Positions 1-64,000 of a stretch of 64,000 nt of DNA are shown in pieces. This stretch comes from Patescibacteria group bacterium (GTDB lineage Bacteria > Patescibacteriota > Patescibacteriia > PEXW01). Position 1 is the first letter of the stretch; each line of letters starts with the position of its first letter. Below the pieces are notes generated by a model that saw only the letters and a program-made list of their open reading frames with translations, had not been told where the DNA came from and did no database searches. The stretch spans positions 137,206 through 201,205 of the forward strand of contig JBAYJA010000001.1 of the NCBI GenBank assembly GCA_041665345.1, given 5' to 3'. The translations under genes were made by a program, and so were the position numbers.

Positions 1-2
1 AT

Positions 3-908
3 TTGCAAGCCCCGCCGCCAACCAAGGGGAAGAAGGTGAAAGCTGCGCCCACGGCCGCGGAGAGTCGGTTAGATTTGTCAGACATTTCTGGCGACTCCAT
101 TCAGATGTACCTCCGAGAAATCGGGAAGGTGCCGCTGCTCCGGCCGGGTGAAGAAATAACCCTGGCCAAGCGGAAGGAAGCCGGGGAAGTGGAAGCCGAG
201 AAGAAGCTAGTGGAAGCCAACCTCCGCCTCGTGGTTTCCATTGCCAAGAAGTTCACCGGTCGCTCCCTGTCCCTTCTCGACCTCATCCAGGAAGGGAACA
301 TTGGTTTGTTCCGCGCCGTGGAAAAGTTTGACTACCGGAAGGGTTACAAGTTTTCCACGTACGCCACCTGGTGGATTCGTCAGGCCATCACCCGCGCTTT
401 GGCTGATCAATCCCGCACCATCCGCATCCCCGTGCACATGGTGGAGACTATCAACAAGTTCCAGCAGATCGAGCGTCAGCTCATCCAAGACTTGGGCCGC
501 GAGCCCCTGCCTGAAGAAATTGCCGCGGAAATGGGCGAGCCCATTGAGAAGATTCATCACATCATTAAAATCTCCCAGGAGACGGTGTCCTTGGAAACGT
601 CCGTGGGCGAAGATGATGAAGACTCTACCTTGGGTGACTTCATTGAAGACCAGAAGACCATTAGCCCCGACCGCGCCGCGGCCATGCAGATCCTGCGGGA
701 TCATGTCAGGGATATTCTGGACACCCTCAGCCCCCGCGAGCAGAAGATTTTGGAAATGCGCTTTGGTCTCAATGACGGCGTGGCGCACACCCTGGAAGAA
801 GTCGGTCAGGAATTCGGCGTGACGCGTGAGCGTATTCGGCAAATTGAAGCCAAAGCCCTGGAGCGCATCAAAGACCACGAGGTGATGAAGAAGCTGAAGG
901 ATTACTAA
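3..908 (+). CDS. rpoD: RNA polymerase sigma-70 factor RpoD/SigA, N-terminus cut by window edge
   Basis: Translation carries sigma-70 regions 2-4 ([13 protein letters not shown]; [28 protein letters not shown]). The ORF runs off the 5' edge of the window. Confidence 0.95.
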
Positions 909-910
909 AG

Positions 911-990
911 TTACGAATAGGGTTACGAATTACGAAAAGATACTACGAAAATACGAATGTACGAATGGGTAGGGGAAGGAAAATACGGTA
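911..990 (+). repeat. TACGAAT iteron-like repeat element E, copy 1, immediately 3' of rpoD
   Basis: ttacgaatagggttacgaattacgaaaagatactacgaaaatacgaatgtacgaatgggtagggg holds six TACGAA(T) units at 8-14 nt spacing. Confidence 0.7.
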
Positions 991-1062
991 GGCAAGATAG
1001 TACAACTTCTCCCTCGCCCTCTGAGGGAGAGGGATCAAGGGAGAGGGTCGAGGGTTGATGAT

Positions 1063-1137
1063 TCCCAGGTAGCTCAGTGGTAGAGCGATCGGCTGTTAAC
1101 CGATTGGTCGTCGGTTCGAATCCGACCCTGGGAGCCA
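1063..1137 (+). tRNA. tRNA-Asn (anticodon GTT)
   Basis: Cloverleaf folded by hand: acceptor tcccagg/cctggga, D-arm agctcagtggtagagc, anticodon stem atcgg/ccgat with loop ctGTTaa, T-arm gtcgg-ttcgaat-ccgac, discriminator g, then CCA encoded. Confidence 0.9.
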
Positions 1138-1150
1138 CCAGCCCTTTTGT
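1124..1150 (+). repeat. direct-repeat copy 1: tRNA-Asn 3' end plus 13 nt (gaccctgggagccaccagcccttttgt)
   Basis: Matches 1696-1722 (gaccctgggagctatcagtcctttttc) at 22 of 27 positions, including a 12-nt perfect core. The pair brackets the deaminase gene. Confidence 0.6.
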
Positions 1151-1176
1151 TCGATTATTTTCCATTACTTTCTGTT

Positions 1177-1671
1177 ATGGATACAAGCCCTGAAGAGACA
1201 TTCATGAATCTAGCCATTCAGGAAGCACAGATTGCCAAAGCTGGTGGTGATTTTCCTTTTGGTGCAGTGATTACACACCATGGGAAAGTTATAGCAAGTG
1301 GTCATGCAGAAAATAATGCAAAAGGTGACGCGACTGCGCATGCGGAAATGCAGGCACTTCGAAAAGCTTGCACATTGTTGGGAACACATAATTTACGTGA
1401 TTGTACTATCTATTCAACTCATGAGCCTTGTATCATGTGTGCTGCGGCAATTTTTCAAGCAAAAATCCCGAAAGTTTTTTTCGGTGCTACAAGAGAGGAT
1501 TTACCTTGGCTCATGCGAGCCCGCAAGGTTCGAATCGACGATCTAGCGAAGGATTCAAATTTTTCAATCCAAATTGTTCAAGGAATCCTTAAAGATAAAG
1601 TTTTAGAATTATTTGTAGATTTAGAAGCAAAGTTCAGTTCGAATCAAGAGCGACTTCAGAAATTGAAGTAG
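1177..1671 (+). CDS. CDA-fold nucleoside/nucleotide deaminase (TadA/GuaD-like)
   Basis: Zinc-binding motifs HAE(MQALR) and PCIMC(AAA) match the cytidine/deoxycytidylate deaminase superfamily. Start moved to ATG 1177 because the ORF-track start at 1147 abuts the tRNA. The gene is AT-rich. Confidence 0.8.
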   Translation: MDTSPEETFMNLAIQEAQIAKAGGDFPFGAVITHHGKVIASGHAENNAKGDATAHAEMQALRKACTLLGTHNLRDCTIYSTHEPCIMCAAAIFQAKIPKVFFGATREDLPWLMRARKVRIDDLAKDSNFSIQIVQGILKDKVLELFVDLEAKFSSNQERLQKLK

Positions 1672-1695
1672 ATACTGATCGTCCCGCCACGGCGG

Positions 1696-1722
1696 GACCC
1701 TGGGAGCTATCAGTCCTTTTTC
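1696..1722 (+). repeat. direct-repeat copy 2 of the tRNA-Asn 3' end
   Basis: See copy 1. Lies just downstream of the deaminase stop codon and the hairpin gtcccgccacggcgggac. Confidence 0.6.
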
Positions 1723-1842
1723 CATAGTCTGCGTTTGCAGGGTTGTAACCGGATTGGAACGTCGTTGGTTGCTTTTTTGGATGTTGCAACGAGAATATTA
1801 TTGGAGTAAGCTAATGAATGCTCGATCTAGAAACAATTTTTT

Positions 1843-2283
1843 ATGGAAGCAAATAATTTTGAGAAACGAGAGTCACCTGTTTCTTCAATGAAAGCAAAAG
1901 AGTACTACCTCGCAGACGCAGAGCATGTAGATCGGAGTAAATTTAGAATGGACATTCTACGGTGCGCCCGTGAGCAGGGAGTTCCTGTTTCAACAGTTCT
2001 CGCAAGTTTTTTTGAAAATGGGCAGTTTACCAAAAAGGAAATGGGTACGTTTGCTTTAAATACTTCCTCTAGCGGGAATCTTGTGGAAGGGGCTGTGGCG
2101 CTGATGCACGCGCTTGGTGTCACGGAGGAAACCGCAGAAACGATGCGTATTTTGGAGGACTACATTGGGGTTAGCGAAACTGACCCACAAACCTGGGGCG
2201 CGTCGTGGGTAATTGATAGTGCAATGAATTGGCCACCAGGGACAAGTCTTGCTAGTTCACGAGCTCAGCTGGCAAAGCTGTAA
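1843..2283 (+). CDS. hypothetical protein (moderately low GC)
   Basis: 146-aa ORF with no motif I recognise. No clear SD sequence. About 46% GC. Confidence 0.4.
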   Translation: MEANNFEKRESPVSSMKAKEYYLADAEHVDRSKFRMDILRCAREQGVPVSTVLASFFENGQFTKKEMGTFALNTSSSGNLVEGAVALMHALGVTEETAETMRILEDYIGVSETDPQTWGASWVIDSAMNWPPGTSLASSRAQLAKL

Positions 2284-2558
2284 GCGAACGTCAATATTTT
2301 TGAATTTTAGCGTATACCCTTATCTGAAAAGGAGGGTTATCGGTTTGCCCGAGCCAGCATCTGTGCTCAAATGGAGAATCTCGAAGCGAAGCGAGATTCT
2401 GCTGAATGGCGGGACGGGCTTCTTCCAGGCCAGAGGTCGGAGCTAAAATGTGAAACGTCATCGGTTGCTTTCTGCATCCCAAAAAAAATGGTGGTATCGA
2501 CCAGTGTCGTTTTTTCTGCTACAGTGAATGACTCATTTCCCTTTCGATAACGTAAAGT

Positions 2559-3572
2559 ATGCGTACCAAAATTATTGCCACCCTGGGTCCAAAATCGGAG
2601 AGTCCGGAAGTCATTGCGCAGCTGGTGAAAGCTGGCATGGACATTGCCCGGATGAACTTTAGCCACTGCACGTACGATGAGTACCTGGCGCGGACCAAGC
2701 ACTTACGTGCTATCCAAAAGGAAGTTGGCCGACCCATCAAGATTATGCAAGACCTCCGCGGTCCCCGGTTACGCGTGAGCAATGTACCCAAAGATGGTTT
2801 GGAGTTGACCCACGGCATGATGGTGACGTTTTCTACCAGCACCAAAGATACCAAGGCATTGCATGTCAGTGATCCACATTTGCACAAGGACATTTCGGTT
2901 GATGATCCACTTTTCCTGGTCAATGGCGCGGTTGAACTCACTGTACGGAAGGTGACCGGTACTACTATCCAGGCTGAGGTGATCCACGGGGGCCGGATTT
3001 TTGAGAACACTGCAGTCAACGTGCCCAACACTCGTCTCACCACAGCTGGGTTAACGGCGAAGGATAAAGAGGATGTCCGTTTTGCCTTGGAGCACGGTGT
3101 GGATTACATTGCACTTTCCTTTGTCCAATCCGCAAAGGATGTTGAGGATTTGCGGAAGTTGGTGGGCACAAAAGCCAAGATTATTGCCAAGATCGAACGC
3201 CGAGTTGCCTTGGCGGACATTGATAGCATTATTCAAGCCGCAGACGGCATTATGGTGGCGCGAGGAGATTTGGGTACAGAAATGCCGGTGGAAGAAGTTC
3301 CGTTCATCCAGAAGAATCTCATTCGCCATGCTGCCTGGCACCGGAAGCCCTGCATTGTCGCCACGCAAATGCTGTTCAGCATGGTGGACACGCCGCATCC
3401 CACGCGCGCCGAAGTGTCCGACATTGCCAATGCCGTGTGGGAAGCAGCCGATGCGGTCATGCTTTCTGACGAAACTGCTTCCGGTCTGTACCCAGTGCAG
3501 GCGCTGCAGACCATGGCCAAAGTGGTGAAGCGTGCAGAGCACTTCCGCTACCAGACCGAGAATTTGCTGTAA
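2559..3572 (+). CDS. pyk: pyruvate kinase, short form lacking the C-terminal regulatory domain
   Basis: MRTKIIATLGP..NFSHC..MVARGDLG..ATQMLFSM..MLSDETASG match pyruvate kinase barrel motifs. Only 337 aa against about 470 typical. Confidence 0.9.
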   Translation: MRTKIIATLGPKSESPEVIAQLVKAGMDIARMNFSHCTYDEYLARTKHLRAIQKEVGRPIKIMQDLRGPRLRVSNVPKDGLELTHGMMVTFSTSTKDTKALHVSDPHLHKDISVDDPLFLVNGAVELTVRKVTGTTIQAEVIHGGRIFENTAVNVPNTRLTTAGLTAKDKEDVRFALEHGVDYIALSFVQSAKDVEDLRKLVGTKAKIIAKIERRVALADIDSIIQAADGIMVARGDLGTEMPVEEVPFIQKNLIRHAAWHRKPCIVATQMLFSMVDTPHPTRAEVSDIANAVWEAADAVMLSDETASGLYPVQALQTMAKVVKRAEHFRYQTENLL

Positions 3573-3679
3573 GATCGGCTTTGAGGAAGCTCATTGGAGC
3601 ACTTCGGTGTTTCTTTTTGTAAACCTCAATATTTGCTACCATTATCTCAACATAGAGAATCAGTAAAATTGGAGGAAAC

Positions 3680-3856
3680 ATGGTTTTGTACATTGCCTGT
3701 GGTCTGTGCCTCATTGGCCTGGGTATTCTCGCCTGGGGATATGCTAGTCTCCAGAAGAGTACATCTTTCAGAGAGTTCTTTCAGTCTCGGGCTGACAAGA
3801 AAATGATCTTTGGTGTCTGCATCGCGGTGGCTGGTTTACTTATCATGCCCCACTAG
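3680..3856 (+). CDS. small membrane protein (58 aa), absent from the ORF track
   Basis: ATG 3680 follows a GGAGG SD at 3671-3675. MVLYIACGLCLIGLGILAWGY...MIFGVCIAVAGLLIMPH gives two hydrophobic helices. Confidence 0.5.
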   Translation: MVLYIACGLCLIGLGILAWGYASLQKSTSFREFFQSRADKKMIFGVCIAVAGLLIMPH

Positions 3857-3867
3857 GAGGCGTAATC

Positions 3868-3891
3868 AGGAGCACTTCGGTGCTCCTTTTC
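3868..3891 (+). terminator. UUCG-tetraloop hairpin (ggagcac-ttcg-gtgctcc) plus T-run; first unit of the terminator-promoter cassette family
   Basis: Perfect 7-bp stem with ttcg loop, followed by tttt. Confidence 0.7.
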
Positions 3892-3897
3892 TTATCC

Positions 3898-3925
3898 TTG
3901 ACATTTGCCAAGCGTATGGTAGGGT
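3898..3925 (+). promoter_or_regulatory. sigma-70-like promoter (cTTGACAttt ... TAGGGT)
   Basis: TTGACA at 3898-3903, 16-17 nt spacer, TAnnnT -10. The same CTTGACATTT box recurs at 4280, 5967 and 7031. Confidence 0.5.
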
Positions 3926-3959
3926 ATTTTGAAAGAATAAATATACAAAGGAGTTTGAC

Positions 3960-4124
3960 ATGCCACAGCATTGGACGACGGATATTAGCAAGCGCGCATT
4001 TTCCATCGCCTTCCAAGCCGCGGAAAAAGTTTGGAAGCAGACAGGAGATTTTGAGGCATACAATGAAAGCTTCGAACGCGAGTACCAAGAAGCTCTTTCC
4101 ATGCTCGCCGGAGGTGGGCGGTAG
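3960..4124 (+). CDS. small hypothetical protein (54 aa)
   Basis: ATG 3960 follows an AAAGGAG SD. MPQHWTTDISKRAFSIAFQAAEKVWKQ... Lies downstream of the promoter at 3898. Confidence 0.4.
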   Translation: MPQHWTTDISKRAFSIAFQAAEKVWKQTGDFEAYNESFEREYQEALSMLAGGGR

Positions 4125-4250
4125 CAGAGTGATCGTATTGCTTAGTAGATTTTTACCCTCGTGAGGATGAGGCGGTCCATTTCAAGGAGGAGTTTCATGC
4201 ATTTCTGGAAGGCATATACTCCTAAGCGCTTTGGTTTGTAAACGTTCATT

Positions 4251-4273
4251 GGAGCACTTCGGTGCTCCTTTTT
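4251..4273 (+). terminator. UUCG-tetraloop hairpin plus T-run (cassette copy 2)
   Basis: tcattggagcacttcggtgctccttttt. The same 19 nt (tcattggagcacttcggtg) occurs at 3591-3609. Confidence 0.7.
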
Positions 4274-4279
4274 CTATTC

Positions 4280-4308
4280 TTGACATTTGTTCCAAGAGGT
4301 GGTAGGTT
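4280..4308 (+). promoter_or_regulatory. promoter cTTGACAtttg-17-TAGGTT; would give a leaderless or near-leaderless transcript for the 4318 gene
   Basis: The -10 ends about 9 nt before ATG 4318. Confidence 0.5.
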
Positions 4309-4317
4309 CTGACCAAC

Positions 4318-4722
4318 ATGTCCCTCGATTGGGAAATGCAACACAAACAATCAAGCCAGGAGGAAAAATTGGCAAAACAGGCAAAACCGATCTTCGAATT
4401 TACCGGCGAGCAGCTGTGCAATGTCATCGACAAGGGGCTCGGAGAACTTGGTGACAAAATTGTCGAACTGGTCAAAAAAGGCAGCGCGATTCGCGTTCGT
4501 CTCATCGCACCAGACGGTGATCAGAAATTTGAAACCACGCTGACCCTCGGGCTGGTATGGATTCTTCCAGGATTGCTTTTCGCCTCAATTTTTACGGCAA
4601 TCGCGCTCATTGTCGCCTCAACAGCCATTGCCTTGAGCGAATACCGACTCGTCTTTGAGGAAATGGTGGATGTCCCAGACGAGAAACCTGCTGAACCGGC
4701 AAAAGAGCAGCCGACGGCGTAA
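4318..4722 (+). CDS. hypothetical protein with a C-terminal transmembrane segment
   Basis: 134 aa. Charged N-terminal part, then LGLVWILPGLLFASIFTAIALIVASTAIAL, then an acidic tail. Confidence 0.6.
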   Translation: MSLDWEMQHKQSSQEEKLAKQAKPIFEFTGEQLCNVIDKGLGELGDKIVELVKKGSAIRVRLIAPDGDQKFETTLTLGLVWILPGLLFASIFTAIALIVASTAIALSEYRLVFEEMVDVPDEKPAEPAKEQPTA

Positions 4723-4744
4723 CGCCCAAACGCACATTTTTTTC

Positions 4745-4769
4745 AGGAGGTCAGTACTGACCTCCTTTT
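4745..4769 (+). terminator. hairpin aggaggtcagtactgacctcct plus tttt; TTGACA at 4774-4779 follows
   Basis: 6-bp perfect stem plus T-run. Confidence 0.65.
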
Positions 4770-4840
4770 GTATTTGACAAAAGTTTGTTTCACCGTGAAG
4801 ATACAAGACAAAGAAAACGCTTTTTGAAAAAGGAGAGTTT

Positions 4841-5902
4841 GTGAGTATCACGATGAAAGACCATTTGCAGGGAAGCTTGCTGGGGGTTCGCATTGGCGAC
4901 GCACTGGGTATGCCGGTGGAAACCATGTCACCGGCAGAAATTTTAGCGGCTACGGATGGTAAAGGTGTAACGGGATTTTTAGATGCCATTCAGACAAAGT
5001 ATCCCGATCAAGCTATGCTCAAAAAGGGTGATCCAACCGATGACTGGCAGTTTAATCGGATTGTCGCTAAGTCGCTGATTGCTTGTAGGGGTTACAACCA
5101 AGCAGATATGGCGCGTCGGCACGTGGCTGAAAAAGACGTGAATATGATCGGCTGGGGGAAAACCACACGGTCGGCCACCATGGAATTGGCAACCTATTTT
5201 GCCAGCGGAGGCCAGTATGGTCGAGATCCGAACAATTTGCCCGAAGCTAAACCCGATTTTGGTGGCGGGAACGGCGTGGGTATGAAAGTATTTTCACTTC
5301 CCTCGGCAATCCTCGCCGCGGAATATGGTGCCCAGTACCGTTACCCAGAGTACACGTTGTTCCGTTGGGTCGAGCAGCTGACCATGTTAACGCATAGTCA
5401 TAGTGACGCATTTTTTACCGCGTACGCATTGGCGGTTGCGTTTGATGCTTGTGTTCGTGATGCAGTTTATACGTCATCGGATGCGCAACGGCTGCTCCAA
5501 AAAATCGATTTCGAACTTGCTAAAGTTGAAAATGCATCGCGCTATCGAGACGTAAGTGCAACACGCAAACAGATTGGCCGTCTGATGTATTGCATTGGTA
5601 ACCCCGGTAAAGTCACTGAAAATTTCCCTCCATATGGGTTAGCGATTCAGTCTGTACCCTTTGCTTTAGGCATTTTTCTCACCTATCCTGGGGATGCGCG
5701 GAAAGCATTGTTGACCTGTGTAAATGCTGGGTACGATTGCGACACCACGGCAGCCATGTGCGGCAGCCTCCTTGGCGCGAATGGGGGAGTGGAGGCATTC
5801 CCGGCAGAGTGGCGGAACTTCCGACCCGACTTCCAGGAACCGCTGGAGTTGGGCGAAAGATTGTACCAAGCTTTTGCTCGGACGTCCCAACAAACCTCGT
5901 AA
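4841..5902 (+). CDS. ADP-ribosylglycohydrolase family protein (DraG/ARH-like)
   Basis: G(VRI)GDALGMPVE near the N-terminus and CDTTAAMCGSLLGANGG near the C-terminus are the two hallmark Mg-binding motifs. GTG start is 5 nt after an AGGAG SD. Confidence 0.85.
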   Translation: MSITMKDHLQGSLLGVRIGDALGMPVETMSPAEILAATDGKGVTGFLDAIQTKYPDQAMLKKGDPTDDWQFNRIVAKSLIACRGYNQADMARRHVAEKDVNMIGWGKTTRSATMELATYFASGGQYGRDPNNLPEAKPDFGGGNGVGMKVFSLPSAILAAEYGAQYRYPEYTLFRWVEQLTMLTHSHSDAFFTAYALAVAFDACVRDAVYTSSDAQRLLQKIDFELAKVENASRYRDVSATRKQIGRLMYCIGNPGKVTENFPPYGLAIQSVPFALGIFLTYPGDARKALLTCVNAGYDCDTTAAMCGSLLGANGGVEAFPAEWRNFRPDFQEPLELGERLYQAFARTSQQTS

Positions 5903-5926
5903 TTTGAAACTCTTGCACTTTGCATT

Positions 5927-5958
5927 CCACCCCTTGGGAAACTGAGGGGTGGTTTTTT
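5927..5958 (+). terminator. hairpin ccacccc-ttgggaaactga-ggggtgg plus tttttt
   Basis: 7-bp GC stem with a T6 run. Confidence 0.7.
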
Positions 5959-5966
5959 GTTTGGGC

Positions 5967-5995
5967 TTGACATTTCCTCCATTATTCGCTAGTGT
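5967..5995 (+). promoter_or_regulatory. promoter gggcTTGACAtttcc-17-TAGTGT
   Basis: Same GGGCTTGACA box as at 8704-8712 and 7704-7712. Confidence 0.5.
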
Positions 5996-6235
5996 ATTCC
6001 TTCGTGTTTCTGTACACTGTTTGGAGGTAGCTGAAGGCTCTTTTCCAATTTGCAGCGTTGAACCCAGAGTTGTGGTGGCTGGTGCCAGCATGGCTCTGGG
6101 TTCAAGTAGGTCAGCCGTAGGAAGGAGGCTTGAGACATCGGCCATCGACTTTTTGCCGCCCAGAAACAAGAAGTTTCTATTTGGTTGAAGTCCTGCGTTG
6201 CGCAGGCAGAAATCCAAAACCGTTAGGAGTTTACA
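5996..6235 (+). promoter_or_regulatory. about 240-nt structured 5' leader of the 6236 gene; candidate cis-regulatory RNA
   Basis: Non-coding stretch between the promoter and an AGGAG-preceded start. Contains a nested inverted repeat, gaacccagag...ctggtgccag...ctctgggttc, at 6060-6103. Confidence 0.35.
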
Positions 6236-6940
6236 ATGCAGCAATCAGTACTTGGGGGCTCAGTCTCTTTATCCGTGGTCGTCCATGGGAAAGAAGTTCG
6301 GGAGATTTTCCATGAGGAGAAAATGTTCATCGAGGCCCACCTCGGATCACGTTTTTCGCTTCGGATTAGCAATAATTCCCCGAAGCGCGTGCTCGCCGTT
6401 ATCACAGTCGATGGCCTGTCCGTCATGGATGGGAAAGTCGGCAAATTTGACTCAAGCGGTTATGTGTTGAGTCCGTGGAGTAGTCACGACATCCCAGGTT
6501 GGCGTCTGAGTGATGCTGCCGTCGCGAAGTTCTTCTTCGGCACACTCGACCAGGCGTATGCCACCCAGATGGATGCACCCACGAACATCGGCGTTATCGG
6601 ATGTGCAGTCTTCAACGAACCCGATAGAACGGCTTTCCGCCCACATGTCTTGTATAGCAAGGGACGGGATAGTGCACCTCAAACTTTCGGTGCCTTCAAT
6701 TCTTCCCTTGAAGGTCAGGGTACGGGCGTTGGTTTTGGTGAAGAAGCCACACACCATGTCGGCCGGACAACGTTCAATAAACTTCTGGAGCCGTCAGCCA
6801 TTTTCGCGATTTACTATGATACGCGGGAAAAACTGATTCAGAAGGGTGTGCCGGTGGACAAGCCGACTGTCGCCGTCGCTAACCCATTTCCGGGACAACC
6901 TGGATACTGTACTCCGCCGAAGAATTGGCCTCGCAGCTAG
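6236..6940 (+). CDS. hypothetical protein
   Basis: 234-aa ORF. SD ttaggag 8 nt upstream. No motif I recognise. Confidence 0.6.
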   Translation: MQQSVLGGSVSLSVVVHGKEVREIFHEEKMFIEAHLGSRFSLRISNNSPKRVLAVITVDGLSVMDGKVGKFDSSGYVLSPWSSHDIPGWRLSDAAVAKFFFGTLDQAYATQMDAPTNIGVIGCAVFNEPDRTAFRPHVLYSKGRDSAPQTFGAFNSSLEGQGTGVGFGEEATHHVGRTTFNKLLEPSAIFAIYYDTREKLIQKGVPVDKPTVAVANPFPGQPGYCTPPKNWPRS

Positions 6941-6975
6941 ACTGAACTTCCACGCTGCAAATTATGTACTTTCAA

Positions 6976-7001
6976 GGAGTCGCTTCGGCGACTCCTTTTT
7001 T
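6976..7001 (+). terminator. UUCG-tetraloop hairpin ggagtcgc-ttcg-gcgactcc plus tttttt (cassette copy 3)
   Basis: Perfect 8-bp stem. Confidence 0.75.
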
Positions 7002-7030
7002 GTATGGCATCAAATTCAAAATCCCTGATC

Positions 7031-7058
7031 TTGACATTTTCCGCAACGTTTGCTATTG
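7031..7058 (+). promoter_or_regulatory. promoter cTTGACAtttt-16-TATTGT
   Basis: Good -35 and -10 boxes. Precedes the 7102 gene. Confidence 0.55.
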
Positions 7059-7101
7059 TTATTCGTCAAATATAAAAATCAATACTTACAGGAGGTCTAT
7101 T

Positions 7102-7527
7102 GTGGCCGTACATTCATTAACAACAACCATACAGTTTGTCCAATGTGACTTTTGTGGAAGTGTGTACCACGACCACGAGAGCGCAAGAATCCATCATTGC
7201 ATGGCAGGTGACCCACCGCTCCCAGAAAATTTTCATGAAGGGGATACGGTTGTGGCCAGGCTGAAGCTTGGTTCCGGCTTGGAACATGTAGGGTTTGAAA
7301 GAGGAGAATGTAAGATTCTGCGCTTTCAAAAGCCCAATGCGGCCTATCCGTGGCAGCCGAAGTTCAATTTCGGTGGACTTGAAAGTCCGCCTACGGTACC
7401 TCATGAATGGCTCGTGGTTGTCCAACCAATTGGGAAACCAAAAAAAGAAGGGGCACACTTCCTGAGCCAAGAAGTCATTCGGGTGAGCTGCTTAGAGTTG
7501 AAGCCCGACGATAAAAGTCACAAGTGA
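7102..7527 (+). CDS. small protein with a C2H2/zinc-ribbon-like Cys/His cluster
   Basis: GTG 7102 follows an AGGAGG SD. CDFCGSVYHDHESARIHHC. The ORF-track start at 6964 was rejected because it spans the terminator and promoter. Confidence 0.6.
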   Translation: MAVHSLTTTIQFVQCDFCGSVYHDHESARIHHCMAGDPPLPENFHEGDTVVARLKLGSGLEHVGFERGECKILRFQKPNAAYPWQPKFNFGGLESPPTVPHEWLVVVQPIGKPKKEGAHFLSQEVIRVSCLELKPDDKSHK

Positions 7528-7542
7528 GTTTTGAACCTATCA

Positions 7543-7569
7543 AGGAGTCGTTTCGGCGACTCCTTTTTC
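7543..7569 (+). terminator. UUCG-tetraloop hairpin aggagtcg-tttcg-gcgactcct plus ttttt (cassette copy 4)
   Basis: Near-identical to the 6976 hairpin. Confidence 0.7.
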
Positions 7570-7706
7570 TTACCGAAGAATTCGGTGCGTTACTAGTACC
7601 GCTCCTCAAACCCACACCCTCCATCCATACTCGCTTCCAGCCCTGAGTTTATCGAAGGGCCGCCACGCCCAAACCTTTACCTCTCCAACCCTGTGGATAA
7701 CTTTGG

Positions 7707-7735
7707 GCTTGACGGCTTTTGTGAGCGGGTTTACT
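7707..7735 (+). promoter_or_regulatory. promoter gggcTTGACG-17-TACTAT upstream of the NrtR gene
   Basis: The ORF track proposes a TTG start at 7703 that falls inside this promoter-like box. I interpret the box as a promoter. Confidence 0.45.
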
Positions 7736-7759
7736 ATGTGTATATCTTACACTAAGTAT

Positions 7760-8434
7760 ATGGCCAAGGTTGCTCGGAAGTACAAATTTGCAGTCATTGC
7801 CTCGGATGTCGTCATGCTGACCGTCCGCGATGGAAAGCTGGAAGTGCTTTGCATTCAGATGCAGAAAGCGCCGTTTATTGGGAAATGGGCCGTGCCGGGC
7901 GGGTTAGTGCAGCCAACGGAATCTGTGGACGAAGCCGCACACCGGATTTTGGCGGAAAAAGCCGGAATCCATGGGGTATACCTGGAGCAGCTGTACACCT
8001 TTGGCAAAGTGCGCCGGGATCCTTTTGGCCGCGTGGTTTCTGTGGCGTACTTCGCGCTGGTGCCCAGTGACGCACTCCGTCTGAAGACCACCAAGGAGTA
8101 CAAGGATGTGCAGTGGTTTCCCGTGAAGAAACTGCCTGGCCTGGCTTACGATCACGCAGACATTGTAGCCACGGCTGTGCAGCGCCTGCAGGCCAAGCTG
8201 GGATACACCAACATTGTGTACAGTCTGCTGCCAAAAACCTTTACCCTTTCGGAACTGCAGGGTATGTACGAAACGATTTTGGGAAAAACACTGGACAAGC
8301 GAAATTTTCGGAAAAAAGTCATTGGTTTAAAGCTGGTGAAGCCGGCAGGGGAGCAGCGGAAAGGCCAGGCTAGCCGGCCAGCGGAGCTGTACCGTTTTGC
8401 CGCCACTGAACTGAAGAAAGTGGAGATTCTCTAG
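7760..8434 (+). CDS. nrtR: NrtR-family regulator (Nudix domain fused to a C-terminal winged helix)
   Basis: Nudix signature GKWAVPGGLVQPTESVDEAAHRILAEKAGI. The C-terminal TLSELQGMYETILGKTLDKRNFRKKV is typical of the NrtR DNA-binding domain. Start set at ATG 7760 (MAKVARKYKFAVIASD). Confidence 0.75.
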   Translation: MAKVARKYKFAVIASDVVMLTVRDGKLEVLCIQMQKAPFIGKWAVPGGLVQPTESVDEAAHRILAEKAGIHGVYLEQLYTFGKVRRDPFGRVVSVAYFALVPSDALRLKTTKEYKDVQWFPVKKLPGLAYDHADIVATAVQRLQAKLGYTNIVYSLLPKTFTLSELQGMYETILGKTLDKRNFRKKVIGLKLVKPAGEQRKGQASRPAELYRFAATELKKVEIL

Positions 8435-8706
8435 CAAAATTTTTTACCTTCATATAAGTGTAAATAATACACTAACTATATGAGCCTTCTCACCCAATTC
8501 TTTGATGTCAACGTTATTTTACAGACTTCGGGTCAATCATGAGGAGATCTTCCCTGAAGGTGCTTTCTTCGTAGGCCGCACTAAGGAGCGGAGGAAGCAG
8601 TTTGAAGGAAGTTCTGCTCAAAACCAGCAGATTAGCTTCCAAAATTGTAAAGCACTTTGACAATTCGAAACCACCATAGAGTATCAAGAATATGTTTTTT
8701 GTGGGC

Positions 8707-8735
8707 TTGACAAATTGTTGAAAGCCTGGTAGAGT
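8707..8735 (+). promoter_or_regulatory. promoter gggcTTGACAaa-17-TAGAGT for the four-gene operon
   Basis: Consensus -35, 17-nt spacer, TAnnnT -10. About 100 nt upstream of the first gene. Confidence 0.55.
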
Positions 8736-8838
8736 GCTTTTTCTTAGAACTGAAGTACTGGAAGAGCTGGGGGCACTTTGAAAACCTAGAAATGAAACAA
8801 TTATTAATGAGATGAATGTTTTTTTGGGAAAGGAGAGA

Positions 8839-9669
8839 ATGATGATTGTGGAAGGCTTGTCAGGTCGCTACACACTAGGCACGCAAGTAGCAGAAACTGA
8901 GAAGTACCGGCTCTACCTTTGTAGAGAAGAAAGCACAGGCCAAGAGTGCTTGCTGCAGATAGCCACAGACAATCAGCATGATGGCACACTATGCCGTTCT
9001 GCTGTTCGGCTAGAAGTACTCAAACGTGCAGCCGATGCACTTGAAGCCGAGTATGAAAAGGTTCGTGAGAACCCTGAGATGCGGCTGAATTACGCCATTG
9101 GTTTCCCTGAGTTGATTGACAGTTTTCCTTGCATTCCGCAAGGTTCACGTCAGATCAATATCCTTGCATTTAGAAATGTTGAGGATGTGAGACACATGGT
9201 GCCGCTGTGTAATATTACTGTTCGGGATCACCTCCGGGTTGATTTTCGAACCAGTGCATGGATCATGGGGAAATTATTAAAGCTCCTGGTCTTTGCGCAC
9301 AGTCAGGGCATTGCGGTTGGACGGCTGGATAGCGCGAACATTTTGATTGAGCCAAAGCAGCACTACGTGTTGTTCTTTGACTGGTCAGAAGCATTTGTCT
9401 ATCCCGAAACTGTTCCGACGGAAATTGCCCGCCAGGAAATTGCCCAGGCCGCCAACGCGGTGATTACTGTTGTTGGAGGAAATCTGGAAACAAGAACTTT
9501 CCCGGACGACGGCGATACTGCGCAAGATCGCTACACGGATTTTTTGCTGCAGCTGGCTGACGGACGTCAGCGGGATGCACAGCAGGCGCACACGGAATTC
9601 TACAAGCTCGTTGATGAGCTCTGGAAACGTGAGTATTACGAATTCACCACGCTACCCGTACACACGTAA
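8839..9669 (+). CDS. protein-kinase-like fold protein (divergent, possibly a pseudokinase)
   Basis: AHSQGIAVGRLDSANILIEPKQHYVLFFDWSEAF aligns with the kinase catalytic-loop/DFG region (HxxGIxHRDLKPxNILI...DFG). The N-terminal GRYTLGTQVAETEKYRLYL resembles a Gly-rich loop. The canonical VAIK Lys and HRD Asp are not conserved. Start at ATG 8839 follows an AAAGGAGAG SD. Confidence 0.55.
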   Translation: MMIVEGLSGRYTLGTQVAETEKYRLYLCREESTGQECLLQIATDNQHDGTLCRSAVRLEVLKRAADALEAEYEKVRENPEMRLNYAIGFPELIDSFPCIPQGSRQINILAFRNVEDVRHMVPLCNITVRDHLRVDFRTSAWIMGKLLKLLVFAHSQGIAVGRLDSANILIEPKQHYVLFFDWSEAFVYPETVPTEIARQEIAQAANAVITVVGGNLETRTFPDDGDTAQDRYTDFLLQLADGRQRDAQQAHTEFYKLVDELWKREYYEFTTLPVHT

Positions 9670-9690
9670 ACACAGGAAGGAGTTTGATTC

Positions 9691-10809
9691 ATGGGAAAAG
9701 AAACTTTCTCACGAACCACGTACAGCAAATCGTACGCGAAATTCGCGTCAAAAGATGGTCCGGCAACGTCAAAGGCTGAGCAAACAGCCCACAAAACTGG
9801 TAAGCTGAATCCGCTTGTTGATCCGCAGGGATTTGGCGTGATTCGGCGTTCACTGCTTCGTCTGGAGCAGCTCCCAAATAAACTTTGGGAAGTGACCGTC
9901 GGAAGTCCACTCCCTATCGAAACCCGAGTCGACACGACCGGCAGCATGGGGCATAACGTTGATATTGCTTTACGGGTTCTTCCGAATGCATTTGAGCAGA
10001 TCAGCGAGGTAACCCCGGGCTACGATCAGCAGGTTGCCACCGGTATTTTTGGTGACGTGCAGGACCGGTTTGTCCTGTGCCGTCCGCAGTTTGAAATGGT
10101 TGCGGAGAAAATCGTTGAGCAGCTAACCTTAATGGTTCCTGAGCGAGCCGGTGGTGATGCTGACGAAGATCCGCACTACGGCCTATTTGGAGCCGCTTAC
10201 CTGGTTGCCGCGTACATTAATCGGATCGGTCTGAAAAGGTACGATTTCACTGCTTCTGATGCGTCAGCGCGTGATCGACTTGATGAAAGTCAACTTATCC
10301 GAATATTCGGACCCGACGTTTTCGCCAAGGTCGCCGAAAATGGGCATCAAATGCGCGCCGATGATCTCCCCACAACAGCTGATGTTGTGCAAGATCTCCT
10401 CAAACGCGCACATGCCTTTTTCCTGCAGGTTGGCGACAATTCGGAGACCACCAGATTCTGGACAAGAATCTACGGTCGCGAACGCGTGGTCATTCTGCCA
10501 AGCACCGAGCTAATGCCTCAGGTGCAGGCAACGATCATTGGACTGACCGAAGGAACACTCGATCTGAAAGATGTGCCGGCATTCCTGAAGAAGCACAATG
10601 TGCAATTGGGGGATGCTGAGAAAATCGCCCGTTCGGTTGCCAATATTCCAATTGGCGCACAAGCCGCGTTGCCGAATTTTTCCAAGCGTCCCAAGAAGGG
10701 TGACCTCTTCCGTGAGAAGACCGACCTTTGGCCGGTTGATCCACAGGAGCTTGGAAAAGCTAAGCCCCATAAGGCAAAGCCAGGCGACAAAAAGACTGAA
10801 TGGCTGTAA
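9691..10809 (+). CDS. von Willebrand factor A (vWA) domain protein
   Basis: RVDTTGSMG MIDAS (DxSxS-like) motif after a beta strand. A later GGD segment is present. AGGAAGGAG SD 7 nt upstream. Confidence 0.6.
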   Translation: MGKETFSRTTYSKSYAKFASKDGPATSKAEQTAHKTGKLNPLVDPQGFGVIRRSLLRLEQLPNKLWEVTVGSPLPIETRVDTTGSMGHNVDIALRVLPNAFEQISEVTPGYDQQVATGIFGDVQDRFVLCRPQFEMVAEKIVEQLTLMVPERAGGDADEDPHYGLFGAAYLVAAYINRIGLKRYDFTASDASARDRLDESQLIRIFGPDVFAKVAENGHQMRADDLPTTADVVQDLLKRAHAFFLQVGDNSETTRFWTRIYGRERVVILPSTELMPQVQATIIGLTEGTLDLKDVPAFLKKHNVQLGDAEKIARSVANIPIGAQAALPNFSKRPKKGDLFREKTDLWPVDPQELGKAKPHKAKPGDKKTEWL

Positions 10810-10836
10810 ACCCCCTCTCACGACAAACCGAATGAG

Positions 10837-12228
10837 GTGATGATGACGAACAAAGTCTACGTTGTCACCGATCTCGGTCCAGGAGACGGTGGCAAAGGTG
10901 GTGTGGTGCACAAAATCTCCACGATGCAGTGCGCGCATACCATTATTAAAGTCGGCGGTGCGCAGGGAAGCCACGGTGTCTGCACCTCGCAGGGTGAAAG
11001 CTTTGCTTTCAGCCAGTGGGGTTGCGGGACGCTGGAAGGGGTGAAAACACACATCTCCTCAGAGATGGTTGTCATGCCCGAAGGTTTACTGAATGAAGCT
11101 GATACCCTGCGCTACAACTGTGGAGTGCACAATGCCTTTGATCTCCTCACGGTTGATGAAAGTGCGCTGTGCGCCACACCCTACCATGGTATTGCCTCAC
11201 GCCTGAAAGAGATGGCGTTGGGCGACCACCCGCGTGGAACCATTGGTACCGGCGTTGGCGAAGCGTTCCGCATAGCGGAACGCATGCCAGAGCTCGCACT
11301 ATACGTTCGTGATCTTTCACGAGCGCATTTGCGACAAAAATTAGCTGACTGCAGAGAGCAAATCCGTTCCGATCTTGCAGGAGTGATGCGCGGGGAATTT
11401 TCCGGTGCTGACCAGGAAGCTGCGCAGCAGGAAATGCATCTTCTGTATGATGATGATTTCCTGACGTATGTCTTCCAACGCTTCCAAACAGTTGGGAAAC
11501 GGGCAACAATTGTTGATCCTGGCTATCTTGGGAGGGAGATTCTCTCGCAAGACGGAGTAGCAATCGTGGAGAAATCCCACGGGGTGCTCACTGATCGCTA
11601 TCATGGTTTTCATCCCCATACCAGCGCTATTCGGACATTGCCATGCTTTGCCGAAGCAATGTTGAGGCGCGCTGGCTATGGCGGAAGTATTATCCACCTT
11701 GGTGTTACTCGGGCATACCAGATTCGCCATGGAGCCGGACCCATGCCAACTGCTGATCCAGCAATGGCAGAACACTTGCTTCCGGGTAGTCACAAGGAGG
11801 AGAATCGTTACCAAGGCAAGATTCGCGTTGGTCCGCTGGATCTTGTCCTGCTTCGCTACGCCCTAGCAGCCTGTGGAGGTCCAACCGCTTTCGATGGCCT
11901 TGCCGTCACGTGGTTTGATCAAATACAGGCAAATGGTGCTTGGCACCTGTGCGATGGGTACGAGGGCAGTATTGGGCAAGACTTTTTCACACCCCTGGGT
12001 GATATAAAAGTCCGGCACGGCAATGATGCGAACCAGCTTGCGTACCAAGAAGCTTTGGGGCAGCACCTCTTGTGCTGCACGCCCAAGCTGCAAACTGTCC
12101 ACTTTTCACCAACCGAAACGCGAGACAATTTGTTCGCGCTTTGTGCTGGTGTGTTACAAGAAAAATTAGGCATTACAACCAGAATGATCTCGTTTGGGCC
12201 AACTGAACGAGACAAAACGTGCAAGTGA
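10837..12228 (+). CDS. adenylosuccinate-synthetase (PurA) family paralogue, divergent
   Basis: P-loop VVTDLGPGDGGKGGVV (PurA GDEGKGK). GGAQGSHGV (PurA GGHNAGHT). HPRGTIGTGVGEAF (PurA TTGRGIGPAY). TRAYQIRHGAGPMPT (PurA GSGPFPTE). Overlaps the next gene, so translational coupling is likely. Confidence 0.8.
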   Translation: MMMTNKVYVVTDLGPGDGGKGGVVHKISTMQCAHTIIKVGGAQGSHGVCTSQGESFAFSQWGCGTLEGVKTHISSEMVVMPEGLLNEADTLRYNCGVHNAFDLLTVDESALCATPYHGIASRLKEMALGDHPRGTIGTGVGEAFRIAERMPELALYVRDLSRAHLRQKLADCREQIRSDLAGVMRGEFSGADQEAAQQEMHLLYDDDFLTYVFQRFQTVGKRATIVDPGYLGREILSQDGVAIVEKSHGVLTDRYHGFHPHTSAIRTLPCFAEAMLRRAGYGGSIIHLGVTRAYQIRHGAGPMPTADPAMAEHLLPGSHKEENRYQGKIRVGPLDLVLLRYALAACGGPTAFDGLAVTWFDQIQANGAWHLCDGYEGSIGQDFFTPLGDIKVRHGNDANQLAYQEALGQHLLCCTPKLQTVHFSPTETRDNLFALCAGVLQEKLGITTRMISFGPTERDKTCK

Positions 12229-12248
12229 AACTTGCAGGAGGACAAACA

Positions 12249-13247
12249 ATGTCAGGAGAAACCCTTGATCCGGTAACTGCTAAACTTCGCGAACTTGGCG
12301 TTGACGATGCAACGATCGGAAAAATTAAAGATGATCTCGGCGCGACGAGTGTTGAAGATCTTGCCGGTCTGACCGAAGCCGATCTCATCGGTACGGGCAT
12401 GAAGGTTTTGCAGGCAAGAAAATTACTTGCCGCGCTTGCCCCTACCGCCTCGCCTACTGCTGATCCTACCGCTGAATTAGCCGAAGGTGAGCAGCCTTCC
12501 AAAGCGCAGGTGAGTGGCTTTGCTGGCATGCTTGGCGCTGATCCTACCGCTCTGCTCCTGCTCATGAGCGGTAAGGGTGGTGATATGGATCTTACATCCA
12601 TGATATCTATTGCTAGCCTGGTCAACGGGTATAATCCCAAACGCCGAGACTTGTACTTGACGGTTATGGGTCAGGTTGAAGGTCGGCTTGGATTACCCAT
12701 TGTTGTTATCGACGGCGATGGCAGCATCAACCGCGAACTTACCATCGAGTACATTGAAGGACTCGAGGAAGGACGTGATTCTGCCGAAAACAACATCTAT
12801 TTCGATTCAACCGGCTCGCCGCATGAAGTCATTCGCGTTGGTGTTGATGCACAGAGCATCTACGACGCTGATCCGTTGAATCCAAGTCGGGCACTGCAGA
12901 AGAGTGGTATGGGTATTGGTCGCGTGAATTGGACCAACGTACCGCTGGAAGTTCGTCAGGTCGCATACTATGCGGTCACCAAAACGGGTGAAATCGACCC
13001 GAATAATGATGCGCATCAGTCGTGGCTCCGTGACAAAATGAAACCAGGCTCAACTCGTCTGGTCTTTCATGGGCAGGCTCCACGTGCAATCAGCGAATTC
13101 AACGAAGCGGCTCGTACTGGTTCGTTACCAACACTTCGGGTCATGCTTTCGCGTGGTCCGCGCCGTCCGGAGTTTATGCCGCGTCGCCGTCGATCATCGC
13201 CAGCCGACCTTACCGGCATTGGCGGACGTCGAGACGATGACATCTAG
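12249..13247 (+). CDS. hypothetical protein with N-terminal tandem HeH/SAP-like helix-hairpin motifs and an Arg-rich C-terminus
   Basis: LRELGVDDATIGKIKDDLGATSVEDLAGLTEADLIG resembles Rho-N/SAP/LEM HeH repeats. An Ala/Pro linker and an unknown C-terminal domain follow. ATG 12249 sits 6 nt after a GCAGGAGGA SD. The in-frame GTG 12219 overlaps the PurA-like stop. Confidence 0.5.
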   Translation: MSGETLDPVTAKLRELGVDDATIGKIKDDLGATSVEDLAGLTEADLIGTGMKVLQARKLLAALAPTASPTADPTAELAEGEQPSKAQVSGFAGMLGADPTALLLLMSGKGGDMDLTSMISIASLVNGYNPKRRDLYLTVMGQVEGRLGLPIVVIDGDGSINRELTIEYIEGLEEGRDSAENNIYFDSTGSPHEVIRVGVDAQSIYDADPLNPSRALQKSGMGIGRVNWTNVPLEVRQVAYYAVTKTGEIDPNNDAHQSWLRDKMKPGSTRLVFHGQAPRAISEFNEAARTGSLPTLRVMLSRGPRRPEFMPRRRRSSPADLTGIGGRRDDDI

Positions 13248-13280
13248 TCGTTAATCGTTCCTTTTTCCACTTTGGTGGGG

Positions 13281-13309
13281 TGGCCAGAAAGCATTACGCT
13301 TTCTGGCCA
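13281..13309. terminator. bidirectional terminator hairpin tggccagaaagc-attac-gctttctggcca
   Basis: Perfect 12-bp stem flanked by T/A runs, between convergent genes. Confidence 0.8.
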
Positions 13310-13315
13310 TTTATT

Positions 13316-15286
13316 TTACTTGATTTTTGGCAAGAATACCCGGTTCGCGTAGAGTTGGGTTGCTAGCTGGCGGTAGCCCGAATCCCAGAAGGTGCTCTGC
13401 CCGTCAATGCGATCAGCGTGTGGTGTTTGGATGCCGCCGTGTGCAGGAAAGAATCGTTCATAGCCCTTGTGCATCAAGCGGTACTGGAGGGTGTCGCGTT
13501 CCAGTTCTTCAATGTACAGTCCCCGCGCTTCTCGCCCATGCAGAGTTTTCTGCGTGTCATACATATACGGTGTTAGCAGTTTTTCGCGCAGTTCGCGAAT
13601 CTCGCTGGCGTTTCCTTCCCAGGCCGCGCCAAAGAGAATATGTGTCCAAGAGCTTTCGCCCAGGGATACTTCAGGACTGTTAAAGTCCTGTACACCTAGA
13701 CCCCCTTTCGTTTCCTCAAGCCAGAATGCAACAACATCACCCTGCAGGTGATTTTGGGTAAAAGTTTCTTTCAGCTGCTTCTGCAGTTTTTCGTGCTCAC
13801 TTGGGGCTACCCCTGGCCGCACGAAGACGCCGGTATCCACATCCGCACCGTTAGCGCCGTAACCCTTCAGCCGTGAACCGAAAAGCAATACCACCGGGTA
13901 GAGTTTTTGCGACAGTTCTGGGTTTGCTTCAATGGCCGCCACAATGTTCTGGGTGTCCTGCACCTCTGCTTTCAGCTCTGAGAGGTTCTTAGAAAACGGT
14001 CCGGCGAGCGCAGGGACGGAAATATCCAGCGCTTCAAGCTCCGACGTTGTAATAAGTTGTAGGCCATGGAGACGGAAGAAAGTTTTTTCTAGCTCCTCAT
14101 GTACTGCTGGCGCAGCTGTGTGCCAGAGAGCGGTGAGCGTATCCTGGTAGCGCTCAAAGAGCACCTGCGCTGCTTGGGGGTTGGTTCGTGTGATTGCTTC
14201 AATAGCCTTGCGGATGCCGTTGATGGCTGCTTGCTGGCTTTCTACGCTGGCCTTCGGGTCAAAATACTCCTCAAGGGTGTGCTGATTGAGTGCTCCATTG
14301 GCGATTGCAGTTTGTAGGGCATCCCCAAGCGTTTCCAGAATTTTGCGTTTTTTTTCGCGTGTTAGCCACGCTTCCCGTTTCTTGGTCATACCCGTGTACG
14401 TCTCAGCGTCAATTTGCTTAAATGCATTTTGGATTGTTTCTTGCAATGCGGAAGGGGATAGGGTTGATGCTGTTGTAGTTTCTTGCTTCTCTGAATGTTC
14501 AGAGGGTATAGAAATTTCTAGCGTCACGTTTCTGACAAAAGCATTGGAAGATGCATGCATTGCTTTCAGCTCTGCCTCATGAAGAAGGCCCAGATCTGCC
14601 AAAACCGGTAGCGTGTCTGCAATGCTCTGTTGCAGCGTTTCATCGTCACTAGATTCCAGAAGCTCCACCACCTCCTGGGTTGTCATGAGATTCCGCTCAA
14701 CGAGTTTGGGAATCAGGTGTGCAGCTTTCACAACCCGTGGTAGATCTCCCGCTCGTGATTCCACATCCAGTACGTCGCCGTCAACAAAGTTTGCCCGGAC
14801 ATCGTGCACCGACAAAAGTTTCTCCCACGCCCTACTGTACGCCTGGCGGAATTCCTCCGTAGCCTGTTGCAGCGCTGGAGAGTCTGGTTCCCAGGTCTTT
14901 GGCGGTAAAAATTCAAAGGGGAGGTAGAGTGCTATCCGTTGGTAATCCTCATCTTCAAGCAGGTATTGCAGTGAAGTGTAGAGTTCCGCCACTTCTGCCT
15001 CAGGAATGTTGCCGTTGGCCACTGCTTCTTCCAATGGAAGATCTGGCCGAGGCAGACGAGAGATGACTTCTTGCAACCTTTGATTCAGTTGCCGGCGCGA
15101 TTCAACCTGATTCTGGAATGCCTCATTTTTGGTGACATGGTCAGGCCAGACCTCTGCCGCATGAGCAAGATCCAGGAAGGATTCCACTGCCGGAGGGGCA
15201 ATAGGGTATCCTTCAGCTCGTTCATGTTCTCGTTTGTAGCCTTCATGGTTCATGTACGTAGCATAAAGTGAATACTCAAAACACAC
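13316..15286 (-). CDS. large protein with a C-terminal Pol-beta-type (minimal) nucleotidyltransferase domain
   Basis: LLFGSRLKGYGANGADVDTGVFV matches the GS-x9-13-DxD NTase motif at about residues 455-480 of 656. The 450-aa N-terminal region is helical and acidic, with no motif I recognise. Confidence 0.6.
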   Translation of the reverse strand: MCFEYSLYATYMNHEGYKREHERAEGYPIAPPAVESFLDLAHAAEVWPDHVTKNEAFQNQVESRRQLNQRLQEVISRLPRPDLPLEEAVANGNIPEAEVAELYTSLQYLLEDEDYQRIALYLPFEFLPPKTWEPDSPALQQATEEFRQAYSRAWEKLLSVHDVRANFVDGDVLDVESRAGDLPRVVKAAHLIPKLVERNLMTTQEVVELLESSDDETLQQSIADTLPVLADLGLLHEAELKAMHASSNAFVRNVTLEISIPSEHSEKQETTTASTLSPSALQETIQNAFKQIDAETYTGMTKKREAWLTREKKRKILETLGDALQTAIANGALNQHTLEEYFDPKASVESQQAAINGIRKAIEAITRTNPQAAQVLFERYQDTLTALWHTAAPAVHEELEKTFFRLHGLQLITTSELEALDISVPALAGPFSKNLSELKAEVQDTQNIVAAIEANPELSQKLYPVVLLFGSRLKGYGANGADVDTGVFVRPGVAPSEHEKLQKQLKETFTQNHLQGDVVAFWLEETKGGLGVQDFNSPEVSLGESSWTHILFGAAWEGNASEIRELREKLLTPYMYDTQKTLHGREARGLYIEELERDTLQYRLMHKGYERFFPAHGGIQTPHADRIDGQSTFWDSGYRQLATQLYANRVFLPKIK

Positions 15287-15407
15287 AACATATTTTATTA
15301 GCCTAGCACTTGCCTACGTAACACCCGTCTTCATCCCTTGAAAAAATGTTTATTTCACCTCTTGACAAGAGTAACAAAAAATGAGAAGGTTGCGGGTCTA
15401 AAAACCA

Positions 15408-15448
15408 GAGATTTGGGAGTGCAAAAGTGCATTTTCACTCCCAAATCT
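15408..15448. promoter_or_regulatory. 41-bp inverted repeat (agatttgggagtg-N14-cactcccaaatct) in the divergent promoter region between the NTase gene and pncA; candidate operator
   Basis: Perfect 13-bp arms. It lies between divergent starts, so it is not a terminator. Confidence 0.45.
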
Positions 15449-15532
15449 TTCCCCTCAATTTCTATTGGATTGAAGGGCAAAAAATGAATAAAAATAACCG
15501 AAATTGTTCACCATTTACAAGAAGGAGGTAGC

Positions 15533-16081
15533 ATGGGAAACCGTGCGCACATCACCATCGATGTGCAGAATGACTTTTGCCCTGAGGGAAGACTTGCGGT
15601 TACTGCGGGTGATGAAGTTGTACCCGTCATTAACCAGCGGGTGAAGAATCCTGCTTATAAACGCAAGTACAATTCCCGTGATTGGCATCCGCCCGGTTCG
15701 GAGCATTTTAAGAAATGGCCGACGCACTGTGTGGAAAAAACTTTGGGTGCAGCCTTTCATCCGGATTTGGATCTCACAGACGCAGTGATTATTACCAAAG
15801 GTCAAGACCCGGCGCTCGATGGTTACAGCGCCTTTGAGGGTACGACGTCCTGGGGAGCAATGCTGGAAGATGATCTTCGCGCACATGGAATCACCGACAT
15901 TGACATCGAAGGTTTGGCTACTGAATATTGCGTGAAGAAATCTGCTATTGATGGAGCCAAACGTGGTTTCAACGTTACGGTGTACCTCGATGGCTGCCGG
16001 GCAGTGAATATCAAGCCGGGCGACGAAGAAGCAGCGATTGTCGAAATGCGTGCCGCCGGCGTCAACGTTGTGGCCGCCTAA
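15533..16081 (+). CDS. pncA: nicotinamidase/pyrazinamidase (isochorismatase family)
   Basis: ITIDVQNDFC...RDWHPPGSEHF...TEYCVKKSAIDG fits the Asp/Lys/Cys triad pattern. AGGAGG SD. Confidence 0.75.
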   Translation: MGNRAHITIDVQNDFCPEGRLAVTAGDEVVPVINQRVKNPAYKRKYNSRDWHPPGSEHFKKWPTHCVEKTLGAAFHPDLDLTDAVIITKGQDPALDGYSAFEGTTSWGAMLEDDLRAHGITDIDIEGLATEYCVKKSAIDGAKRGFNVTVYLDGCRAVNIKPGDEEAAIVEMRAAGVNVVAA

Positions 16082-16161
16082 GCATAAACCGCTCATTCGC
16101 ACTTGGAGGTACGCGTTCAACTCGCGTACCTCCACCCAAAAAATTTCTTTTAGAGCTTTGT

Positions 16162-16232
16162 GACAGTCACCTGACTGTCCCATTCCTCTGGTCATAACAT
16201 AAGGTTGTGGCCTTGCACTTTCAGAAATACAC
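16162..16232 (+). promoter_or_regulatory. regulatory module copy 1: 8-2-8 palindrome gacagtca-cc-tgactgtc, 6 nt, then a 47-nt conserved element ctctggtcataacataaggttgtggccttgcac...
   Basis: Recurs at 16638-16708 with the same spacing, directly upstream of the next gene. The element can form a 9-bp RNA hairpin ggucauaac/guuguggcc using G-U pairs. Confidence 0.55.
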
Positions 16233-16255
16233 ATTCAATCAGAACGAGGTGAAAC

Positions 16256-16570
16256 ATGGTAAACGTACAAGCCTTTGAGTTGCGGAAGTTGATTCCCGAA
16301 CTTGAGGCACAACTCAAGCAAGCGAGACAAGCGCTTGAAGCGATTGAAGCACGGTGCTCGCATAGCTGGGGCCCAGTACAGTACGACCCCATCGAGCATG
16401 CTGCATATCACATTCCCGGCGACCCGCCGGAGTTTAGCGGCGCAGATCATCGATTTCCAATGGACGTGCCCGCCCGAACCGAGAAACGTTGGCGACGGGA
16501 TTGCATCCATTGCGGAAAACCAGAATACACAAACCATACAAAACCTGCTGGGGAAGAGCCAGTGTTCTAA
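16256..16570 (+). CDS. hypothetical small protein (Cys/His-rich)
   Basis: 104 aa. CSHSW...CIHCGKPEY. SD gaggtg upstream. Confidence 0.5.
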   Translation: MVNVQAFELRKLIPELEAQLKQARQALEAIEARCSHSWGPVQYDPIEHAAYHIPGDPPEFSGADHRFPMDVPARTEKRWRRDCIHCGKPEYTNHTKPAGEEPVF

Positions 16571-16637
16571 TGGATGTTGTGGGTGAAGTATGTGCTTGTT
16601 TGTGCATACTTCACCCCTTTCTCATGAAGAGACGAGA

Positions 16638-16708
16638 GATGATTATGTGATCATCTTCTATCTCTGGTCATAACATTAGGTTGTGGCCTTGCACCTTAAG
16701 AAAATGAA
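16638..16708 (+). promoter_or_regulatory. regulatory module copy 2: palindrome gatgatta-tg-tgatcatc, 6 nt, then the conserved element ctctggtcataacattaggttgtggccttgcacc...
   Basis: About 90% identical to copy 1 over 47 nt. A partial third copy (tgcaccttgaaaacatg) lies at 18256-18285 upstream of the Nudix/pncB genes. Confidence 0.55.
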
Positions 16709-16731
16709 TTTCATCCGAAAGTGAGGATACA

Positions 16732-18132
16732 GTGAAAGTCATCATGTATGGCTTAAGCGCTAATCCGCCTGGGATACACCATCGTTTATTGGTGCAGGAA
16801 ATGGCGAAGTATGCAGACCTGGTCATTGTGGTGCCGTGCGGTTTACGGCCGGACAAGTTGACCACGAATGATATCCCGCCGTTGTACCGTGCAGCAATGA
16901 CCGACATGACCTTTCAGGACATTCCAAATGTATGCGTGGATCTGTCTGACTTAGAACGATCAGTATTCACGCGAAGTTGGGAGTTGTTGCAAAGGTATGA
17001 GCGAGAATATCCTGGAGCGGAACTTTGCTTGGCAGTTGGTGGCGATCTTATTGCCAACGGTCGCTATGGTGAGTCAGCCATTCACCGCAAGTGGGAGCAG
17101 GGGAAAACACTGTGGGAAAATGCAAACTTCATTGTTTGCAATCGCCTGCACACTCCCTTTGATCCTGTGGATCTACCCCCACACTGCCAGTTTGTGCATG
17201 TAGACCTTGTCGGTTCCAGCACAGACATTCGGGATCGCGTGTTCGGACACAAACCAATTACCGGTTTGGTGATGCCGAGCGTGGAGACCTACATTCATCG
17301 GTACAATCTGTACCGGGGCATGATGGCGGCCACAACCGCGAAGCATGCCAGCTTAGATAATCCTCGCCTGCTCATACTGGCAGATGCTGAGACGCCACGA
17401 GCAATGGCAATCGCTTCGCAGTTCGCGCGGTTTGAGGATGCTGAAAATCCAAACGGCATTTTGGTCTGTGGCGGTGATGGCATGATGCTGCAAGCAATTC
17501 GGCAGGAGTGGCGCCGACGTTTGCCCTTCATCGGCATGAATGCTGGCCATTGGGGGTTCCTCATGAATAGCTTCGAAGAAATCACCGCAATGGATCACGC
17601 CTTTGATGACCTCTCTTTTGTCCAGTCGCCCATGCTGTACGTGGAGTCAGTGCGGCCAGATGGAACCACGGCAAATGCCTTGGCGTTCAACGACTGCTGG
17701 ACGCATTCGCAGAACAATGGGCAAGCAGCGAAATCTGAGGTTCGCGTGAACGGCAGAGTCTGCCTCAAGTCCGTGGTGTCAGATGGCATGCTGGTGAGTA
17801 CGGCCGCGGGATCAACCTCGTATGCGCGGGCAATGGGCGCTATGCCACTTCCGGTGGGCTCGAGTCAGCTTATCCTCGTGGGCAGCAATGTGTTTTCCCC
17901 CTTTGGGTGGCGGCCAGCGTACCTGCCAATTACCGATCGGATTTGCATCCGAACTTTGGAACCGGAGAAGCGTCCGGTAGATGCATTTGTTGATGGTATT
18001 TCCTTTGGGCAAACCATGCAGCTCGATGCCCGAACCAGCAATATTGCTTCCGTGGAAATTGGATTCTTCGGCGCACACGATTTGCAGGAGAAGATCCGCG
18101 CAATTCAGTTCGTTGAGCAGTATCTTCAATAG
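16732..18132 (+). CDS. bifunctional fusion: nicotinate/nicotinamide-mononucleotide adenylyltransferase (NadD-like) N-terminal, NAD kinase (NadK) C-terminal
   Basis: The N-terminus MYGLSANPPGIHHRLL matches the (H/T)xGH nucleotidyltransferase motif of NadD. The C-terminus has GGDGMML (NAD kinase GGDGT motif), NDxW and TAAGSTSYARAMGA (NadK GSTAYS motif). It is a single 466-aa ORF. Confidence 0.8.
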   Translation: MKVIMYGLSANPPGIHHRLLVQEMAKYADLVIVVPCGLRPDKLTTNDIPPLYRAAMTDMTFQDIPNVCVDLSDLERSVFTRSWELLQRYEREYPGAELCLAVGGDLIANGRYGESAIHRKWEQGKTLWENANFIVCNRLHTPFDPVDLPPHCQFVHVDLVGSSTDIRDRVFGHKPITGLVMPSVETYIHRYNLYRGMMAATTAKHASLDNPRLLILADAETPRAMAIASQFARFEDAENPNGILVCGGDGMMLQAIRQEWRRRLPFIGMNAGHWGFLMNSFEEITAMDHAFDDLSFVQSPMLYVESVRPDGTTANALAFNDCWTHSQNNGQAAKSEVRVNGRVCLKSVVSDGMLVSTAAGSTSYARAMGAMPLPVGSSQLILVGSNVFSPFGWRPAYLPITDRICIRTLEPEKRPVDAFVDGISFGQTMQLDARTSNIASVEIGFFGAHDLQEKIRAIQFVEQYLQ

Positions 18133-18302
18133 TCGCACTTTCCATTGTGCGGGGGCATGGTTCTACTCCATGCCCCCCGCATATTCCTTCAAAGCTTTGC
18201 AACGAACTTGGTTGGTTGCAGCGCTTTCATCCAGAAATAGTTCTGGGTGATGCACCTTGAAAACATGCAAGCAAATGAACATATATTTGAGAAAGGAACA
18301 TT

Positions 18303-18917
18303 ATGGTACAGCCAAAAGTGCGACCGCAAGGCAGTTTCGCCTTGGAGACTGTTGATATCAATGGTCGAAATTGGTCGGTGCTACACGCTTCAGACTCAGC
18401 CGGTTTATTGGTCTTTCTGAAAGATCGTAATGCCATTGTGCTGGTCCGGCAGCAGCGTGCGCCCATGGTTTCTGCACACAATCCGGAAGGTTCGATTACG
18501 GAACTTCTCGCTGGTCGGTTCGACAAAGACGAGACGCCAATCCAGTTGCTGGTTCGCGAGGCTTCAGAGGAAGCTGGAATCGCCATTGATGCCAGTCAGA
18601 TCAAAGTACTCAACTTTGGTCACCCGCTTGCCCTCTCAGCCGGCATTATTGATGAACTATGCTGGATTGGTTACGTGGAAATTTCCGATGACCAAATTGA
18701 CCCCAGCGGTAAGCTTTACGGACTGCACGAGGAAGGAGAGTTCATTGACCGGATCATGATTCCGGTTGAGCAACTTGAATCCCTGGTTTGTGAAGATGCT
18801 CGTGTCTTCGGCATGATCCAGTGGTTCCTGCGTTGGCAAATGGAACACCGTCTGCAAGCATTAACAGACCAGCTGGAGAAATTCGAACGCGAGATGAACG
18901 AAACGAAAACGATTTGA
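18303..18917 (+). CDS. Nudix hydrolase, likely ADP-ribose pyrophosphatase
   Basis: Nudix box GRFDKDETPIQLLVREASEEAGI. Sits between nadD-nadK and pncB. Confidence 0.7.
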   Translation: MVQPKVRPQGSFALETVDINGRNWSVLHASDSAGLLVFLKDRNAIVLVRQQRAPMVSAHNPEGSITELLAGRFDKDETPIQLLVREASEEAGIAIDASQIKVLNFGHPLALSAGIIDELCWIGYVEISDDQIDPSGKLYGLHEEGEFIDRIMIPVEQLESLVCEDARVFGMIQWFLRWQMEHRLQALTDQLEKFEREMNETKTI

Positions 18918-18926
18918 AGGGAGTGA

Positions 18927-20195
18927 TTGAAGGTGCTTACAACACGCTTTATTCGAAAAGATGAGGCGATCATCCAGTCGTTGCTTGACGTGGACTTCTA
19001 TAAGTTCACGATGAGCCACTTCATTTGGAAGTACTACCGGGACGTCGAGGTAACCTTCGGGATGAAGAACCGTACGAGTCACGTTCGCCTCGCGGAAATT
19101 ATTCCAGAAGGAGCTTTACGTGAGCAGCTGAACTACGTCCGGGATTACCTCAGATTCAACTTGAGTGAAATTTTTTACATGCGAGGTATGGATATCTACG
19201 GGAAGAACATGTTTTCGGAGGATTACCTGGATTTCCTGAAGGCACTCGCCATGAGTGATTATCAGTTACGCGTGGTTGATGGTCAGTTTGATCTACGCTT
19301 CACTTGTCTTTGGCCGGCCGTTACTTTCTGGGAGACAATTTCGCTGGCGATTGCCAACGAGTTGTACTACCTAGAAATCCTGAAGGAAGAAACTCGGTTC
19401 GATCGACAGGCAATCTATGCCGAAGGTATCAAGCGACTCCACGAGAAAATAAAAAAACTCAAGGAGCACCCTGACCTAACATTCATCGAGTTTGGTACAC
19501 GCCGGAGATTTGGCCGAGTTTGGCAGCGCGATGTCGTCTGTGCGTTAGCCGAAGAATTACCACCGACGCAATTCCGTGGTACGTCAAACACAAAGTTGGC
19601 GTTTGACCTTGGCTTAGTTCCCATGGGTACCAACGCGCATGAACTGCAAATGGTAGTTGGCGCCCTCGCTAAGGACGATGCTGCACTTCTGGCTTCCACT
19701 GACAAAGTGCTTGATCAGTGGTGGGAGTTGTACGGTTACGGTCTCTCTATCGCGCTACCGGACACTTTTGGCTCCGATTTCTTCTTTCAAACATTTGGTG
19801 AAGAGCGAGCAAAGAAGTGGAAAGGTGTGCGGGAGGACTCCCGTGATCCGTTTGTGGGCGGCGAGCAAGTTATTCAGTACTACCAGAGTCTAGGTATTGA
19901 CCCCAAGACGAAGCTCTGGTTGCCGAGTGATGGTTTAGACATTCAGAAGATCATCGCGCTTCACAATCAATTTTGTAACCGCATCGGCCTGTCATTTGGC
20001 TGGGGCACAACCCTCACGAATGATCTCGGTTTACCCACGCTCTCTCTTGTCGCCAAGACAATTGAAGCGAATGGCCGACCGTGTGTGAAGCTTTCGGACA
20101 ATTTGGCCAAGGCCATGGGTCCGAAAGATGAAGTCGAACGGTATAAACGCGTATTCGGCTATACGAATACGCATACCGAAGAGTGCAAAGTCTGA
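18927..20195 (+). CDS. pncB: nicotinate phosphoribosyltransferase
   Basis: 422 aa with NAPRTase-family motifs (FGTRR...; LPDTFGSDFF; VREDSRDP). TTG start is 4 nt after an AAGGGAG SD. Confidence 0.85.
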   Translation: MKVLTTRFIRKDEAIIQSLLDVDFYKFTMSHFIWKYYRDVEVTFGMKNRTSHVRLAEIIPEGALREQLNYVRDYLRFNLSEIFYMRGMDIYGKNMFSEDYLDFLKALAMSDYQLRVVDGQFDLRFTCLWPAVTFWETISLAIANELYYLEILKEETRFDRQAIYAEGIKRLHEKIKKLKEHPDLTFIEFGTRRRFGRVWQRDVVCALAEELPPTQFRGTSNTKLAFDLGLVPMGTNAHELQMVVGALAKDDAALLASTDKVLDQWWELYGYGLSIALPDTFGSDFFFQTFGEERAKKWKGVREDSRDPFVGGEQVIQYYQSLGIDPKTKLWLPSDGLDIQKIIALHNQFCNRIGLSFGWGTTLTNDLGLPTLSLVAKTIEANGRPCVKLSDNLAKAMGPKDEVERYKRVFGYTNTHTEECKV

Positions 20196-20327
20196 TTTGC
20201 TTGCATGGTATGTACATTCCGGTGGGAGATTTCAACTATCTCCCACCCCTCATTCTAGTTATGCAAGAGTTTGGATAATTGAAGTGAGGAAAACTGATCA
20301 TTATAAACATATTGCACAGGAGGAAAA

Positions 20328-20807
20328 ATGCGCGTCGTATACTGGCTTGAAACCTTTCCACCACCGAGTGACAAATCAATTTTTTTAGCCGGACCTACGC
20401 CACGGCATGAAGGAGTGCAAACCTGGCGTCCAAAGGCGCTGGAAACGTTGGAGCGGCTTGGGTATGACGGCGTGGTCTTTGTACCTGAGTATCGTAACGG
20501 CCAGTTGCCAAAGGTGGATATGGCAGCGTATACGGATCGGATTGACTGGGAAACCAGTGCCCTTGCGCGGGCTCAAGTTATTGCCTTCTGGGTACCACGT
20601 GTACTGGAGACCATGCCAGCCTTCACGACCAATATCGAATTTGGTGAATGGTTCAAGTCCGGCAAAATTGTTCTGGGTACGCCGCCAGAAGCGCGGAAGG
20701 TAAGTTACATGCGTTACCGCGCTGGTCAACATCTGGTGCCGCTGGCAGAAACGTTGGAAGACACGCTGAAACTGGCTTTGCGGAAGCTGGGCGATCTTGC
20801 AAAGTAA
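20328..20807 (+). CDS. nucleoside 2-deoxyribosyltransferase-like (Rossmann) protein
   Basis: IFLAGPTPR ... VIAFWVPR ... TNIEFGEW resembles the NDT/YtoQ family pattern. AGGAGG SD. Confidence 0.5.
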   Translation: MRVVYWLETFPPPSDKSIFLAGPTPRHEGVQTWRPKALETLERLGYDGVVFVPEYRNGQLPKVDMAAYTDRIDWETSALARAQVIAFWVPRVLETMPAFTTNIEFGEWFKSGKIVLGTPPEARKVSYMRYRAGQHLVPLAETLEDTLKLALRKLGDLAK

Positions 20808-20926
20808 AAAGGTTCTTTCGGTGGAGAAGCATTTCTCCACCGTTCCCTCCAGCATCCCACAAGTAGTGGGGGATTGGAGGGAAAGAAAAAAGTTAATTAA
20901 AAACTCAATAGAGAAAGGACATAGTT

Positions 20927-22588
20927 GTGAAAATCGCTTTGCTCCAACTGAATTTTACCGTGGGTGATTTAGAAGGAAACACCACGAAGATTATTGCTGG
21001 CTATCAGCAGGCGAAAGCGCAAGGTGCGCGGTATGCAGTGAGTTCGGAGTTGGCTATCTTTGGCTACCCGCCTCAGGATTTGTTGGAATTTCCAGAATAC
21101 TTGGAACGTCAAGATGCGCAAATTGAACGCCTCCGTCAGGAAGTGAAGGGCGAAACGAGCCTCATTGTTGGCATTGCGGAGCGGAATACCACCGGGACAG
21201 GGAAACCCCTGTTTAACAGTGTGATACACATCTACGATCAACAGGTGCTGGTTATTGGTCGGAAGTGTTTACTGCCGACGTACGATGTATTTGATGAGCA
21301 GCGGTATTTCACGCCTGCCGAACTCCCGCGTCCGATCAGGCGGGATAGGACATCCATCGCCACATTAGTATGCGAAGACATTTGGTACGGTTCTGAATTT
21401 GTCAGCGGTCATCATCTGTACAAAGATGATCCAGTCGGTCACCTTGAGGGTCTGGGTGTGGACTTCCTTTTCGTTCTCAACGGTTCGCCGTACACCTGGC
21501 ACAAAGGTCGGGAGCGGTTTACCCTAGTGCAGAATATCGCACAGCGTTGCAAGTGTAACGTAGTGTACGTCAATCAAGTTGGCGGCAATGACGACATTCT
21601 TTTTGACGGCCGGAGTTTCGTTGTCAATCCCCAAGGGGAATGCATTGGCGCTGCGGAGCCGTTCAAGGAGCAGGTTGTTATAGTCGATATGGACAACCCT
21701 ACTCCGGTTGCGTATCCGTTCGATGATAACCTGCGTGATCTCTACGATGCTTTGGTTATGGCCACCCGTGATTACATTGCGAAAGTTGGTTGTCAGCAAG
21801 GTGTGGTCATTGGCCTTTCTGGCGGTATTGACTCTGCGTTAACCGCGGCAATCGCAGTTGATGCGCTGGGCCCCGACAAGGTTGTAGGCATAACCATGCC
21901 CTCAGTGCTCTCTTCGAGCGGGAGCGTCAGTGACTCTCTGGCTCTCGCCAAGAATTTGGGAATACAGTGTTTCACCGTTCCCATTGGTTGTACGGTTGAT
22001 AGCTACGGGAAAGCGCTGGAGCCGATCATTGGTTGGTACCCAGCAACTGCACGACCGGGTGATGTGACCGAGGAGAACATCCAGGCCAGGACGCGGGGGA
22101 ATATACTCATGGCGCTTTCAAACCGGGTGGGAAAAATCGTTTTGACCACCGGCAACAAATCGGAAGTGGCTGTGGGCTACTGCACGTTGTACGGCGATAT
22201 GGCAGGTGGGTATGCGGTCATTTCCGACATTCCCAAGACTTTGGTGTATGCACTCTCAAGGTACGTCAATCGGTTTGGAGAAATCATTCCCGAAAGTACC
22301 CTCACCAAGCCGCCATCGGCCGAACTTCGACCGGATCAGAAAGACACTGATTCATTGCCGGCGTATGAGGTGCTGGATCCGATTCTGAAAGCCTACAATG
22401 AAGATCGGATGACGGTAGGGCAGATTATCGAGCTTGGTTTGGCGGATGCAGCCACAGTGCATCGGGTCATTCGCATGGTCAACACGAATGAGTTCAAACG
22501 GCGGCAACTTGCACCGGGTCCGAAGGTAACCTCCAAAGCCTTTGGGTCTGGTCGGCGCATGCCCATTGCTGCCAAAATGATTAGCTAG
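20927..22588 (+). CDS. nadE: glutamine-dependent NAD+ synthetase
   Basis: N-terminal CN-hydrolase domain (MKIALLQLNFTVGD...). C-terminal PP-loop SGGIDSALTAAIA. 553 aa. Confidence 0.9.
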   Translation: MKIALLQLNFTVGDLEGNTTKIIAGYQQAKAQGARYAVSSELAIFGYPPQDLLEFPEYLERQDAQIERLRQEVKGETSLIVGIAERNTTGTGKPLFNSVIHIYDQQVLVIGRKCLLPTYDVFDEQRYFTPAELPRPIRRDRTSIATLVCEDIWYGSEFVSGHHLYKDDPVGHLEGLGVDFLFVLNGSPYTWHKGRERFTLVQNIAQRCKCNVVYVNQVGGNDDILFDGRSFVVNPQGECIGAAEPFKEQVVIVDMDNPTPVAYPFDDNLRDLYDALVMATRDYIAKVGCQQGVVIGLSGGIDSALTAAIAVDALGPDKVVGITMPSVLSSSGSVSDSLALAKNLGIQCFTVPIGCTVDSYGKALEPIIGWYPATARPGDVTEENIQARTRGNILMALSNRVGKIVLTTGNKSEVAVGYCTLYGDMAGGYAVISDIPKTLVYALSRYVNRFGEIIPESTLTKPPSAELRPDQKDTDSLPAYEVLDPILKAYNEDRMTVGQIIELGLADAATVHRVIRMVNTNEFKRRQLAPGPKVTSKAFGSGRRMPIAAKMIS

Positions 22589-22612
22589 TTCTGAGTTTTG
22601 TACATTCTTTCA

Positions 22613-22645
22613 AACGCCCCTGGCTTTCCTGGGGGCGTTTTTTTA
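22613..22645 (+). terminator. nadE terminator acgcccctgg-ctttcc-tgggggcgt plus T7
   Basis: GC stem plus ttttttt. Confidence 0.75.
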
Positions 22646-22918
22646 TTGACAATTTTTTTGAAAAGCGTAGCCTTGGAAGTGGCCGGTTAAACTACAAAAG
22701 TCAGGCGGACACCGAGGTATGTGTAGGTACTATACCGGTTGGAAACAAAAAGTCGTGAACTCTTGTCCTGTGAATGGAGGGATCTCCACCCCGTGCCGAG
22801 GCCTGGAACGTCTCACGGTCATCACCGCCTGGAAGATGGCGGGTCACTGTTTTGCGGGGGAAATTCGTTTTTGCACTCATTTTGCTGTTTGGGCATCCCT
22901 CGGGGTGCCCTCTTTTTT
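22646..22918 (+). ncRNA. candidate about 240-nt non-coding RNA (promoter TTGACA 22646-22651 through terminator 22891-22918)
   Basis: GC-rich segment with multiple inverted repeats, bounded by a promoter-like box and a strong intrinsic terminator (gggcatccc-tcg-gggtgccc plus T7). The only ORFs run through the terminator. Confidence 0.3.
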
Positions 22919-22947
22919 CAAAGTACATTCACAAGTTATGTTAGAAT

Positions 22948-23811
22948 ATGAATATGAAGGTAGAAAATTTTTTTGGCATAACCAGTATCATTGCCATTTT
23001 GGTGCTAGTTTCTGCATTTACCGCTTCGTACCGTGAGCAGAAGCAGCAATTGCAGCTACTGAACCATAACCCTAGCGTGCAAGTCCTGACGTCGAACGCG
23101 AACATTACCGGGACGAGTATTCTAGATACGGCAACCATAGGCCAGCACAGCACGGCAGGGGATTGCTGGTTGCTGATTCAGGGAAGTGTTTACGACGCCA
23201 CTCAATACCTGCAATTACACCCGGGTGGCCAATCTATTGTTCTACCTTTTTGTGGTGCAGATGCAACCTCGGCGTTTCTGACAAAAGGTGGCCAAGGCTC
23301 ACACTCGCGCACCGCTTTTACCCAGTTGGGTGCGCTATACCTGGGTCAGCTGAACGAGGTCATTGGAAACAGCAATACCAACAGCACCAACACGAACACC
23401 GTGAGTGCGGTGAACACCAACACCGTGACGGTGAATGCGAATACTTCGGCCAGTGTGCCACAACCAAGCAGCACGGTGGTTCTGAATACGGCGACAGTAG
23501 CGAAACATAATACTGCTACCGATTGCTGGCTCATCATTTCTGGGAAAGTCTACGCCGTCAGTGGCTACCTCAGTGCGCACCCGGGTGGTCGTTCCACCAT
23601 TATTCCCTACTGTGGTCGGGATGCAACCCAGGCCTTTGCCACGCAAGGTGGGCAGGGTTCGCACTCCAACTTTGCCAGCCAGCAGCTCAGTGGTTTGGTC
23701 ATTGGCACTGTGGGCAGCACGACCACAACCACAAAAGTGCAGCAAATTGTAACACCATCACCAACTTCGCCCACCACGAATGGGCAGGAAGAAGAAAACG
23801 ATGATGACTAA
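22948..23811 (+). CDS. membrane-anchored protein with two tandem cytochrome b5-like heme-binding domains
   Basis: N-terminal TM helix, then two repeats of HxxxxDCWLxIxGxVYxxxxYLxxHPGGxxxIxxxCGxDATxAF...GGQGSHS, joined by an NTN-rich linker. Confidence 0.75.
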   Translation: MNMKVENFFGITSIIAILVLVSAFTASYREQKQQLQLLNHNPSVQVLTSNANITGTSILDTATIGQHSTAGDCWLLIQGSVYDATQYLQLHPGGQSIVLPFCGADATSAFLTKGGQGSHSRTAFTQLGALYLGQLNEVIGNSNTNSTNTNTVSAVNTNTVTVNANTSASVPQPSSTVVLNTATVAKHNTATDCWLIISGKVYAVSGYLSAHPGGRSTIIPYCGRDATQAFATQGGQGSHSNFASQQLSGLVIGTVGSTTTTTKVQQIVTPSPTSPTTNGQEEENDDD

Positions 23812-24118
23812 TACTTTTGTTTTCATGAAAAAGGTGCACCGGTACTTGGTGCTTGGCATCCTTGTGCTGGGTTTGGCAATGGCAATTACCGGACTGCTCC
23901 TGAAATTTCCAGTGATTGCTGCAGACTATCTAACGTTCGTTGACCAGGAGTACATCCGTTTCTTGCACAATAATCTCAGCACGTACTTTTCCGTCGTGTT
24001 TGTGCTCATGATATTCACTGGCATCTGGATGTACTTCTACCCAGATTGGGTAGCCAGGCGGCAACGACGGCAAAACGAGCACAATCATTTTCCGCAACCG
24101 GATTTGCGTAGACCCTAG
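23801..24118 (+). CDS. small membrane protein (2 TM)
   Basis: Two hydrophobic helices. Start overlaps the upstream stop by 11 nt. Confidence 0.45.
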   Translation: MMTNTFVFMKKVHRYLVLGILVLGLAMAITGLLLKFPVIAADYLTFVDQEYIRFLHNNLSTYFSVVFVLMIFTGIWMYFYPDWVARRQRRQNEHNHFPQPDLRRP

Positions 24119-24220
24119 CGGTGGTTATTGCTTTTTTGCATCTCACTCTGGCATCGCAGAGGGTTTTTTGACATTTAGGTTGTAGCTTGGTAGGGTCTGG
24201 TTATAACAAAGGAGAACAAA

Positions 24221-24430
24221 ATGTTGAAAAAAGTATTCTTACTACTCGGACTCGTTGTCCTGACCAGTACCACAGCGCTTGCTCTTTTGCCAGGTGATAA
24301 ACTTGTGGAACCCTATGTCTTTGATTGGCAAACCTTTACGCTGATTGTGGCTCTGGTAGGGCTCTGCATTTTTCTTTTCGTTATGAAGAGAAAGATAGGG
24401 AAGCGAAATACTGAAATTAAAAAGGAGTAG
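24221..24430 (+). CDS. 69-aa membrane mini-protein, paralogue 1 (signal peptide, short ectodomain with Trp, C-terminal TM, K/R tail)
   Basis: AAAGGAG SD. MLKKVFLLLGLVVLTSTTALA...DWQTFTLIVALVGLCIFLFVMKRKIGKR. Confidence 0.5.
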   Translation: MLKKVFLLLGLVVLTSTTALALLPGDKLVEPYVFDWQTFTLIVALVGLCIFLFVMKRKIGKRNTEIKKE

Positions 24431-24433
24431 ACC

Positions 24434-24643
24434 TTGAAAAAAGCATTCGTCTTTGTAGCAGGATTGTTGATGCTGAGTTTCACAACCGCGTTTACCCTGG
24501 TGGCGGGTGATTCACCCGCTTCACCGCCAGCCCAGTCTTCAGGATCGAGCTGGGGCGAAGCCATTGTTCTCGTTCCAGTCATTGGGCTCCTTCTTTTTTT
24601 CATCTTTACCAGACAAAAATCTGGAAAGCAGAAACAACCATGA
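24434..24643 (+). CDS. 69-aa membrane mini-protein, paralogue 2
   Basis: TTG start after an AAGGAG SD. Same architecture (SWGEAIVLVPVIGLLLFFIFTRQKSGKQKQP). Confidence 0.5.
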   Translation: MKKAFVFVAGLLMLSFTTAFTLVAGDSPASPPAQSSGSSWGEAIVLVPVIGLLLFFIFTRQKSGKQKQP

Positions 24644-24736
24644 TCATTCACAAAAGCGCCCCTGAGTAATCAGCGGCGTTTTTTTGACACCCCAGGCCGA
24701 ACTCGATAGGATGGATGTAACACAAAGGAGATCAAA

Positions 24737-24946
24737 ATGTTAAAAACAGCACTTATTCTATTTGGGGTTCTTGGAGTGCCCATCCTTTTTGCTTTTTATA
24801 TCTTGGACAATCCTGCGAGTCCGCTAGCACATTTTCTTGATTCCCTGCCATCTGATTGGGGAAGATCGCTGTTCCTTATAGCTATCGTGGGCCTCGGTAT
24901 TTACTTCATCATAACTCATAGAAACGCCAGGAAGAAACAACCGTGA
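24737..24946 (+). CDS. 69-aa membrane mini-protein, paralogue 3
   Basis: AAAGGAG SD. Same architecture. Followed by a duplicated terminator aaaagcgcccc...ggggcgctttttt. Confidence 0.5.
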
Positions 24947-24964
24947 TCATTCACAAAAGCGCCC

Positions 24965-24995
24965 CCTCGACACAGTCGGGGCGCTTTTTTCGTCG
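24965..24995. terminator. hairpin aaagcgccccctcgacacagtcggggcgcttt plus T-run; shared by the convergent mini-protein and sod genes
   Basis: Stem gcgcccc/ggggcgc with flanking A/T runs. Confidence 0.7.
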
Positions 24996-25008
24996 AATAA
25001 ATTCGTGC

Positions 25009-25623
<615 letters not shown>

Positions 25624-25736
25624 ATGGTAATGGTTAGCGGAGAGTGTCTGTAGTAAAGGCGTGTTGGGCTGGATTGTCAACTCGTGCTTTTTTGGGCGGA
25701 GTTTTCGGGAGCGGGGAGTCATGGTACACTCGGGGT

Positions 25737-26399
25737 ATGAAAAAAGCTTTACGCGTGGTCACGATGCTCGTCTGGCTGGCTATCGCCATTGCCCCAGCCT
25801 ACGTTTTTTTCCAGGAACGGGACGGTTTGGTTTTTCTGGAAGGCCTAACCTTCACAGATGCCTGCCGAGAACTTTTCCCCTTAGTGGGTTTGTATGCCTT
25901 CACCCTGGTGTGGACCCAGGTGCTGTTGGGTTCGATGATGTCCAAGTGGACCAAGTGGGTGGGCTTGGGTTTTGCGCAGCACCGCGTGGTGGGGCCCACG
26001 GTCTTACTCTTCGCGCTTATCCATCCTGTCCTCCTGTTGGTGGGCGTGGGTTGGACTGACTACCTGAACCGTTCATACGTGGAGCCCACGCAGCAGGTCT
26101 TCATCTACTTTGGTTTGACGGCGCTCCTGCTGGTGCTGCTTACTGCCTTATCCGCCCTGCTTCGGACGCGCCCCTGGGTGCAGCGCTGGTGGCGGAAAGT
26201 GCACGTCTTCAACTACATCGTGTTTGCCAGCGCCTGGATTCACTCGTGGAATTTAGGCACCGATATTCAAAGTACCGGCTTACGTTTTCTGTGGATTGGC
26301 TTTGGGATCACCGGCGCCATTGCCATGACTGTCCGCGTGGTGCACCTCTGGCGCCGTCACCTGGCCGCGGCAGTTGACGTCCACCCCACGCAGCCGTAA
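25737..26399 (+). CDS. ferric-reductase-like transmembrane (di-heme) domain protein
   Basis: Multi-TM protein with paired His residues in helices (HRVVG...LIHP; [16 protein letters not shown]). Divergent from sod. Confidence 0.5.
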
Positions 26400-26438
26400 G
26401 GTAGGAGGAACAATGTCCATTTGAAGAAAGGAGTAGGG

Positions 26439-26840
26439 ATGATCACCGTCATCAATGCTTTTGCGGTTAGCAAAGGGAAGGTCTTGCTGGTTCAGAAAGG
26501 CGAGTTTTGGATTTTACCCGGTGGAAAATTGGAACCCGATGAAACCGACGGGGAAGGTTTGCACCGGGAATTCCATGAAGAGCTGCCGCTGGCAACGTTG
26601 CACATACAAGTTGCACTCGGTAAGGTTATAGGCCTCACTCCGGGAAGCGGCCAACGGGCTTGTGTCTACATCTACGGTTGCAGTGTTGAAGGTGACATTA
26701 CTCCTGCGGCAGAGATTGCTACAGCTGGATGGTTTACCTTGCTGGAAGCACGACTGTTGCCACTTTCACCAATCACGCAGGCCATCCTTACTCAGCACGA
26801 ATCGTTCCTTCTGGCTTCCAAACCCCTTACGAAATCGTGA
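26439..26840 (+). CDS. Nudix hydrolase (MutT-like)
   Basis: GGKLEPDETDGEGLHREFHEELP Nudix box. AAAGGAG SD. Confidence 0.7.
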   Translation: MITVINAFAVSKGKVLLVQKGEFWILPGGKLEPDETDGEGLHREFHEELPLATLHIQVALGKVIGLTPGSGQRACVYIYGCSVEGDITPAAEIATAGWFTLLEARLLPLSPITQAILTQHESFLLASKPLTKS

Positions 26841-27048
26841 GGGGTTTTTCTTCAACGCGCAGTGCGACAAAGCAGCCATTGACAAAAACTATGGCCAGCA
26901 GTAGGCTTTTTTGATGTTTGGCACCTTGAAAAAAGAACGTGGTCATAGCCATTAGATCCTCATCGGTGAGTAGCTAGTGGCTATGACCACTACAGTGGTG
27001 GTTTTTGGCAAACAACAACGGCACATGTGCCAAAACAAGGAGGAAGAC

Positions 27049-27672
27049 ATGTCTTCTTACTTAGAAGGTCAAACCCATCAGTTGATGGACAGACTTGAAG
27101 CAGAAGGCTTCAAACCTCATGACATCACGCTTCTTGGGCAGTCAACGCAACTGCCCGACATTCTCAAGGTACTTCACGGCCGCGCAAAGATCGTCCCGAT
27201 TGCACCTAAGGAAGAAATTCCATTGGACACCATCGTCCACATTGTTCGTTCCATCAAGCCGGTCTACCCCGACTTTGTTAAAAAAGTCATGCATTCAGAG
27301 CTTGAGAAAACCGGTCCGCTTATATACGACATTGCCAGTGCAGTTTCGCTGTGGCTGCACGACAAGCAGAAGAACAGCGGTGTCGTCGACGGCAAAGTCA
27401 TCTACGACTACCTCAAGCAGAACAACATGCTTGCGTCGTGCGGCAATCTGCAAGACGCTCTCGCAATCCAAAAGCTGGGCGTTGCTGCCTTTCAGAAAGC
27501 CTTCGGCAATAATGTCGTGTACTTCTGGAAGTCAGTCGTGCAGTACCGCGATGGCCGCCTGCTCGTCCCGTCCCTTTGTGTGGAGGGTGGCCAGGTCGCG
27601 TTGGGTTGGCGCTGGCTCCGCGATGACTGGCATGACGGCCGGCCCGCGGTTCGCTTCGCAAGTAGCAAATAG
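27049..27672 (+). CDS. hypothetical protein
   Basis: AGGAGG SD then ATG 27049. No motif I recognise. Confidence 0.5.
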   Translation: MSSYLEGQTHQLMDRLEAEGFKPHDITLLGQSTQLPDILKVLHGRAKIVPIAPKEEIPLDTIVHIVRSIKPVYPDFVKKVMHSELEKTGPLIYDIASAVSLWLHDKQKNSGVVDGKVIYDYLKQNNMLASCGNLQDALAIQKLGVAAFQKAFGNNVVYFWKSVVQYRDGRLLVPSLCVEGGQVALGWRWLRDDWHDGRPAVRFASSK

Positions 27673-27821
27673 TCCTTAGGTTTTGGAACCTTTGGTCCTT
27701 GGTTTTAGCCCTTTGGACTAACATATAAAAACCCTGCATCTTCATTTCGTTACAAACGAATGATGAATGTGGGGTTTCTTTTTTTGTATAAAAAAGCCCC
27801 AACCGAAGTTGGGGCGGAATC

Positions 27822-28805
27822 CTACTGATTCAGGATTGTACTGGCGATAATGCGTGCGGCAACTGCTTTCGCTTGCAGTGCTTCAGGGCTAGGGGCGACC
27901 AGAATGACAAAGTCAAGTTGGGTGGACTGGCCAGGCGGAAGTTGCGGAACCATGGCGTACTGGTAGTACACGCAGTCGTAGTTTTGTTTGGTGAGTGGGA
28001 GGTTTTCCATATCACCATTGAAGATATCACGGGAGCTCCAGTGTCCAAAATTTCCAAATTCACCAATGCGACTTTGACTTTCGGTAAATGGGTTGGCAAT
28101 GAACGATCCAATGACTCCAGGCGTAACCGTGCTGCCCCATGCTTGATCATACCCATCAACATCGTAGGTGTAGAGCAGCCCAGGAAATGCTCCAACCGCA
28201 TCATCAAGCCGACCGGCGTCGGTGAAGCCATGTGATTCTCCAATATCAGCATCCAGGTACAGGCCAAGCGAGAGCGGGGAGAAGTTTTCCGTTCCGCAGT
28301 TCACCACGGTGAGCCGAAGGAAGAGGCAGCCGGTAAATAACGGCGCATCCGTGGTGCTGGTCCGCAGGGTGCAGAGAAACGTAGACCCATGCGACTGATC
28401 GTTGAGGATGGTTTCCGTTTGCTCCAACATGAACGACGTGAGTGTGTCATTCAGGATGAGCGGGGCACGGCGGAGGGAAACCGGTTTTTGCGTACCATCA
28501 GGTTGCACCACACCCATCAACTCATTTGTCGTTGAGGCGATGTACTCGTGATTTTTCGTCGCGCCGTTCAGGAGGAACCCGCACTCACCCAGGTAATTCC
28601 GGCCAGAACCCGCGGGCCATTCAAATGATGGGAGATCAAGGCCGGGGTAGCCACCAATGGCGCCCCAGGCGGCAACCGTTGTTCGGAAACCAGCGTGGTC
28701 GAGGATCGTTGGCGTTGGCGGCGTGGTATACCAGGCCAGTGCGGTTTGAAACAGGAGTGTGCTGAGAGCCAGCAAACGAAGGCAGAAATGGAATGAGCGT
28801 TTCAT
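27822..28805 (-). CDS. secreted hypothetical protein (signal peptide)
   Basis: MKRSFHFCLRLLALSTLLFQTALA signal peptide, then 300 aa of unknown domain. Confidence 0.6.
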   Translation of the reverse strand: MKRSFHFCLRLLALSTLLFQTALAWYTTPPTPTILDHAGFRTTVAAWGAIGGYPGLDLPSFEWPAGSGRNYLGECGFLLNGATKNHEYIASTTNELMGVVQPDGTQKPVSLRRAPLILNDTLTSFMLEQTETILNDQSHGSTFLCTLRTSTTDAPLFTGCLFLRLTVVNCGTENFSPLSLGLYLDADIGESHGFTDAGRLDDAVGAFPGLLYTYDVDGYDQAWGSTVTPGVIGSFIANPFTESQSRIGEFGNFGHWSSRDIFNGDMENLPLTKQNYDCVYYQYAMVPQLPPGQSTQLDFVILVAPSPEALQAKAVAARIIASTILNQ

Positions 28806-28985
28806 GCGATTTTCCTTTCTTGAGGGTTTTTGGTGTTCTCCACACTGTAGATGCAGGAAACCTCCGCGTCAAGCCATAAGGCACTGCAGGGCAGATTGAA
28901 AACTATCAGTGGAGGGTGTGGGACATTTGCACAAAAAAACGGCACACCAGAATAGGTGTGCCGAAAGTGACGCAGGCGGTGTTTG

Positions 28986-29417
28986 TTAGAGTGCCTGACT
29001 CGTTCGTAGGTGTAGGTACTTCACCATTTGCCGCAGGGCTACGGGGGTCAGCGCAGTTTCTTCAATAACAATTGCAGTGCCACACGGGAAGTTGATATGG
29101 TATTGCCCCCGGTGCGGGACAAAGCCAATGCCTGGGTGTGCCTGCATGATTTGCTTCCAGAAGTCGCTGCGCTCCAGGAGCAGGACAATGAGTTGCCGCC
29201 GGAGCTGGGTTTCCGGGTGAGACCAGGAGTACACTTTGGTTTGCCGGCGCGCCTGGAGAAAGGCAAAAATTGCCACACAGTCTGCTGTGGTCAGCCGACC
29301 TCTCATTTCCCCAAATGTCTCCAAGACAATTTTAATGGAACCCCTAGCAATATCTTCCATAATAAGGGCTGAGAGCGGGGTTGCCAAAAGTTGCTTTCGC
29401 TGTTTATTCTTGTTCAC
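28986..29417 (-). CDS. hypothetical protein
   Basis: 143-aa ORF with no motif. Confidence 0.45.
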   Translation of the reverse strand: MNKNKQRKQLLATPLSALIMEDIARGSIKIVLETFGEMRGRLTTADCVAIFAFLQARRQTKVYSWSHPETQLRRQLIVLLLERSDFWKQIMQAHPGIGFVPHRGQYHINFPCGTAIVIEETALTPVALRQMVKYLHLRTSQAL

Positions 29418-29543
29418 GTCCTCCCTCCAAAGAAAATTTCCGGTGTGGTAAAAGAGCTATCCTTTGCAATGCGATTCTGGCATGTGGCAGCCCTGGCGTC
29501 AACTGAGGGCTGGCCGCAGAGCGCTGATCTTTTGTGCTAAAGT

Positions 29544-29951
29544 ATGGATATGCAGGACAGACCAGCCATTCCAACTCCCCATCCCCGCCCGCTCCGGCTG
29601 TTCTTTTTCTGGTCGGGTGTCATTGCCACAATTTGCTACCGGGCGATTATCTTTTTCAGTGACGCCAATCCCGCACTTTTGAAAGGCTCCTGGTACATTG
29701 GTACCGTCGGTTTTATTATTTACTTTGCCCACCGGTTCCAAATTGCCCAGCGGCGAAGTATGGTGCTCCAAAAATACAATCTCGCACAGAAAGTCCCTCA
29801 GCTTGCTGAGTTGTCAGCTGAAGAGCGGCAAGCCATGACCTACGTTTTTCAAACCCTGGGTTCCAGCCGAGAGAAGTGGAACTACATTCTCATCTTCGTT
29901 TCCTCGGGTGTCGCCTTGCTCGCTGGGGTGTACCTGGACTTCTTGCGGTAA
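29544..29951 (+). CDS. hypothetical membrane protein
   Basis: 3-4 hydrophobic helices. Confidence 0.45.
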   Translation: MDMQDRPAIPTPHPRPLRLFFFWSGVIATICYRAIIFFSDANPALLKGSWYIGTVGFIIYFAHRFQIAQRRSMVLQKYNLAQKVPQLAELSAEERQAMTYVFQTLGSSREKWNYILIFVSSGVALLAGVYLDFLR

Positions 29952-30004
29952 AGGACTTGACCGGAATATATTAGCTGCTAAACTATGTAGCAGCGACCTT
30001 TTGT

Positions 30005-30433
30005 ATGACCAATCTCCAATCACGCCAGCAACTCATTGAGCAATTCCAGGAAGGCATTCGGGCCATTGGCCGGAAACTCTGGAGTGGGGTTGGCCACACC
30101 TTGGCAAAATGCACGCTTCATCCGGGGCAGGCGCGTTTGCTCTACCTCATGCACCAGCAGGGCACAACAACCACCAAAGTGCTGGCTACCGTTCTGGGCA
30201 CCACGCCCAGTGCGGCAACGCAGCTGGTGGAAAGCCTGGTACAGCTTGGCTTGGTTGCGCGGAAGGCTGATACACGGGACCGGCGGGTTGCTTGGCTCAC
30301 CCTATCACCGAAAGGGAGGAAGACCTTTGCGACTTTCCACCGTGCGCACCTCCGCCGTCTCGCCAAGCTTTTGCAGCCGCTCACCAATGCAGAACTAGCG
30401 CAGTTCACTTCTCTCCAACGTAAACTCCTCTAA
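30005..30433 (+). CDS. MarR-family transcriptional regulator
   Basis: wHTH pattern (LLYLMHQQG...TTKVLATVLG...LVESLVQLGLVARKADTRDRRV). Immediately upstream of the ABC exporter. Confidence 0.8.
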   Translation: MTNLQSRQQLIEQFQEGIRAIGRKLWSGVGHTLAKCTLHPGQARLLYLMHQQGTTTTKVLATVLGTTPSAATQLVESLVQLGLVARKADTRDRRVAWLTLSPKGRKTFATFHRAHLRRLAKLLQPLTNAELAQFTSLQRKLL

Positions 30434-30438
30434 CCTTT

Positions 30439-31365
30439 ATGCACATGGCCGAGCATATTATCCAAGTACAGAATCTCAAGAAGCAGTATGGTGATTTTAC
30501 TGCCGTTGACGGCATTTCCTTTACCGTTGAAAAAGGTGAGACGTTTGGGATTTTAGGTCCGAACGGGGCTGGGAAAACCACGACGCTGGAAATGATGGAA
30601 GGTTTGAAAGGCATCACGGGTGGTACGGTTCTCCTTGATGGGAAAGATGTGAGTAAGCTGACTCGGGAGGTTAAAGCGGTGATTGGTGTGCAACTCCAGT
30701 CCTCAGCTTTCTTTGACGGGCTAAACTTGAAAGAGTTGGTGGAAACTTTTGGCGCGTTGTACGGCAAAGAAGTTGATGCCATGAAATTACTTCGTGAGGT
30801 CCAGCTTGAGGAGAAATGGAAAAGTAAAGTAAAGGAGTTGTCTGGCGGGCAGAAGCAGCGGCTGTCCATTGCCGTGGCTTTGGTCAACCAACCCAAGGTG
30901 CTGTTCCTGGACGAACCAACCACGGGGTTGGATCCGCAAGCTCGGCGGAATTTGTGGGATTTGATTAACCAGATAAAAGGCCGCGGTGTCACCATTATCC
31001 TCACCACGCACTACATGGAAGAAGCCGAAGTGCTCTGCGACCGGATTGCAATTATGGATCATGCCAAGATCATGACGCTGGATACGCCGCACAACCTTCT
31101 GAAGCTCGCGGATGTTGGGACCACGGTGCAATGCAATGTGGATCGTGCGATTTCCGTGGAAACATTGGGGCAACTTCCGGAGATCTCCGGTGTGGAGGTG
31201 ATGGACCATATGTTCACCTTTAAAACCAAGCAGCCAGAGAAAGCGTTGCCCGCGCTCTTTACCCTGGCGCAGCAGCAGGGGGTTGCTTTGCACGATGTGC
31301 AGGTGCACCAGGCGACGTTGGAAGATGTCTTCCTGAAGCTCACCGGACGGAAACTCCGCGAGTAA
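30439..31365 (+). CDS. ABC transporter ATP-binding protein
   Basis: Walker A GPNGAGKTT, signature LSGGQKQR, Walker B LFLDEPTTGLD. Confidence 0.9.
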   Translation: MHMAEHIIQVQNLKKQYGDFTAVDGISFTVEKGETFGILGPNGAGKTTTLEMMEGLKGITGGTVLLDGKDVSKLTREVKAVIGVQLQSSAFFDGLNLKELVETFGALYGKEVDAMKLLREVQLEEKWKSKVKELSGGQKQRLSIAVALVNQPKVLFLDEPTTGLDPQARRNLWDLINQIKGRGVTIILTTHYMEEAEVLCDRIAIMDHAKIMTLDTPHNLLKLADVGTTVQCNVDRAISVETLGQLPEISGVEVMDHMFTFKTKQPEKALPALFTLAQQQGVALHDVQVHQATLEDVFLKLTGRKLRE

Positions 31366-31390
31366 ATCCCGCGACACTCACTCTACACCT

Positions 31391-32491
31391 ATGACCATTC
31401 GCAAACTCACCATCGCTTCTCTAAAGATGTTCGTGCGGAATAAGCAGGCGCTGTTCTTCACCATTTTCATGCCCTTCATTTTCATTGGCATCTTTGGTCT
31501 CATTGGCTTTGACAAGCCACAGACCATTGATTTGGGCATTGTCACGGAGAACCCATCTCCAGCCACGCAGACGTTCGTAGATTCTTTAAACGACATTTCG
31601 GTTTTTAAAGTTCATAGCGGGACTGAGACGGGTGAACGTGCTGAACTGCAGAACGGGAAACGAGCGGTTGTGGTGCTGATCCCAGACAATCTTTTCCCAG
31701 ACCCAAAGAGCAAAACAGTCCCAGCACCAAAGCAGGTCGTCATCTTGAAGAATGTAGCGTACGAGCAGCAGGGACAGACCGCCATTAGCATTCTGAACCA
31801 GCTCTTTGACAAGACCACGCTGCAGGTGACCAAGGCACCCACGCTCTTCAACCTCGATGTGCAATCCATCAACGCCAAGAAAGTGCGGTACATTGATTTC
31901 CTGCTCCCGGGCATTGTAGCTATGTCCATTATGCAAATGGCCGTCTTCTCCGTCGCCTTTGTGTTCACGGATTATAAAGAGAAGGGGATTCTGAAGCGCT
32001 TGCTGGCCACGCCCATGAAACCGCAGGATTTTGTAGCGTCCCAAGTTATCACTCGGTTGATTGTGGCCGTTGCTCAGTCTGCCATACTGCTGGCTGTGGG
32101 CGCGCTCATCTTCAAGTCGCATATTTACGGTAATCCACTGCTCATTTTGCTGACGGTACTCCTGGGGAGCATTATGTTCCTCGGTCTTGGTTTCACCATC
32201 TCCGGTCTGTCCAAAACCGTGGAGGCTGTGCCGGCAATCGCAAACATCATTATCTTCCCCATGCTTTTCCTCTCTGGGATTTTCTTTCCCACCACCAGCA
32301 TGCCGGGCTGGTTGCAGCATGTGGTGGAGTACCTACCATTGCAACCTTTTGCCAATGCGTTGCGATCTATTGTGGGGGAAGGCGCGAGTTTCAACGCTAT
32401 CAAAGGTGACCTGGCGTGGGTCTTTGGCTGGGCCGTGGTTCTGGTCGTGCTCGCTGTGGTCACCTTCCGCTTTGAGGAAAAACGAGTGTAG
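31391..32491 (+). CDS. ABC-2 family transporter permease
   Basis: 6-TM permease. The first TM is followed by a long periplasmic loop. Confidence 0.8.
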   Translation: MTIRKLTIASLKMFVRNKQALFFTIFMPFIFIGIFGLIGFDKPQTIDLGIVTENPSPATQTFVDSLNDISVFKVHSGTETGERAELQNGKRAVVVLIPDNLFPDPKSKTVPAPKQVVILKNVAYEQQGQTAISILNQLFDKTTLQVTKAPTLFNLDVQSINAKKVRYIDFLLPGIVAMSIMQMAVFSVAFVFTDYKEKGILKRLLATPMKPQDFVASQVITRLIVAVAQSAILLAVGALIFKSHIYGNPLLILLTVLLGSIMFLGLGFTISGLSKTVEAVPAIANIIIFPMLFLSGIFFPTTSMPGWLQHVVEYLPLQPFANALRSIVGEGASFNAIKGDLAWVFGWAVVLVVLAVVTFRFEEKRV

Positions 32492-32540
32492 GGGAGAAGC
32501 CATAAAGCCATAGAGCCGTAAGCCATAGGCCGTAAACTAG
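32491..32540 (+). repeat. octamer/heptamer tandem array (GCYRTAAR-like: gccataaa gccataga gccgtaa gccatag gccgtaa) directly after a stop codon
   Basis: Family members also at 34594-34633, 41549-41580, 63631-63668, plus variant 58905-58960. All abut the stop codons of + strand genes. Confidence 0.7.
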
Positions 32541-32556
32541 GGAGTCAGCTATAATA

Positions 32557-32625
32557 CCGCTCCGAAGATTCGACGGGGTCGAATGTCGGAGCTCCAAGTG
32601 CGTTAGACGAATCGAGGGGTAGAGA
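32557..32625 (+). repeat. intergenic hairpin repeat D, copy 1 (ccgctccgaagattcgacggggtcgaatgtcggagctcc...)
   Basis: About 90% identical to 41486-41524. Both sit next to octamer arrays. Confidence 0.7.
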
Positions 32626-32678
32626 CTATGTGGTTGTTGTTCCAGAGCGGCTTTTCCTCATGCTATACTCTTTTGCAT

Positions 32679-33527
32679 ATGAAACAACGAATGCTTGGTT
32701 TTATTGTGTTAGGATTTTTGCTTGGTATTGTGAGCATGCCGCAGCTGAGTTTTGCAGCGTCCGATCGCATCGTGCATTCCAATTCTTCTTGGCGAAAGTA
32801 TACTGACCTCGTTACCTCCCGTGGCAAGTTTACGGTCCAGGTGGTTGCCGTCAATTTGCAGAACCCAAAACTTCGGATCGCCACCCTGACGAATACGAAA
32901 GGGGACTGCAAAGACAACTGTCCGGTAGCCCCGCTCATCAAGTACGTCCAACGGCTCCAAGGTTTTGCAGGTATTAACGGCACGTACTTCTGTCCAGCAG
33001 ACTACGCCGCTTGCCGGAATCAAGACGGTTCCTACTTTTGGATGGTCTACAATTCCATTCACGGGACCTTTGTGAACCAAACCCAGAATAAATTTAACCA
33101 TGGTCCGTTACTCGCTTTTGATACCGAGAACCACTGGCACTTCTGGCGGGAAGCGAAAGACTGGCCCGGGCTAGCCGGGTTTGAAGCGCAGTACGATACC
33201 AGGTTGACGGCGCTCATCTCCAATGGCCCTGCATTGGTCATCAATAAGCAGGTAGTAGTGACTGCAAGTGAATTAGATAGTAAGCAGCGCACAGTGAAGA
33301 GCGCACGAAGTGCTATCGCTTTGAAAGGTCGCAACATTTACTTCTTGGTTGGCAGCAGCGCGACAGTCCTGGACATGGGTGCCATTGCTGCTGCGTTCAA
33401 TATGGAGTACGCCATAAACCTGGACGGCGGCGGTTCATCCGCCTTGGTCTTTGATAACCAGTACCGCGTGGGACCGGGGCGAAATATCCCGAATGCCATT
33501 GTGCTGACGGAAAATCCTGTCCGCTAA
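32679..33527 (+). CDS. phosphodiester glycosidase family protein, secreted
   Basis: Signal peptide. AINLDGGGSSALVF motif typical of the NAGPA-like phosphodiester glycosidase family. Confidence 0.6.
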   Translation: MKQRMLGFIVLGFLLGIVSMPQLSFAASDRIVHSNSSWRKYTDLVTSRGKFTVQVVAVNLQNPKLRIATLTNTKGDCKDNCPVAPLIKYVQRLQGFAGINGTYFCPADYAACRNQDGSYFWMVYNSIHGTFVNQTQNKFNHGPLLAFDTENHWHFWREAKDWPGLAGFEAQYDTRLTALISNGPALVINKQVVVTASELDSKQRTVKSARSAIALKGRNIYFLVGSSATVLDMGAIAAAFNMEYAINLDGGGSSALVFDNQYRVGPGRNIPNAIVLTENPVR

Positions 33528-33562
33528 GCACATTGCTCCAGGTGGGATGAAAGTGGTATAGT

Positions 33563-34591
33563 ATGCCCATGAAGAAAGCCTTCCTCCTTGCCGTCTGTGC
33601 CCTTGCGTTGAGCGTGGGCGTTGCAGCATGTGGGAAGCAGCCGGTGGCAAACACCAATGCAAATCAAAACGCAAACGGGAATGAGAACGTGAATGCCGAA
33701 TTGCCAAATGTGAATGGCGATGCAAATGCGAACGCGAATATCGACCTGAACACGAATGCGAACACCAATGTCAATACAGATACGGATTTTGACGATGACG
33801 GGCTTACCAACGACCAAGAGCGGGAGTACAAGACCGACCCGTTGAACCCCGACTCTGATGGCGATGGGTATACGGATGGCGATGAAGTGCGTACTGGATA
33901 CGATCCAACCAAAATCCCCTCTGAAGATCCAAAGGTCATTAGCCAGCTCCGGCCGGTGAATACCCCCGGGGTACCCGCGCCCATTGTGCGGAATGTGCCG
34001 TTGAAGGCGGTGCAGAGTTTTCCCTTCCGGGTCCGGCGGGATGAAGGCGGGGTGACGTTACGATTAGAGTCGCGGACTGCACTTCCGAATGCCAATTTCG
34101 TGATGGATTTTGCGGGAGGTGAAGACAACCATGGACCGAGTTACGCTTTAGATGGACGCTACAATATCCTCCGCGGAGGTTATGATAAAGGGAAAGTGTG
34201 GGGCGTCTTGAAGGACTTCACGAAAGGCGCACACTTTGCAGCCACGGCAAACATTTCTGGAACCATGACGGTCTACCCAGCGCCAACGCCGCCATTTTCC
34301 ATTAGCGGAACTGGTGAAGGTGGCGTGGAGGATGCTGCGCTGACCTACGATAATCAACTCATTGCGGATTTTCCAAAGAGCGGCTCCTACATTTTTGAAC
34401 TTGGGATAACCAAAGGGAAGATGAAGATATCAATGGAGAATACCAACCTGACGGTTGGGGACAAAGTGTACCAGGCGTATGAGGCAATTAGTAGTACGAG
34501 AATAAAAGCTGACGTAACCGAAGGTCTGCATATTATCAACCTCCAGGCAATTGGATTGACTAGCTGGTCGTTGCGCGTGTCGAAAGGATAG
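33563..34591 (+). CDS. lipoprotein with N-rich linker, thrombospondin-type-3-like Ca-binding Asp repeats and an unknown C-terminal domain
   Basis: Lipobox VAAC. NANQNANGNENVN low-complexity linker. DDDGLTNDQE...DSDGDGYTDGDE repeats. Confidence 0.6.
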   Translation: MPMKKAFLLAVCALALSVGVAACGKQPVANTNANQNANGNENVNAELPNVNGDANANANIDLNTNANTNVNTDTDFDDDGLTNDQEREYKTDPLNPDSDGDGYTDGDEVRTGYDPTKIPSEDPKVISQLRPVNTPGVPAPIVRNVPLKAVQSFPFRVRRDEGGVTLRLESRTALPNANFVMDFAGGEDNHGPSYALDGRYNILRGGYDKGKVWGVLKDFTKGAHFAATANISGTMTVYPAPTPPFSISGTGEGGVEDAALTYDNQLIADFPKSGSYIFELGITKGKMKISMENTNLTVGDKVYQAYEAISSTRIKADVTEGLHIINLQAIGLTSWSLRVSKG

Positions 34592-34770
34592 TGAGGGGAG
34601 AGCCGTAAGCTATAGAGCTATAAGCTGTAAGCCTTTTTTCTTGTTATTGCGAGCTCCAGTAGGAGCGTGGCCTGTCTGCCGACGAGGCAGGCAATCTTGC
34701 GGTAATACGGAACCAAGAAGACTGACCGTGCTCTTTTTTCGCGCCTGGTTTATATAATAATGTCTCCTCG

Positions 34771-34830
34771 GTAAGGGTTACCACCCCCTACCCCCTCCTT
34801 ATGCAAGGAGGGGACAAGTTTGCGGTTCAT
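34771..34830 (+). repeat. intergenic repeat B, copy 1 (cggtaagggttacc...cccctcctt-atgc-aaggagggga...gtttgcggttcat)
   Basis: Copies at 41691-41750 and 59078-59204; the latter is an inverted pair forming a roughly 125-nt hairpin. Confidence 0.7.
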
Positions 34831-34938
34831 CCCAAACCCCACCTTCTAATTCCACTCGCCGCTACACCCAAACCCTCAACCCTGTTCGTAACAGGGTTGA
34901 CGGGATGAGCGGGAACTCCTATCCTGTATGTACGAGTT

Positions 34939-35331
34939 ATGGCGCTTTTTTCTACCCGAACTGACTACGCACTAGTGCTCCTCACTGCATTGGCACGCGA
35001 GGACGGTTTTGCGTCCCTGCGGGTGATTGCCAAACGGCATCGCTTACCCTACCGCTACGTCAGCCGATTAGCTGGGTCTTTGAAGCGGGCAAAAATTTTG
35101 AAAAGTCGGGAAGGGGTGTTGGGTGGGTACGCCCTGGCCAGGCCAGCCAAGAGTATTCGGGTAGCGGAAATTATTGAGCTCTTTGAAGGAAATTTTGGTC
35201 CTGTCCGGTGCATTCACTCGCCCGGTTCGTGTCCATTGGCCAAGGAGTGCACGTTGAAGCCACACTGGAAAGCAATGCACCAGCAGCTGATTGCCACGCT
35301 GCAGAAGTACACCATCGCGGATTTCGCCTAG
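34939..35331 (+). CDS. iscR: Rrf2-family regulator (IscR/SufR-like)
   Basis: N-terminal HTH (DYALVLLTALARE). Three-Cys cluster CIHSPGSCPLAKEC. Heads the suf operon. Confidence 0.8.
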   Translation: MALFSTRTDYALVLLTALAREDGFASLRVIAKRHRLPYRYVSRLAGSLKRAKILKSREGVLGGYALARPAKSIRVAEIIELFEGNFGPVRCIHSPGSCPLAKECTLKPHWKAMHQQLIATLQKYTIADFA

Positions 35332-35339
35332 GCGCGGCT

Positions 35340-36074
35340 ATGGCGCTCGTCGTCACCAAACTCCGTGCCGGGGTGGAGGGTCGGGAGATTCTCCGCGATT
35401 TGTCGTTGACCATTCCCAGCGGGGAAGTGCACGCGCTCATGGGTCCTAATGGTTCTGGCAAATCGACCCTGGCAAATGTGCTCATGGGTCACCCAGGCTA
35501 CACCCAAGCCGGCGGTATCATTGCGCTGGATGGAGTGTTACTCCAGGAGCTGAGCGCCGAAGAGCGTGCCAAGGCCGGACTTTTCCTCTCCTTTCAATAC
35601 CCAGTAGAAATTCCGGGGGTGTCGTTTCTGCATTTGCTCCGTACAGCGTACGCTGCTTTGCATGGGGAAGGGATGTCAGCGGTGGAATTGCGGAAGCGAG
35701 CAGAAGCAGCCATGGAAGCCCTGGGTATGCCCGCGGCATTTTTGAAGCGGAGTGTGAACGAAGGTTTTTCGGGTGGAGAGAAGAAGCGCGCGGAAATTGT
35801 GCAGCTGGCTGTGCTGCAACCCAAGTACGCAATTTTAGACGAAACTGACTCTGGTCTGGATGTGGATGCTTTACGGACGGTGGCCGCCGGAGTAGAAAAG
35901 TTACGGGGGAGCATGGGGGTCTTGGTCATCACCCACTACTCCCGCATTTTGACGCACCTGAAACCCGACGCAGTGCACGTGATGGCGGACGGGCAGATTG
36001 TCCAAAGTGGCGGACCAGACCTGGCGCAGACCATTGAGCGGGAGGGGTATGAAAAGTACGTGCCCAAGACCTAA
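35340..36074 (+). CDS. sufC: Fe-S cluster assembly ATPase SufC
   Basis: GPNGSGKST, FSGGEKKR, ILDETDSGLD. The ORF-track start at 35208 overlaps iscR, so I start at ATG 35340. Confidence 0.9.
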   Translation: MALVVTKLRAGVEGREILRDLSLTIPSGEVHALMGPNGSGKSTLANVLMGHPGYTQAGGIIALDGVLLQELSAEERAKAGLFLSFQYPVEIPGVSFLHLLRTAYAALHGEGMSAVELRKRAEAAMEALGMPAAFLKRSVNEGFSGGEKKRAEIVQLAVLQPKYAILDETDSGLDVDALRTVAAGVEKLRGSMGVLVITHYSRILTHLKPDAVHVMADGQIVQSGGPDLAQTIEREGYEKYVPKT

Positions 36075-36076
36075 CC

Positions 36077-37480
36077 ATGAGTACCGCGCCAACCTTTACC
36101 GACGTCGCTAGCCAGCAACTGGCGCCCAACGCGACTGACAAGTACACGTACCTTAGCGAACCCGGCCTGTCCATACGGACTGTGGAGGCGATTTCCCATT
36201 TGAAAAATGAACCCGCCTGGATGCTGGAGATTCGGAAGCGCGCCTTGGCGACGTTCAACGCAAAAAACCTTCCCGCCTGGGGTGGACACTTAGCCGATTT
36301 AGATTTTCAAGCCATCCACTACTACATGCGGCCAACAGATGGGGTAGTGGGGAAGTGGGCCGACGTCCCCGCAGACATTCGGAAAACCTACCAAGCGCTA
36401 GGCATTCCCCAAGCGGAGCAGAAGTACTTAGCCGGGGTGATGGCGCAGTATGAGTCCGAAGCCGTGTACCACTCTTTGCGAACAAACCTTTCGGAAAAAG
36501 GTGTCATCTTTTTGGACATGGATACTGCGCTACGTGAACATCCGGACATTGTCCGGCAGTACTTTGGGACGGTGGTCCCGGCGGGGGATAACAAGTTTTC
36601 CGCTTTGAACACTGCCGTGTGGAGCGGCGGCAGTTTTGTCTACATACCCAAAGGTGTGAAGGTAGATATTCCACTGCAAGCGTACTTCCGCATCAATGCA
36701 GAGCGGGTTGGGCAGTTCGAGCGTACGTTGATTATTGCGGAGGAGGGGAGTTCGGTGCACTACGTGGAGGGTTGCACTGCACCGGTGTACGCTGCGGACA
36801 GTTTGCATAGCGCAGTGGTGGAAATTATTGTGAAACGGGGCGCACGCGTGCGATATACCACGGTGCAGAACTGGTCCAAGAATGTGTACAACCTGGTCAC
36901 CAAGCGCGCCTTTGCGTACGAAGAGGCGACCATGGAATGGATTGATGGCAACCTGGGCTCCAAGCTCACCATGAAGTACCCCAGTATTTACTTGCTTGGC
37001 GAAGGTGCCAAAGGAGACGTTCTCTCTATTGCTTTTGCCGCTGATGGGCAGCATCAAGACGCTGGCGGGAAAGCTATCCATGGCGCACCAAATACCAGCT
37101 CCACCATCATTTCCAAATCCATTGCAAAAGGCAAAGGCCGCACCAGCTACCGCGGCATGATTCGCGTCCCCGTCGGCATGCGCGGGTGCAAATCTTCTGT
37201 GGTGTGCGATGCTTTGCTTTTGGATGAGCATTCTCGATCTGACACTTACCCAACCATGGATATTCGAGAATCGGACACGGCAATTTCGCACGAAGCCAGT
37301 GTGGGGAAGATTGGCGAAGAGCAACTCTTCTACTTACAATCCCGAGGCATTCCGGAAAATGTTGGACGGAGTTTGATTGTCCAAGGGTTCATTGAACCCA
37401 TTGCCAAGGAACTTCCCCTGGAGTACGCCGTGGAACTTAATCGGCTTATCCAGATGGAGATGGATGGGAGTGTTGGTTAG
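36077..37480 (+). CDS. sufB: Fe-S cluster assembly protein SufB
   Basis: 467 aa with SufB family conservation throughout the C-terminal beta-helix region. Confidence 0.9.
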   Translation: MSTAPTFTDVASQQLAPNATDKYTYLSEPGLSIRTVEAISHLKNEPAWMLEIRKRALATFNAKNLPAWGGHLADLDFQAIHYYMRPTDGVVGKWADVPADIRKTYQALGIPQAEQKYLAGVMAQYESEAVYHSLRTNLSEKGVIFLDMDTALREHPDIVRQYFGTVVPAGDNKFSALNTAVWSGGSFVYIPKGVKVDIPLQAYFRINAERVGQFERTLIIAEEGSSVHYVEGCTAPVYAADSLHSAVVEIIVKRGARVRYTTVQNWSKNVYNLVTKRAFAYEEATMEWIDGNLGSKLTMKYPSIYLLGEGAKGDVLSIAFAADGQHQDAGGKAIHGAPNTSSTIISKSIAKGKGRTSYRGMIRVPVGMRGCKSSVVCDALLLDEHSRSDTYPTMDIRESDTAISHEASVGKIGEEQLFYLQSRGIPENVGRSLIVQGFIEPIAKELPLEYAVELNRLIQMEMDGSVG

Positions 37481-37481
37481 T

Positions 37482-38201
37482 ATGTCAGATACCCTACTCA
37501 TCAAAGCAGGAGAAAGCATTTCCCGCATTGTGCCGCTGGTGGCGGGGGAAAAAGTTTTGACCATTGTGGTCGCCGAAAGTGCCGCCTTGGTACTCTCTCT
37601 ACCAGGTGCAGTGGCAAATGGTGAAACGGCAAAGTGGCGCATTGAAGCGAAGGTTGGGAAGGACGCACAGCTCCACTGCATCACCTCACTTCTCCACGGC
37701 GCGGCAGTTGAAGTGGAAATCGTTATTCACCTCATGCAACCAGGAGCCGCTGCAAAAGTCACGGCTATGGCGCACTGCCGAGAAATGGAAACGCAAGTGT
37801 TCAATGTAACCATGCACCACCAGGCGCCGCACACCACCGGTGACATTGCCATTCGGGGGGTGGCCGAAGGGAAATCCAAAGCTACATTTTCTGGTTTAAT
37901 AAAAATTGATCCAGTGGCGCAGCAGACCAAAAGCTACTTTCGGGATGATGTATTACTTTTGGATCAAGCGTTTGCTCGGTCACTTCCAACCTTGGAAATT
38001 GAAGCCAACGACGTGCGCGCCTCGCATGGATCCACCACCAGCCGGATCAATGCGGACCAACTTTTCTACTTGCAAAGCCGAGGGTTGGATGTGCTAACGG
38101 CTCGGCGGATGATCGTCAACGGCTTTGTGGCGCCAGTGCTGCAGCGCGTGCCAGAGGCTTTTTGCACGCCTTTTCAGGTGGTGACTGAAATTGGAATATA
38201 A
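37482..38201 (+). CDS. sufD: Fe-S cluster assembly protein SufD (short)
   Basis: SufB/D beta-helix homology. ATG 37482 starts right after the sufB stop. Confidence 0.8.
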   Translation: MSDTLLIKAGESISRIVPLVAGEKVLTIVVAESAALVLSLPGAVANGETAKWRIEAKVGKDAQLHCITSLLHGAAVEVEIVIHLMQPGAAAKVTAMAHCREMETQVFNVTMHHQAPHTTGDIAIRGVAEGKSKATFSGLIKIDPVAQQTKSYFRDDVLLLDQAFARSLPTLEIEANDVRASHGSTTSRINADQLFYLQSRGLDVLTARRMIVNGFVAPVLQRVPEAFCTPFQVVTEIGI

Positions 38202-38233
38202 AAAAGCAGGCCTGGAGTTAGCCTGCTGTAGGA

Positions 38234-38731
38234 TTACGAGAGTTCTATTTGCAACGCGGCTCGTGCGTCACGCGGGGTTCTTGCAGTACGGACGGTGCCC
38301 TTGAGTATTTTTTGGAAGAAGTTGAGAGCTTCGTCGGTAGGCCTAAGCAAAATGACTGGTACACCAGCCTTTATTGCGAAGCACACCTCTGAAGCCGTGC
38401 CTGGGCACATGCCGACCACCAAGATGACCTTGCAGGAAAAGGCGTTGATGAGGTTACGCCCTTCGCCAAAAGTCGTGATGATGGGGATGTCAACGTACTC
38501 TGAAATGGGATGCGTTTCTGAAGGGAGTTTATGGGGTAAGATGCCAATCGTCATCCCACCTCTTTCTCGTGCACCCTTGCAGGCAGCATCCATAACCCCG
38601 TGCGCCACTCCACCGGTGAGGAGGATGCACCCGAGTTCAGCAACAATTGTGCCTAGCGCATGTGCGTCAGCTTGCTCTTCTTGCGTCGCGCTCCTTCCAG
38701 GTCCCATAATTCCAATGATCGGTTTTTGCAT
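38234..38731 (-). CDS. LOG-family (TIGR00725-like) Rossmann protein, putative nucleotide 5'-monophosphate phosphoribohydrolase
   Basis: IIGIMGPGRSATQEE...LLTGGVAHGVMDAACKGARERGG...PIITTFGEG. GGAGG SD. The upstream in-frame extension in the ORF track was rejected. Confidence 0.7.
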   Translation of the reverse strand: MQKPIIGIMGPGRSATQEEQADAHALGTIVAELGCILLTGGVAHGVMDAACKGARERGGMTIGILPHKLPSETHPISEYVDIPIITTFGEGRNLINAFSCKVILVVGMCPGTASEVCFAIKAGVPVILLRPTDEALNFFQKILKGTVRTARTPRDARAALQIELS

Positions 38732-38906
38732 TTTGTCCTCCAAGTGTTTTGTACTCTTTTGCTTTTTTAGTGAATGAAGGTGCAGGATAGCAGTGTCATC
38801 GCGTGAGGTCAAACCTGGTAAAAAAGCCCCGGTTCTCGCTAGCTTTGACGGCTGGCGAGACAAGGAGTAGGTTGGAGTCAAAGAGCTATTTTTCAAGGAG
38901 GTACTC

Positions 38907-39398
38907 ATGGGAGTCCCAAAATCTCTTGCAGCACACGCGCTTGTCCTGGGGGAAATGCCTGAGCCCGCGGTTCGGCCAACGTATGCCACAATCACGCAGT
39001 GGCACTGGCACCTGCCGTCAGCTCCTCAGCGCATTGCAGAGATCGTCGAACAAGTGGAAGCAACCCTGCAGAAGTTGCCTTTTGACACTTGGGCGATGAG
39101 CGATTTTGTCATCGCGGTTTCTGAACTCATTCAAAATGCTTTTCTGCACGCACCCGCGAATACGGAAACGCAGATTGAGGTGAGCGTGCTGTACGTCCCT
39201 ACCGTTGGGGTGTTTGTGGGAGTCAGTGACGCGCTGGGCCCGGTTCCCCCAGAGGTCTTCACCCAGGATTTGCAGACGATGGATAGGATGGCAGAGCACG
39301 GCCGTGGCTTCCCCATCATGCGTACCTTTTCCTCGCTCCTGTTTTATAACCCGCACGGAGAGTGGAAGGAAATTATTTTAGGCCTTGCGCAAACGTAA
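38907..39398 (+). CDS. GHKL-type anti-sigma factor / Ser kinase (RsbW/SpoIIAB-like)
   Basis: N-box AVSELIQNAFLHA. G-boxes GVSDALGP / GRGFPIMRTF. Confidence 0.65.
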   Translation: MGVPKSLAAHALVLGEMPEPAVRPTYATITQWHWHLPSAPQRIAEIVEQVEATLQKLPFDTWAMSDFVIAVSELIQNAFLHAPANTETQIEVSVLYVPTVGVFVGVSDALGPVPPEVFTQDLQTMDRMAEHGRGFPIMRTFSSLLFYNPHGEWKEIILGLAQT

Positions 39399-39496
39399 AG
39401 TCATGAAGAGTACCGGTTGTCATCAGTGACGGCCGGTTTTTTGTAAATGAAAAGCCCTTCGGAAAGGAAGGGCCTGAAGAGCGTAGGATGAGCGAG

Positions 39497-40162
39497 CTAG
39501 CAGCTAAAAGTTGCATCCGCAAAAGTCAGATTTGCCTCGGCCAGGCGGGGCGTCAGGAAGGTAGCCAGCAGCTGGCGGAAAGTCGCTTGTTGCTTTTCGT
39601 CCAAGGGATTGTACAGTGCGCCCAATTCGACGCTGTGCTGCTCGTTGAAGTCGTAGCACTGCTGCCGGACAAACGCATCAAGGTTATCTTGGACGGTTCC
39701 TTTGGAGCGCCAAATTTTTCTGATGCTTGCGGCTAGGATAGGGACTACCATGGGAGTTCGCACCGTTACCTTGTAGGTTATTTCCCGCACCTTTGGGTTT
39801 GGCGTAATTGGCCGGACGGTCATCATTTTTGTCGTCATGCAAGCGCCCAAGGAAATGAAGGAATTATCTCTCCATGTCTTGTCTGAAACTTGAGTTTTTT
39901 TCTTGTATGTACGAATGAATTCACCACTCTGATTGAATTGGGCCGTGTTTGCTGGGGCCACTTCAGGGTCGAGGGTAGTAAAAAAACATACAAGAAAACC
40001 AAATAAACTGGCTACACACACGCTAAGCGCGATTGGCGTAATCAGACTCTCCTTCAGGCACATTGCTATGAACAATCCACCGAAAGCACAAAGGAACACC
40101 CATTGTGCTTGCCAAATTCTGTGAAATAGCATTTTTCCTCCTATATTTTTAGGTTTTTTCAA
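39497..40162 (-). CDS. hypothetical membrane protein
   Basis: Two N-terminal TM helices, then a 150-aa soluble domain. Confidence 0.45.
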   Translation of the reverse strand: MKKPKNIGGKMLFHRIWQAQWVFLCAFGGLFIAMCLKESLITPIALSVCVASLFGFLVCFFTTLDPEVAPANTAQFNQSGEFIRTYKKKTQVSDKTWRDNSFISLGACMTTKMMTVRPITPNPKVREITYKVTVRTPMVVPILAASIRKIWRSKGTVQDNLDAFVRQQCYDFNEQHSVELGALYNPLDEKQQATFRQLLATFLTPRLAEANLTFADATFSC

Positions 40163-40245
40163 TTCCGCTGAACCTATCTTAAGGCTAAACCCTTATTTGT
40201 CAAGAGAGTTGCCAGTCCTGGATTATTCGCTACACTACTACCAGT

Positions 40246-41478
40246 ATGTCTGATCTTACTGCACTTCACCAAGATTTTCCCATCCTTTCCCGTGTCATCA
40301 ACGGCAAGCCTTTGGTCTACTTGGATTCCGCCGCAACCTCGCAGCGGCCAGAAGCTGTGCTGAAGGCAATGGACGATCTGCAGCGCCACCACAACGCCAA
40401 CGTGCACCGCGGCATTTACCAACTTTCCGAAGAAGCCACGGCTTTGTACGAAGGCAGCCGGGAGCGGATTGCCAAGTTCATCAACGCCAAGAGCACGCAG
40501 GAAATAATCTTCACCCGAAATGCCACCGAATCCATCAACTTGGTGGCCTTAAGCTGGGCACGCCAAAACCTAAAGACTGGGGATGAAGTGCTGACCACGG
40601 AAATGGAACACCACTCCAACATCGTGCCCTGGCAAATGCTGGCCAAGGAGCAGGGGATTGTTCTCAAATTTTTGCCAGCATTACCTGAGGCAGGAATTTT
40701 GGATATGGCCAGCCTGGATAGCCTACTCTCAGCAAAAACCAAGCTCGTCTGCGTTGGGCACATGTCAAACTTGCTGGGCACCGTCAATCCAATTAAAGAA
40801 ATTGTGCAAAAGGCGCATGCCGTGGGCGCGAAAGTTTTGGTGGATGGTTGCCAGTCTGCGCCGCACATGCCCGTGGATGTCCAAGATCTTGGTTGTGATT
40901 TTTATGCGTTCTCCGGGCATAAAATGCTGGGCCCTTCTGGCATTGGCGTGCTGTGGGCACGGCAGGAAATAATGGAAAAGACGGAGCCAATTTTGGGCGG
41001 CGGGGACATGATTAAAGAAGTGACGAAAGAAGCGTCCACGTGGAATGATTTACCTTGGAAATTTGAAGCCGGGACACCGAACATTGTGGGCGTAGTGGGA
41101 TTAGGCGCGGCTGTGGATTACCTTACGGAAATCGGTATGCAAAATGTTTGGCAGCATGAGCAGGACATAGCTGCGTACGTTTTACCGAAGCTTACGGCCA
41201 TTGCCGGCGTTCGATTATTTGGCATTTCGCAACCAGACCCAAATCGCGGTGCTGCATTTTCTATTTGGATTGACGGCATGCACCCGCACGACATTGCCAG
41301 CATTTTTGACGAGCGGGGGATTGCCATCCGCGCCGGCCACATGTGCGCCCAACCCATGCTCGCCCGCTTGGGCAAACCCGCAGCAGCCCGGGCAAGTTTC
41401 TACCTGTACAACACCAAGGAAGAGGCTGATGCGTACTTGAACGCTATTGAAGATGCGAAGAAGGTGTTTGGAATGTAG
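40246..41478 (+). CDS. sufS: cysteine desulfurase SufS (class V aminotransferase)
   Basis: PLP-lysine motif SGHKMLGPSGIGVLWAR. Catalytic Cys region RAGHMCAQP. Confidence 0.9.
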   Translation: MSDLTALHQDFPILSRVINGKPLVYLDSAATSQRPEAVLKAMDDLQRHHNANVHRGIYQLSEEATALYEGSRERIAKFINAKSTQEIIFTRNATESINLVALSWARQNLKTGDEVLTTEMEHHSNIVPWQMLAKEQGIVLKFLPALPEAGILDMASLDSLLSAKTKLVCVGHMSNLLGTVNPIKEIVQKAHAVGAKVLVDGCQSAPHMPVDVQDLGCDFYAFSGHKMLGPSGIGVLWARQEIMEKTEPILGGGDMIKEVTKEASTWNDLPWKFEAGTPNIVGVVGLGAAVDYLTEIGMQNVWQHEQDIAAYVLPKLTAIAGVRLFGISQPDPNRGAAFSIWIDGMHPHDIASIFDERGIAIRAGHMCAQPMLARLGKPAAARASFYLYNTKEEADAYLNAIEDAKKVFGM

Positions 41479-41485
41479 AGGGAAG

Positions 41486-41551
41486 CCGCTCCGACGATTC
41501 GACGGGGTCGAATATCGGAGCCCCGACATCTCGCAAAGCGAGATCGTCGGG
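41486..41551 (+). repeat. intergenic hairpin repeat D, copy 2
   Basis: ccgctccgacgattcgacggggtcgaatatcggagcccc, followed by the octamer array ggggtaagccgtaaagctgtaggccgtaagcc. Confidence 0.7.
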
Positions 41552-41690
41552 GTAAGCCGTAAAGCTGTAGGCCGTAAGCCAAGACCATCAAAACATCCAG
41601 AGCGGCTTTTCTAAGCCGCGGTGGTTATTTATTTCACAGAGCAGCAGAAATTTTGGTTCTCTAAAATACTTGGTTCGTGCAGACATAGTC

Positions 41691-41750
41691 CACCCGGTAA
41701 GGATTACCTCCCCGAACCCCTCCTTCGAAAGGAGGGGACGTGTTAGTGGT
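41691..41750 (+). repeat. intergenic repeat B, copy 2
   Basis: ccggtaaggattacctccccgaacccctccttcgaaaggaggggacgtgttagtggtggg. Confidence 0.7.
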
Positions 41751-41800
41751 GGGATCCCAGCTCCGCCGGACGTGCTGGCACGTTGGTGGGGGAAAAATTT

Positions 41801-41960
41801 TGTGGGTAGTCCAAAGCCCTCGCTTTGGGTATTTGTTATGCAGTTTGAATGGGGACGTGGGTAGGTGAGGTCCCCCGCCTGCATCGCTTCTACGATTACG
41901 GCGGACAGGCTTGACCTCGCCTCACGGAGAACGCCCGGGTCAAGGGACCCGGGCTACCCA
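41801..41960 (+). repeat. GC-rich structured intergenic element F, copy 1 (ccaaagccctcgctttgg ... acgcccgggtcaagggacccgggctaccc)
   Basis: Shares three blocks with 43390-43510. Two of the blocks are in inverted orientation. Confidence 0.55.
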
Positions 41961-42067
41961 TTTTTATTGACGTTTGTTCATGCTCGCACTATTCGTCCTT
42001 GACGGGACGCTTTTGATTGTGTAGATTCATGTGAATGCTCGTTGAAAATTTGTAAGGAAGGTATGGC

Positions 42068-42688
42068 GTGGAAAGTGGTTTTTTCTTTGGCTGGAATGCA
42101 GCGACTGTTGGTTTCATTGGGCTACTCTCGTGCACCGTCATTGAGGTATGGGGGTTGCTCCTGCAGGCGAAAACGATTTGGCGAAATCAGTCCGTACAGT
42201 CATTGTCTGTGTACATGTTGGGCTACCAGTTCATCTTTCTCATTATTGGGCTGGTGTACGGGTTTGCCATCGCGGATATTGGTGTAACCATCAACTCATT
42301 TTTGCTGGCTTTGTGCATGGCCATCATTCTCTGGGGTGTGCAGCTATTCCGAGGTTTTAGTGTAGGAGAAATTTTGTACCTCGCGGGTCTCATCGTCATA
42401 CTTGTTGGTGTTACGTTACTGCCGCAGAAGGATATTTCCTTCTTCGTTTGCTCTATCGGTAGCATCCTCACCTTCTTTGCTCAACCGTACAAGATTTGGC
42501 GATGCAAGGATGCAGGTGTCGTAGAGGTGAAGCTGCTCTGGGTACTTTTCATCAGCACCGTGTTTTGGACGCTCTACGCATATGGAACCGATAACTGGGT
42601 GCTGAAAATCACTAGCCCAAGCTTCTTAGTTGTCTTGGGTCTTACTATTGGTATCTGGATTCGGTATCGCAATCCAAAGTACCGGTAG
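42068..42688 (+). CDS. 7-TM membrane protein with two PQ-loop-like repeats
   Basis: LLQAKTIWRNQSVQSLS and FAQPYKIWRCKDAGVVEV resemble the PQ-loop motif at the start of each 3-TM repeat. Confidence 0.45.
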   Translation: MESGFFFGWNAATVGFIGLLSCTVIEVWGLLLQAKTIWRNQSVQSLSVYMLGYQFIFLIIGLVYGFAIADIGVTINSFLLALCMAIILWGVQLFRGFSVGEILYLAGLIVILVGVTLLPQKDISFFVCSIGSILTFFAQPYKIWRCKDAGVVEVKLLWVLFISTVFWTLYAYGTDNWVLKITSPSFLVVLGLTIGIWIRYRNPKYR

Positions 42689-42771
42689 ACGATGTACTAC
42701 TGTTCCGTCATGTAACGGTACTACCGCGATCCCGACGGTTTCGGGTAAAACATGAACAATGGAGGTGTGCG

Positions 42772-43335
42772 ATGAGTAATCGCATGTCTGCTGGTTGGCG
42801 ACCGGACGCCCCGTCACCTGATCAGCTCAAAGAGTTCTACGCGCAGATTGCGTCTGGGCGAATCACCGCTGTTCGGTTACAGCGATTGCTAGCGGAGAAG
42901 GTTTATCAGTTTACCGTTGACGGCACTGAACCAAGTATGGATGAGCTGTTATCCAATGGTTTACAAAGCCCTCACTATCTTGGGTATACTTGTCCTTCTG
43001 CATTTCGGAAAGAGTGGGGGAAGGTTAGGGTTACCGCAATCCTGCATGAACCCAAGCGGCAGACGACGCTGCAAAGGCAGCGCGAGGAGTGCGAGGACTT
43101 AGGGCTGCCTGAACTTGATCTGGCAATGAGCGTACAATTTTTTAAGAGTTTTCGACATCAACTGCGAAAGGGGTTAGTGATTTGCCAGTGTCAAGGAGTC
43201 GGAAGTCACGCTGGTAATGACTATCAGTGTATTGTGCAGAAGAACGAAGGGTTGATGGTCATTCAGTCAACAAGTCTCGGAGTGGATTTTCCTCAGGGAG
43301 CAAGATTTGTTCGCCTCCTGGCATTATCCCTCTAA
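42772..43335 (+). CDS. hypothetical protein
   Basis: 187-aa ORF with a GGAGG SD. No motif. Confidence 0.45.
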   Translation: MSNRMSAGWRPDAPSPDQLKEFYAQIASGRITAVRLQRLLAEKVYQFTVDGTEPSMDELLSNGLQSPHYLGYTCPSAFRKEWGKVRVTAILHEPKRQTTLQRQREECEDLGLPELDLAMSVQFFKSFRHQLRKGLVICQCQGVGSHAGNDYQCIVQKNEGLMVIQSTSLGVDFPQGARFVRLLALSL

Positions 43336-43389
43336 AGGATAAGTAGAATAGTATATTTTCCGCATCAACAAACGTTGGTGCGGTTTTTT

Positions 43390-43510
43390 ATACTTGTGCA
43401 TTTGGTTCGGGCCAAAGCGAGGGCTTTGGCCTACCCACGGGTGTGGCGCGTTAAGTAGACGCCCGGGTCAAACCTGCCTCGCCGGCGGGCGGGGGATCCG
43501 GGCTACTCAT
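43390..43510 (+). repeat. GC-rich structured intergenic element F, copy 2
   Basis: gggccaaagcgagggctttggcctacccacg...acgcccgggtcaa...cccgggctactc. Confidence 0.55.
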
Positions 43511-43667
43511 CTGCGTACCCTAGAAAGGGCGCTCTGGGGGTGGTAAGGTAGGAGAGTCCCTTCATGGCCTCCTTCGCTGCAGCAGCTTCGGAGGCCGAGC
43601 AAGTTCCCATCGTTGACTAGCATTCGTGTGCATCGGCGCTGAAAGGTAATCTATAACTCAATGTATT

Positions 43668-44033
43668 ATGTATGACTCTTTGTTGTTAGATCACTACCAC
43701 CACCCGCGGAACACGGGCAAAATAGACCCGGCTGATGCCCAGCACCGCGAACCTAATCCGCTGTGCGGAGATGTGATTGAAGTTTTTCTGAAGTTTGATG
43801 CAGACGGTAAAGTATTGGAAGTAAAATGGACGGGCGAAGGCTGCGCCGTGAGCCAAGCTAGTATGTCAGTAGTGTCGGATACGTTGGTTGGAAAAACCAA
43901 GACTGAATTGGGTAAGCTTGGTGTGCGTGATGTTGAGCAGGCTTTGGAAACGACCATCAACCCAGCGCGGCTGAAGTGTGCGACATTGGGTGTGGTCGCG
44001 GTGCAGAAAGCAGTGGAAGGGAAGAAGGGGTAG
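43668..44033 (+). CDS. sufU: SUF-system sulfur-transfer protein SufU (NifU/IscU-like)
   Basis: LLLDHYHHPRN...NPLCGD...GEGCAVSQASMS...KCA match SufU Zn-ligand positions. Confidence 0.8.
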   Translation: MYDSLLLDHYHHPRNTGKIDPADAQHREPNPLCGDVIEVFLKFDADGKVLEVKWTGEGCAVSQASMSVVSDTLVGKTKTELGKLGVRDVEQALETTINPARLKCATLGVVAVQKAVEGKKG

Positions 44034-44231
44034 AGGTTTTTGTTTTTGGTGGAGGTATAGATGAATGGTTTTGGTTGATGGGTTGTATGCGGGGTCCGCT
44101 TGCTTAAAATGAATACCTCTATCCATACATCTATCTAGACCCAAACCCTCTATCTCTTTTGTACCCTGTATTGCACGCATCGGGTACATTCGCTATCCTT
44201 ACCGTACTATCTCACCCTATTCGTTACATGT

Positions 44232-44450
44232 ATGCCATTCAAGAGCATTGTGGTTGACCGGGAAAAGTGCATTTCTGCTGCAAGCTGCGTGGCCGTGGCG
44301 CCAGAAGTATTTGAATTAGATGGCGAAGGCAAGGCGATTATTAAAAATGCTACGGGGAATGATGACCAAACCATCATTGATGCGGCAAAGGCTTGTCCGA
44401 CCCAAGCAATTATCATTGTTGATGAAGCTGGGAAGCAAATAGTTCCGTAG
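44232..44450 (+). CDS. small ferredoxin (single Fe-S cluster type)
   Basis: 72 aa. CISAASC ... ACP spacing typical of Thermotoga-type monocluster ferredoxins. Confidence 0.7.
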   Translation: MPFKSIVVDREKCISAASCVAVAPEVFELDGEGKAIIKNATGNDDQTIIDAAKACPTQAIIIVDEAGKQIVP

Positions 44451-44473
44451 TTTCACTCTATCCTTCACCGCAT

Positions 44474-44977
44474 ATGCGTACGACCGCGCGTTTTGCCGCC
44501 GTACTCGTGGTTGGGAGCGTACTCTTGGTTGGCTGTACTGCAGCGAACACGAATTCGGCAACGAACACCATTGTTGTTTTGGATTTGGTCAATGAACCTG
44601 TAGTGAACGTGAATAGCCAGGTAAATGTGAATGCTGCGCTAGGGAACGCTAACAGCAGCGCGCAGAATAGCAATGTGCATGCAACAAACGTGAATTCTGC
44701 CCTGCAGAGTACAAAGAAAGTGACCATCACCGCTACAGGTTTTTCTCCTGCATCACTCACAATCGCGAAGGGCACGGCTATCACGTGGACCAACCGTTCA
44801 GGATCGCCCGCAAAGGTTGCGTCAAATCCTCACCCAACGTCTACAGACTTGCCTGGGCTTGTTTCCGCCATCCTTGCTGATGGTGAAACGTACAGCTATA
44901 CTTTTACGCAAGTGGGCACCTGGGGGTATCATGATCATGAACATCCTACAGTGAAGGGGAGTATCATCGTTGAGTAA
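44474..44977 (+). CDS. lipoprotein with N-rich linker and C-terminal cupredoxin-like domain
   Basis: Lipobox LVGC. NTN/NVN-rich low-complexity region. C-terminal TITATGFSPASLTIAKGTAITWTN...YHDHEHPTVKGSIIV beta-sandwich pattern. Confidence 0.5.
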   Translation: MRTTARFAAVLVVGSVLLVGCTAANTNSATNTIVVLDLVNEPVVNVNSQVNVNAALGNANSSAQNSNVHATNVNSALQSTKKVTITATGFSPASLTIAKGTAITWTNRSGSPAKVASNPHPTSTDLPGLVSAILADGETYSYTFTQVGTWGYHDHEHPTVKGSIIVE

Positions 44978-45160
44978 GTACTTCGTCACTAACCCAACGC
45001 CTATGGCATGCATCGACTGCGGCCACGAGCATGAAGCAGGAACACCGTGCACAGTAGAGGGGTGTACTTGCGGGAGTTAAGCGAAACGAACGAAAAGTGC
45101 TACGTTCCTTGGTGGACGTAGCCTTTTTTATCTCGTCGCATTGCCTTTACATGGTATACT

Positions 45161-46666
45161 TTGCACATGTTCATCCTTCGAGCCAAGCGTTTTGATTTGA
45201 GCACCGGCGGCCAACCTTTTGTGGTTGTACTGCGGAACGAGGACGGGAAGAATTTTGGCATTCACGCGGGTGATCGTATTGTCCTGCAGGTGGATGGGCA
45301 GAAGCTTACGGCGCAGGCTGACCTGACGCACCGGCGCGTGCGCGTGGGGGAAATTGGGTTATTCCGCGAAGTGTGGAAAGCGGGCAAGGTGAAAAATGGC
45401 CAACCCATTCGCATTGCCCCGCAAGGACGCCCGGCATCTATTGAAGCCATTAAAGCCAAGCTGTTGGGTAAGCACCTGCGGGAGCAGGACATGTTTGCCA
45501 TTGTGCAGGATATCGTCAACCATCGAATTGGGACAACGGAACTCACGTACTTCGTTGCCTCCAGTTTCTTCCGGGAGTACACGCATGCAGAGCTGTACGC
45601 GTTGACGAAGGCAATTGCCGAAACCGGGGATCAGCTGCGCTTTGGACCCAAGATTGTGGCTGACAAGCACTCGGTGGGAGGTCTGGCTGGAAATCGGACG
45701 ACCATGGTTGCCATTCCCATCATTGCTAGCTTGGGTATTTGCATTCCCAAGACATCGTCGCGCGCTATCACTAGCCCATCCGGCACAGCAGATACCATGG
45801 AAGTACTGGCCCCGGTTTCGCTGAGCTTGGAAAAAATTCACCGAGTGGTGAAGCAGCATCACGGCTGCCTTGTTTGGGGTGGGGGGTTGCAGCTCGCACC
45901 GGCAGACGACATTATCATCAAAGCCTCCCGCGCACTTTCCTTGGAACCGTACTCCAAGATGATTGTTTCCATTATGGCGAAGAAGGTTGCAATGGGCGTG
46001 ACGCACTTGGTGATTGATATGCCGTATGGCCCAACCACCAAGATTCCTGACCTGCGTACTGCGCAACGTTTGGGGACAAAGTTCCGGTACCTGGGCAAGC
46101 GTTTTGGCATAAAGGTCCGCGTGGCAATGATTGAAGCACGGCAGCCGGTTGGCCAGGGGATTGGCCCAGCCCTGGAAGCGCGTGACGTACTCCGCGTGCT
46201 GCAGCAGAAAGAGTACCGACCCAAAGACTTGGAAGAGAAAGCCATTACCCTGGCGGGTATGCTCATTGAATTGGTTGGCATGGCGCGGAAGGGCACGGGC
46301 GCTAGCGTTGCTCGGGATCAGCTGGTGAGCCTCAAAGCCTGGAAGAGCATGCAGGGCATTATTAAGAGCCAGGGTGGGAAGGCGGATTTGGATTCTGAAG
46401 ACGTGACGTTGGGAGCGAAGCGTTTGCGCGTGCACGCCACCCGTAGCGGGAAAATTCGTGCCATGAATAATCGAGCAATCGATGAACTAGCGCGCAGCTT
46501 GGGTGCGCCAGATGACAAGGTCGCTGGGCTGCACCTGCGCCATCGGTTGGGGGACAAGGTTGTGGCTGGTGAGGTGCTCTACACCTGCTACGCCAGTACC
46601 GCTGCTCGCCTGCAGTTAGCCGCTGCAGCAATGAAGCACGTGCGCGTGTATACCCTGGGGAAGTAG
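45161..46666 (+). CDS. AMP phosphorylase (archaeal-type, thymidine-phosphorylase family with N-terminal extension)
   Basis: 501 aa. KHSVGGLAGNRTTMVAIPIIAS, KTSSRAITSPSGTADTME, CLVWGGGLQLAPADD. The roughly 80-aa N-terminal extension is characteristic of AMPpase rather than thymidine phosphorylase. Confidence 0.7.
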   Translation: MHMFILRAKRFDLSTGGQPFVVVLRNEDGKNFGIHAGDRIVLQVDGQKLTAQADLTHRRVRVGEIGLFREVWKAGKVKNGQPIRIAPQGRPASIEAIKAKLLGKHLREQDMFAIVQDIVNHRIGTTELTYFVASSFFREYTHAELYALTKAIAETGDQLRFGPKIVADKHSVGGLAGNRTTMVAIPIIASLGICIPKTSSRAITSPSGTADTMEVLAPVSLSLEKIHRVVKQHHGCLVWGGGLQLAPADDIIIKASRALSLEPYSKMIVSIMAKKVAMGVTHLVIDMPYGPTTKIPDLRTAQRLGTKFRYLGKRFGIKVRVAMIEARQPVGQGIGPALEARDVLRVLQQKEYRPKDLEEKAITLAGMLIELVGMARKGTGASVARDQLVSLKAWKSMQGIIKSQGGKADLDSEDVTLGAKRLRVHATRSGKIRAMNNRAIDELARSLGAPDDKVAGLHLRHRLGDKVVAGEVLYTCYASTAARLQLAAAAMKHVRVYTLGK

Positions 46667-46729
46667 GGAATTTGACAAGCCGGTTGAGCTGCTACATAAT
46701 GTAGTAGGCCTCTTCACTATTGCACACCT

Positions 46730-47116
46730 ATGCAGGGAAAACGCACAGTTCCAGGGCTAGGTTCACTCGAAACCGTCATAATGGAAGCCCTGTGGAAAAC
46801 CCAGGAAGCTTCGGTGCGGGACGTGCTGGAAGCAATTGGGAATGGGTATGCGTACACCACCGTCATGACCGTCATGCAACGCCTGCAAGAGAAGGGCGTG
46901 CTGCGTCGACGGCTGGTGGATGGTGCCTACCTCTACCAGGCAGTAGCAGCGCGTGACCAGTATGCGAAGGAGACGGTGCAGAAGATGCTCGACCAGCTCG
47001 TTGATGGTTTTGGTGATGTTGCCCTAGCACAATTCTTAGATACCCTAGACGAAGTATCACCCGAACGTTTGCAACGCTTGCGGACAAAGCTGCAGCAAGA
47101 AAAACGACGCAAATGA
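46730..47116 (+). CDS. BlaI/MecI/CopY-family transcriptional repressor
   Basis: wHTH LETVIMEALWKTQEASVRDVLEAIGNGYAYTTVMTVMQRLQEKGVL. Overlaps the next gene by 4 nt. Confidence 0.8.
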   Translation: MQGKRTVPGLGSLETVIMEALWKTQEASVRDVLEAIGNGYAYTTVMTVMQRLQEKGVLRRRLVDGAYLYQAVAARDQYAKETVQKMLDQLVDGFGDVALAQFLDTLDEVSPERLQRLRTKLQQEKRRK

Positions 47117-48090
47117 AGAGTACGCGTATACTCACATTGCAAGTCATGAGTGCTGGGTTACTACTCGGCACACTGCTTTGGTTGCTTGTGCAGTTTGTAC
47201 CTCATGCTTGGACGACGCTACAGGATGTGTCGCACGGCATTGCGTACGCTTGTACTGCTGCGTGGGCGACAATCACCCAGCAGCAACTGATCTTCACCAT
47301 TGTCGGCCTCAGCCTCATTGGACTTCTTGGTATTCGATTGGTAGTACAAGGATGGCAAGCAACCCGTCAGCAGCGAAAAGCATCCCCTGCGGAAGTTCCA
47401 CCATCTGTTGATGTGCTGTCCGTTGCTGCTGATGCAGGTTTGGATGTGAGTCGGCTGGGCATTGTGGACGACGAGCGGCCATACGCGTACACGCGCGGCA
47501 TTCGGTATCCAGAAGTTATGGTGTCTGTGGGCGCGTTGCAGCGTTTGACCCGGTCAGAATTGCGCGCTGTGTTGGAGCATGAAGGCCACCATCTACGAAC
47601 TCGGGAGCCACTTCGACGTTTGCTCATTCACCTGGCAACCCGTTGGTTGCCAGTGCGTCCACTCCGGCGGCAGCTGCTCACCAGTTACGTCATTGCATCT
47701 GAGGTGGAAGCTGATCTCCAGGTCCACAACCAGCAAGCTCTGGGTGAAGCGATTCTACGTTTGGGTCAATTGCCCGGCATAGCAACAGTTACGGTTGCGG
47801 GTTTCAGCCCACTGGATGCCAGAATTGAACGGTTACTCGATGCAACGTACCGGCCATCTTCGGCACTTTCCATACGTTACGTCTTTGGGGCACTGGCTAT
47901 TGCTATTGCGCTTGTCGTGGCTACTCCTAGTACACTGGCCGCATGGTTTGGCGGACAGCATATGCAGCAGACCTCTGCGCATTTGGCAGTCTGCAAGCAG
48001 GAGCATGAGCGGGCGCTCCAGTCCCAAGAGCGTGTGCAGACGTGTGGTCCGCAATCCACCCCACAATCTTGCATGGGTGTGCTTCACTAA
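47113..48090 (+). CDS. BlaR1/MecR1-like M56 zinc-metalloprotease sensor, membrane
   Basis: TM helices. HExxH motif LEHEGHHL. Confidence 0.75.
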   Translation: MKSTRILTLQVMSAGLLLGTLLWLLVQFVPHAWTTLQDVSHGIAYACTAAWATITQQQLIFTIVGLSLIGLLGIRLVVQGWQATRQQRKASPAEVPPSVDVLSVAADAGLDVSRLGIVDDERPYAYTRGIRYPEVMVSVGALQRLTRSELRAVLEHEGHHLRTREPLRRLLIHLATRWLPVRPLRRQLLTSYVIASEVEADLQVHNQQALGEAILRLGQLPGIATVTVAGFSPLDARIERLLDATYRPSSALSIRYVFGALAIAIALVVATPSTLAAWFGGQHMQQTSAHLAVCKQEHERALQSQERVQTCGPQSTPQSCMGVLH

Positions 48091-48110
48091 TTTCACTACA
48101 CTTTCTGCGC

Positions 48111-49721
48111 ATGCCTACAATTTTTAAACTCTCTGTTGGCAACCTGCACGATGCTGACCACGCAAAACGCATTGTTGAGCACCTACAACAGATGCCAGGG
48201 ATCATGCGGGTTGATGTGAATGCCAGCAAAGGCTTGCTCCGCGTTGTCGCTGCAGCAGACGTGGTTTTTACGCAGGTGGAGCAGCGCCTCCAATCCATCG
48301 GAGTTGTGGCTACACTATTTGCATCGCCAGATATTGGTGAGCATCCCTCGCAAAAACTGGAAGTACGTATTGCCGGCATGCACTGCCGTAGCTGTGAGCT
48401 TCTGGTGGAGCGGGAATTTAAGCAGCTGCCGGGCGTGCAGAAAGTGCAGGTAAACGCAGATCGGGGGTACGCCCGTTTGACCTGTGATGCAGCTATTTTG
48501 CCTTCTCGAACTACGCTGAACAGCGTCATTGAGAAGCATGGCTACAAAGTCGCGGCGAAGCAGATTCAAAGCGAAGGACTTCCAGAAACAGAACGTCCGC
48601 GTTTTGGCCAGTTGCTTGGCATCTTTGCCTTGGTATTCGTCATTGGATTCATTCTGTCAAAAACCGGACTACTCCGCTTCAATGCTGATGTTGGCAACTC
48701 AACCGGGCTGCTCGCTATTTTCTTCCTTGGCCTCGTCGCTGCCACAAGTTCCTGCCTTGCTGTGTCGGGTGGGCTCATGCTATCGGTGGTGGCAAATTTT
48801 CGGGAGCGGTACAACCTCCAGGGTCGCGCCAGGCTTATCCCCACTGTAAGTTTTGTTGCGGGTCGAATCATTGGGTATGCCGTCTTGGGTGGAGTGATTG
48901 CTGGTATTGGTAAAGTGCTCTCGCCGTCACCACTCTTCACCGCCGTGATTACGATTATCGCGGCACTGTACATGTTCATTATGGGTTTGGATATGCTGCG
49001 CTTGGCGCCGAGTTGGCTGAAAGCGATTCTCCCCCGGATGCCCAAGGCTTTGGGTCACCGGGTCATGGACAGCAACAAGAATGTTCACTGGTTTTCCCCA
49101 TTTCTCCTGGGGGCACTCACCTTCTTTTTGCCGTGTGGGTTCACGCAGTCCCTCCAGCTGTACGTCCTGACTACCGGAAACGTGCTTACTGGAGCATTGA
49201 CGATGTTCGCCTTTGCTTTGGGAACTGCGCCGGCATTGCTCGCTCTCGGCTGGGTGTCACATTCACTCAAGGGCAAAGCGGGTCAGTTCTTCTTCCGGCT
49301 GGCTGGCGCAGCCGTTATCGTTCTGGGGCTGTACAATTTCAGTAATGGCTTGGCCATTGCCGGCTACCCAATTTCTTTTTCCCGTGGGTCAAGTCCTGAA
49401 ACTGTGGTGCAAGGCAATGTCGCCGATCCGAACGTGATCTTTGATGGTACACGCCAAAATGTGAAGACGACCTTTACCGACTTTGGGTATAGTCCAAGCA
49501 CCTTCACCGTGAAGGCTGGCGTGCCTGTGCACTGGGAAGTGGATTCTGCTGGGAAAGCGGGTGGATGTCGGTCATCTTTCCTAGTACCAAAGTTAAAGAT
49601 TTCTGAATCGGTGGTGAATGGGGTAAGCATTTTTGACTTTACCCCAGACACGCCCGGCACGTACGCCTTCAGCTGTGGTATGGGCATGTACCGTGGCAGC
49701 TTCTCCGTGGTTTCTACCTAA
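48111..49721 (+). CDS. heavy-metal-associated (HMA) domain protein with a CcdA/DsbD-like TM domain and C-terminal cupredoxin-like domain
   Basis: Degenerate HMA 1, then HMA 2 with GMHCRSC. TM core with conserved Cys (ATSSCLAVSGG; FLPCGFTQSL). C-terminal FSCGMGMYRGSF beta-domain. Confidence 0.6.
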   Translation: MPTIFKLSVGNLHDADHAKRIVEHLQQMPGIMRVDVNASKGLLRVVAAADVVFTQVEQRLQSIGVVATLFASPDIGEHPSQKLEVRIAGMHCRSCELLVEREFKQLPGVQKVQVNADRGYARLTCDAAILPSRTTLNSVIEKHGYKVAAKQIQSEGLPETERPRFGQLLGIFALVFVIGFILSKTGLLRFNADVGNSTGLLAIFFLGLVAATSSCLAVSGGLMLSVVANFRERYNLQGRARLIPTVSFVAGRIIGYAVLGGVIAGIGKVLSPSPLFTAVITIIAALYMFIMGLDMLRLAPSWLKAILPRMPKALGHRVMDSNKNVHWFSPFLLGALTFFLPCGFTQSLQLYVLTTGNVLTGALTMFAFALGTAPALLALGWVSHSLKGKAGQFFFRLAGAAVIVLGLYNFSNGLAIAGYPISFSRGSSPETVVQGNVADPNVIFDGTRQNVKTTFTDFGYSPSTFTVKAGVPVHWEVDSAGKAGGCRSSFLVPKLKISESVVNGVSIFDFTPDTPGTYAFSCGMGMYRGSFSVVST

Positions 49722-49729
49722 GCATAGGT

Positions 49730-50698
49730 ATGAAAATGCTTACCTTTCATGGAGAGTACTCGTACAACAAAGCAACCACGTATGAAGGTTTTGTCGCCCT
49801 TTGTCACTTTGAACCCTTTGATGATATTGATTTGATTCGGAAAGCCGCATTGGCGCTTGTGAAAAAAGCTGGTCGGGAGCAAATTATTGTTGTCCCATTT
49901 GCACATTTGCATAGCAAAGTTGCACCAAGCAAGGAAGGGAAATTTCTTTTTCAAACACTAGTGCACAGCATTTCTTCTCAACATCCGAAAACGGTGTCGG
50001 CACCATTTGCTGTAGAAAAAGCGTTGCATATATCTGTTCCAAAAAAAGATTCACTAATAAATTTTCTCAATTTTAAACCTACATACCTTCATGAAGTTCG
50101 GAGGCTCTATGAGGTCTACGCGGAAGATTACGATTTGCACATGATGAAAACCGGGCATTACAAAGCGCAAGAGAGAATTTATGAGGCCGTGAAGGCACAC
50201 ATTTATGAGCCGGTCATCGATGTTGCTTGTGGTCCTGGTTTTTTACTGACGCAAATAATGCGAGATTATTCAAAAGTGTACGCGAACGACATTTCCGAAG
50301 CAATGATTGCTCTTGCAAAAGCGCGAGTGAAAGGAAAGCATATTGCATTTTCAAAAGATGATGCGATGACCCTTGATTCTTTTGGTGGCAAAAGATTTGG
50401 AACAATTATTTCATCTAATCTTTTTTACTATATAAAAGACAGAGAAAAGGCAGTACAAGGGTGGAAAAAGTTTTTACAGGATAGTGGGAGCATTATTTTT
50501 ATTGAGGAGTACCCGTTTATAAACACAAAATCGAAATATTTTGAGGGAAAAAGAAGCGGGATTACCAGTATTCTCTCACCAGTTTCACCCGATGAAATCA
50601 CCGCGCTCATGAAGCACAATGGCTTTACACTGACGCTGAATACAAAAACCGCAATAGATAAACGACATGATTTATTTGGGTTGGTATTTAAAAAATAA
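49730..50698 (+). CDS. class I SAM-dependent methyltransferase with an unknown N-terminal domain; low-GC, likely horizontally acquired
   Basis: Motif I VIDVACGPGFLL. About 40% GC against about 58% in flanking copper genes. Confidence 0.7.
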   Translation: MKMLTFHGEYSYNKATTYEGFVALCHFEPFDDIDLIRKAALALVKKAGREQIIVVPFAHLHSKVAPSKEGKFLFQTLVHSISSQHPKTVSAPFAVEKALHISVPKKDSLINFLNFKPTYLHEVRRLYEVYAEDYDLHMMKTGHYKAQERIYEAVKAHIYEPVIDVACGPGFLLTQIMRDYSKVYANDISEAMIALAKARVKGKHIAFSKDDAMTLDSFGGKRFGTIISSNLFYYIKDREKAVQGWKKFLQDSGSIIFIEEYPFINTKSKYFEGKRSGITSILSPVSPDEITALMKHNGFTLTLNTKTAIDKRHDLFGLVFKK

Positions 50699-50880
50699 TC
50701 TATGCCTTCACATATTCCCTTTGACCCTGATTTTGACCAACCTGCACGCACGCCTTTCCCTGGGTTTCTCCGGGGCACAAGTGCACGAGTTGCGCTCATC
50801 CTCGGTATGACCATCGGAATGTCGGCCTTGAGTTTCATTGGCATTGTGCTTTTTCTGCTCTTGAAGCGTAACGGTTAGGT

Positions 50881-51075
50881 ATGTATGTACAGCTTGTTCC
50901 ATTACTGAACATGCACTGCGCGTCCTGCACAACATTGGTGCGGCTTACTTTGGAAGAAATGCCTGGCGTTATCAGTGCACAGGTTGATGAACGCGAAGCC
51001 AGGGTAGAGTTCGACCAGACGAAAGTTCGTCCAGAACAAATTACTTCTGCAGTCAAAGCGCTTGGCCACGCCTAA
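50881..51075 (+). CDS. copZ: copper chaperone CopZ (HMA domain)
   Basis: 64 aa with MHCASC metal-binding motif. Confidence 0.8.
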   Translation: MYVQLVPLLNMHCASCTTLVRLTLEEMPGVISAQVDEREARVEFDQTKVRPEQITSAVKALGHA

Positions 51076-51077
51076 GT

Positions 51078-51443
51078 ATGCAAATCCTAGGCATCATTCT
51101 CATTATTGTCATCGCTGGTCTCTTCTTCCTTTGGTTGCGTTTTCAACGTCAGCAGGAAGCAGCAGTGCAAACTTCGTCTGGGGTTCAGCAGCAAACAATT
51201 GTCGTACGTGCTGCATACAAACCGAACGTCGTATCCATTCGAACTGGCACACCTATCGAGCTCATTTTTGATCGTCAGGAGGACACGGAGTGTTCACGCT
51301 TCGTCACGTTTGAAGATTTGCACATCCGGCAAGATCTCCCCGCTTTTCAAAAAACGATCGTCAATTTACCCGCCTTACCAAAAGGGGAAGTCCTCTTTAC
51401 TTGCGACATGGGTATGTACCAGGGAAAGCTCGTCATTTCTTAA
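51078..51443 (+). CDS. membrane-anchored cupredoxin-like domain protein
   Basis: N-terminal TM. C-terminal FTCDMGMYQGKLVI, similar to the C-terminus of the 48111 gene. Confidence 0.5.
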   Translation: MQILGIILIIVIAGLFFLWLRFQRQQEAAVQTSSGVQQQTIVVRAAYKPNVVSIRTGTPIELIFDRQEDTECSRFVTFEDLHIRQDLPAFQKTIVNLPALPKGEVLFTCDMGMYQGKLVIS

Positions 51444-51462
51444 ACCAATGCAATCTTGCACC

Positions 51463-51495
51463 CTCTCACTTCGTGGTATGCACTGTGCTAGCTCG
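51463..51495 (+). pseudogene. remnant duplicate of the copA 5' end (HMA fragment [10 protein letters not shown])
   Basis: tctcacttcgtggtatgcactgtgctagctcg against copA 51650-51682 tctcacttcgtggcatgcactgtgcaagttg. Confidence 0.35.
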
Positions 51496-51630
51496 TTTCG
51501 AGCTGCACCCTTCGTGCCCGAGCTGCTGCTCGGTCACTCCGGGTTCCGCTCGAATCCTCGCTTGACCCCACAAACCCGTGCTCACTTCGTTCCGCTTCGT
51601 GTTTGTGGGGACCCGGAAGAATTTTAATAT

Positions 51631-53844
51631 ATGGCTGAGCAAATTGTACTCTCACTTCGTGGCATGCACTGTGCAAGTTGTAGTCAGTTGATTGAGTTGG
51701 CATTGCGGAAAACACCTGGCGTGCAAACAGCAACCGTGAATGTGGCTACCGAGCAAGCACACGTGGAGTACGATCCAGCTGCCGTTGACGTACCAACTTT
51801 AGAATCCGCAGTGCAGAAGATTGGTTACGGCGCTGAACGGGTAGTTGCAGCGGGGGTGGCCGCCAGTCACCAACGTGACCGTGTAGCGGAGCAGCGGAAT
51901 CAAGATATGCGTCGGTTGCAGCGCTTTTTCTGGCTTGCCCTCAGCTTTTCCATCCCGGTCTTTGTCTTGAGCATGGGCATGTCGGTCTTGCCGGTTATTG
52001 AGGACATTCCTGGCCGTGCGTGGATTGTGCTTGGGCTGACGTTGCCAGTGCAGTTCTACGCGGGTTGGCAATTTTTCGTTGGGTTCTGGGGCGCCCTGCG
52101 TGCGCGAACGGCGAACATGGATTCGCTCATTGCTATTGGAACATCCGCAGCTTTTCTGTACTCACTCTTCGTGACGGTTGGTGTGGTGGAAGGGGAGCTG
52201 TACTTCGAAATTGCCGCTATTCTCATAACGTTTGTTCTCCTGGGGAAAATGTTGGAAGGCCGGGCAAAGGGGAAGGCGAGTGAAGCCATTCGGAGTCTAG
52301 CCGGCTTGCAAGCCAAGACTGCGATCGTCATCAAGAACGGGCAAGAGGTTGCGGTGCCAGTTGAAGCGGTGCAGGTTGGTGATGTGCTGCGGGTGAAGCC
52401 AGGCCAAAAAATTCCCGTGGATGGTATTGTCGAATCCGGTACGTCCAGCGTGGATGAGTCTATGGTTACCGGAGAAAGTTTGCCGGTGGAAAAGGGTGAA
52501 GGGGATGCCGTCATTGGTGCGACCATCAACGTCAACGGTAGCTTCACCTTCCGGGCAACCAAAGTCGGCGCTGCAACGATGCTCGCGGGTATTATGAAAC
52601 TCGTGGAAGAAGCACAAGCAAGCAAGGCACCAATCCAGCGATTTGCCGATCGCGTGTCGGCGTACTTTGTTCCGGCGGTGATCGCGCTTGCTTTCATTAC
52701 CTTTGTCAGTTGGTTTTTTCTGGCTGGTGAACCCTTTGTGGAAAGCCTGCTGGCGTTTGTCGCTGTCTTGGTCATTGCCTGCCCATGCGCTCTGGGACTA
52801 GCCACACCCACGGCGATTATTACTGGCACTGGCTTGGGCGCGCAGCGGGGGATCCTCATCAAAGGTGGTGAAGCATTGGAAGCCGCCCGGAAAATTGACG
52901 TGGTGGTGTTTGATAAAACCGGGACGCTGACGCATGGCAAGCCGGAAGTCACCGACACCCTCACTTTTTCCTCGCTGTTCACCAGTGCACAAGTCTTACG
53001 TTACGCTGCTGCGGTTGAAAAGCTATCGAGCCATCCCTTGGCTACCGCCATAGTCCGTGCCGCTGGGGAGTCTGCGTTGACACCGGAAGATTTTCAAACA
53101 GTACCTGGCCAAGGCGTGAAGGCAATTGTTGATGGACAGCACGTACTGCTTGGTAATCGGACAATGCTCTCCTCAGCACATATCGTGGTATCGTCTGAAG
53201 CCGAAACGCGCATCCAACACCTTGAGCAGGCCGGCAAGACCGTCATGCTCTTGGCTGTCGATAAGCACCTCGCAGGGAGTATCGCCGTTGCTGATACAGT
53301 AAAACCCTCGGCAAAGCCTGCCCTGGCAGCACTCCATGACTTGGGTATTCGGACCGTGATGATCACCGGTGATAACCAACGGACAGCCGAGGCAATTGCG
53401 GCATCGTTGGGGATCGGTGATGTGCAAGCCGAAGTCCTGCCCCAGCAGAAGGAGCAAGCCGTGGCGAAGTACCAAGCTCAGGGAAAGCGGGTGGCGTTTG
53501 TGGGTGATGGGATCAATGACGCGCCGGCGTTGGCGCGCGCAAACCTGGGCATTGCCATTGGCTCTGGGACAGATGTGGCAATGGAGACCGGGCAAATTGT
53601 GCTGGTGCGTGATGACTTGATGGACGTCGTCCGTGCCATCAAACTTGCCCGGGCAACCTTCCGAAAAATAGTCCAAAATTTTTTCTGGGCCCTGGGGTAC
53701 AACGTCGCCGGCATTCCCATTGCCGCCGGCGCGTTTGCCTGGGCTGGCCTTACCCTGCGGCCTGAGTTTGCGGGTTTGGCAATGGCATTGTCGTCTGTGT
53801 CCGTGGTGAGTAATTCGCTGCTCCTGAAGCGTTGGAAAGGGTGA
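51631..53844 (+). CDS. copA: copper-translocating P1B-type ATPase CopA
   Basis: HMA MHCASC, CPC motif [24 protein letters not shown]-terminal [10 protein letters not shown]. Confidence 0.95.
53816..53842 (+). repeat. 27-bp direct repeat, copy 1 (cgctgctcctgaagcgttggaaagggt) at the copA 3' end
   Basis: Identical 27-mer at 56093-56119. Brackets a 2.28-kb GC-rich segment. Confidence 0.75.
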
Positions 53845-56092
53845 GAGGAAATGAAAATATAAACAATACTAGTAACCCTTTTGAGTAAAAGGATACTATT
53901 AGTATGGGGTTAGTATTTCTGTTAAAATGAGGCTGTTATGCACACCGAAAACCCCGGTTTCCTCAAGGAGAAGTACAGTAATTTCCACACCAGTGAGGAG
54001 GTGGAACGTGCTGCCGTGCGCACGGAAGGGCGAACCGGTGAGAAAGTCCCGCAAGACCCTGCAGCAAAGATCCAGAACTACCTTGGCCGTCTGGAACGAC
54101 TGGCCATGGACTCGGAGAAGACCCAAGGCAAGAAGATGGTGGCGGGGAAATCCCGCCCCCGTGCTCTGTCTCTGCTGCGAGACATGGTCATGGAGAAGTA
54201 CGTCCGCGCCAACAAGGACAAGCTGGCCGAAGGTGCGGCCCGGGTGGAAGAGCGGGCTGCCCGGAACCTAGGCATGGATGTACGGTACAACGAAGAAGCA
54301 CTGGAACAGCGTGGTGAGATCGCCGTGGAAGACCTGGAGAAGTCCCTGGACAACTGGCTGCTGTACCTGTCTGATGCTAACGAGCCCTACCCCACCTGGT
54401 TCCGCTACTACGCCTTCCGGAATGTCCTGGAGATGGGTGACTTTGACAAGGACAAAGGTGAGTTCACGAAGCGTTCCCCTGGCACCACCCGTCTGTTCCC
54501 CGATGTGGACCACGGAGCCTTGGCGCACGTACAGCAGATGATCGAGGCCGCGAAAGACCCAGCTATGCTGGCACGCCTCCAGGACGCCCAGCGTGCTGCC
54601 GCGAATAACAACCTCCCCGCCGGTGAACTCCTCACCAAGGAGAAGGTCGCAGCCTTTGCCAAGCTCTCCTTTGCCAAGCAGTACGCCGAGGGTATCCGTC
54701 AGGCCGGAGAGATTACCCCAGAGATGAAGGAAGAAACCCAAGGCAAGTGGGTCACCTACCAAAAGGGCACTGACCCTACCGCCCTCTGGGCCTCCCTGCA
54801 GAATAAAGGCACGGCCTGGTGCACGAAAGGTTACGCGACGGCAGCAAAGCAGCTTGAAACAGGCGACTTCCACGTGCACTACACCCTAGACAGCCAAGGC
54901 AAGCCCACCATTCCTCGGATTGCCATTCGTATGGATGGTGACCAGATCGGCGAAGTCCGCGGTGTAGCAGACAACCAGCAAAATTTGGAAGGCAACATGA
55001 TCACAATTGCCGAAGAAAAAATGGCTGGACTCCCAGGGGCAGAGGGGTACAAGAAAAAGTCTGCGGACATGAAAGCTCTCACAGAAATTGAGCAGGCAGT
55101 GAAAGCAAACAAACAGCTTACCAGCACCCAGCTCCGCTTTCTCTACGAAGTTGATTCGCCAATTGAGCAATTTGGTTTTAAACGTGACCCCCGCATCAAT
55201 GAGTTGCTCGCTACAAGGAACCCTGAGGAGGATATACATCTTTACGGGTATGACATTGCACATCCAGACACGCAGGCGCTGAAGTTTATTTACGATATCG
55301 GTGATAAGCGCGTCCCTCGATCATTCCTTCCAACAATAGAAATACTTCGCCGAAGTCGTAACATCGAAGCAGACCTGCCTGTGGTGTTCGAGTGCATACC
55401 TGATCAAATCGCCCGAGATGCAGAGCATATTACCGAGGACACCAAAGCATACGTAGGGAAGCTCGTCCCCGGTATCTTCCAGATGCTCCCTGAAGGAATT
55501 GAGCATATTTACACTGCTTTCCCTGAAGGTCGGATTCGCCAAGATCCCGTGAACATTGGCGGCACAACGAAAGCAGACCTCCAACGCCAGCTGGAGGAGC
55601 AAGGTATTGGAAAAACATCCTTCGCCGATTACATGTTAGACAGTCGGGACTTTACCACGGGTACAGAAACCGAAACCGCTAACTTGGTTCGTCTTACTGT
55701 GGAGATGCTGGGCTTCCCGAAAGGCGCAACCACGAAGGAAATTTACGAGCGTGCAGAGGAGTTGGGCTTGGAACTCTGCCCTGCAGAAGTCGGCCCGCAG
55801 TACCGGCTGAAAAATACAAATCAACCGATGAATGAGTCGATTGTTATTGGCATGAAGCAAATTACAAGTTGGAACGGCAACCCGCACGTTTTCAACCTGG
55901 AGCGCGACGAAAACGGTCTGTGGTTGTACGAGAACTATGCGAAGTCTAACAAGGAGTGGAATCCGAAGTCCGAGTTTGCCTTCCGCCTCCGCAAGAAAAA
56001 GAAGGAAGCTGTGGATCAATCCGAGGTGGAAAAGTAACCCATGTCAAAAATCATTGTCGGTCTCTCAGGTGGAGTTGATTCGTCCGTAGCCG
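53843..56092 (+). mobile_element. 2.3-kb insertion flanked by 27-bp direct repeats; carries one large ORF and an mnmA 5' fragment
   Basis: Perfect direct repeats. Internal GC and codon usage are distinct. The right end carries a truncated MnmA N-terminus. No recombinase was identified. Confidence 0.45.
53938..56037 (+). CDS. large hypothetical protein (699 aa), GC-rich relative to neighbours
   Basis: Continuous ORF with no motif I recognise. Confidence 0.55.
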   Translation: MHTENPGFLKEKYSNFHTSEEVERAAVRTEGRTGEKVPQDPAAKIQNYLGRLERLAMDSEKTQGKKMVAGKSRPRALSLLRDMVMEKYVRANKDKLAEGAARVEERAARNLGMDVRYNEEALEQRGEIAVEDLEKSLDNWLLYLSDANEPYPTWFRYYAFRNVLEMGDFDKDKGEFTKRSPGTTRLFPDVDHGALAHVQQMIEAAKDPAMLARLQDAQRAAANNNLPAGELLTKEKVAAFAKLSFAKQYAEGIRQAGEITPEMKEETQGKWVTYQKGTDPTALWASLQNKGTAWCTKGYATAAKQLETGDFHVHYTLDSQGKPTIPRIAIRMDGDQIGEVRGVADNQQNLEGNMITIAEEKMAGLPGAEGYKKKSADMKALTEIEQAVKANKQLTSTQLRFLYEVDSPIEQFGFKRDPRINELLATRNPEEDIHLYGYDIAHPDTQALKFIYDIGDKRVPRSFLPTIEILRRSRNIEADLPVVFECIPDQIARDAEHITEDTKAYVGKLVPGIFQMLPEGIEHIYTAFPEGRIRQDPVNIGGTTKADLQRQLEEQGIGKTSFADYMLDSRDFTTGTETETANLVRLTVEMLGFPKGATTKEIYERAEELGLELCPAEVGPQYRLKNTNQPMNESIVIGMKQITSWNGNPHVFNLERDENGLWLYENYAKSNKEWNPKSEFAFRLRKKKKEAVDQSEVEK

Positions 56093-56121
56093 CGCTGCTC
56101 CTGAAGCGTTGGAAAGGGTAG
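56041..56121 (+). pseudogene. mnmA: truncated 5' fragment of tRNA 2-thiouridylase gene mnmA (26 codons), fused to the direct repeat
   Basis: MSKIIVGLSGGVDSSVAALLL is the MnmA PP-loop N-terminus. The reading frame ends in the repeat (KRWKG stop). Confidence 0.5.
56093..56119 (+). repeat. 27-bp direct repeat, copy 2
   Basis: See copy 1. Confidence 0.75.
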
Positions 56122-56246
56122 GGCATAGTGGTACACTGAGGGCTGTGGAGACCAACACCGACAACCAACGCCACCCACAGCACGCCCAGATTCACCAAGA
56201 ACTGCGGGGTGCCAGCGCGCAAGGAGGACCCGATAGTTCCGTGCTC

Positions 56247-56960
56247 ATGCCCCCGCACGTGCACTGGTTCAAGCCGCTCATGCTTGGGTTGGCACTTTTT
56301 ATCATTGTCTTCTTAGGTACAGTCATTGCCGTGGATGCCTACCGGGCGCGCCAGCAGAATGCAGATCCTTTTGCGGCTGCCACAAGCGGAACGGATGGGC
56401 AATCGACCGTGAGCAACATTCAGACTACCAATCGTTCAGCAATTCCAAAACTGGAAACCGCAGACGATCCGTTCCTGGGTCCGGAGAATGCGTCAGTCAT
56501 TGTGGTGCTCTTTGCGGATTTCCAATGTCCATTTTGCAAAGAGTTTTACTCCACTTACCGGGAAGTTGCCGTGCAGTACCAAAACCGTGTGAAGTTCATT
56601 TTCCGGGACATGCCGCTTACGGATATTCACGACCGTGCGCAAGCAACGGCTGAAGCTGCAGGGTGTGCATTTGCGCAGAGTAATGAAAAATTTTGGGCAT
56701 ACCACGACCGGCTCTACCAAAATCAGGACGATTTGTCCGATGCCGCACTGCTCCGTGCGGCCACGCAAGTGGGTCTGGATGAAAAGCAATTTTCTGCCTG
56801 CGTTGCTTCGCATGAACGGAAAACTGAAGTGGACGAAGACTACCTGGATGGTGCGTCTGCCGGAGTTCGCGGCACGCCCACCCTGTTCTTCAACGGTCGG
56901 CGGGTGCAAGGGGTTATCCCAAAAGACAAGTTCACCAAGGCGCTGGATTTACTCTTATAA
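56247..56960 (+). CDS. membrane-anchored DsbA-family thiol:disulfide oxidoreductase (paralogue 1)
   Basis: TM anchor, then thioredoxin fold with CPFC active site. The start is uncertain (ORF-track start 56109 overlaps the repeat). Confidence 0.65.
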   Translation: MPPHVHWFKPLMLGLALFIIVFLGTVIAVDAYRARQQNADPFAAATSGTDGQSTVSNIQTTNRSAIPKLETADDPFLGPENASVIVVLFADFQCPFCKEFYSTYREVAVQYQNRVKFIFRDMPLTDIHDRAQATAEAAGCAFAQSNEKFWAYHDRLYQNQDDLSDAALLRAATQVGLDEKQFSACVASHERKTEVDEDYLDGASAGVRGTPTLFFNGRRVQGVIPKDKFTKALDLLL

Positions 56961-56981
56961 TTGTAATGCTATACTGCACGC

Positions 56982-57428
56982 ATGCTTTTCATCGGCGCTG
57001 ATCACGCAGGTTTCGCCCTCAAAACCCACCTGAAAAAATTTCTCACCCGTCTGGAATACCAGGTGGAGGATGTTGGCGCGCATGCGTTAACGCCAGGAGA
57101 TGATTACCCAAATTTTGCCACTGAGCTGGCCAAGCGCGTGCGCCGTACCACCGGCAGCATGGGCATTCTCATCTGCGGCAGCGGGGTGGGTATGAGCATT
57201 GTGGCGAATAAGTTCGCTGGCATCCGCGCGGTGAATGTGTGGACAGAACGGGTGGCGAAAATGGCGCGGGAAGAAGAAGATGCAAATGTGCTTGTCTTGC
57301 CCGCAAAGTTAGTGCCTCGCGCAACAGCAGAAGCAATTTGTCGGGTTTGGCTGCGCACGTCGTTCCGGCGGATTCCACGCTACCGTCGTCGCCTTAGTGA
57401 ACTCGCCCGGATTGAGAATACAAATTAA
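56982..57428 (+). CDS. rpiB: ribose-5-phosphate isomerase B
   Basis: MLFIGADHAGFALK...ILICGSGVGMSIVANK match the RpiB/LacAB family. Confidence 0.9.
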   Translation: MLFIGADHAGFALKTHLKKFLTRLEYQVEDVGAHALTPGDDYPNFATELAKRVRRTTGSMGILICGSGVGMSIVANKFAGIRAVNVWTERVAKMAREEEDANVLVLPAKLVPRATAEAICRVWLRTSFRRIPRYRRRLSELARIENTN

Positions 57429-57433
57429 ACTGT

Positions 57434-58060
57434 ATGCAAATTACACCAGCGATTTTGGAAACAGAAGCAGAAGAGTTGAAGCAGAAAGTTGCAATGGTGG
57501 AACACGCGGTGGACTTGATTCAGATTGATGTTGGTGATGGTACGTTCGTGCCAACAGTGACGGTTTTGCCGCGCGCATTGGGGGAGTTTCGACCGCTCAC
57601 AGCTTTGGAAGTGCATTTGATGGTCCAACGACCAGACCGGTTTGCTGCAGACTGGGTGAACCTGGGTGCGACGAAATTCATTTTCCATGTGGAAGCGGAT
57701 GGTGACTTGGAACGTTTCATTGCGCAGTGTCGGGAATTGGACTGCGACGTGGCCATTGCCTTGAATCCTGGGACGCCATTGGAGAAATTGGAACCATTCC
57801 TTGACCTGGTGGATGAAGTGTTTTTTTTGGGTGGGAAGCCTGGTGCCCAGGGGAATCCGTTCCAACCCGACGTGTTGGATGCCATCAAAGAATTTCACGC
57901 CTCGTTCCCCAGTATGCCCATTGCCTTGGATATCGGGGTGAATGAGGAAAATATACCAATGATTGCGGCAGCCGGGGTAACGCGAGTGTGCGTGGGTTCC
58001 ACCCTCTGGAAGAGCGCAGACCCCGTGGCAGAATTGCAGAAGCTCAGCGCTATTCAGTAA
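57434..58060 (+). CDS. rpe: ribulose-phosphate 3-epimerase-like TIM-barrel protein
   Basis: IQIDVGDGTFVP, HLMVQRP, final GG...G phosphate-binding loop. Confidence 0.7.
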   Translation: MQITPAILETEAEELKQKVAMVEHAVDLIQIDVGDGTFVPTVTVLPRALGEFRPLTALEVHLMVQRPDRFAADWVNLGATKFIFHVEADGDLERFIAQCRELDCDVAIALNPGTPLEKLEPFLDLVDEVFFLGGKPGAQGNPFQPDVLDAIKEFHASFPSMPIALDIGVNEENIPMIAAAGVTRVCVGSTLWKSADPVAELQKLSAIQ

Positions 58061-58063
58061 TCT

Positions 58064-58909
58064 ATGCTCGCAACCTACCGTAACTATATCCAACGTGCAT
58101 TCCGCCGACACTGGGCTGTGGGTGCGTTCAACATTTCTAACTTGGAGCAAGCCCAAGGGGTCATTTGGGCTGCCGAGAAGCTCAAAGCTCCGGTGCTGGT
58201 GAACGCCAGCGAGAAAGCGCTGGACTATGCTGGTTTGCAGCCGCTGACGGATATGGTTCGTGCGCTGGCAAAGTTGGCAAAAGTGCCGGTGACCCTCAAC
58301 CTTGACCATGGCCGAACCTACGGTGTGGCCGTGCGCTGCGCCAAAGCTGGGTTTACCAGTTTGATGCTGGACGGCTCACGTTTTGGGTATAAGCAGAATG
58401 TGGCCATTACGCGGAAAGCAGTTGCGCTGGGTAAGAAGTACGGTATTCCCGTGGAAGGGGAACTGGGCGCATTGGGCGGCAAGGAAGATTACATTTCTGG
58501 ACACGTGCAAATGACCGACCCCCAGCAGGCCGTAGACTTTGTGAAGCAAACTGGGGTGGACATATTGGCCGTGGCTATTGGCAATGCGCACGGCATTCAA
58601 CCCGGCGAGCGCTTGGACTTTCCGCGTCTGCACGCCATTCATAAAGCCTTGCCCAAAATGCCCTTGGTGCTGCACGGAGCTTCTGGTACGCCGCCAGCAG
58701 ACATTCGTCACGCCATTCGCCTGGGGGTGGTGAAAATCAACATTGACACTGACCTACGCCATGCCTTTAGTGATGCGCTGCGGAAAACTTTGGCGCATGA
58801 CAAAAAAGTCTGGGATCCACGGGAGGTTGTGGCTCCAGCCCGGGAAGCCGTACAGAAAATTGTGGAGCAGAAAATCACCCTGTTTGGGAGTAAGGGGAAG
58901 GGGAGGTAG
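58064..58909 (+). CDS. fba: class II fructose/tagatose-bisphosphate aldolase
   Basis: AVGAFNISNLEQ...LNLDHG...HGASGTP motifs of class II aldolase. Confidence 0.85.
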   Translation: MLATYRNYIQRAFRRHWAVGAFNISNLEQAQGVIWAAEKLKAPVLVNASEKALDYAGLQPLTDMVRALAKLAKVPVTLNLDHGRTYGVAVRCAKAGFTSLMLDGSRFGYKQNVAITRKAVALGKKYGIPVEGELGALGGKEDYISGHVQMTDPQQAVDFVKQTGVDILAVAIGNAHGIQPGERLDFPRLHAIHKALPKMPLVLHGASGTPPADIRHAIRLGVVKINIDTDLRHAFSDALRKTLAHDKKVWDPREVVAPAREAVQKIVEQKITLFGSKGKGR

Positions 58910-59077
58910 GTGTAAAGGTGTAGAGGTATAAAGCGGTAGAGATCCTGGAAGCCTGTAACAATCTGTCATTGCGAGGAACGAATCCGCGAGTGACGTGGCA
59001 ATCCCGTTGTAACAAGGAACCAAGATGACTATCTGCGCTCTTTTTGCATTCCTGGTCATTTGATCCACGTCACCCCA

Positions 59078-59204
59078 TCAGGGTTACCTCCCCCCACCCC
59101 CTCCTTGGAAAGGAGGGGAGGAGTTTGAGGTTCATTACAGACCAAAGTCTGTTTGTATCTGTCCTCCCCTTTCCAAGGGGAGGTAAGGAGGGGTAACCCT
59201 TACC
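59078..59204. repeat. intergenic repeat B, inverted pair (copies 3a/3b) forming a roughly 125-nt imperfect palindrome
   Basis: gggttacctccccccaccccctccttggaaaggagggga...tcccctttccaaggggaggtaaggaggggtaaccc. Confidence 0.7.
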
Positions 59205-59261
59205 GGCTAAATGTTTGTACAATATGAACCTGGCTTTTTTCAAATCAAAGCTACTTCCTCA

Positions 59262-59331
59262 ATTTTCCCCCTCCCATTCCTATATTCGTAGCATTTTTTC
59301 GTAATTCGTAACCGTATTCGTAGAATTATAA
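59262..59331 (-). repeat. TACGAAT iteron-like repeat element E, copy 2 (minus strand), immediately 3' of the 59380 gene
   Basis: Reverse complement tctacgaatacggttacgaattacgaaaaaatgctacgaatataggaatgggaggggg aligns with 911-990. Confidence 0.7.
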
Positions 59332-59379
59332 AAAGGCACCCAGGTGAGTGGATGCCTTACGAATGATCGAATCTACTAC

Positions 59380-59919
59380 TTAGCCAAAGGTGACTTCGAC
59401 GTAATGATGTCTGTTTTTTCCCTTACCCCCATACTCCTCTACGAACCATTTGCAAGTTTTCTTATCCCAGCAAACGTGCACCAGATCCTGCAACATTATT
59501 GGTAACGTCGTCAGGTAGTCGAGGTACCTGTGAAGATGAATCGCAAATAGGTATCTGTTTCCATCCTCAAGCGCTGCCCAATGTACTGTCCCGGAGAGTT
59601 CCTTTGTTGACATACGAGGAATATCCGGAAACTTGACGAACACTGGCCGTCCAGCGGTGGGGAGGACGATATTGCACGTTGCTGGAACGAAGTCATCGTC
59701 CGAAACCTTTTTCAAGGCCCAATGCTGATTACAGCTATCGCAGATGAGAACGTCCCACTCTTCAGATGGGTGCTCCATTTTATCCATTGGTAACATAGCA
59801 ATTTCAATCCTCATGCCGGGATTCTTATCAGAGCACCCTACCACTCTATACTCCGATAATGAATCATGTACAACTAGCACATGTTCACCTGGCAATGGAA
59901 CATTCAATACCCAAACCAT
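59380..59919 (-). CDS. hypothetical protein (Cys-rich)
   Basis: 179-aa ORF with no motif I recognise. Confidence 0.5.
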   Translation of the reverse strand: MVWVLNVPLPGEHVLVVHDSLSEYRVVGCSDKNPGMRIEIAMLPMDKMEHPSEEWDVLICDSCNQHWALKKVSDDDFVPATCNIVLPTAGRPVFVKFPDIPRMSTKELSGTVHWAALEDGNRYLFAIHLHRYLDYLTTLPIMLQDLVHVCWDKKTCKWFVEEYGGKGKNRHHYVEVTFG

Positions 59920-59994
59920 CTTTCCTCCTTAGGATTTTTTTCGTTGTATTTTGAATAGCTGACTGTACCATGTATACTTGGAAACGTCAAGCCT

Positions 59995-60966
59995 ATGCCG
60001 CATTTCGACATCATCACCATTGGTTCAGCCACGCAAGACGTGTACTTGTTTGGCAAAGCCCTGCGCGTCAAACGTGATGCCACATCACCGACGGGTAGTA
60101 CGTTGGCTGTTCCATTTGGGGCGAAAATTGAACTGGATCGGATGCTGGTGGAAGTTGGTGGTGGCGGTACGAATACTGCTGTCACGTTCTCTCGCCTGGG
60201 TCTGCGCACGGCTTGCGTGGTGAAAGTGGGTAATGATGCTGCTGGGGATCATGTGATCCGCATTCTACGAGAGCACAAAGTGTCGTCTCGGTTTGTGATA
60301 CGGGACCATGATGATCCTACTGCTATGTCCACGTTCTTCCTGGCGCCAAATGGTGAGCGGACGGTGTTCGTTTTCCGGGGAGCCAGTGCAGACTTCCACG
60401 AGCGCATGGTGCCCTGGGCAGACCTGGCCGCACGTTGGTACTACGTGAGCTCCGTGGGCGGGGAACTCAATTTTATTCGACGAGCTATTGCCCATGCCAA
60501 GAAAACCCACGCGCACATTGCAGTGAATCCGGGCAAGCGTGAGTTGCAGCAACGGAGTGCAGCAATGCGCGTGCTGCGTGATGCAGACGTGCTGCTGGTG
60601 AACCAAGAAGAAGCACAGCTGTTCTTCCAGAAGAAAGGCCACGCACTCGTCAAAGCGATTTCTGCATGGCGGAAGGGGATTGTGGTGGTGACGAATGCGG
60701 AGAAGGGCTCCTGGGCGGTTACAGAGCGTGGCATGTGGCAGGTGCGCATCAAGCCGGTGAAAGCCGTGGATACCACTGGAGCCGGTGATGCCTTTGGCTC
60801 AGGCTTCGTTGCGGGTTTGGCAAAGCGGCCAGGGGATATTGCGTATGCATTACGTCTGGGTTCCATCAATGGCGCTTCGGTCGTCACGCAGCTGGGTGCC
60901 AAGCATGGTCTGATTACCCATCATATTCCACATGGTCCGTGGATGCGTGTAGTAGAACCAAAGTAA
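59995..60966 (+). CDS. PfkB-family carbohydrate/nucleoside kinase (ribokinase-like)
   Basis: GGGGTN near the N-terminus. DTTGAGDAFGSGFVAGL anion-hole motif. Confidence 0.8.
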   Translation: MPHFDIITIGSATQDVYLFGKALRVKRDATSPTGSTLAVPFGAKIELDRMLVEVGGGGTNTAVTFSRLGLRTACVVKVGNDAAGDHVIRILREHKVSSRFVIRDHDDPTAMSTFFLAPNGERTVFVFRGASADFHERMVPWADLAARWYYVSSVGGELNFIRRAIAHAKKTHAHIAVNPGKRELQQRSAAMRVLRDADVLLVNQEEAQLFFQKKGHALVKAISAWRKGIVVVTNAEKGSWAVTERGMWQVRIKPVKAVDTTGAGDAFGSGFVAGLAKRPGDIAYALRLGSINGASVVTQLGAKHGLITHHIPHGPWMRVVEPK

Positions 60967-60969
60967 GCA

Positions 60970-61362
60970 ATGGAAATCCTCATTATCGACATTCTGAATT
61001 TCCTCCTGAATCTAGTTGGTGCTGCAATCATAGTTTTTGGCGCTGGTGAAGCTCTCGTCAGGCTAGTGACCCAACGTCCAGCACCGTTGCAGCTTCCGCA
61101 ACTTCCGCTGTTGGAAAATCTCCGCATCGCCTTTGGCCAGCGGATAATCTTTGGCTTGGAATTTTTGGTGGCAGCCGATATCCTGCGCACCCTTGAATCA
61201 CGCACCTTGTCTGACTTGGCACAGCTGGGCATTCTGGTGGCTATCCGCACAACCCTGAGCTTCTTCCTGAACCATGAGACGCGTCACGCGCATACCCGGG
61301 TTATGGGTGGTTTGGCTCAGGCAACCCAGCGAAAGCCAAAGAAAAGCGGCCGGAAGCGCTAA
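60970..61362 (+). CDS. small membrane protein (DUF1622-like)
   Basis: Two TM helices. Starts 4 nt after the pfkB stop. Confidence 0.45.
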   Translation: MEILIIDILNFLLNLVGAAIIVFGAGEALVRLVTQRPAPLQLPQLPLLENLRIAFGQRIIFGLEFLVAADILRTLESRTLSDLAQLGILVAIRTTLSFFLNHETRHAHTRVMGGLAQATQRKPKKSGRKR

Positions 61363-61419
61363 CTTGCGTGAATGCTACAGGGTGTAGTAGACTAACTGCA
61401 TCGCATTTACCATACCCTT

Positions 61420-62169
61420 ATGGACACGCCTCAGTTGCCGGAAAATCAGAGCATTTTCAACGCCCCACCCCGCACCATGTTTGCCCTGGGGATCATGGTT
61501 GGCGTTGCACTCATTAGTTTGCTTGGGTTTATCCTCTCTTTCTCCGCGTACCGCAATGCCACGTCTGACGGCACGAAGAAGGTAGCCGGCGCAGCAACGA
61601 ATACGAACACTGCGGTTGCGAATACGAACACCGCTCCAGCCGGGCCAGTGGATGTTGAAGTGAAGAGCGACGACTGGATTCGTGGCAACAAGAATGCCAA
61701 AGTAACCTTGGTTGAGTTTTCTGACTTCGAATGCCCCTTCTGCGGACGTTTCAATCCAACCGTGGACCAGGTGCTGAAGGACTACAAAGATGACGTACGG
61801 GTGGTATTCAAGCACTACCCACTGACAACCATTCACCCCCAAGCGCAGAAAGCCGCGGAAGCAGCAGAATGCGCTGGCGCGCAAGGGAAGTTCTGGGAAA
61901 TGCATGATAAAATGTTCACCAATCAGGCAACGCTTTCTTTGGAGAATATGAAGAAGTGGGCAAAAGAAGTTGGCGTGAAAGAAAGCACGTTCAATACATG
62001 CTTGGACAAAGGTGAAATGGCCAGCAAGGTCAGTGAAGACGTGCAAGTTGCAAACGGTTTGGGTGTTTCTGGTACGCCCACCAGCTTTGTGAACGGCATT
62101 GAAGTGTCTGGCGCGCAGACCTTTGACTACGTGAAGAGCATCATCGACCAGCAACTCGCCGCGACGTAA
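61420..62169 (+). CDS. membrane-anchored DsbA-family oxidoreductase (paralogue 2)
   Basis: TM anchor, NTN linker, FECPFCGRF active site. Confidence 0.7.
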   Translation: MDTPQLPENQSIFNAPPRTMFALGIMVGVALISLLGFILSFSAYRNATSDGTKKVAGAATNTNTAVANTNTAPAGPVDVEVKSDDWIRGNKNAKVTLVEFSDFECPFCGRFNPTVDQVLKDYKDDVRVVFKHYPLTTIHPQAQKAAEAAECAGAQGKFWEMHDKMFTNQATLSLENMKKWAKEVGVKESTFNTCLDKGEMASKVSEDVQVANGLGVSGTPTSFVNGIEVSGAQTFDYVKSIIDQQLAAT

Positions 62170-62186
62170 GATTTCTTCAGCGGAAG

Positions 62187-62993
62187 TTGCACCCTATGCT
62201 TGCTGCACCCCCAAGCGCGGAAATTCTCACGCTTGGTTCGGTGAGCATCCGGTGGTATGGCCTCATCCTCGCTGTCGCCCTACTCAGCGGTGTACTCCTG
62301 GCGCAACGGTTGGGAAAACGGGTGGGGATTGCTCCTGAGAAACTGGTTGACCTTGCCATCATCGCAGCCGTGTTGGGGGTTGTTGGCGCGCGGCTGGCCC
62401 ACGTTGCCCAAACCTGGGGGTACTACCAAACGCACTTGCTAGAAATTCTGCAGCTTTGGAAAGGCGGGCTTGCATTCCATGGGGTTCTGGCAGGTGGACT
62501 CCTTGCGCTCTGGTTGTACAGTCGGCGACAAAGAATACCGTGGCGAACGCTTCTGGATATTTCGTTTCCCGCCTTGGCCTTGGGTCAGGTCATTGGCCGG
62601 TGGGGGAACTGGGTGAACCAGGAGCTCTACGGGCGACCAACATCCGTTCCCTGGGCACTGAACATTGATCCTGCTCACCGTTTGCCCGGGTACGAAGCCT
62701 TCAGTACTTTCCACCCACTGTTCTTGTACGAATCGCTTGCAAACGGCATAATTCTCATTATCCTGTTACTCATGTGGCGGAAGAAGGGTTTGCAGCCCGG
62801 CACAGTTGCCGCGGTGTATCTCATTCTCTCACCCAGTGTCCGGTTTGGCCTGGATTTCCTCCGCTTGCAGCAAACGCAGATCGGCACATTCACGGTTGCA
62901 CAAATCCTTAGCCCCGTCCTCGTTGCTGCGGGTGTAGCGCTTCTCCTTTCGAATCGCTCCCATTCCAAAGATCAACTCTATGTCCAAAAGTAA
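62187..62993 (+). CDS. lgt: prolipoprotein diacylglyceryl transferase
   Basis: Lgt signature GRWGNWVNQELYG. Multi-TM. Confidence 0.9.
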   Translation: MHPMLAAPPSAEILTLGSVSIRWYGLILAVALLSGVLLAQRLGKRVGIAPEKLVDLAIIAAVLGVVGARLAHVAQTWGYYQTHLLEILQLWKGGLAFHGVLAGGLLALWLYSRRQRIPWRTLLDISFPALALGQVIGRWGNWVNQELYGRPTSVPWALNIDPAHRLPGYEAFSTFHPLFLYESLANGIILIILLLMWRKKGLQPGTVAAVYLILSPSVRFGLDFLRLQQTQIGTFTVAQILSPVLVAAGVALLLSNRSHSKDQLYVQK

Positions 62994-63630
62994 TTCCACA
63001 TCACAATTTCGTTGGAAAGTTTGGGGGCCAGTCATCATCATTGTCCTCTTGGTGGGTGGCGGCATTGCTTGGGCAAGTACGCGCTCGGGTCCAGTGTATG
63101 ACAATCCAGATAGTGCCCGGCCATTCCTGGGCAAAGCCGATGCGCAAGTAGTGTTGGTTGAGTTTTCTGATTTTCAATGTCCTGCTTGTGGGTCTGTGCA
63201 ACCTGTGGTGAAGCAAGTGGTGGAGAAGTATGGAGACAAAATTCGTTTTGAGTACAAGCACTACCCGCTAACGAAGATTCACGTGAATGCCTACCGAGCA
63301 GCATTAGCCAGCGAATGTGCAAATGACCAAGGGAAGTTTTGGGAACTGCATGACAAAATGTTCGCCAACCAGAATGCGCTGGGGGTGGGGGATGTGAAAA
63401 CCTACGCGAAAGACCTGGGTCTGGATACAGCAAAGTTTGATGCCTGTTTAGACAGCCGGGCAGAGAAGAAGATTGTGGACGCCGATATTAGCGAAGGGAA
63501 TACCAAGAAAGTTGGCGGGACACCAAGCTTCTTCCTCAATGGACAGTACCTCCAGCTTGCTGCGTTCACAGATTTAGACAAAGCCGTCCAAGCTGCCTTG
63601 GGCGGGGTGCAGCAAGGGCCCGTGAAGTAG
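62980..63630 (+). CDS. membrane-anchored DsbA-family oxidoreductase (paralogue 3)
   Basis: FQCPACGSV active site. Overlaps the lgt 3' end by 14 nt. Confidence 0.7.
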   Translation: MSKSNSTSQFRWKVWGPVIIIVLLVGGGIAWASTRSGPVYDNPDSARPFLGKADAQVVLVEFSDFQCPACGSVQPVVKQVVEKYGDKIRFEYKHYPLTKIHVNAYRAALASECANDQGKFWELHDKMFANQNALGVGDVKTYAKDLGLDTAKFDACLDSRAEKKIVDADISEGNTKKVGGTPSFFLNGQYLQLAAFTDLDKAVQAALGGVQQGPVK

Positions 63631-63730
63631 GAGAAGAGAGCCGTAAAGCCATAGAGCTGTAAGCTGCCTGCCCGCCGAAGCCTCCGGGCGTAGGAGGGTA
63701 GAGGTCTTTACGGTTACTTACGGCTTTTCC
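63631..63730 (+). repeat. octamer array (gccgtaaa gccataga gctgtaa gctg) plus a downstream inverted partial copy, forming a long hairpin
   Basis: agccgtaaagcc ... ggctttacggttacttacggctt are mutually complementary. Confidence 0.6.
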
Positions 63731-64000
63731 TTAGAGACTTAGTTAGTTCTGTTGAACAGGAAAAAGCCCCAACGGTCGTTGGTTGGACAGGATTCTGATT
63801 TGGTGCAGTATTTTTGAATTAGTCCGAACGCAATTCGCCGCCTGTGGCGGCGAGGAAATCCCCCTACGAAGATTCGGAAATGTGGCGGAGCCGCACCGCT
63901 AACAATTTCAAATTTTCTTTGGTGGTATTTAAAACAATTTCAAAGGAAAGAACAAAGTGCTTTTAAAAATTTATTTCTGAAAAGGTGCAAGTATTCTGCG

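What the first reader, a model, noticed from the sequence alone, without database searches (positions are those of the whole stretch)
16732..18132. Single-polypeptide fusion of NaMN/NMN adenylyltransferase and NAD kinase
NadD-like and NadK domains are normally separate proteins. Here one 466-aa ORF carries both the HxGH adenylyltransferase motif and the GGDG/NDxW/GST(A/S)YS NAD-kinase motifs. This would channel NaMN to NaAD and NAD to NADP in one enzyme. I am not aware of this being a common architecture.
Basis: partly seen in the sequence, partly recalled or inferred. Interest (0 to 1): 0.55.

Follow-up and report, generated by a model that had tools for sequence, protein, structure and literature searches.

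The report
NadD–NadK fusion enzyme, common family
One gene in this small-genome (Patescibacteria) bacterium does encode two NAD-pathway enzymes in a single protein, but the same fusion occurs in hundreds of other bacterial species, so it is real, untested in the lab, and not rare.

Summary
Window 16732..18132 (+) is one uninterrupted 466-aa ORF. Residues 1-200 are a NadD-type NaMN adenylyltransferase domain. Residues 205-466 are a complete short-type NAD kinase.

It is not an assembly artefact. Independent assemblies carry the identical ORF, and more than 119 homologues align end to end across the junction.

- The architecture is not unusual. At least 271 species-representative genomes carry it, in Verrucomicrobiota (including cultured Brevifollis), Planctomycetota, Acidobacteriota and Patescibacteria. 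Pipelines call it "NAD(+)/NADH kinase" or "hypothetical protein".
- The adenylyltransferase motif is not HxGH. It is a family-wide variant, NPPGxHH.
- The two reactions are not consecutive, because NadE acts between them. Substrate channelling is therefore unsupported.

The gene sits in a nicotinamide-to-NADP salvage cluster: pncA, fusion, Nudix, pncB, NDT-like gene, nadE. An NrtR-type regulator lies nearby.

The N-domain belongs to a distinct GxHH NadD clade. That clade also occurs alone, fused to NadE, and fused to a Nudix homologous to the neighbouring gene here.

Best reading: a bifunctional NaMN adenylyltransferase/NAD kinase. No activity has been measured, and I found no paper on the fusion. 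Interest is modest.

The parts
16732..18132 (+). Complete NadD-NadK fusion ORF, 466 aa plus stop. Identical to NCBI MFA6473387.1, 'hypothetical protein WCV85_00770', Patescibacteria MAG.
16723..16727 (+). GAGGA Shine-Dalgarno-like sequence 5 nt before GTG 16732. It favours the GTG start (466 aa) over JGI's ATG 16744 (462 aa). The GTG start also restores the first beta-strand (E2-8) seen in homologues.
   Evidence: read from the sequence; alignment; model; JGI call
16732..17331 (+). NadD-type nucleotidyltransferase domain, residues 1-200.
   Evidence: TIGR00482 E 6.6e-20 over the full model. PDB NadD sequence hits. Foldseek top 50 are all NaMN adenylyltransferases, TM 0.67-0.86.
16750..16782 (+). 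First active-site motif, G-L-S-A-N-P-P-G-I-H-H (residues 7-17). This is the family variant NPPGxHH in place of the canonical PxHxGH. H17 is invariant; G14 and H16 are at least 90% conserved.
17215..17232 (+). Second nucleotidyltransferase motif, S-S-T-D-I-R (residues 162-167), of the ISSTxxR type. S163 and R167 are at least 90% conserved.
17344..18129 (+). Short-type NAD kinase domain, residues 205-466. There is no free linker: the last NadD helix (182-190) runs directly into the first kinase strands.
   Evidence: NF003406 E 7.6e-41. PDB NAD kinases by sequence and by fold, E about 1e-17, TMt 0.64-0.80. Secondary structure.
17470..17481 (+). GGDG motif of NAD kinases (residues 247-250), invariant in 119 homologues.
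17782..17826 (+). D-G-M-L-V-S-T-A-A-G-S-T-S-Y-A (residues 351-365), the glycine-rich NAD-kinase motif. D351, G360 and Y364 are invariant.
16662..16703 (+). 42-nt element upstream of the fusion. It contains the 23-bp imperfect palindrome GGTCATAAC-ATTAG-GTTGTGGCC (16666-16688). Candidate promoter or operator.
16186..16227 (+). Second copy (93% identical) of the same 42-nt element, upstream of orf104 (16256-16570).
18149..18180 (+). GC-rich hairpin just after the stop codon. It may end the transcript, but it lacks a T-run and the terminator scan did not report it.
   Evidence: read from the sequence; scan
15533..16081 (+). Nicotinamidase PncA (isochorismatase family; PRK11609 E 1.1e-44).
18303..18917 (+). 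Nudix hydrolase of the YffH/AdpP (ADP-ribose pyrophosphatase) type. It is homologous (36% identity, E 9e-34) to the Nudix domain fused to the same NadD clade in protein P0305.
18927..20195 (+). Nicotinate phosphoribosyltransferase PncB.
20328..20807 (+). Protein resembling nucleoside 2-deoxyribosyltransferase (PF15891). Its role is unknown.
20927..22588 (+). Glutamine-dependent NAD synthetase NadE (CN_hydrolase plus NAD_synthase). It performs the step between the two activities of the fusion.
7703..8434 (+). NrtR-family regulator (Nudix domain plus NrtR winged-helix domain).

Best explanation
The gene encodes a bifunctional enzyme of NAD(P) synthesis.

- **N-terminal domain:** a NadD-family adenylyltransferase of a distinct 'NPPGxHH' clade. 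It most likely adenylates nicotinate mononucleotide with ATP to give NaAD.
- **Middle step:** the separately encoded NadE converts NaAD to NAD.
- **C-terminal domain:** a short-type NAD kinase. It phosphorylates NAD to NADP.
- **Pathway:** with PncA and PncB next door, the cluster supplies a complete route from nicotinamide to NADP in a roughly 1-Mb Patescibacteria genome.
- **Why fused:** the fusion most plausibly serves co-expression, fixed stoichiometry or genome economy, not channelling, because the two reactions are not consecutive.

**Shown here:** the ORF, both domain identities by sequence profile and predicted fold, conservation of catalytic motifs, the gene neighbourhood, and wide distribution of the architecture.

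**Inferred:** that both domains are active, that NaMN rather than NMN is the substrate, and that this is the cell's only NadD and NadK.
For: - **Domain identity:** profile hits for both halves. PDB homologues by sequence. Predicted-fold neighbours are NaMN adenylyltransferases for the N half and NAD kinases for the full-length model.
- **Model quality:** pLDDT 94.9 and pTM 0.93, which suggests a fixed arrangement of the two domains.
- **Selection on both halves:** equal conservation (52.9% and 53.3% identity, r = 0.65) and invariant H17, GGDG, D351, G360 and Y364 over 119 homologues.
- **Pathway context:** pncA, fusion, Nudix, pncB, NDT-like, nadE in the window. Most of this gene set recurs, in order, around the fusion in the closest relatives L001-L004, L009 and L020. 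nadE lies directly downstream of the fusion in L032, and L069 has pncA-fusion-pncB-nadE.
- **Other fusions of the same NadD clade:** it is fused to NAD synthetase (P0273, P0328, P0355). It is fused to a Nudix homologous to the window's neighbour (P0305, P0381). It occurs in a DBI_PRT-NadD-NadK triple fusion (P0383). The NadE fusions join consecutive NaMN to NaAD to NAD steps.
- **No second copy nearby:** no other NadD- or NadK-like sequence in the 64-kb window.
Against: - No biochemical data exist for any family member that I could find.
- The first histidine of the canonical (H/T)xGH motif is glycine.
- The protein scores below NCBI's curated cut-offs for both NadD (72 against 112 bits) and NAD kinase (140 against 211 bits). 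Pfam detects only a marginal NAD_kinase hit and no CTP_transf_like hit in this member.
- NaMN versus NMN preference cannot be read from the sequence.
- In most Verrucomicrobiota and Planctomycetota loci the fusion is not next to salvage genes.
- I could not check the rest of the genome for stand-alone nadD or nadK.
Confidence: 0.65

Rival explanations
1. The N-domain prefers NMN, or accepts both NMN and NaMN. The polypeptide would then catalyse two consecutive steps, NMN to NAD to NADP, and the fusion could bring a kinetic or channelling benefit.
For: - The GSFNPP sequence resembles the GSFNPI motif of eukaryotic dual-specificity NMNATs (my own recollection, not tested here).
- Most fusion loci outside Patescibacteria are not clustered with nadE, pncA or pncB.
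- pTM 0.93 suggests a rigid two-domain body.
Against: - The top 50 structural neighbours are all NaMN-type NadD enzymes, not NadM, NadR or human NMNAT.
- The same clade is fused to NadE, which is needed only if NaAD is the product.
- The window and its nearest relatives place the fusion among pncA, pncB and nadE.
Confidence: 0.17
2. The N-terminal domain has lost catalysis and acts as a regulatory or oligomerisation module. The protein would be simply a long NAD kinase, as PGAP names its relatives.
For: - The first His of (H/T)xGH is replaced by Gly.
- The score is below the TIGR00482 cut-off.
- NCBI names relatives 'NAD(+)/NADH kinase'.
Against: - The variant motif NPPGxHH is itself nearly invariant, as are K42, R53, W121, S163 and R167.
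- Stand-alone proteins of about 200 aa in the same clade keep these residues. They have no kinase to regulate.
- The first motif position also varies in other members of the superfamily, for example S-L-G-H in PDB 3h05.
- The N half is as conserved as the C half.
Confidence: 0.1
3. The fusion is a specialised paralogue that coexists with ordinary stand-alone nadD and nadK genes. It might, for example, be a salvage-specific or stress-induced isozyme under the control of the shared upstream palindrome.
For: - The gene has its own conserved upstream element, shared with a neighbouring unrelated ORF.
- Two Acidobacteriota loci carry a second, divergent nucleotidyltransferase directly upstream of the fusion.
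Against: - A genome of about 1 Mb is unlikely to keep redundant copies (inference; contig size).
- No second copy lies in the 64-kb window.
- The fusion appears once per locus in all 80 loci.
Confidence: 0.07
4. A sequencing or assembly error joined two adjacent genes by missing a stop codon or a frameshift near 17300.
For: None found.
Against: - Independent assemblies carry the identical ORF.
- 119 homologues align across the junction with only small gap differences.
- All 80 loci from different species show contiguous halves.
- The model is confident through residues 190-215.
Confidence: 0.01

Closest known systems
Bacterial NadD (nicotinate-nucleotide adenylyltransferase, EC 2.7.7.18; TIGR00482; e.g. 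B. subtilis 1kam/1kaq, B. anthracis 3e27)
   Same: - Same fold (TM 0.78-0.86) and same length.
- The match covers the full model.
- The ISSTxxR-type motif, the final His of the first motif and the GxD...W region are conserved.
   Different: - The first motif is NPPGxHH, not PxHxGH.
- PPHK becomes RPDK, and SYTxDT becomes FTRT.
- There is an insertion of about 8 residues before W121.
- The score is below the curated cut-off, and the domain is fused to a kinase.
Short-type NAD kinases (NF003406/PRK04761, 257 aa; T. maritima 1yt5, 258 aa)
   Same: - GGDG, NxGxxGFL, NDxW-type and DGxxxST..GST.Y motifs are present.
- Both subdomains are present.
- Fold match at E about 1e-17.
   Different: - About 28% sequence identity or less.
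- The score is below the NF003406 cut-off.
- The domain is preceded by a NadD domain with no linker.
Other bifunctional NAD enzymes: NadM-Nudix (PRK05379), NadR (NMNAT plus ribosylnicotinamide kinase, TIGR01526), archaeal NADP phosphatase/NAD kinase (NF010678/PRK14076)
   Same: Same principle: one NAD-pathway adenylyltransferase or kinase joined to a second NAD-related activity. The NCBIfam models for these appear as weak hits.
   Different: Different domain families or combinations. None of them joins NadD to NadK. I found no paper on a NadD-NadK fusion.

Membership tests
NadD / NaMN adenylyltransferase (TIGR00482, PF01467 superfamily) | Rossmann-like nucleotidyltransferase fold of about 190 aa matching the NadD profile end to end | tested here: met
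   TIGR00482 positions 2-194 of 194, E 6.6e-20. The N-domain model has pLDDT 95.3. The top 50 PDB neighbours are all NadD-type enzymes, TM 0.67-0.86.
NadD / NaMN adenylyltransferase (TIGR00482, PF01467 superfamily) | Canonical (H/T)xGH ATP-binding motif | tested here: not met
   The sequence is G14-I-H16-H17. Only the last His is in the canonical place. The variant is conserved family-wide.
NadD / NaMN adenylyltransferase (TIGR00482, PF01467 superfamily) | ISSTxxR second motif | tested here: met
   S162-S-T-D-I-R167 aligns with SSTMIR of 1kam. S163 and R167 are at least 90% conserved.
NadD / NaMN adenylyltransferase (TIGR00482, PF01467 superfamily) | Score at or above the curated family cut-off | tested here: not met
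   72 bits against a cut-off of 112.45. Pfam CTP_transf_like was not reported for this member, although it is precomputed for most homologues.
NadD / NaMN adenylyltransferase (TIGR00482, PF01467 superfamily) | NaMN + ATP to NaAD activity, with preference for NaMN over NMN | not testable with these tools
   Only context speaks to this: the pncA/pncB/nadE cluster and NadE fusions of the same clade.
NAD kinase (PF01513/PF20143; NF003406) | GGDG motif and the glycine-rich DG...ST..GST.Y motif | tested here: met
   G247-G-D-G250 is invariant. D351, G360 and Y364 are invariant.
NAD kinase (PF01513/PF20143; NF003406) | Two-subdomain NAD kinase fold | tested here: met
   Foldseek against 7qvs, 1yt5 and 1u0t: E about 2e-17, TMt 0.75-0.79.
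NAD kinase (PF01513/PF20143; NF003406) | Score at or above the curated cut-offs | tested here: inconclusive
   PF01513: 25.9 against 25.5, just met. PF20143: 18.3 against 23.7, not met. NF003406: 140 against 211, not met.
NAD kinase (PF01513/PF20143; NF003406) | ATP- or polyphosphate-dependent phosphorylation of NAD | not testable with these tools
NadD-NadK fusion family (uncharacterised; PGAP name 'NAD(+)/NADH kinase') | Collinear full-length similarity over both domains at about 460 aa | tested here: met
   The best 120 hits have 43-59% identity, 95-100% coverage and lengths of 450-526 aa. 271 species-representative genomes encode a relative; the best 80 are 43-51% identical and nearly all match about residues 2-460.

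The most novel reading that the evidence does not exclude
The NPPGxHH clade could be a mechanistically distinct pyridine-nucleotide adenylyltransferase. On this reading, its recurrent fusion to NadK, NadE and Nudix reflects physical coupling. Two forms are conceivable:
- The kinase acts on the N-domain's own product, giving NaAD to deamido-NADP, with NadE amidating afterwards.
- NADP(H) bound at the kinase domain feeds back on the adenylyltransferase.

The fusion would also be the sole NadD and NadK of Patescibacteria, Verrucomicrobiota, Planctomycetota and some Acidobacteriota.
Probability: 0.1. Interest if true: 0.55.

Novelty: new member of a known kind. Interest (0 to 1): 0.3.

Why it matters
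- **Annotation:** pipelines give this family half a name or none ('NAD(+)/NADH kinase', 'hypothetical protein'). Metabolic reconstructions of Patescibacteria, Verrucomicrobiota, Planctomycetota and Acidobacteriota could therefore wrongly report NadD, an essential enzyme, as missing.
- **Metabolism of reduced genomes:** reading the protein as bifunctional closes the nicotinamide-to-NADP route in a reduced genome that presumably depends on salvaged vitamin B3.
- **Enzymology:** the GxHH variant of the nucleotidyltransferase signature is a tidy test case. It asks whether a histidine moved two positions can replace the canonical first histidine.
- **Limit:** none of this changes the known chemistry of NAD synthesis.

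Tried and rejected
- **Source contig lookup:** The look-up of encoding contigs on the JGI version P0001 returned nothing. I could not scan the rest of the genome for stand-alone nadD or nadK.
- **Literature:** six full-text searches for the fusion found no description of it; a seventh query was rejected on syntax. A review I tried to fetch by a PMC id recalled from memory is not held.
- **Phage origin rejected:** no phage record covers more than 50% of the protein. The window carries cellular genes (Suf, SOD, sigma-70, copper ATPase). Its SufB is identical to one from a Patescibacteria MAG.
- **Upstream palindrome as an NrtR operator:** it lacks the published 21-bp symmetry and GT-N7-AC core, and its spacer varies between 4 and 5 nt. 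Not established.
- **Upstream palindrome as an RNA hairpin or riboswitch:** no meaningful Rfam match. Pairing is imperfect on either strand across the 7 instances.
- **Second nucleotidyltransferase next to the fusion:** seen in L025, but it recurs only in L023. It is not a general partner.

Full report
**1. What is in the sequence**

Window 16732..18132 (+) is a single open reading frame of 466 codons, from GTG to TAG. The other five frames hold only short ORFs.

A GAGGA sequence at 16723-16727 lies 5 nt before the GTG. JGI's gene call starts four codons later, at ATG 16744, giving 462 aa. Homologues have four to six residues ahead of the first glycine, and the model places a beta-strand at residues 2-8. 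I therefore prefer the GTG start, which is also NCBI's 466-aa call.

**2. Two domains**

NCBIfam gives two non-overlapping matches:
- Residues 6-194 match TIGR00482, nicotinate (nicotinamide) nucleotide adenylyltransferase. E is 6.6e-20 and the match covers model positions 2-194 of 194.
- Residues 223-461 match NF003406, a 257-position NAD kinase model. E is 7.6e-41 over positions 20-256.

Both scores are below NCBI's curated cut-offs (72 against 112 bits; 140 against 211 bits). Pfam alone sees only a marginal NAD_kinase hit. That probably explains why PGAP left this protein as 'hypothetical'.

Sequence search of the PDB finds NadD structures for the first half (1kam, 2h29, 5db4; E about 2e-7). 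It finds NAD kinases for the second half (1yt5, 7mh7, 1u0r; E 1e-11 to 1e-10).

AlphaFold2 with 119 homologues gives pLDDT 94.9 and pTM 0.93 for the whole chain. Foldseek of that model returns NAD kinases (E about 2e-17, TMt 0.75-0.79 for the best). No PDB chain covers both halves (TMq at most 0.48).

The N-domain modelled alone has pLDDT 95.3. Its top 50 PDB neighbours are all NadD-type NaMN adenylyltransferases, with TM up to 0.86.

There is no free linker. The last NadD helix (residues 182-190) is followed directly by the first strands of the kinase N-subdomain.

**3. Motifs**

The adenylyltransferase motif is not HxGH. Aligned with B. subtilis NadD (F-D-P-P-H-N-G-H), the protein reads A-N-P-P-G-I-H-H. 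The canonical first His is Gly, the canonical Gly is His, and the last His is kept.

This is a family signature rather than decay in this one gene. GGSFNPPGxHHR is the dominant form among 119 homologues, with H17 invariant. The second motif, SSTDIR at 162-167, is retained.

The first motif position also varies elsewhere in the superfamily. PDB 3h05 has S-L-G-H.

**4. Not an artefact**

- The identical protein is called on a 1,075,605-bp NCBI/ENA/Logan contig and a 696,942-bp JGI contig. A member of the same 90%-identity cluster lies on a third MAG contig.
- All 119 aligned homologues run across the junction with near-identical gap patterns.
- All 80 fetched loci from different species have both halves contiguous.

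**5. Not rare**

- The word-indexed protein search returned 598 relatives. The best 120 are all 450-526 aa, 43-59% identical, and cover at least 95% of the query. Most carry both PF01467 and PF01513 in the precomputed domains.
- A scan of one genome per GTDB species found 271 genomes encoding a relative. Two peptide patterns seeded that scan, so 271 is a lower bound.
- The 80 best are mostly Verrucomicrobiota, including the cultured Brevifollis gellanilyticus NBRC 108608, plus MAGs labelled Prosthecobacter, Chthoniobacter flavus, Luteolibacter and Akkermansiaceae.
- Others are Planctomycetota, Acidobacteriota/Blastocatellia and Patescibacteria (Parcubacteria, Komeilibacteria, Uhrbacteria). A few MAGs carry other labels.
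- Where named, they are called 'NAD(+)/NADH kinase'.
- Both halves are equally conserved and their divergences correlate (52.9% and 53.3% mean pairwise identity, r = 0.65). This fits long co-inheritance under selection on both.

**6. A distinct NadD clade that fuses repeatedly**

I ran phmmer with residues 1-203 against 1.84 billion cluster representatives. It found 135 clusters at E of 1e-30 or better. By length, the best 150 split as follows:
- 79 of NadK-fusion length (440-500 aa).
- 56 of stand-alone length (250 aa or less).
- 15 others.

The ten stand-alone members I read all keep NPP(G/A)xHH and PCGxRPDK.

The 'others' include several further fusions:
- NAD synthetase fused to NadD: P0273 (509 aa), P0328 (644 aa) and P0355 (836 aa, which also has the glutaminase domain).
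- NadD fused to Nudix: P0305 and P0381.
- A phosphoribosyltransferase(DBI_PRT)-NadD-NadK triple fusion: P0383.

The Nudix of P0305 is 36% identical (E 9e-34) to the Nudix gene next to the fusion in this window. The NadE part of P0355 aligns over the whole of the window's NadE (E 6e-42).

So this clade appears fused to each of three partners that are neighbours or fusion partners here. The NadE fusions join consecutive NaMN to NaAD to NAD steps. That is the best in-silico argument that the domain is an active NaMN adenylyltransferase.

**7. Context**

The window comes from a Patescibacteria (CPR) genome:
- Its SufB is 100% identical to a protein NCBI labels 'Patescibacteria group bacterium', on the 1.08-Mb contig. 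The next-best named hits are Parcubacteria and Kerfeldbacteria.
- An archaeal-type AMP phosphorylase-like gene is present.

Around the fusion lie:
- PncA, 15533-16081
- a 104-aa ORF of unknown function, 16256-16570
- the fusion
- a YffH/AdpP-type Nudix, 18303-18917
- PncB, 18927-20195
- a PF15891 protein, 20328-20807
- glutamine-dependent NadE, 20927-22588

Upstream are an NrtR-family regulator (7703-8434) and an ADP-ribosylglycohydrolase (4841-5902).

Most of the same gene set surrounds the fusion, in the same order, in the closest relatives L001-L004, L009 and L020. It does not in the Verrucomicrobiota or Planctomycetota loci. No second NadD- or NadK-like sequence lies in the 64 kb.

**8. 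How it most likely works**

- **Shown:** a two-domain protein whose halves are a NadD-family and a NAD-kinase-family domain. Its catalytic signatures are conserved, and in this lineage it sits in a Preiss-Handler salvage cluster.
- **Inferred:** PncA converts nicotinamide to nicotinate. PncB converts nicotinate to NaMN. The N-domain converts NaMN to NaAD. NadE converts NaAD to NAD. The C-domain converts NAD to NADP.
- **On channelling:** NadE intervenes, so the fusion does not link consecutive reactions. That rival reading is disfavoured by the NadE fusions, the NadD-type structural neighbours and the pncB/nadE context.
- **Why fused:** co-expression or stoichiometry is the economical explanation, and it remains untested. 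The high pTM would also fit regulatory cross-talk, for example NADP(H) feedback.

**9. Comparison with what is known, and novelty**

Both activities are textbook. Other bifunctional NAD enzymes are known: NadR, NadM-Nudix and the archaeal NADP phosphatase/NAD kinase.

Six full-text searches of the held library for the fusion found no description of a NadD-NadK fusion. The library lacks most subscription journals, so absence there is weak evidence.

The window's protein is a new member of a large family that databases already hold but nobody appears to have characterised. The practical point is annotation: the NadD function is unnamed in PGAP output for this family.

**10. Verdict**

The finding is ordinary in distribution, and its enzymology is mildly interesting and untested. 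Interest 0.3.

Noticed in passing
window 16186-16227 and 16662-16703; L001 9920-9941; L002 1832-1853; L003 8848-8869 and 9920-9942; L004 9924-9945: A 42-nt direct repeat (93% identical) holds an imperfect palindrome, GGYCAYAAC-N4/5-GTTGYGRCC. It lies about 45-65 nt upstream of both orf104 and the fusion gene. The same palindrome precedes the fusion in the four closest relatives, and in L003 it also precedes an unrelated 297-aa ORF. It occurs nowhere else in the window. It is a candidate shared operator or promoter. It does not fit the published NrtR core, and its pairing is imperfect as RNA.
   Followed up: partly
window 4841-5902 and 7703-8434: An ADP-ribosylglycohydrolase and an NrtR-family regulator (Nudix plus winged helix) lie about 8-12 kb upstream of the salvage cluster. 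The region from 4.8 to 22.6 kb looks like an NAD/ADP-ribose metabolism island.
   Followed up: partly
proteins P0273, P0328, P0355, P0305, P0381, P0383: The same NPPGxHH NadD clade also occurs fused to NAD synthetase, to a Nudix hydrolase, and in a DBI_PRT-NadD-NadK triple fusion. About 56 of the best 150 cluster representatives are of stand-alone length.
   Followed up: partly
L025 8493-9947 and L023 about 9222-9857: In two Acidobacteriota genomes, a radical-SAM protein and a second, divergent nucleotidyltransferase (GSFDPLHRGH ... ISSSRIR, 240 aa) sit directly upstream of the fusion. This was not seen in the other 78 loci.
   Followed up: partly
window 16256-16570: A 104-aa ORF with no family match lies between pncA and the fusion. 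It has the same upstream 42-nt element and is followed by a strong hairpin (16581-16616). No homologue was found in the 80 related loci.
   Followed up: partly
window 13316-15286 (-): A 656-aa ORF divergent from pncA has no Pfam or NCBIfam family. By eye, its C-terminal part contains a Pol-beta-type nucleotidyltransferase-like stretch (LFGSRLKGYGANGADVDTGVF). A 17-nt-arm perfect-looking palindrome (15409-15448) lies in the intergenic region it shares with pncA.
   Followed up: no
window 22948-23811: A 287-aa protein with two cytochrome b5-like heme-binding domains lies just after nadE. This may be an unusual domain for a Patescibacteria genome.
   Followed up: no
window 45161-46666: An archaeal-type AMP phosphorylase/thymidine phosphorylase homologue (TIGR03327, 531 bits against a cut-off of 535). 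It fits the nucleotide-salvage pathway, which I recall (not checked here) as reported for CPR bacteria.
   Followed up: no
window 2559-3572: The pyruvate kinase ORF is only 337 aa and matches the barrel domain alone. The usual C-terminal domain appears to be absent.
   Followed up: no

Follow-up and report, generated by a model that had tools for sequence, protein, structure and literature searches.

The analyzed window, a stretch of 64,000 nucleotides, contains the copper-ATPase gene copA, a segment of ~2.3 kb, and the thioredoxin-like gene dsbA (Table 1). The segment is bordered by the 27-bp direct repeat CGCTGCTCCTGAAGCGTTGGAAAGGGT, which occurs in exactly two copies in the window with a span of 2,250 bp between them. 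Both copies are exact, as the first-pass annotation had claimed, and the first of them is the native 3' end of copA. No third copy was found in the window with up to 3 mismatches allowed, and no match of a 27-mer is expected by chance in a stretch of this length. The copA gene remains intact despite the insertion; its stop codon is now TGA, in which T is the final base of the repeat and GA the first two bases of the insert.

Table 1. Features of the copA-dsbA interval, in positions of the window
Feature	Position	Strand	Content or basis
copA, heavy-metal P-type Cu-ATPase, 737 aa	51631..53844	+	Pfam E1-E2_ATPase, Hydrolase, and HMA domains
Direct repeat, copy 1	53816..53842	+	Last 9 copA codons (SLLLKRWKG) and first base of the stop codon; exact 27-mer
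Insert leader, AT-rich, 95 bp	53843..53937	+	Between repeat copy 1 and gene X
Gene X, putative DGR variable (target) protein of a Patescibacteria family, 699 aa	53938..56037	+	Homology to DGR-linked genes
47-aa segment exclusive to this copy of X	55234..55374	+	Residues ~433-479
Variable repeat (VR) equivalent of X	55871..55995	+	Ends GCCTTCCGCCTCCGCAAG; 80% identical to the L007 template repeat
mnmA 5' fragment	56041..56092	+	Codons 1-17 and first base of codon 18; PF03054 / NF001138
Direct repeat, copy 2	56093..56119	+	Runs on into the native TAG stop, then the native dsbA leader
Microhomology CGCTGCTCCTGAAG, 14 nt	56093..56106	+	copA tail (SLLLK) = mnmA codons 18-22 (ALLLK)
dsbA, DsbA-like thioredoxin gene	56145..56960	+	Pfam Thioredoxin_4 and DSBA; native downstream neighbor of copA

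Three related Patescibacteria genomes (L060, L061, and the contig P0123), with copA identities of 88%, 88%, and 76%, show empty sites in which dsbA follows directly after copA, starting 24 nt past its stop codon. They share the gene order PYNP - PenR - M48 - DsbD - cupredoxin - copA - dsbA - rpiB - rpe - fba. The window and the empty sites in L060 and L061 are collinear from position 56093 onward. The copA orthologues of both genomes have the same tail at their end, and the homologue of the 27-mer is present there as a single copy that differs at 1/27 and 2/27 positions, respectively. Since three relatives keep this neighborhood without the 2,250-bp segment, the segment is an insertion, as first proposed, and the counter-possibility of an arrangement syntenic in all relatives falls away. 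Judged by these alignments, the insertion is real and specific to this lineage, with the repeat being a duplicated copA 3' end. No exact empty-site variant from the same population was found in the JGI metagenomes.

Gene X, the one 699-aa open reading frame between the repeat copies, had been described as an orphan. At least 630 homologues with 55 to 75% identity are known for it, all from Patescibacteria and including one paralogue in the same genome. The protein comprises a highly conserved N-terminal region of ~430 aa and a predicted C-terminal C-type-lectin-like domain. It shows no sequence match in Pfam, PHROG, NCBIfam, PADLOC, or PDB. The nine best Foldseek matches of its predicted model to the PDB are C-type lectin domains, all weak (E values of 0.15 to 0.4), so that the only recognizable fold would be the predicted C-terminal domain. 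A novel transposase or DDE fold had been considered for the protein, but it is no candidate recombinase and belongs with the variable proteins of diversity-generating retroelements (DGRs). A 202-aa open reading frame in antisense shows no Pfam match.

At about one-third of the sampled loci, a template repeat (TR), Avd, and a reverse transcriptase (RT) lie just downstream of the X homologue. The RT and Avd of locus L064, used as tblastn queries, give matches in 18 to 19 homologous loci, and at 18 loci homologous to X, 324 of the 345 TR/VR mismatches fall at TR adenines. Because homologous loci carry TR-Avd-RT with adenine-biased mismatches, X is assigned by homology as a DGR variable (target) protein. 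This agrees with the DGRs of Patescibacteria/CPR (clade 2; Roux et al. 2021, PMC8144416), to whose TR-Avd-RT-linked genes X is homologous over its full length with 55 to 68% identity. DGR variable proteins share the C-type-lectin-like domain as a conserved scaffold (PMC5006420, PMC6328139), and the VR of X lies at the C terminus within the predicted domain of this type. For CPR DGR targets, no recognizable membrane or other domain has been reported (PMC8144416), and X is alike in this respect. The VR of X ends with the VR-type CGCAAG, whereas the template repeats of homologous loci read CGAAAG.

Contrary to these CPR systems, X stands alone without TR, Avd, and RT, and it contains a 47-aa insertion of its own. 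The tblastn queries find no RT and no Avd in the window or at the locus of the paralogue (L001), and no second copy of the VR that could serve as a template repeat is present in either. No TR, Avd, or RT was found within 64 kb around X or 22 kb around the paralogue. A search with the TR-end pattern returned 21 JGI contigs, none from the sample holding this genome, and the best 120 RT homologues include no RT from the 1,075,605-bp contig to which the window belongs. Within the window, neither the DGR-clade RT with Avd nor the template repeat of a complete DGR is present; X is here a DGR target without a retroelement.

The distinctly higher GC content noted for the segment holds for its first ~900 bp (0.60 to 0.61, compared to 0.516 for the window) and not for its 3' half (0.47 to 0.52), and the adjacent copA 3' end itself reaches 0.59. 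The resident paralogue has the same GC-rich 5' half. High GC thus belongs to this gene family as such and does not point to foreign DNA.

The search for further copies of gene X and that for an intact mnmA, both suggested by the first-pass annotation, lead to the same locus. One paralogue, X', with 75% amino acid identity to X and different flanks, lies on the same 1.08-Mb contig ~427 kb away and sits 21 nt upstream of an intact mnmA gene for a protein of 356 aa. The position of X' directly upstream of mnmA explains the mnmA fragment in the insert, which had rightly been seen as captured flanking DNA and was carried over from an X-mnmA locus. Elsewhere, this proximity of X and mnmA is rare (2/53 loci). 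In the insert, the fragment starts 3 nt past the X stop codon, in contrast to the spacer of 21 nt at the resident locus. The MSKIIV start is common to the fragment and the resident mnmA and is missing from the other Patescibacteria mnmA genes examined.

The 26-codon open reading frame at 56041-56121 best matches the MnmA N terminus with its PP-loop and had been taken as 26 mnmA codons fused into the repeat. Of these, no more than codons 1 to 17 (56041-56091) can be assigned to mnmA without ambiguity; codons 18 to 22 have a sequence common to mnmA and copA, and codons 23 to 26 with the stop codon are the copA tail. Over the first 66 nt, fragment and resident gene are 86% identical. The first 14 nt of the repeat, CGCTGCTCCTGAAG, continue the mnmA frame and give an AALLLK motif. 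In the corresponding stretch, the resident mnmA has CGCTGCTTCTGCAG, with 12 of the 14 positions identical, and LLK occurs at that position in one (L048) of the two other Patescibacteria loci examined. Because the same 14 nt also serve as the mnmA codons for ALLLK, the right junction is placed inside an mnmA/copA microhomology, and on this alignment the right-hand crossover lies somewhere within 56093..56106. The second alternative of the first-pass annotation, a recombination between short homologies, fits this junction.

An assembly chimera, with two loci mis-joined through the 27-bp repeat, is scarcely credible. The genome was assembled from a metagenome, and an independent JGI contig begins just 536 bp upstream of X, but this contig and the 1.08-Mb ENA contig (k141) carry identical junctions on both sides, with 4 mismatches in 10.6 kb, and the left junction is also present in a Logan contig from run SRR6484324. 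Furthermore, 27 bp is far shorter than the final k-mer implied by the contig name "k141." The resident X'-mnmA locus differs in sequence, with 75% amino acid identity between X and X', leaving no alternative source locus for a mis-join.

The insertion is probably the result of an illegitimate, perhaps homology-anchored, integration of ~2.25 kb of DNA from a close relative at the copA/dsbA boundary. The integrated stretch comprises the 95-bp leader, gene X, and the first ~17 to 22 codons of the adjacent mnmA. The left join lies immediately past the T of the copA stop codon, and the right join falls within the microhomology, no longer than 14 bp, that the copA tail shares with the start of mnmA; with these two positions, the last 13 to 27 bp of copA came to stand on both sides, leaving both copA and the dsbA leader intact. 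The source would be the X-mnmA locus of a closely related lineage, acquired by DNA uptake, rather than the resident X'-mnmA locus. Homology may have anchored the join (homology-facilitated illegitimate recombination, HFIR), provided that the donor had copA upstream of X; a double illegitimate or template-switch event would be the alternative. As is typical for illegitimate recombination, a junction falls within sequence shared by donor and recipient, and a segment missing from syntenic relatives ends in a truncated donor flank, here mnmA at the right end. No microhomology is visible at the left junction, since only recipient-side sequence is available for comparison there.

A donor other than the resident locus is indicated by the leader and the X-mnmA spacer, which both differ from those of X'. 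The 95-bp leader has no recognizable similarity to the sequence upstream of X' or to the other X loci fetched, and a consensus scan of it gave no sigma-70-like promoter. In a collection of 5.8 billion proteins, no X with more than 75% or copA with more than 88% identity was found; with no donor at hand, we can only infer the horizontal origin. The arguments drawn from the mnmA fragment rest on 22 codons only.

An old segmental duplication within the genome, by which its own X'-mnmA was copied to the copA/dsbA site via the same microhomology and then diverged, is an unlikely explanation with evidence on both sides. It would include a partial gene conversion that kept the 5' halves alike. Among known homologues, X' is the nearest to X; over the N-terminal 350 aa, the two are mutual closest relatives, with 94% identity compared to 75 to 81% with others, and the rare X-mnmA arrangement occurs in this very genome. 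The dS between X and X' is 0.4 to 0.8 for the 5' half of the gene and exceeds 1 for the 3' half. This divergence (0.4 to 1) is no greater than that between this genome and its insertion-free relatives (~1.0 to 1.2). The region of the 27-mer, the copA tail and dsbA leader, has unusually conserved nucleotides (1 to 2 differences in 27, against a pS of ~0.6), and this slow evolution weakens the argument that a perfect repeat must be recent. On the other hand, the repeats are identical despite a dS of at least 0.4 between X and X', the leader cannot be aligned with the resident locus, the spacers differ in length, and residues 480 to 640 of X are nearer to P0003 of another metagenome (78%) than to X' (67%). 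Fragment and resident mnmA differ with a dS of ~0.5 (pN of 0.04 versus pS of 0.37). Since nearly all differences are synonymous and the PP-loop is intact, with no decay, the divergence of the fragment arose under purifying selection, before it became a relic. With the 27-mers still identical, the insertion appears recent relative to the divergence of X and X'.

Mobile elements were considered as well. A transposon or insertion sequence (IS) with target-site duplication was rejected: there is no transposase, there are no terminal inverted repeats, the segment is single copy, and one end lies within a gene fragment. As first noted, the segment encodes one large protein without recombinase motifs, and searches of Pfam, PHROGs, NCBIfam, and PADLOC found no transposase or integrase in it. 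The sequences near 53843 and 56092 form no inverted-repeat pair, neither a tRNA nor an Rfam element was found, and no tyrosine or serine recombinase gene is present in the insert or the neighboring genes. The window shares with IS insertions the target direct repeats flanking a segment missing from relatives, but instead of multicopy identical ends with a fixed short duplication, it has just two occurrences of the 27-mer; part of the 27-bp duplication doubles as donor coding sequence, and one end of the insert falls inside a truncated housekeeping gene. The breakpoints at other X loci vary too, and the unknown mobile element of the first-pass annotation is not retained. The insert encodes no mobility function, and its cargo came without RT, Avd, or template repeat.

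Other genomes contain repeat-flanked X loci as well, with breakpoints and repeat lengths (18 to 185 bp) that vary from case to case. At L051, the duplicated sequence is the 3' end of the upstream recombinase gene, and the copies differ in 7 codons, all synonymously. Going by this pattern, the L051 repeats are orthologous ends of one gene that come from two genomes, as is characteristic of homology-anchored integration. At L019, X is flanked by a second copy, 182 bp long, of the end of the upstream Wzy_C gene, and the DGR cassette is cut off before the TR. Both loci provide a precedent within the X family for the event in the window. The type of event is already known, and the similar loci in other genomes are a modest addition.

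A nonautonomous cassette moved in trans by a recombinase or transposase, with the 27-mer as att core or long target-site duplication, is highly improbable. Exact direct repeats at a gene 3' end are found in many integrase-driven islands, repeat-flanked X units recur in other genomes, and one of them adjoins a tyrosine recombinase gene. As in such islands, the target gene regains its 3' end from the repeat and copA stays whole; this is equally expected of an illegitimate insertion and alone is not diagnostic. No recombinase lies in or beside the insert, however, inverted termini are lacking, and the repeats of different loci (18 to 185 bp) share no common sequence. The right breakpoints are located within mnmA, within the VR-TR spacer, or downstream of either the TR or the RT, with no conserved end sequence across loci. 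Part of the supposed att is accounted for by mnmA coding sequence, and the synonymous-only differences at L051 also argue against this mechanism.

Retroposition, in which a transcript from the X leader to mnmA is reverse transcribed by a DGR or other RT, has very little probability. Priming would occur on a nicked copA tail via the 14-nt match, and staggered nicks would give a duplication of variable length. The X family is tied to reverse transcriptases, and the microhomology lies at the RNA 3' side. Six repeat-flanked loci show short left spacers (~3 to 104 bp) and long, variable right spacers (56 to ~1,880 bp), which would fit a fixed transcription start with variable priming sites. Against this, no RT, Avd, or TR is found in the window or at the X' locus, nor any RT of this contig among the best 120 matches, and the only possible template in the cell, X'-mnmA, is too diverged (dS of at least 0.4) and has a different leader. 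L051 points instead to recombination between orthologous DNA. DGR RTs perform self-primed cDNA synthesis on their own template RNA, not target-primed copying of mRNA (PMC6182149).

Among known systems, HFIR and double illegitimate recombination resemble illegitimate integration at copA/dsbA in the linear foreign segment without mobility genes, the presence of at least one junction at a microhomology, the cointegration of donor flanking DNA, and breakpoints that differ for each event; L051 shows the expected pair of orthologous gene ends. In contrast, the homologous anchor is hypothetical for the window and would need a donor with copA upstream of X. HFIR is known in transformable bacteria, whereas the host here is an uncultured Patescibacterium of unproven competence, and the recipient shows a duplication of 13 to 27 bp instead of the more usual deletion. 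SPDIR integrates ectopic single strands in the course of replication after they have annealed at microhomologies (bioRxiv 10.1101/2023.11.22.568220), and repeat-bordered duplications arise in transformation when a single donor fragment integrates across both sister chromatids (PMC3784515). Either would yield an insert flanked by a short target duplication, but SPDIR patches are short microindels, compared to 2.3 kb here, and the pneumococcal merodiploids formed between chromatids span 100 to 900 kb and depend on long IS-derived repeats.

A broader reading, decidedly unlikely, regards the DGR variable-protein genes of Patescibacteria, with or without TR-Avd-RT, as a dispersing unit that repeatedly lands behind the 3' ends of host genes. 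The long target duplications of 18 to 185 bp would then reflect a process different from random illegitimate recombination, such as a circular cassette intermediate or the target-primed, RT-dependent copying of read-through transcripts. If so, the window would be the footprint of an undescribed route by which DGR targets spread, including those free of a retroelement.

The 47-aa segment of X is missing from all 29 aligned homologues and has a low pLDDT. It shows 33% identity with the preceding ~45 aa (BLASTP, E = 0.002) and may be a diverged internal duplication of them.

The sequence CGCTGCTCCTGAAGCGTTGGAAAGGGT occurs exactly twice in the window, and the two identical copies enclose a segment whose sole large ORF is the 699-aa gene X. 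The perfect 27-bp direct repeats reported in the first-pass annotation are thus present; a third copy with up to three mismatches is absent from the window, and none is expected by chance. The short ORF behind X has the N terminus of MnmA and its PP-loop as top family matches. The window sequence is identical to a 1,075,605-bp ENA contig, a JGI contig from an independent assembly spans both junctions and shows 4 mismatches over 10.6 kb, and the copA-X junction is also found in a Logan contig of run SRR6484324. Since these contigs agree on the junctions, a chimeric assembly is a very unlikely source of the segment.

Coordinates of the segment, its neighbors, and related loci
Feature	Sequence	Position	Remarks
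27-mer copies 1 and 2	window	53816-53842; 56093-56119	
Extra sequence	window	53843-56092	2,250 bp
copA	window	51631-53844	737-aa heavy-metal P-type ATPase; ends with 27-mer copy 1
Leader	window	between 27-mer copy 1 and X	95 bp, AT-rich
X	window	53938-56037	699-aa ORF
Mosaic parts of X and X'	window; L001	53990-54815 vs 54816-56037; 10001-11959	
Extra residues of X	window	55234-55374	47 residues
Putative variable repeat of X	window	~55871-55995	VR-type end CGCAAG retained
mnmA fragment ORF	window	56041-56121	26 codons; begins 3 nt past X stop
DsbA-like gene	window	56145-56960	27-mer copy 2 leads into TAG stop, then the leader of this gene
Conserved copA tail/spacer	window; L060; L061	53816-53842, 56093-56150; 8170-8240; 3347-3417	
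Terminator-like site	window	56264-56292	+ strand, inside dsbA
Second insertion	window	49722-50700	gene at 49730-50698
Gene cluster near X'	L001	1803-6385	3.6 kb upstream of X'
Truncated X match and mnmA	L048	2-1258, 1732-1818, 1930-2952	Ryanbacteria contig
Mini-ORF/template repeat loci	L007-L018, L026, L032, L036, L041, L043		300-400 bp past X, or upstream on other strand
182-bp repeat	L019	1214-1395; 3515-3696	
57-bp repeat	L011	4840-4896; 8771-8827	
61 + 28 + 18 bp repeats	L034	4799-4982; 7189-7373	
24 + 19 bp repeats	L024	4824; 7915	third copy, suggests repeated element
18-bp repeat	L047	4884; 7251	
14 + 14 bp repeats	L051	4900-4977; 7472-7549	within ~78-bp imperfect repeat
29-bp repeat	L036	7039-7067; 10737-10765	no X enclosed
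77 + 47 bp repeats	L035	1-123; 2374-2491	no X enclosed

Comparison with related genomes identifies the segment as an insertion. The contigs of the three nearest copA homologues (88%, 88%, and 76% identity) share the gene order PYNP, PenR, M48, DsbD, cupredoxin, copA, dsbA, rpiB, rpe, and fba, and dsbA lies directly 3' of copA in all three, which bears out the earlier reading. In the relatives L060 and L061, copA ends in AATTCG(C/T)TGCTCCTCAAGCGTTGGAAAGGGTAAGGGTCTAGTGGTACACTGA with a single copy of the 27-mer, followed by sequence collinear with that past copy 2 in the window. The window therefore holds a lineage-specific insertion, with 2,250 extra bp and with 27 bp of the copA tail duplicated. 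Both copA and the dsbA leader are intact despite the insertion; the stop codon of copA changes from TAG to TGA, with the insert supplying GA as its first two bases. Gene gain at this locus needed no mobile element and spared both neighboring genes. An exact 37-mer for an empty-site variant of the same population was unmatched in JGI metagenomes.

The high GC content ascribed to the segment is found in the first ~900 bp of X (0.60 to 0.61) and not beyond; the 3' end of copA itself reaches 0.59. As a mark of foreign DNA it is rejected, since X', the resident paralogue of X in the same genome, has the same GC profile. No terminal inverted repeats of the insert were found, a tRNA scan showed no tRNA gene near it, and an Rfam scan showed no element at 49 to 58 kb. 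A scan of the leader found no sigma-70 promoter, the only + strand terminator-like site falls within dsbA and none separates copA from X, and folding of the region from X through the mnmA fragment to the repeat gives no RNA structure (z = +1.06).

Nucleotide conservation in the copA tail and in the 24-nt spacer between copA and dsbA is far above that of the surrounding genes, with 1 or 2 of the 27 repeat positions differing in the relatives compared to a pS of ~0.6 for copA and dsbA. This hints at a possible regulatory or translational-coupling element. The 26-codon ORF fused from mnmA and the copA tail ends at the native stop codon and keeps the native placement relative to the dsbA start. 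The same operon contains a second lineage-specific insertion. It separates the DsbD gene from a conserved 58-aa membrane ORF, precisely where L060 and L061 have only ~11 to 14 nt. Its 322-aa gene (GC 0.38 to 0.45) shows a class I methyltransferase domain and a weak tRNA-Thr_ED-like N terminus; no direct repeats of at least 16 bp were found around it.

X had been taken for an orphan and for a possible novel transposase; neither description holds. At least 630 homologues of about 640 aa with 55 to 75% identity exist, all from Patescibacteria, with very strong conservation of the N-terminal ~430 residues. The protein has no match in Pfam, NCBIfam, PHROGs, or PADLOC, and its sequence profile has none among PDB sequences. 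A Yanofskybacteria contig has a bAvd gene and an RVT_1 reverse transcriptase behind the homologue. By tblastn, 18 of 53 genome loci have genes for the accessory protein Avd and a reverse transcriptase (RT) no more than 2 kb downstream of the homologue, and 1 more has Avd alone. In 18 loci, the final ~134 nt of the gene is repeated close by, and 324 of the 345 mismatches between the copies fall on adenines of the noncoding copy. Mismatches between template repeat (TR) and variable repeat (VR) that are restricted to adenines are the defining signature of diversity-generating retroelements (DGRs) (PMC6182149). Because homologous loci carry this signature, X is classified from sequence as a DGR variable protein of a Patescibacteria-specific clade, and a role as a recombinase is rejected. 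Targets of that clade have been reported without recognizable domains (PMC8144416). The AlphaFold model of X is confident in the C-terminal ~210 residues only, and its nine top PDB matches are C-type lectin domains, all weak; the C-type lectin fold is the usual DGR scaffold (PMC5006420, PMC6328139). A mini-ORF resembling X residues 638 to 686, detected by tblastn near many homologues, corresponds to the DGR template repeats. A very large and highly conserved family of "hypothetical proteins" is thereby reannotated as DGR variable proteins.

The gene arrived without its retroelement. Neither TR, Avd, nor RT was found in the 64-kb window or in 22 kb around X', and of more than 8,000 RT homologues, none of the best 120 lies on the 1.08-Mb contig. 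A search for the cognate TR by its expected 3' end matched 21 contigs, none from the sample holding this genome; just one of them (L078) carries an X-like gene, at 74% nucleotide identity. This shows that DGR targets can persist without a retroelement in the sequence examined, also as paralogues in one genome. Paralogous targets are not peculiar to this genome, since two X-family copies also occur on JBLYPW010000001.1 (L030 and L045) and in CAYNFP01 (L058 and L059), the latter pair being distant relatives with 36 to 37% identity in the N-terminal part only. Lone and paralogous targets bear on the growth and decay of DGR target repertoires.

X' lies on the same contig, ~427 kb away on the other strand, and encodes 653 aa with 75% identity to X; an intact 356-aa mnmA begins 21 nt downstream. 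This arrangement supports the earlier suggestion that the mnmA 5' piece stems from a previous mnmA site. Adjacency of X and mnmA as a conserved family trait is rejected, since only 2 of 53 other loci have mnmA at most 5 kb from X. The start MSKIIV is common to the fragment and the resident mnmA and is missing from other Patescibacteria mnmA genes. Given the rarity of X-mnmA proximity and this shared start, the insert must come from an X-mnmA locus within this lineage. The sequence of the resident mnmA is GTAGCCGCGCTGCTTCTGCAGCAGCAG, compared to GTAGCCGCGCTGCTCCTGAAG in the insert, which continues into the copA tail CGTTGGAAAGGGTAG. The first 14 nt of the repeat double as copA (SLLLK) and mnmA (ALLLK), which places the right-hand crossover within this 14-nt microhomology; the unambiguous copA duplication comprises the last 13 nt of the repeat only. 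Upstream of X' is a cluster encoding a sigma-70 region-4 protein, a 516-aa domainless protein, and a TrwB/TraG-like type IV coupling protein. The sole other place with X and mnmA as close neighbors is L048, where the X homologue is matched only to residue ~427 and is followed by 87 bp with 95% identity to the X-downstream spacer of L034, another X locus, and then by mnmA.

Divergence from the resident locus bears on the age of the insert. Over the 22 mnmA codons, 9 of 66 nt differ from those of the resident gene, nearly all synonymously (pS 0.37, pN 0.04), and the PP-loop is intact; a relic evolving neutrally for half of this divergence would be expected to show mostly nonsynonymous changes (p ~0.02, a rough binomial estimate). 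The two 27-mers show no divergence yet, the leader has no match at the X' locus, and the X-mnmA spacer measures 3 nt compared to 21 nt at the resident locus. X and X' are 94% identical over residues 1 to 350, with a dS of 0.4 to 0.8 over codons 51 to 300 and above 1 in the C-terminal half, and residues 480 to 640 of X are closer to P0003, a protein from another metagenome (78%), than to X' (67%). Together, the synonymous mnmA changes, identical repeats, differing leader and spacer, and affinity to P0003 favor a recent integration in which a close relative supplied DNA that had already diverged. A live rival is an older duplication within the genome accompanied by partial gene conversion; the synonymous mnmA differences and the dissimilar leader and spacer argue against it. 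The case for recent integration is limited by the lack of a donor sequence in the databases searched and by the distance of the empty-site relatives (dS about 1.0 to 1.2); the unusual nucleotide conservation of the copA tail and dsbA leader also weakens the argument from perfect repeats.

The similarity between X and X' is mosaic, with 88 to 92% nucleotide identity in the 5' part and 50 to 78% in the remainder, which points to gene conversion between the 5' halves, replacement of a domain, or faster decay of the X' C terminus. This copy of X alone has 47 extra residues, modeled with low confidence; their 33% identity to the preceding ~45 residues (E = 0.002) is weak and indicates a possible internal tandem duplication that has since diverged.

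The locus stands as a clear natural footprint left by gene gain through microhomology, combining a lineage-specific insertion, a right junction in at most 14 bp of microhomology, a target duplication of 13 to 27 bp, and a co-transferred donor flank; the insert holds no mobility genes. Of the two readings offered at first, short-homology recombination is strengthened by this junction, and a mobile element of novel type finds no support. The insert is inferred to have arisen by illegitimate recombination of incoming linear DNA. One course would be homology-facilitated illegitimate recombination (HFIR, as defined in PMC3240628) with a donor carrying copA directly upstream of leader, X, and mnmA, an order reachable by one inversion, as copA and X'-mnmA are oppositely oriented in this genome. 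Homologous recombination inside copA would give the left crossover, and the right join would form at the microhomology within the recipient's own copA tail, which would explain the different stop codons behind the two repeat copies. Alternatively, a double illegitimate or template-switch event might have returned 13 to 27 bp upstream of its departure point; known related processes are SPDIR, the microhomology-guided integration of ectopic single strands during replication (bioRxiv 10.1101/2023.11.22.568220), and interchromatid integration during transformation (PMC3784515). Two further schemes are rejected: one inversion with its ends in the copA tail and the resident mnmA gives the right junction but would destroy both genes and does not produce the left junction, and a circle integrated by a Campbell event at the 14-nt match would not put CGTTGGAAAGGGT ahead of the leader. 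Mechanism and gene family are both of known kinds, and no new kind of mobile element or recombinase is revealed; with its empty sites, donor flank, and junction microhomology, the locus provides a clean natural example of gene gain in an uncultured, small-genome Patescibacterium.

Repeat-flanked copies of X recur elsewhere. One scan covered 36 X loci (the window, 34 loci of the genome scan, and L001, where the resident X' lies) and sought exact direct repeats bracketing the gene; a second, of 39 such loci and the window, listed every direct repeat spaced 0.8 to 7 kb. Repeats of 18 to 185 bp enclose X, or the complete DGR cassette, in several other Patescibacteria genomes. The second scan gave repeats of 24 bp or more in seven sources, and five of these sources, among them the window, have X closely bracketed by the repeat. 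In L019, the repeat corresponds to the 3' portion of the Wzy_C gene upstream, and X is followed by the conserved spacer that separates VR from TR in DGR cassettes, ending before the TR. The repeat of L051 is the 3' end of an upstream tyrosine recombinase gene; its copies differ in 7 of 21 codons, all synonymously, and are orthologous gene ends from two genomes, a pattern that fits HFIR, unlike a copy-paste target duplication. The repeat of L011 brackets the entire X-TR-Avd-RT cassette and belongs to it, since L012 has the same sequence behind its RT. The repeats have different sequences at different loci, and the right-hand breakpoints also vary, which argues against a site-specific element and supports repeated homology-anchored or illegitimate uptake of X fragments among related Patescibacteria. 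Spacers on the left are short (about 3 to 104 bp) and those on the right are long (56 to about 1,880 bp), an asymmetry that leaves a small probability for an RNA-mediated or otherwise directed process. For uptake from relatives, the recurrence of repeat-flanked copies suggests a regular, homology-anchored route of gene gain in this group and hints that X genes may regularly spread by repeat-flanked insertion behind host genes. Direct repeats in L036 and L035 bound 2.4- to 3.7-kb segments without X that may be other insertions; the L036 repeat includes TTCGAATCC, a sequence similar to a tRNA T-loop.
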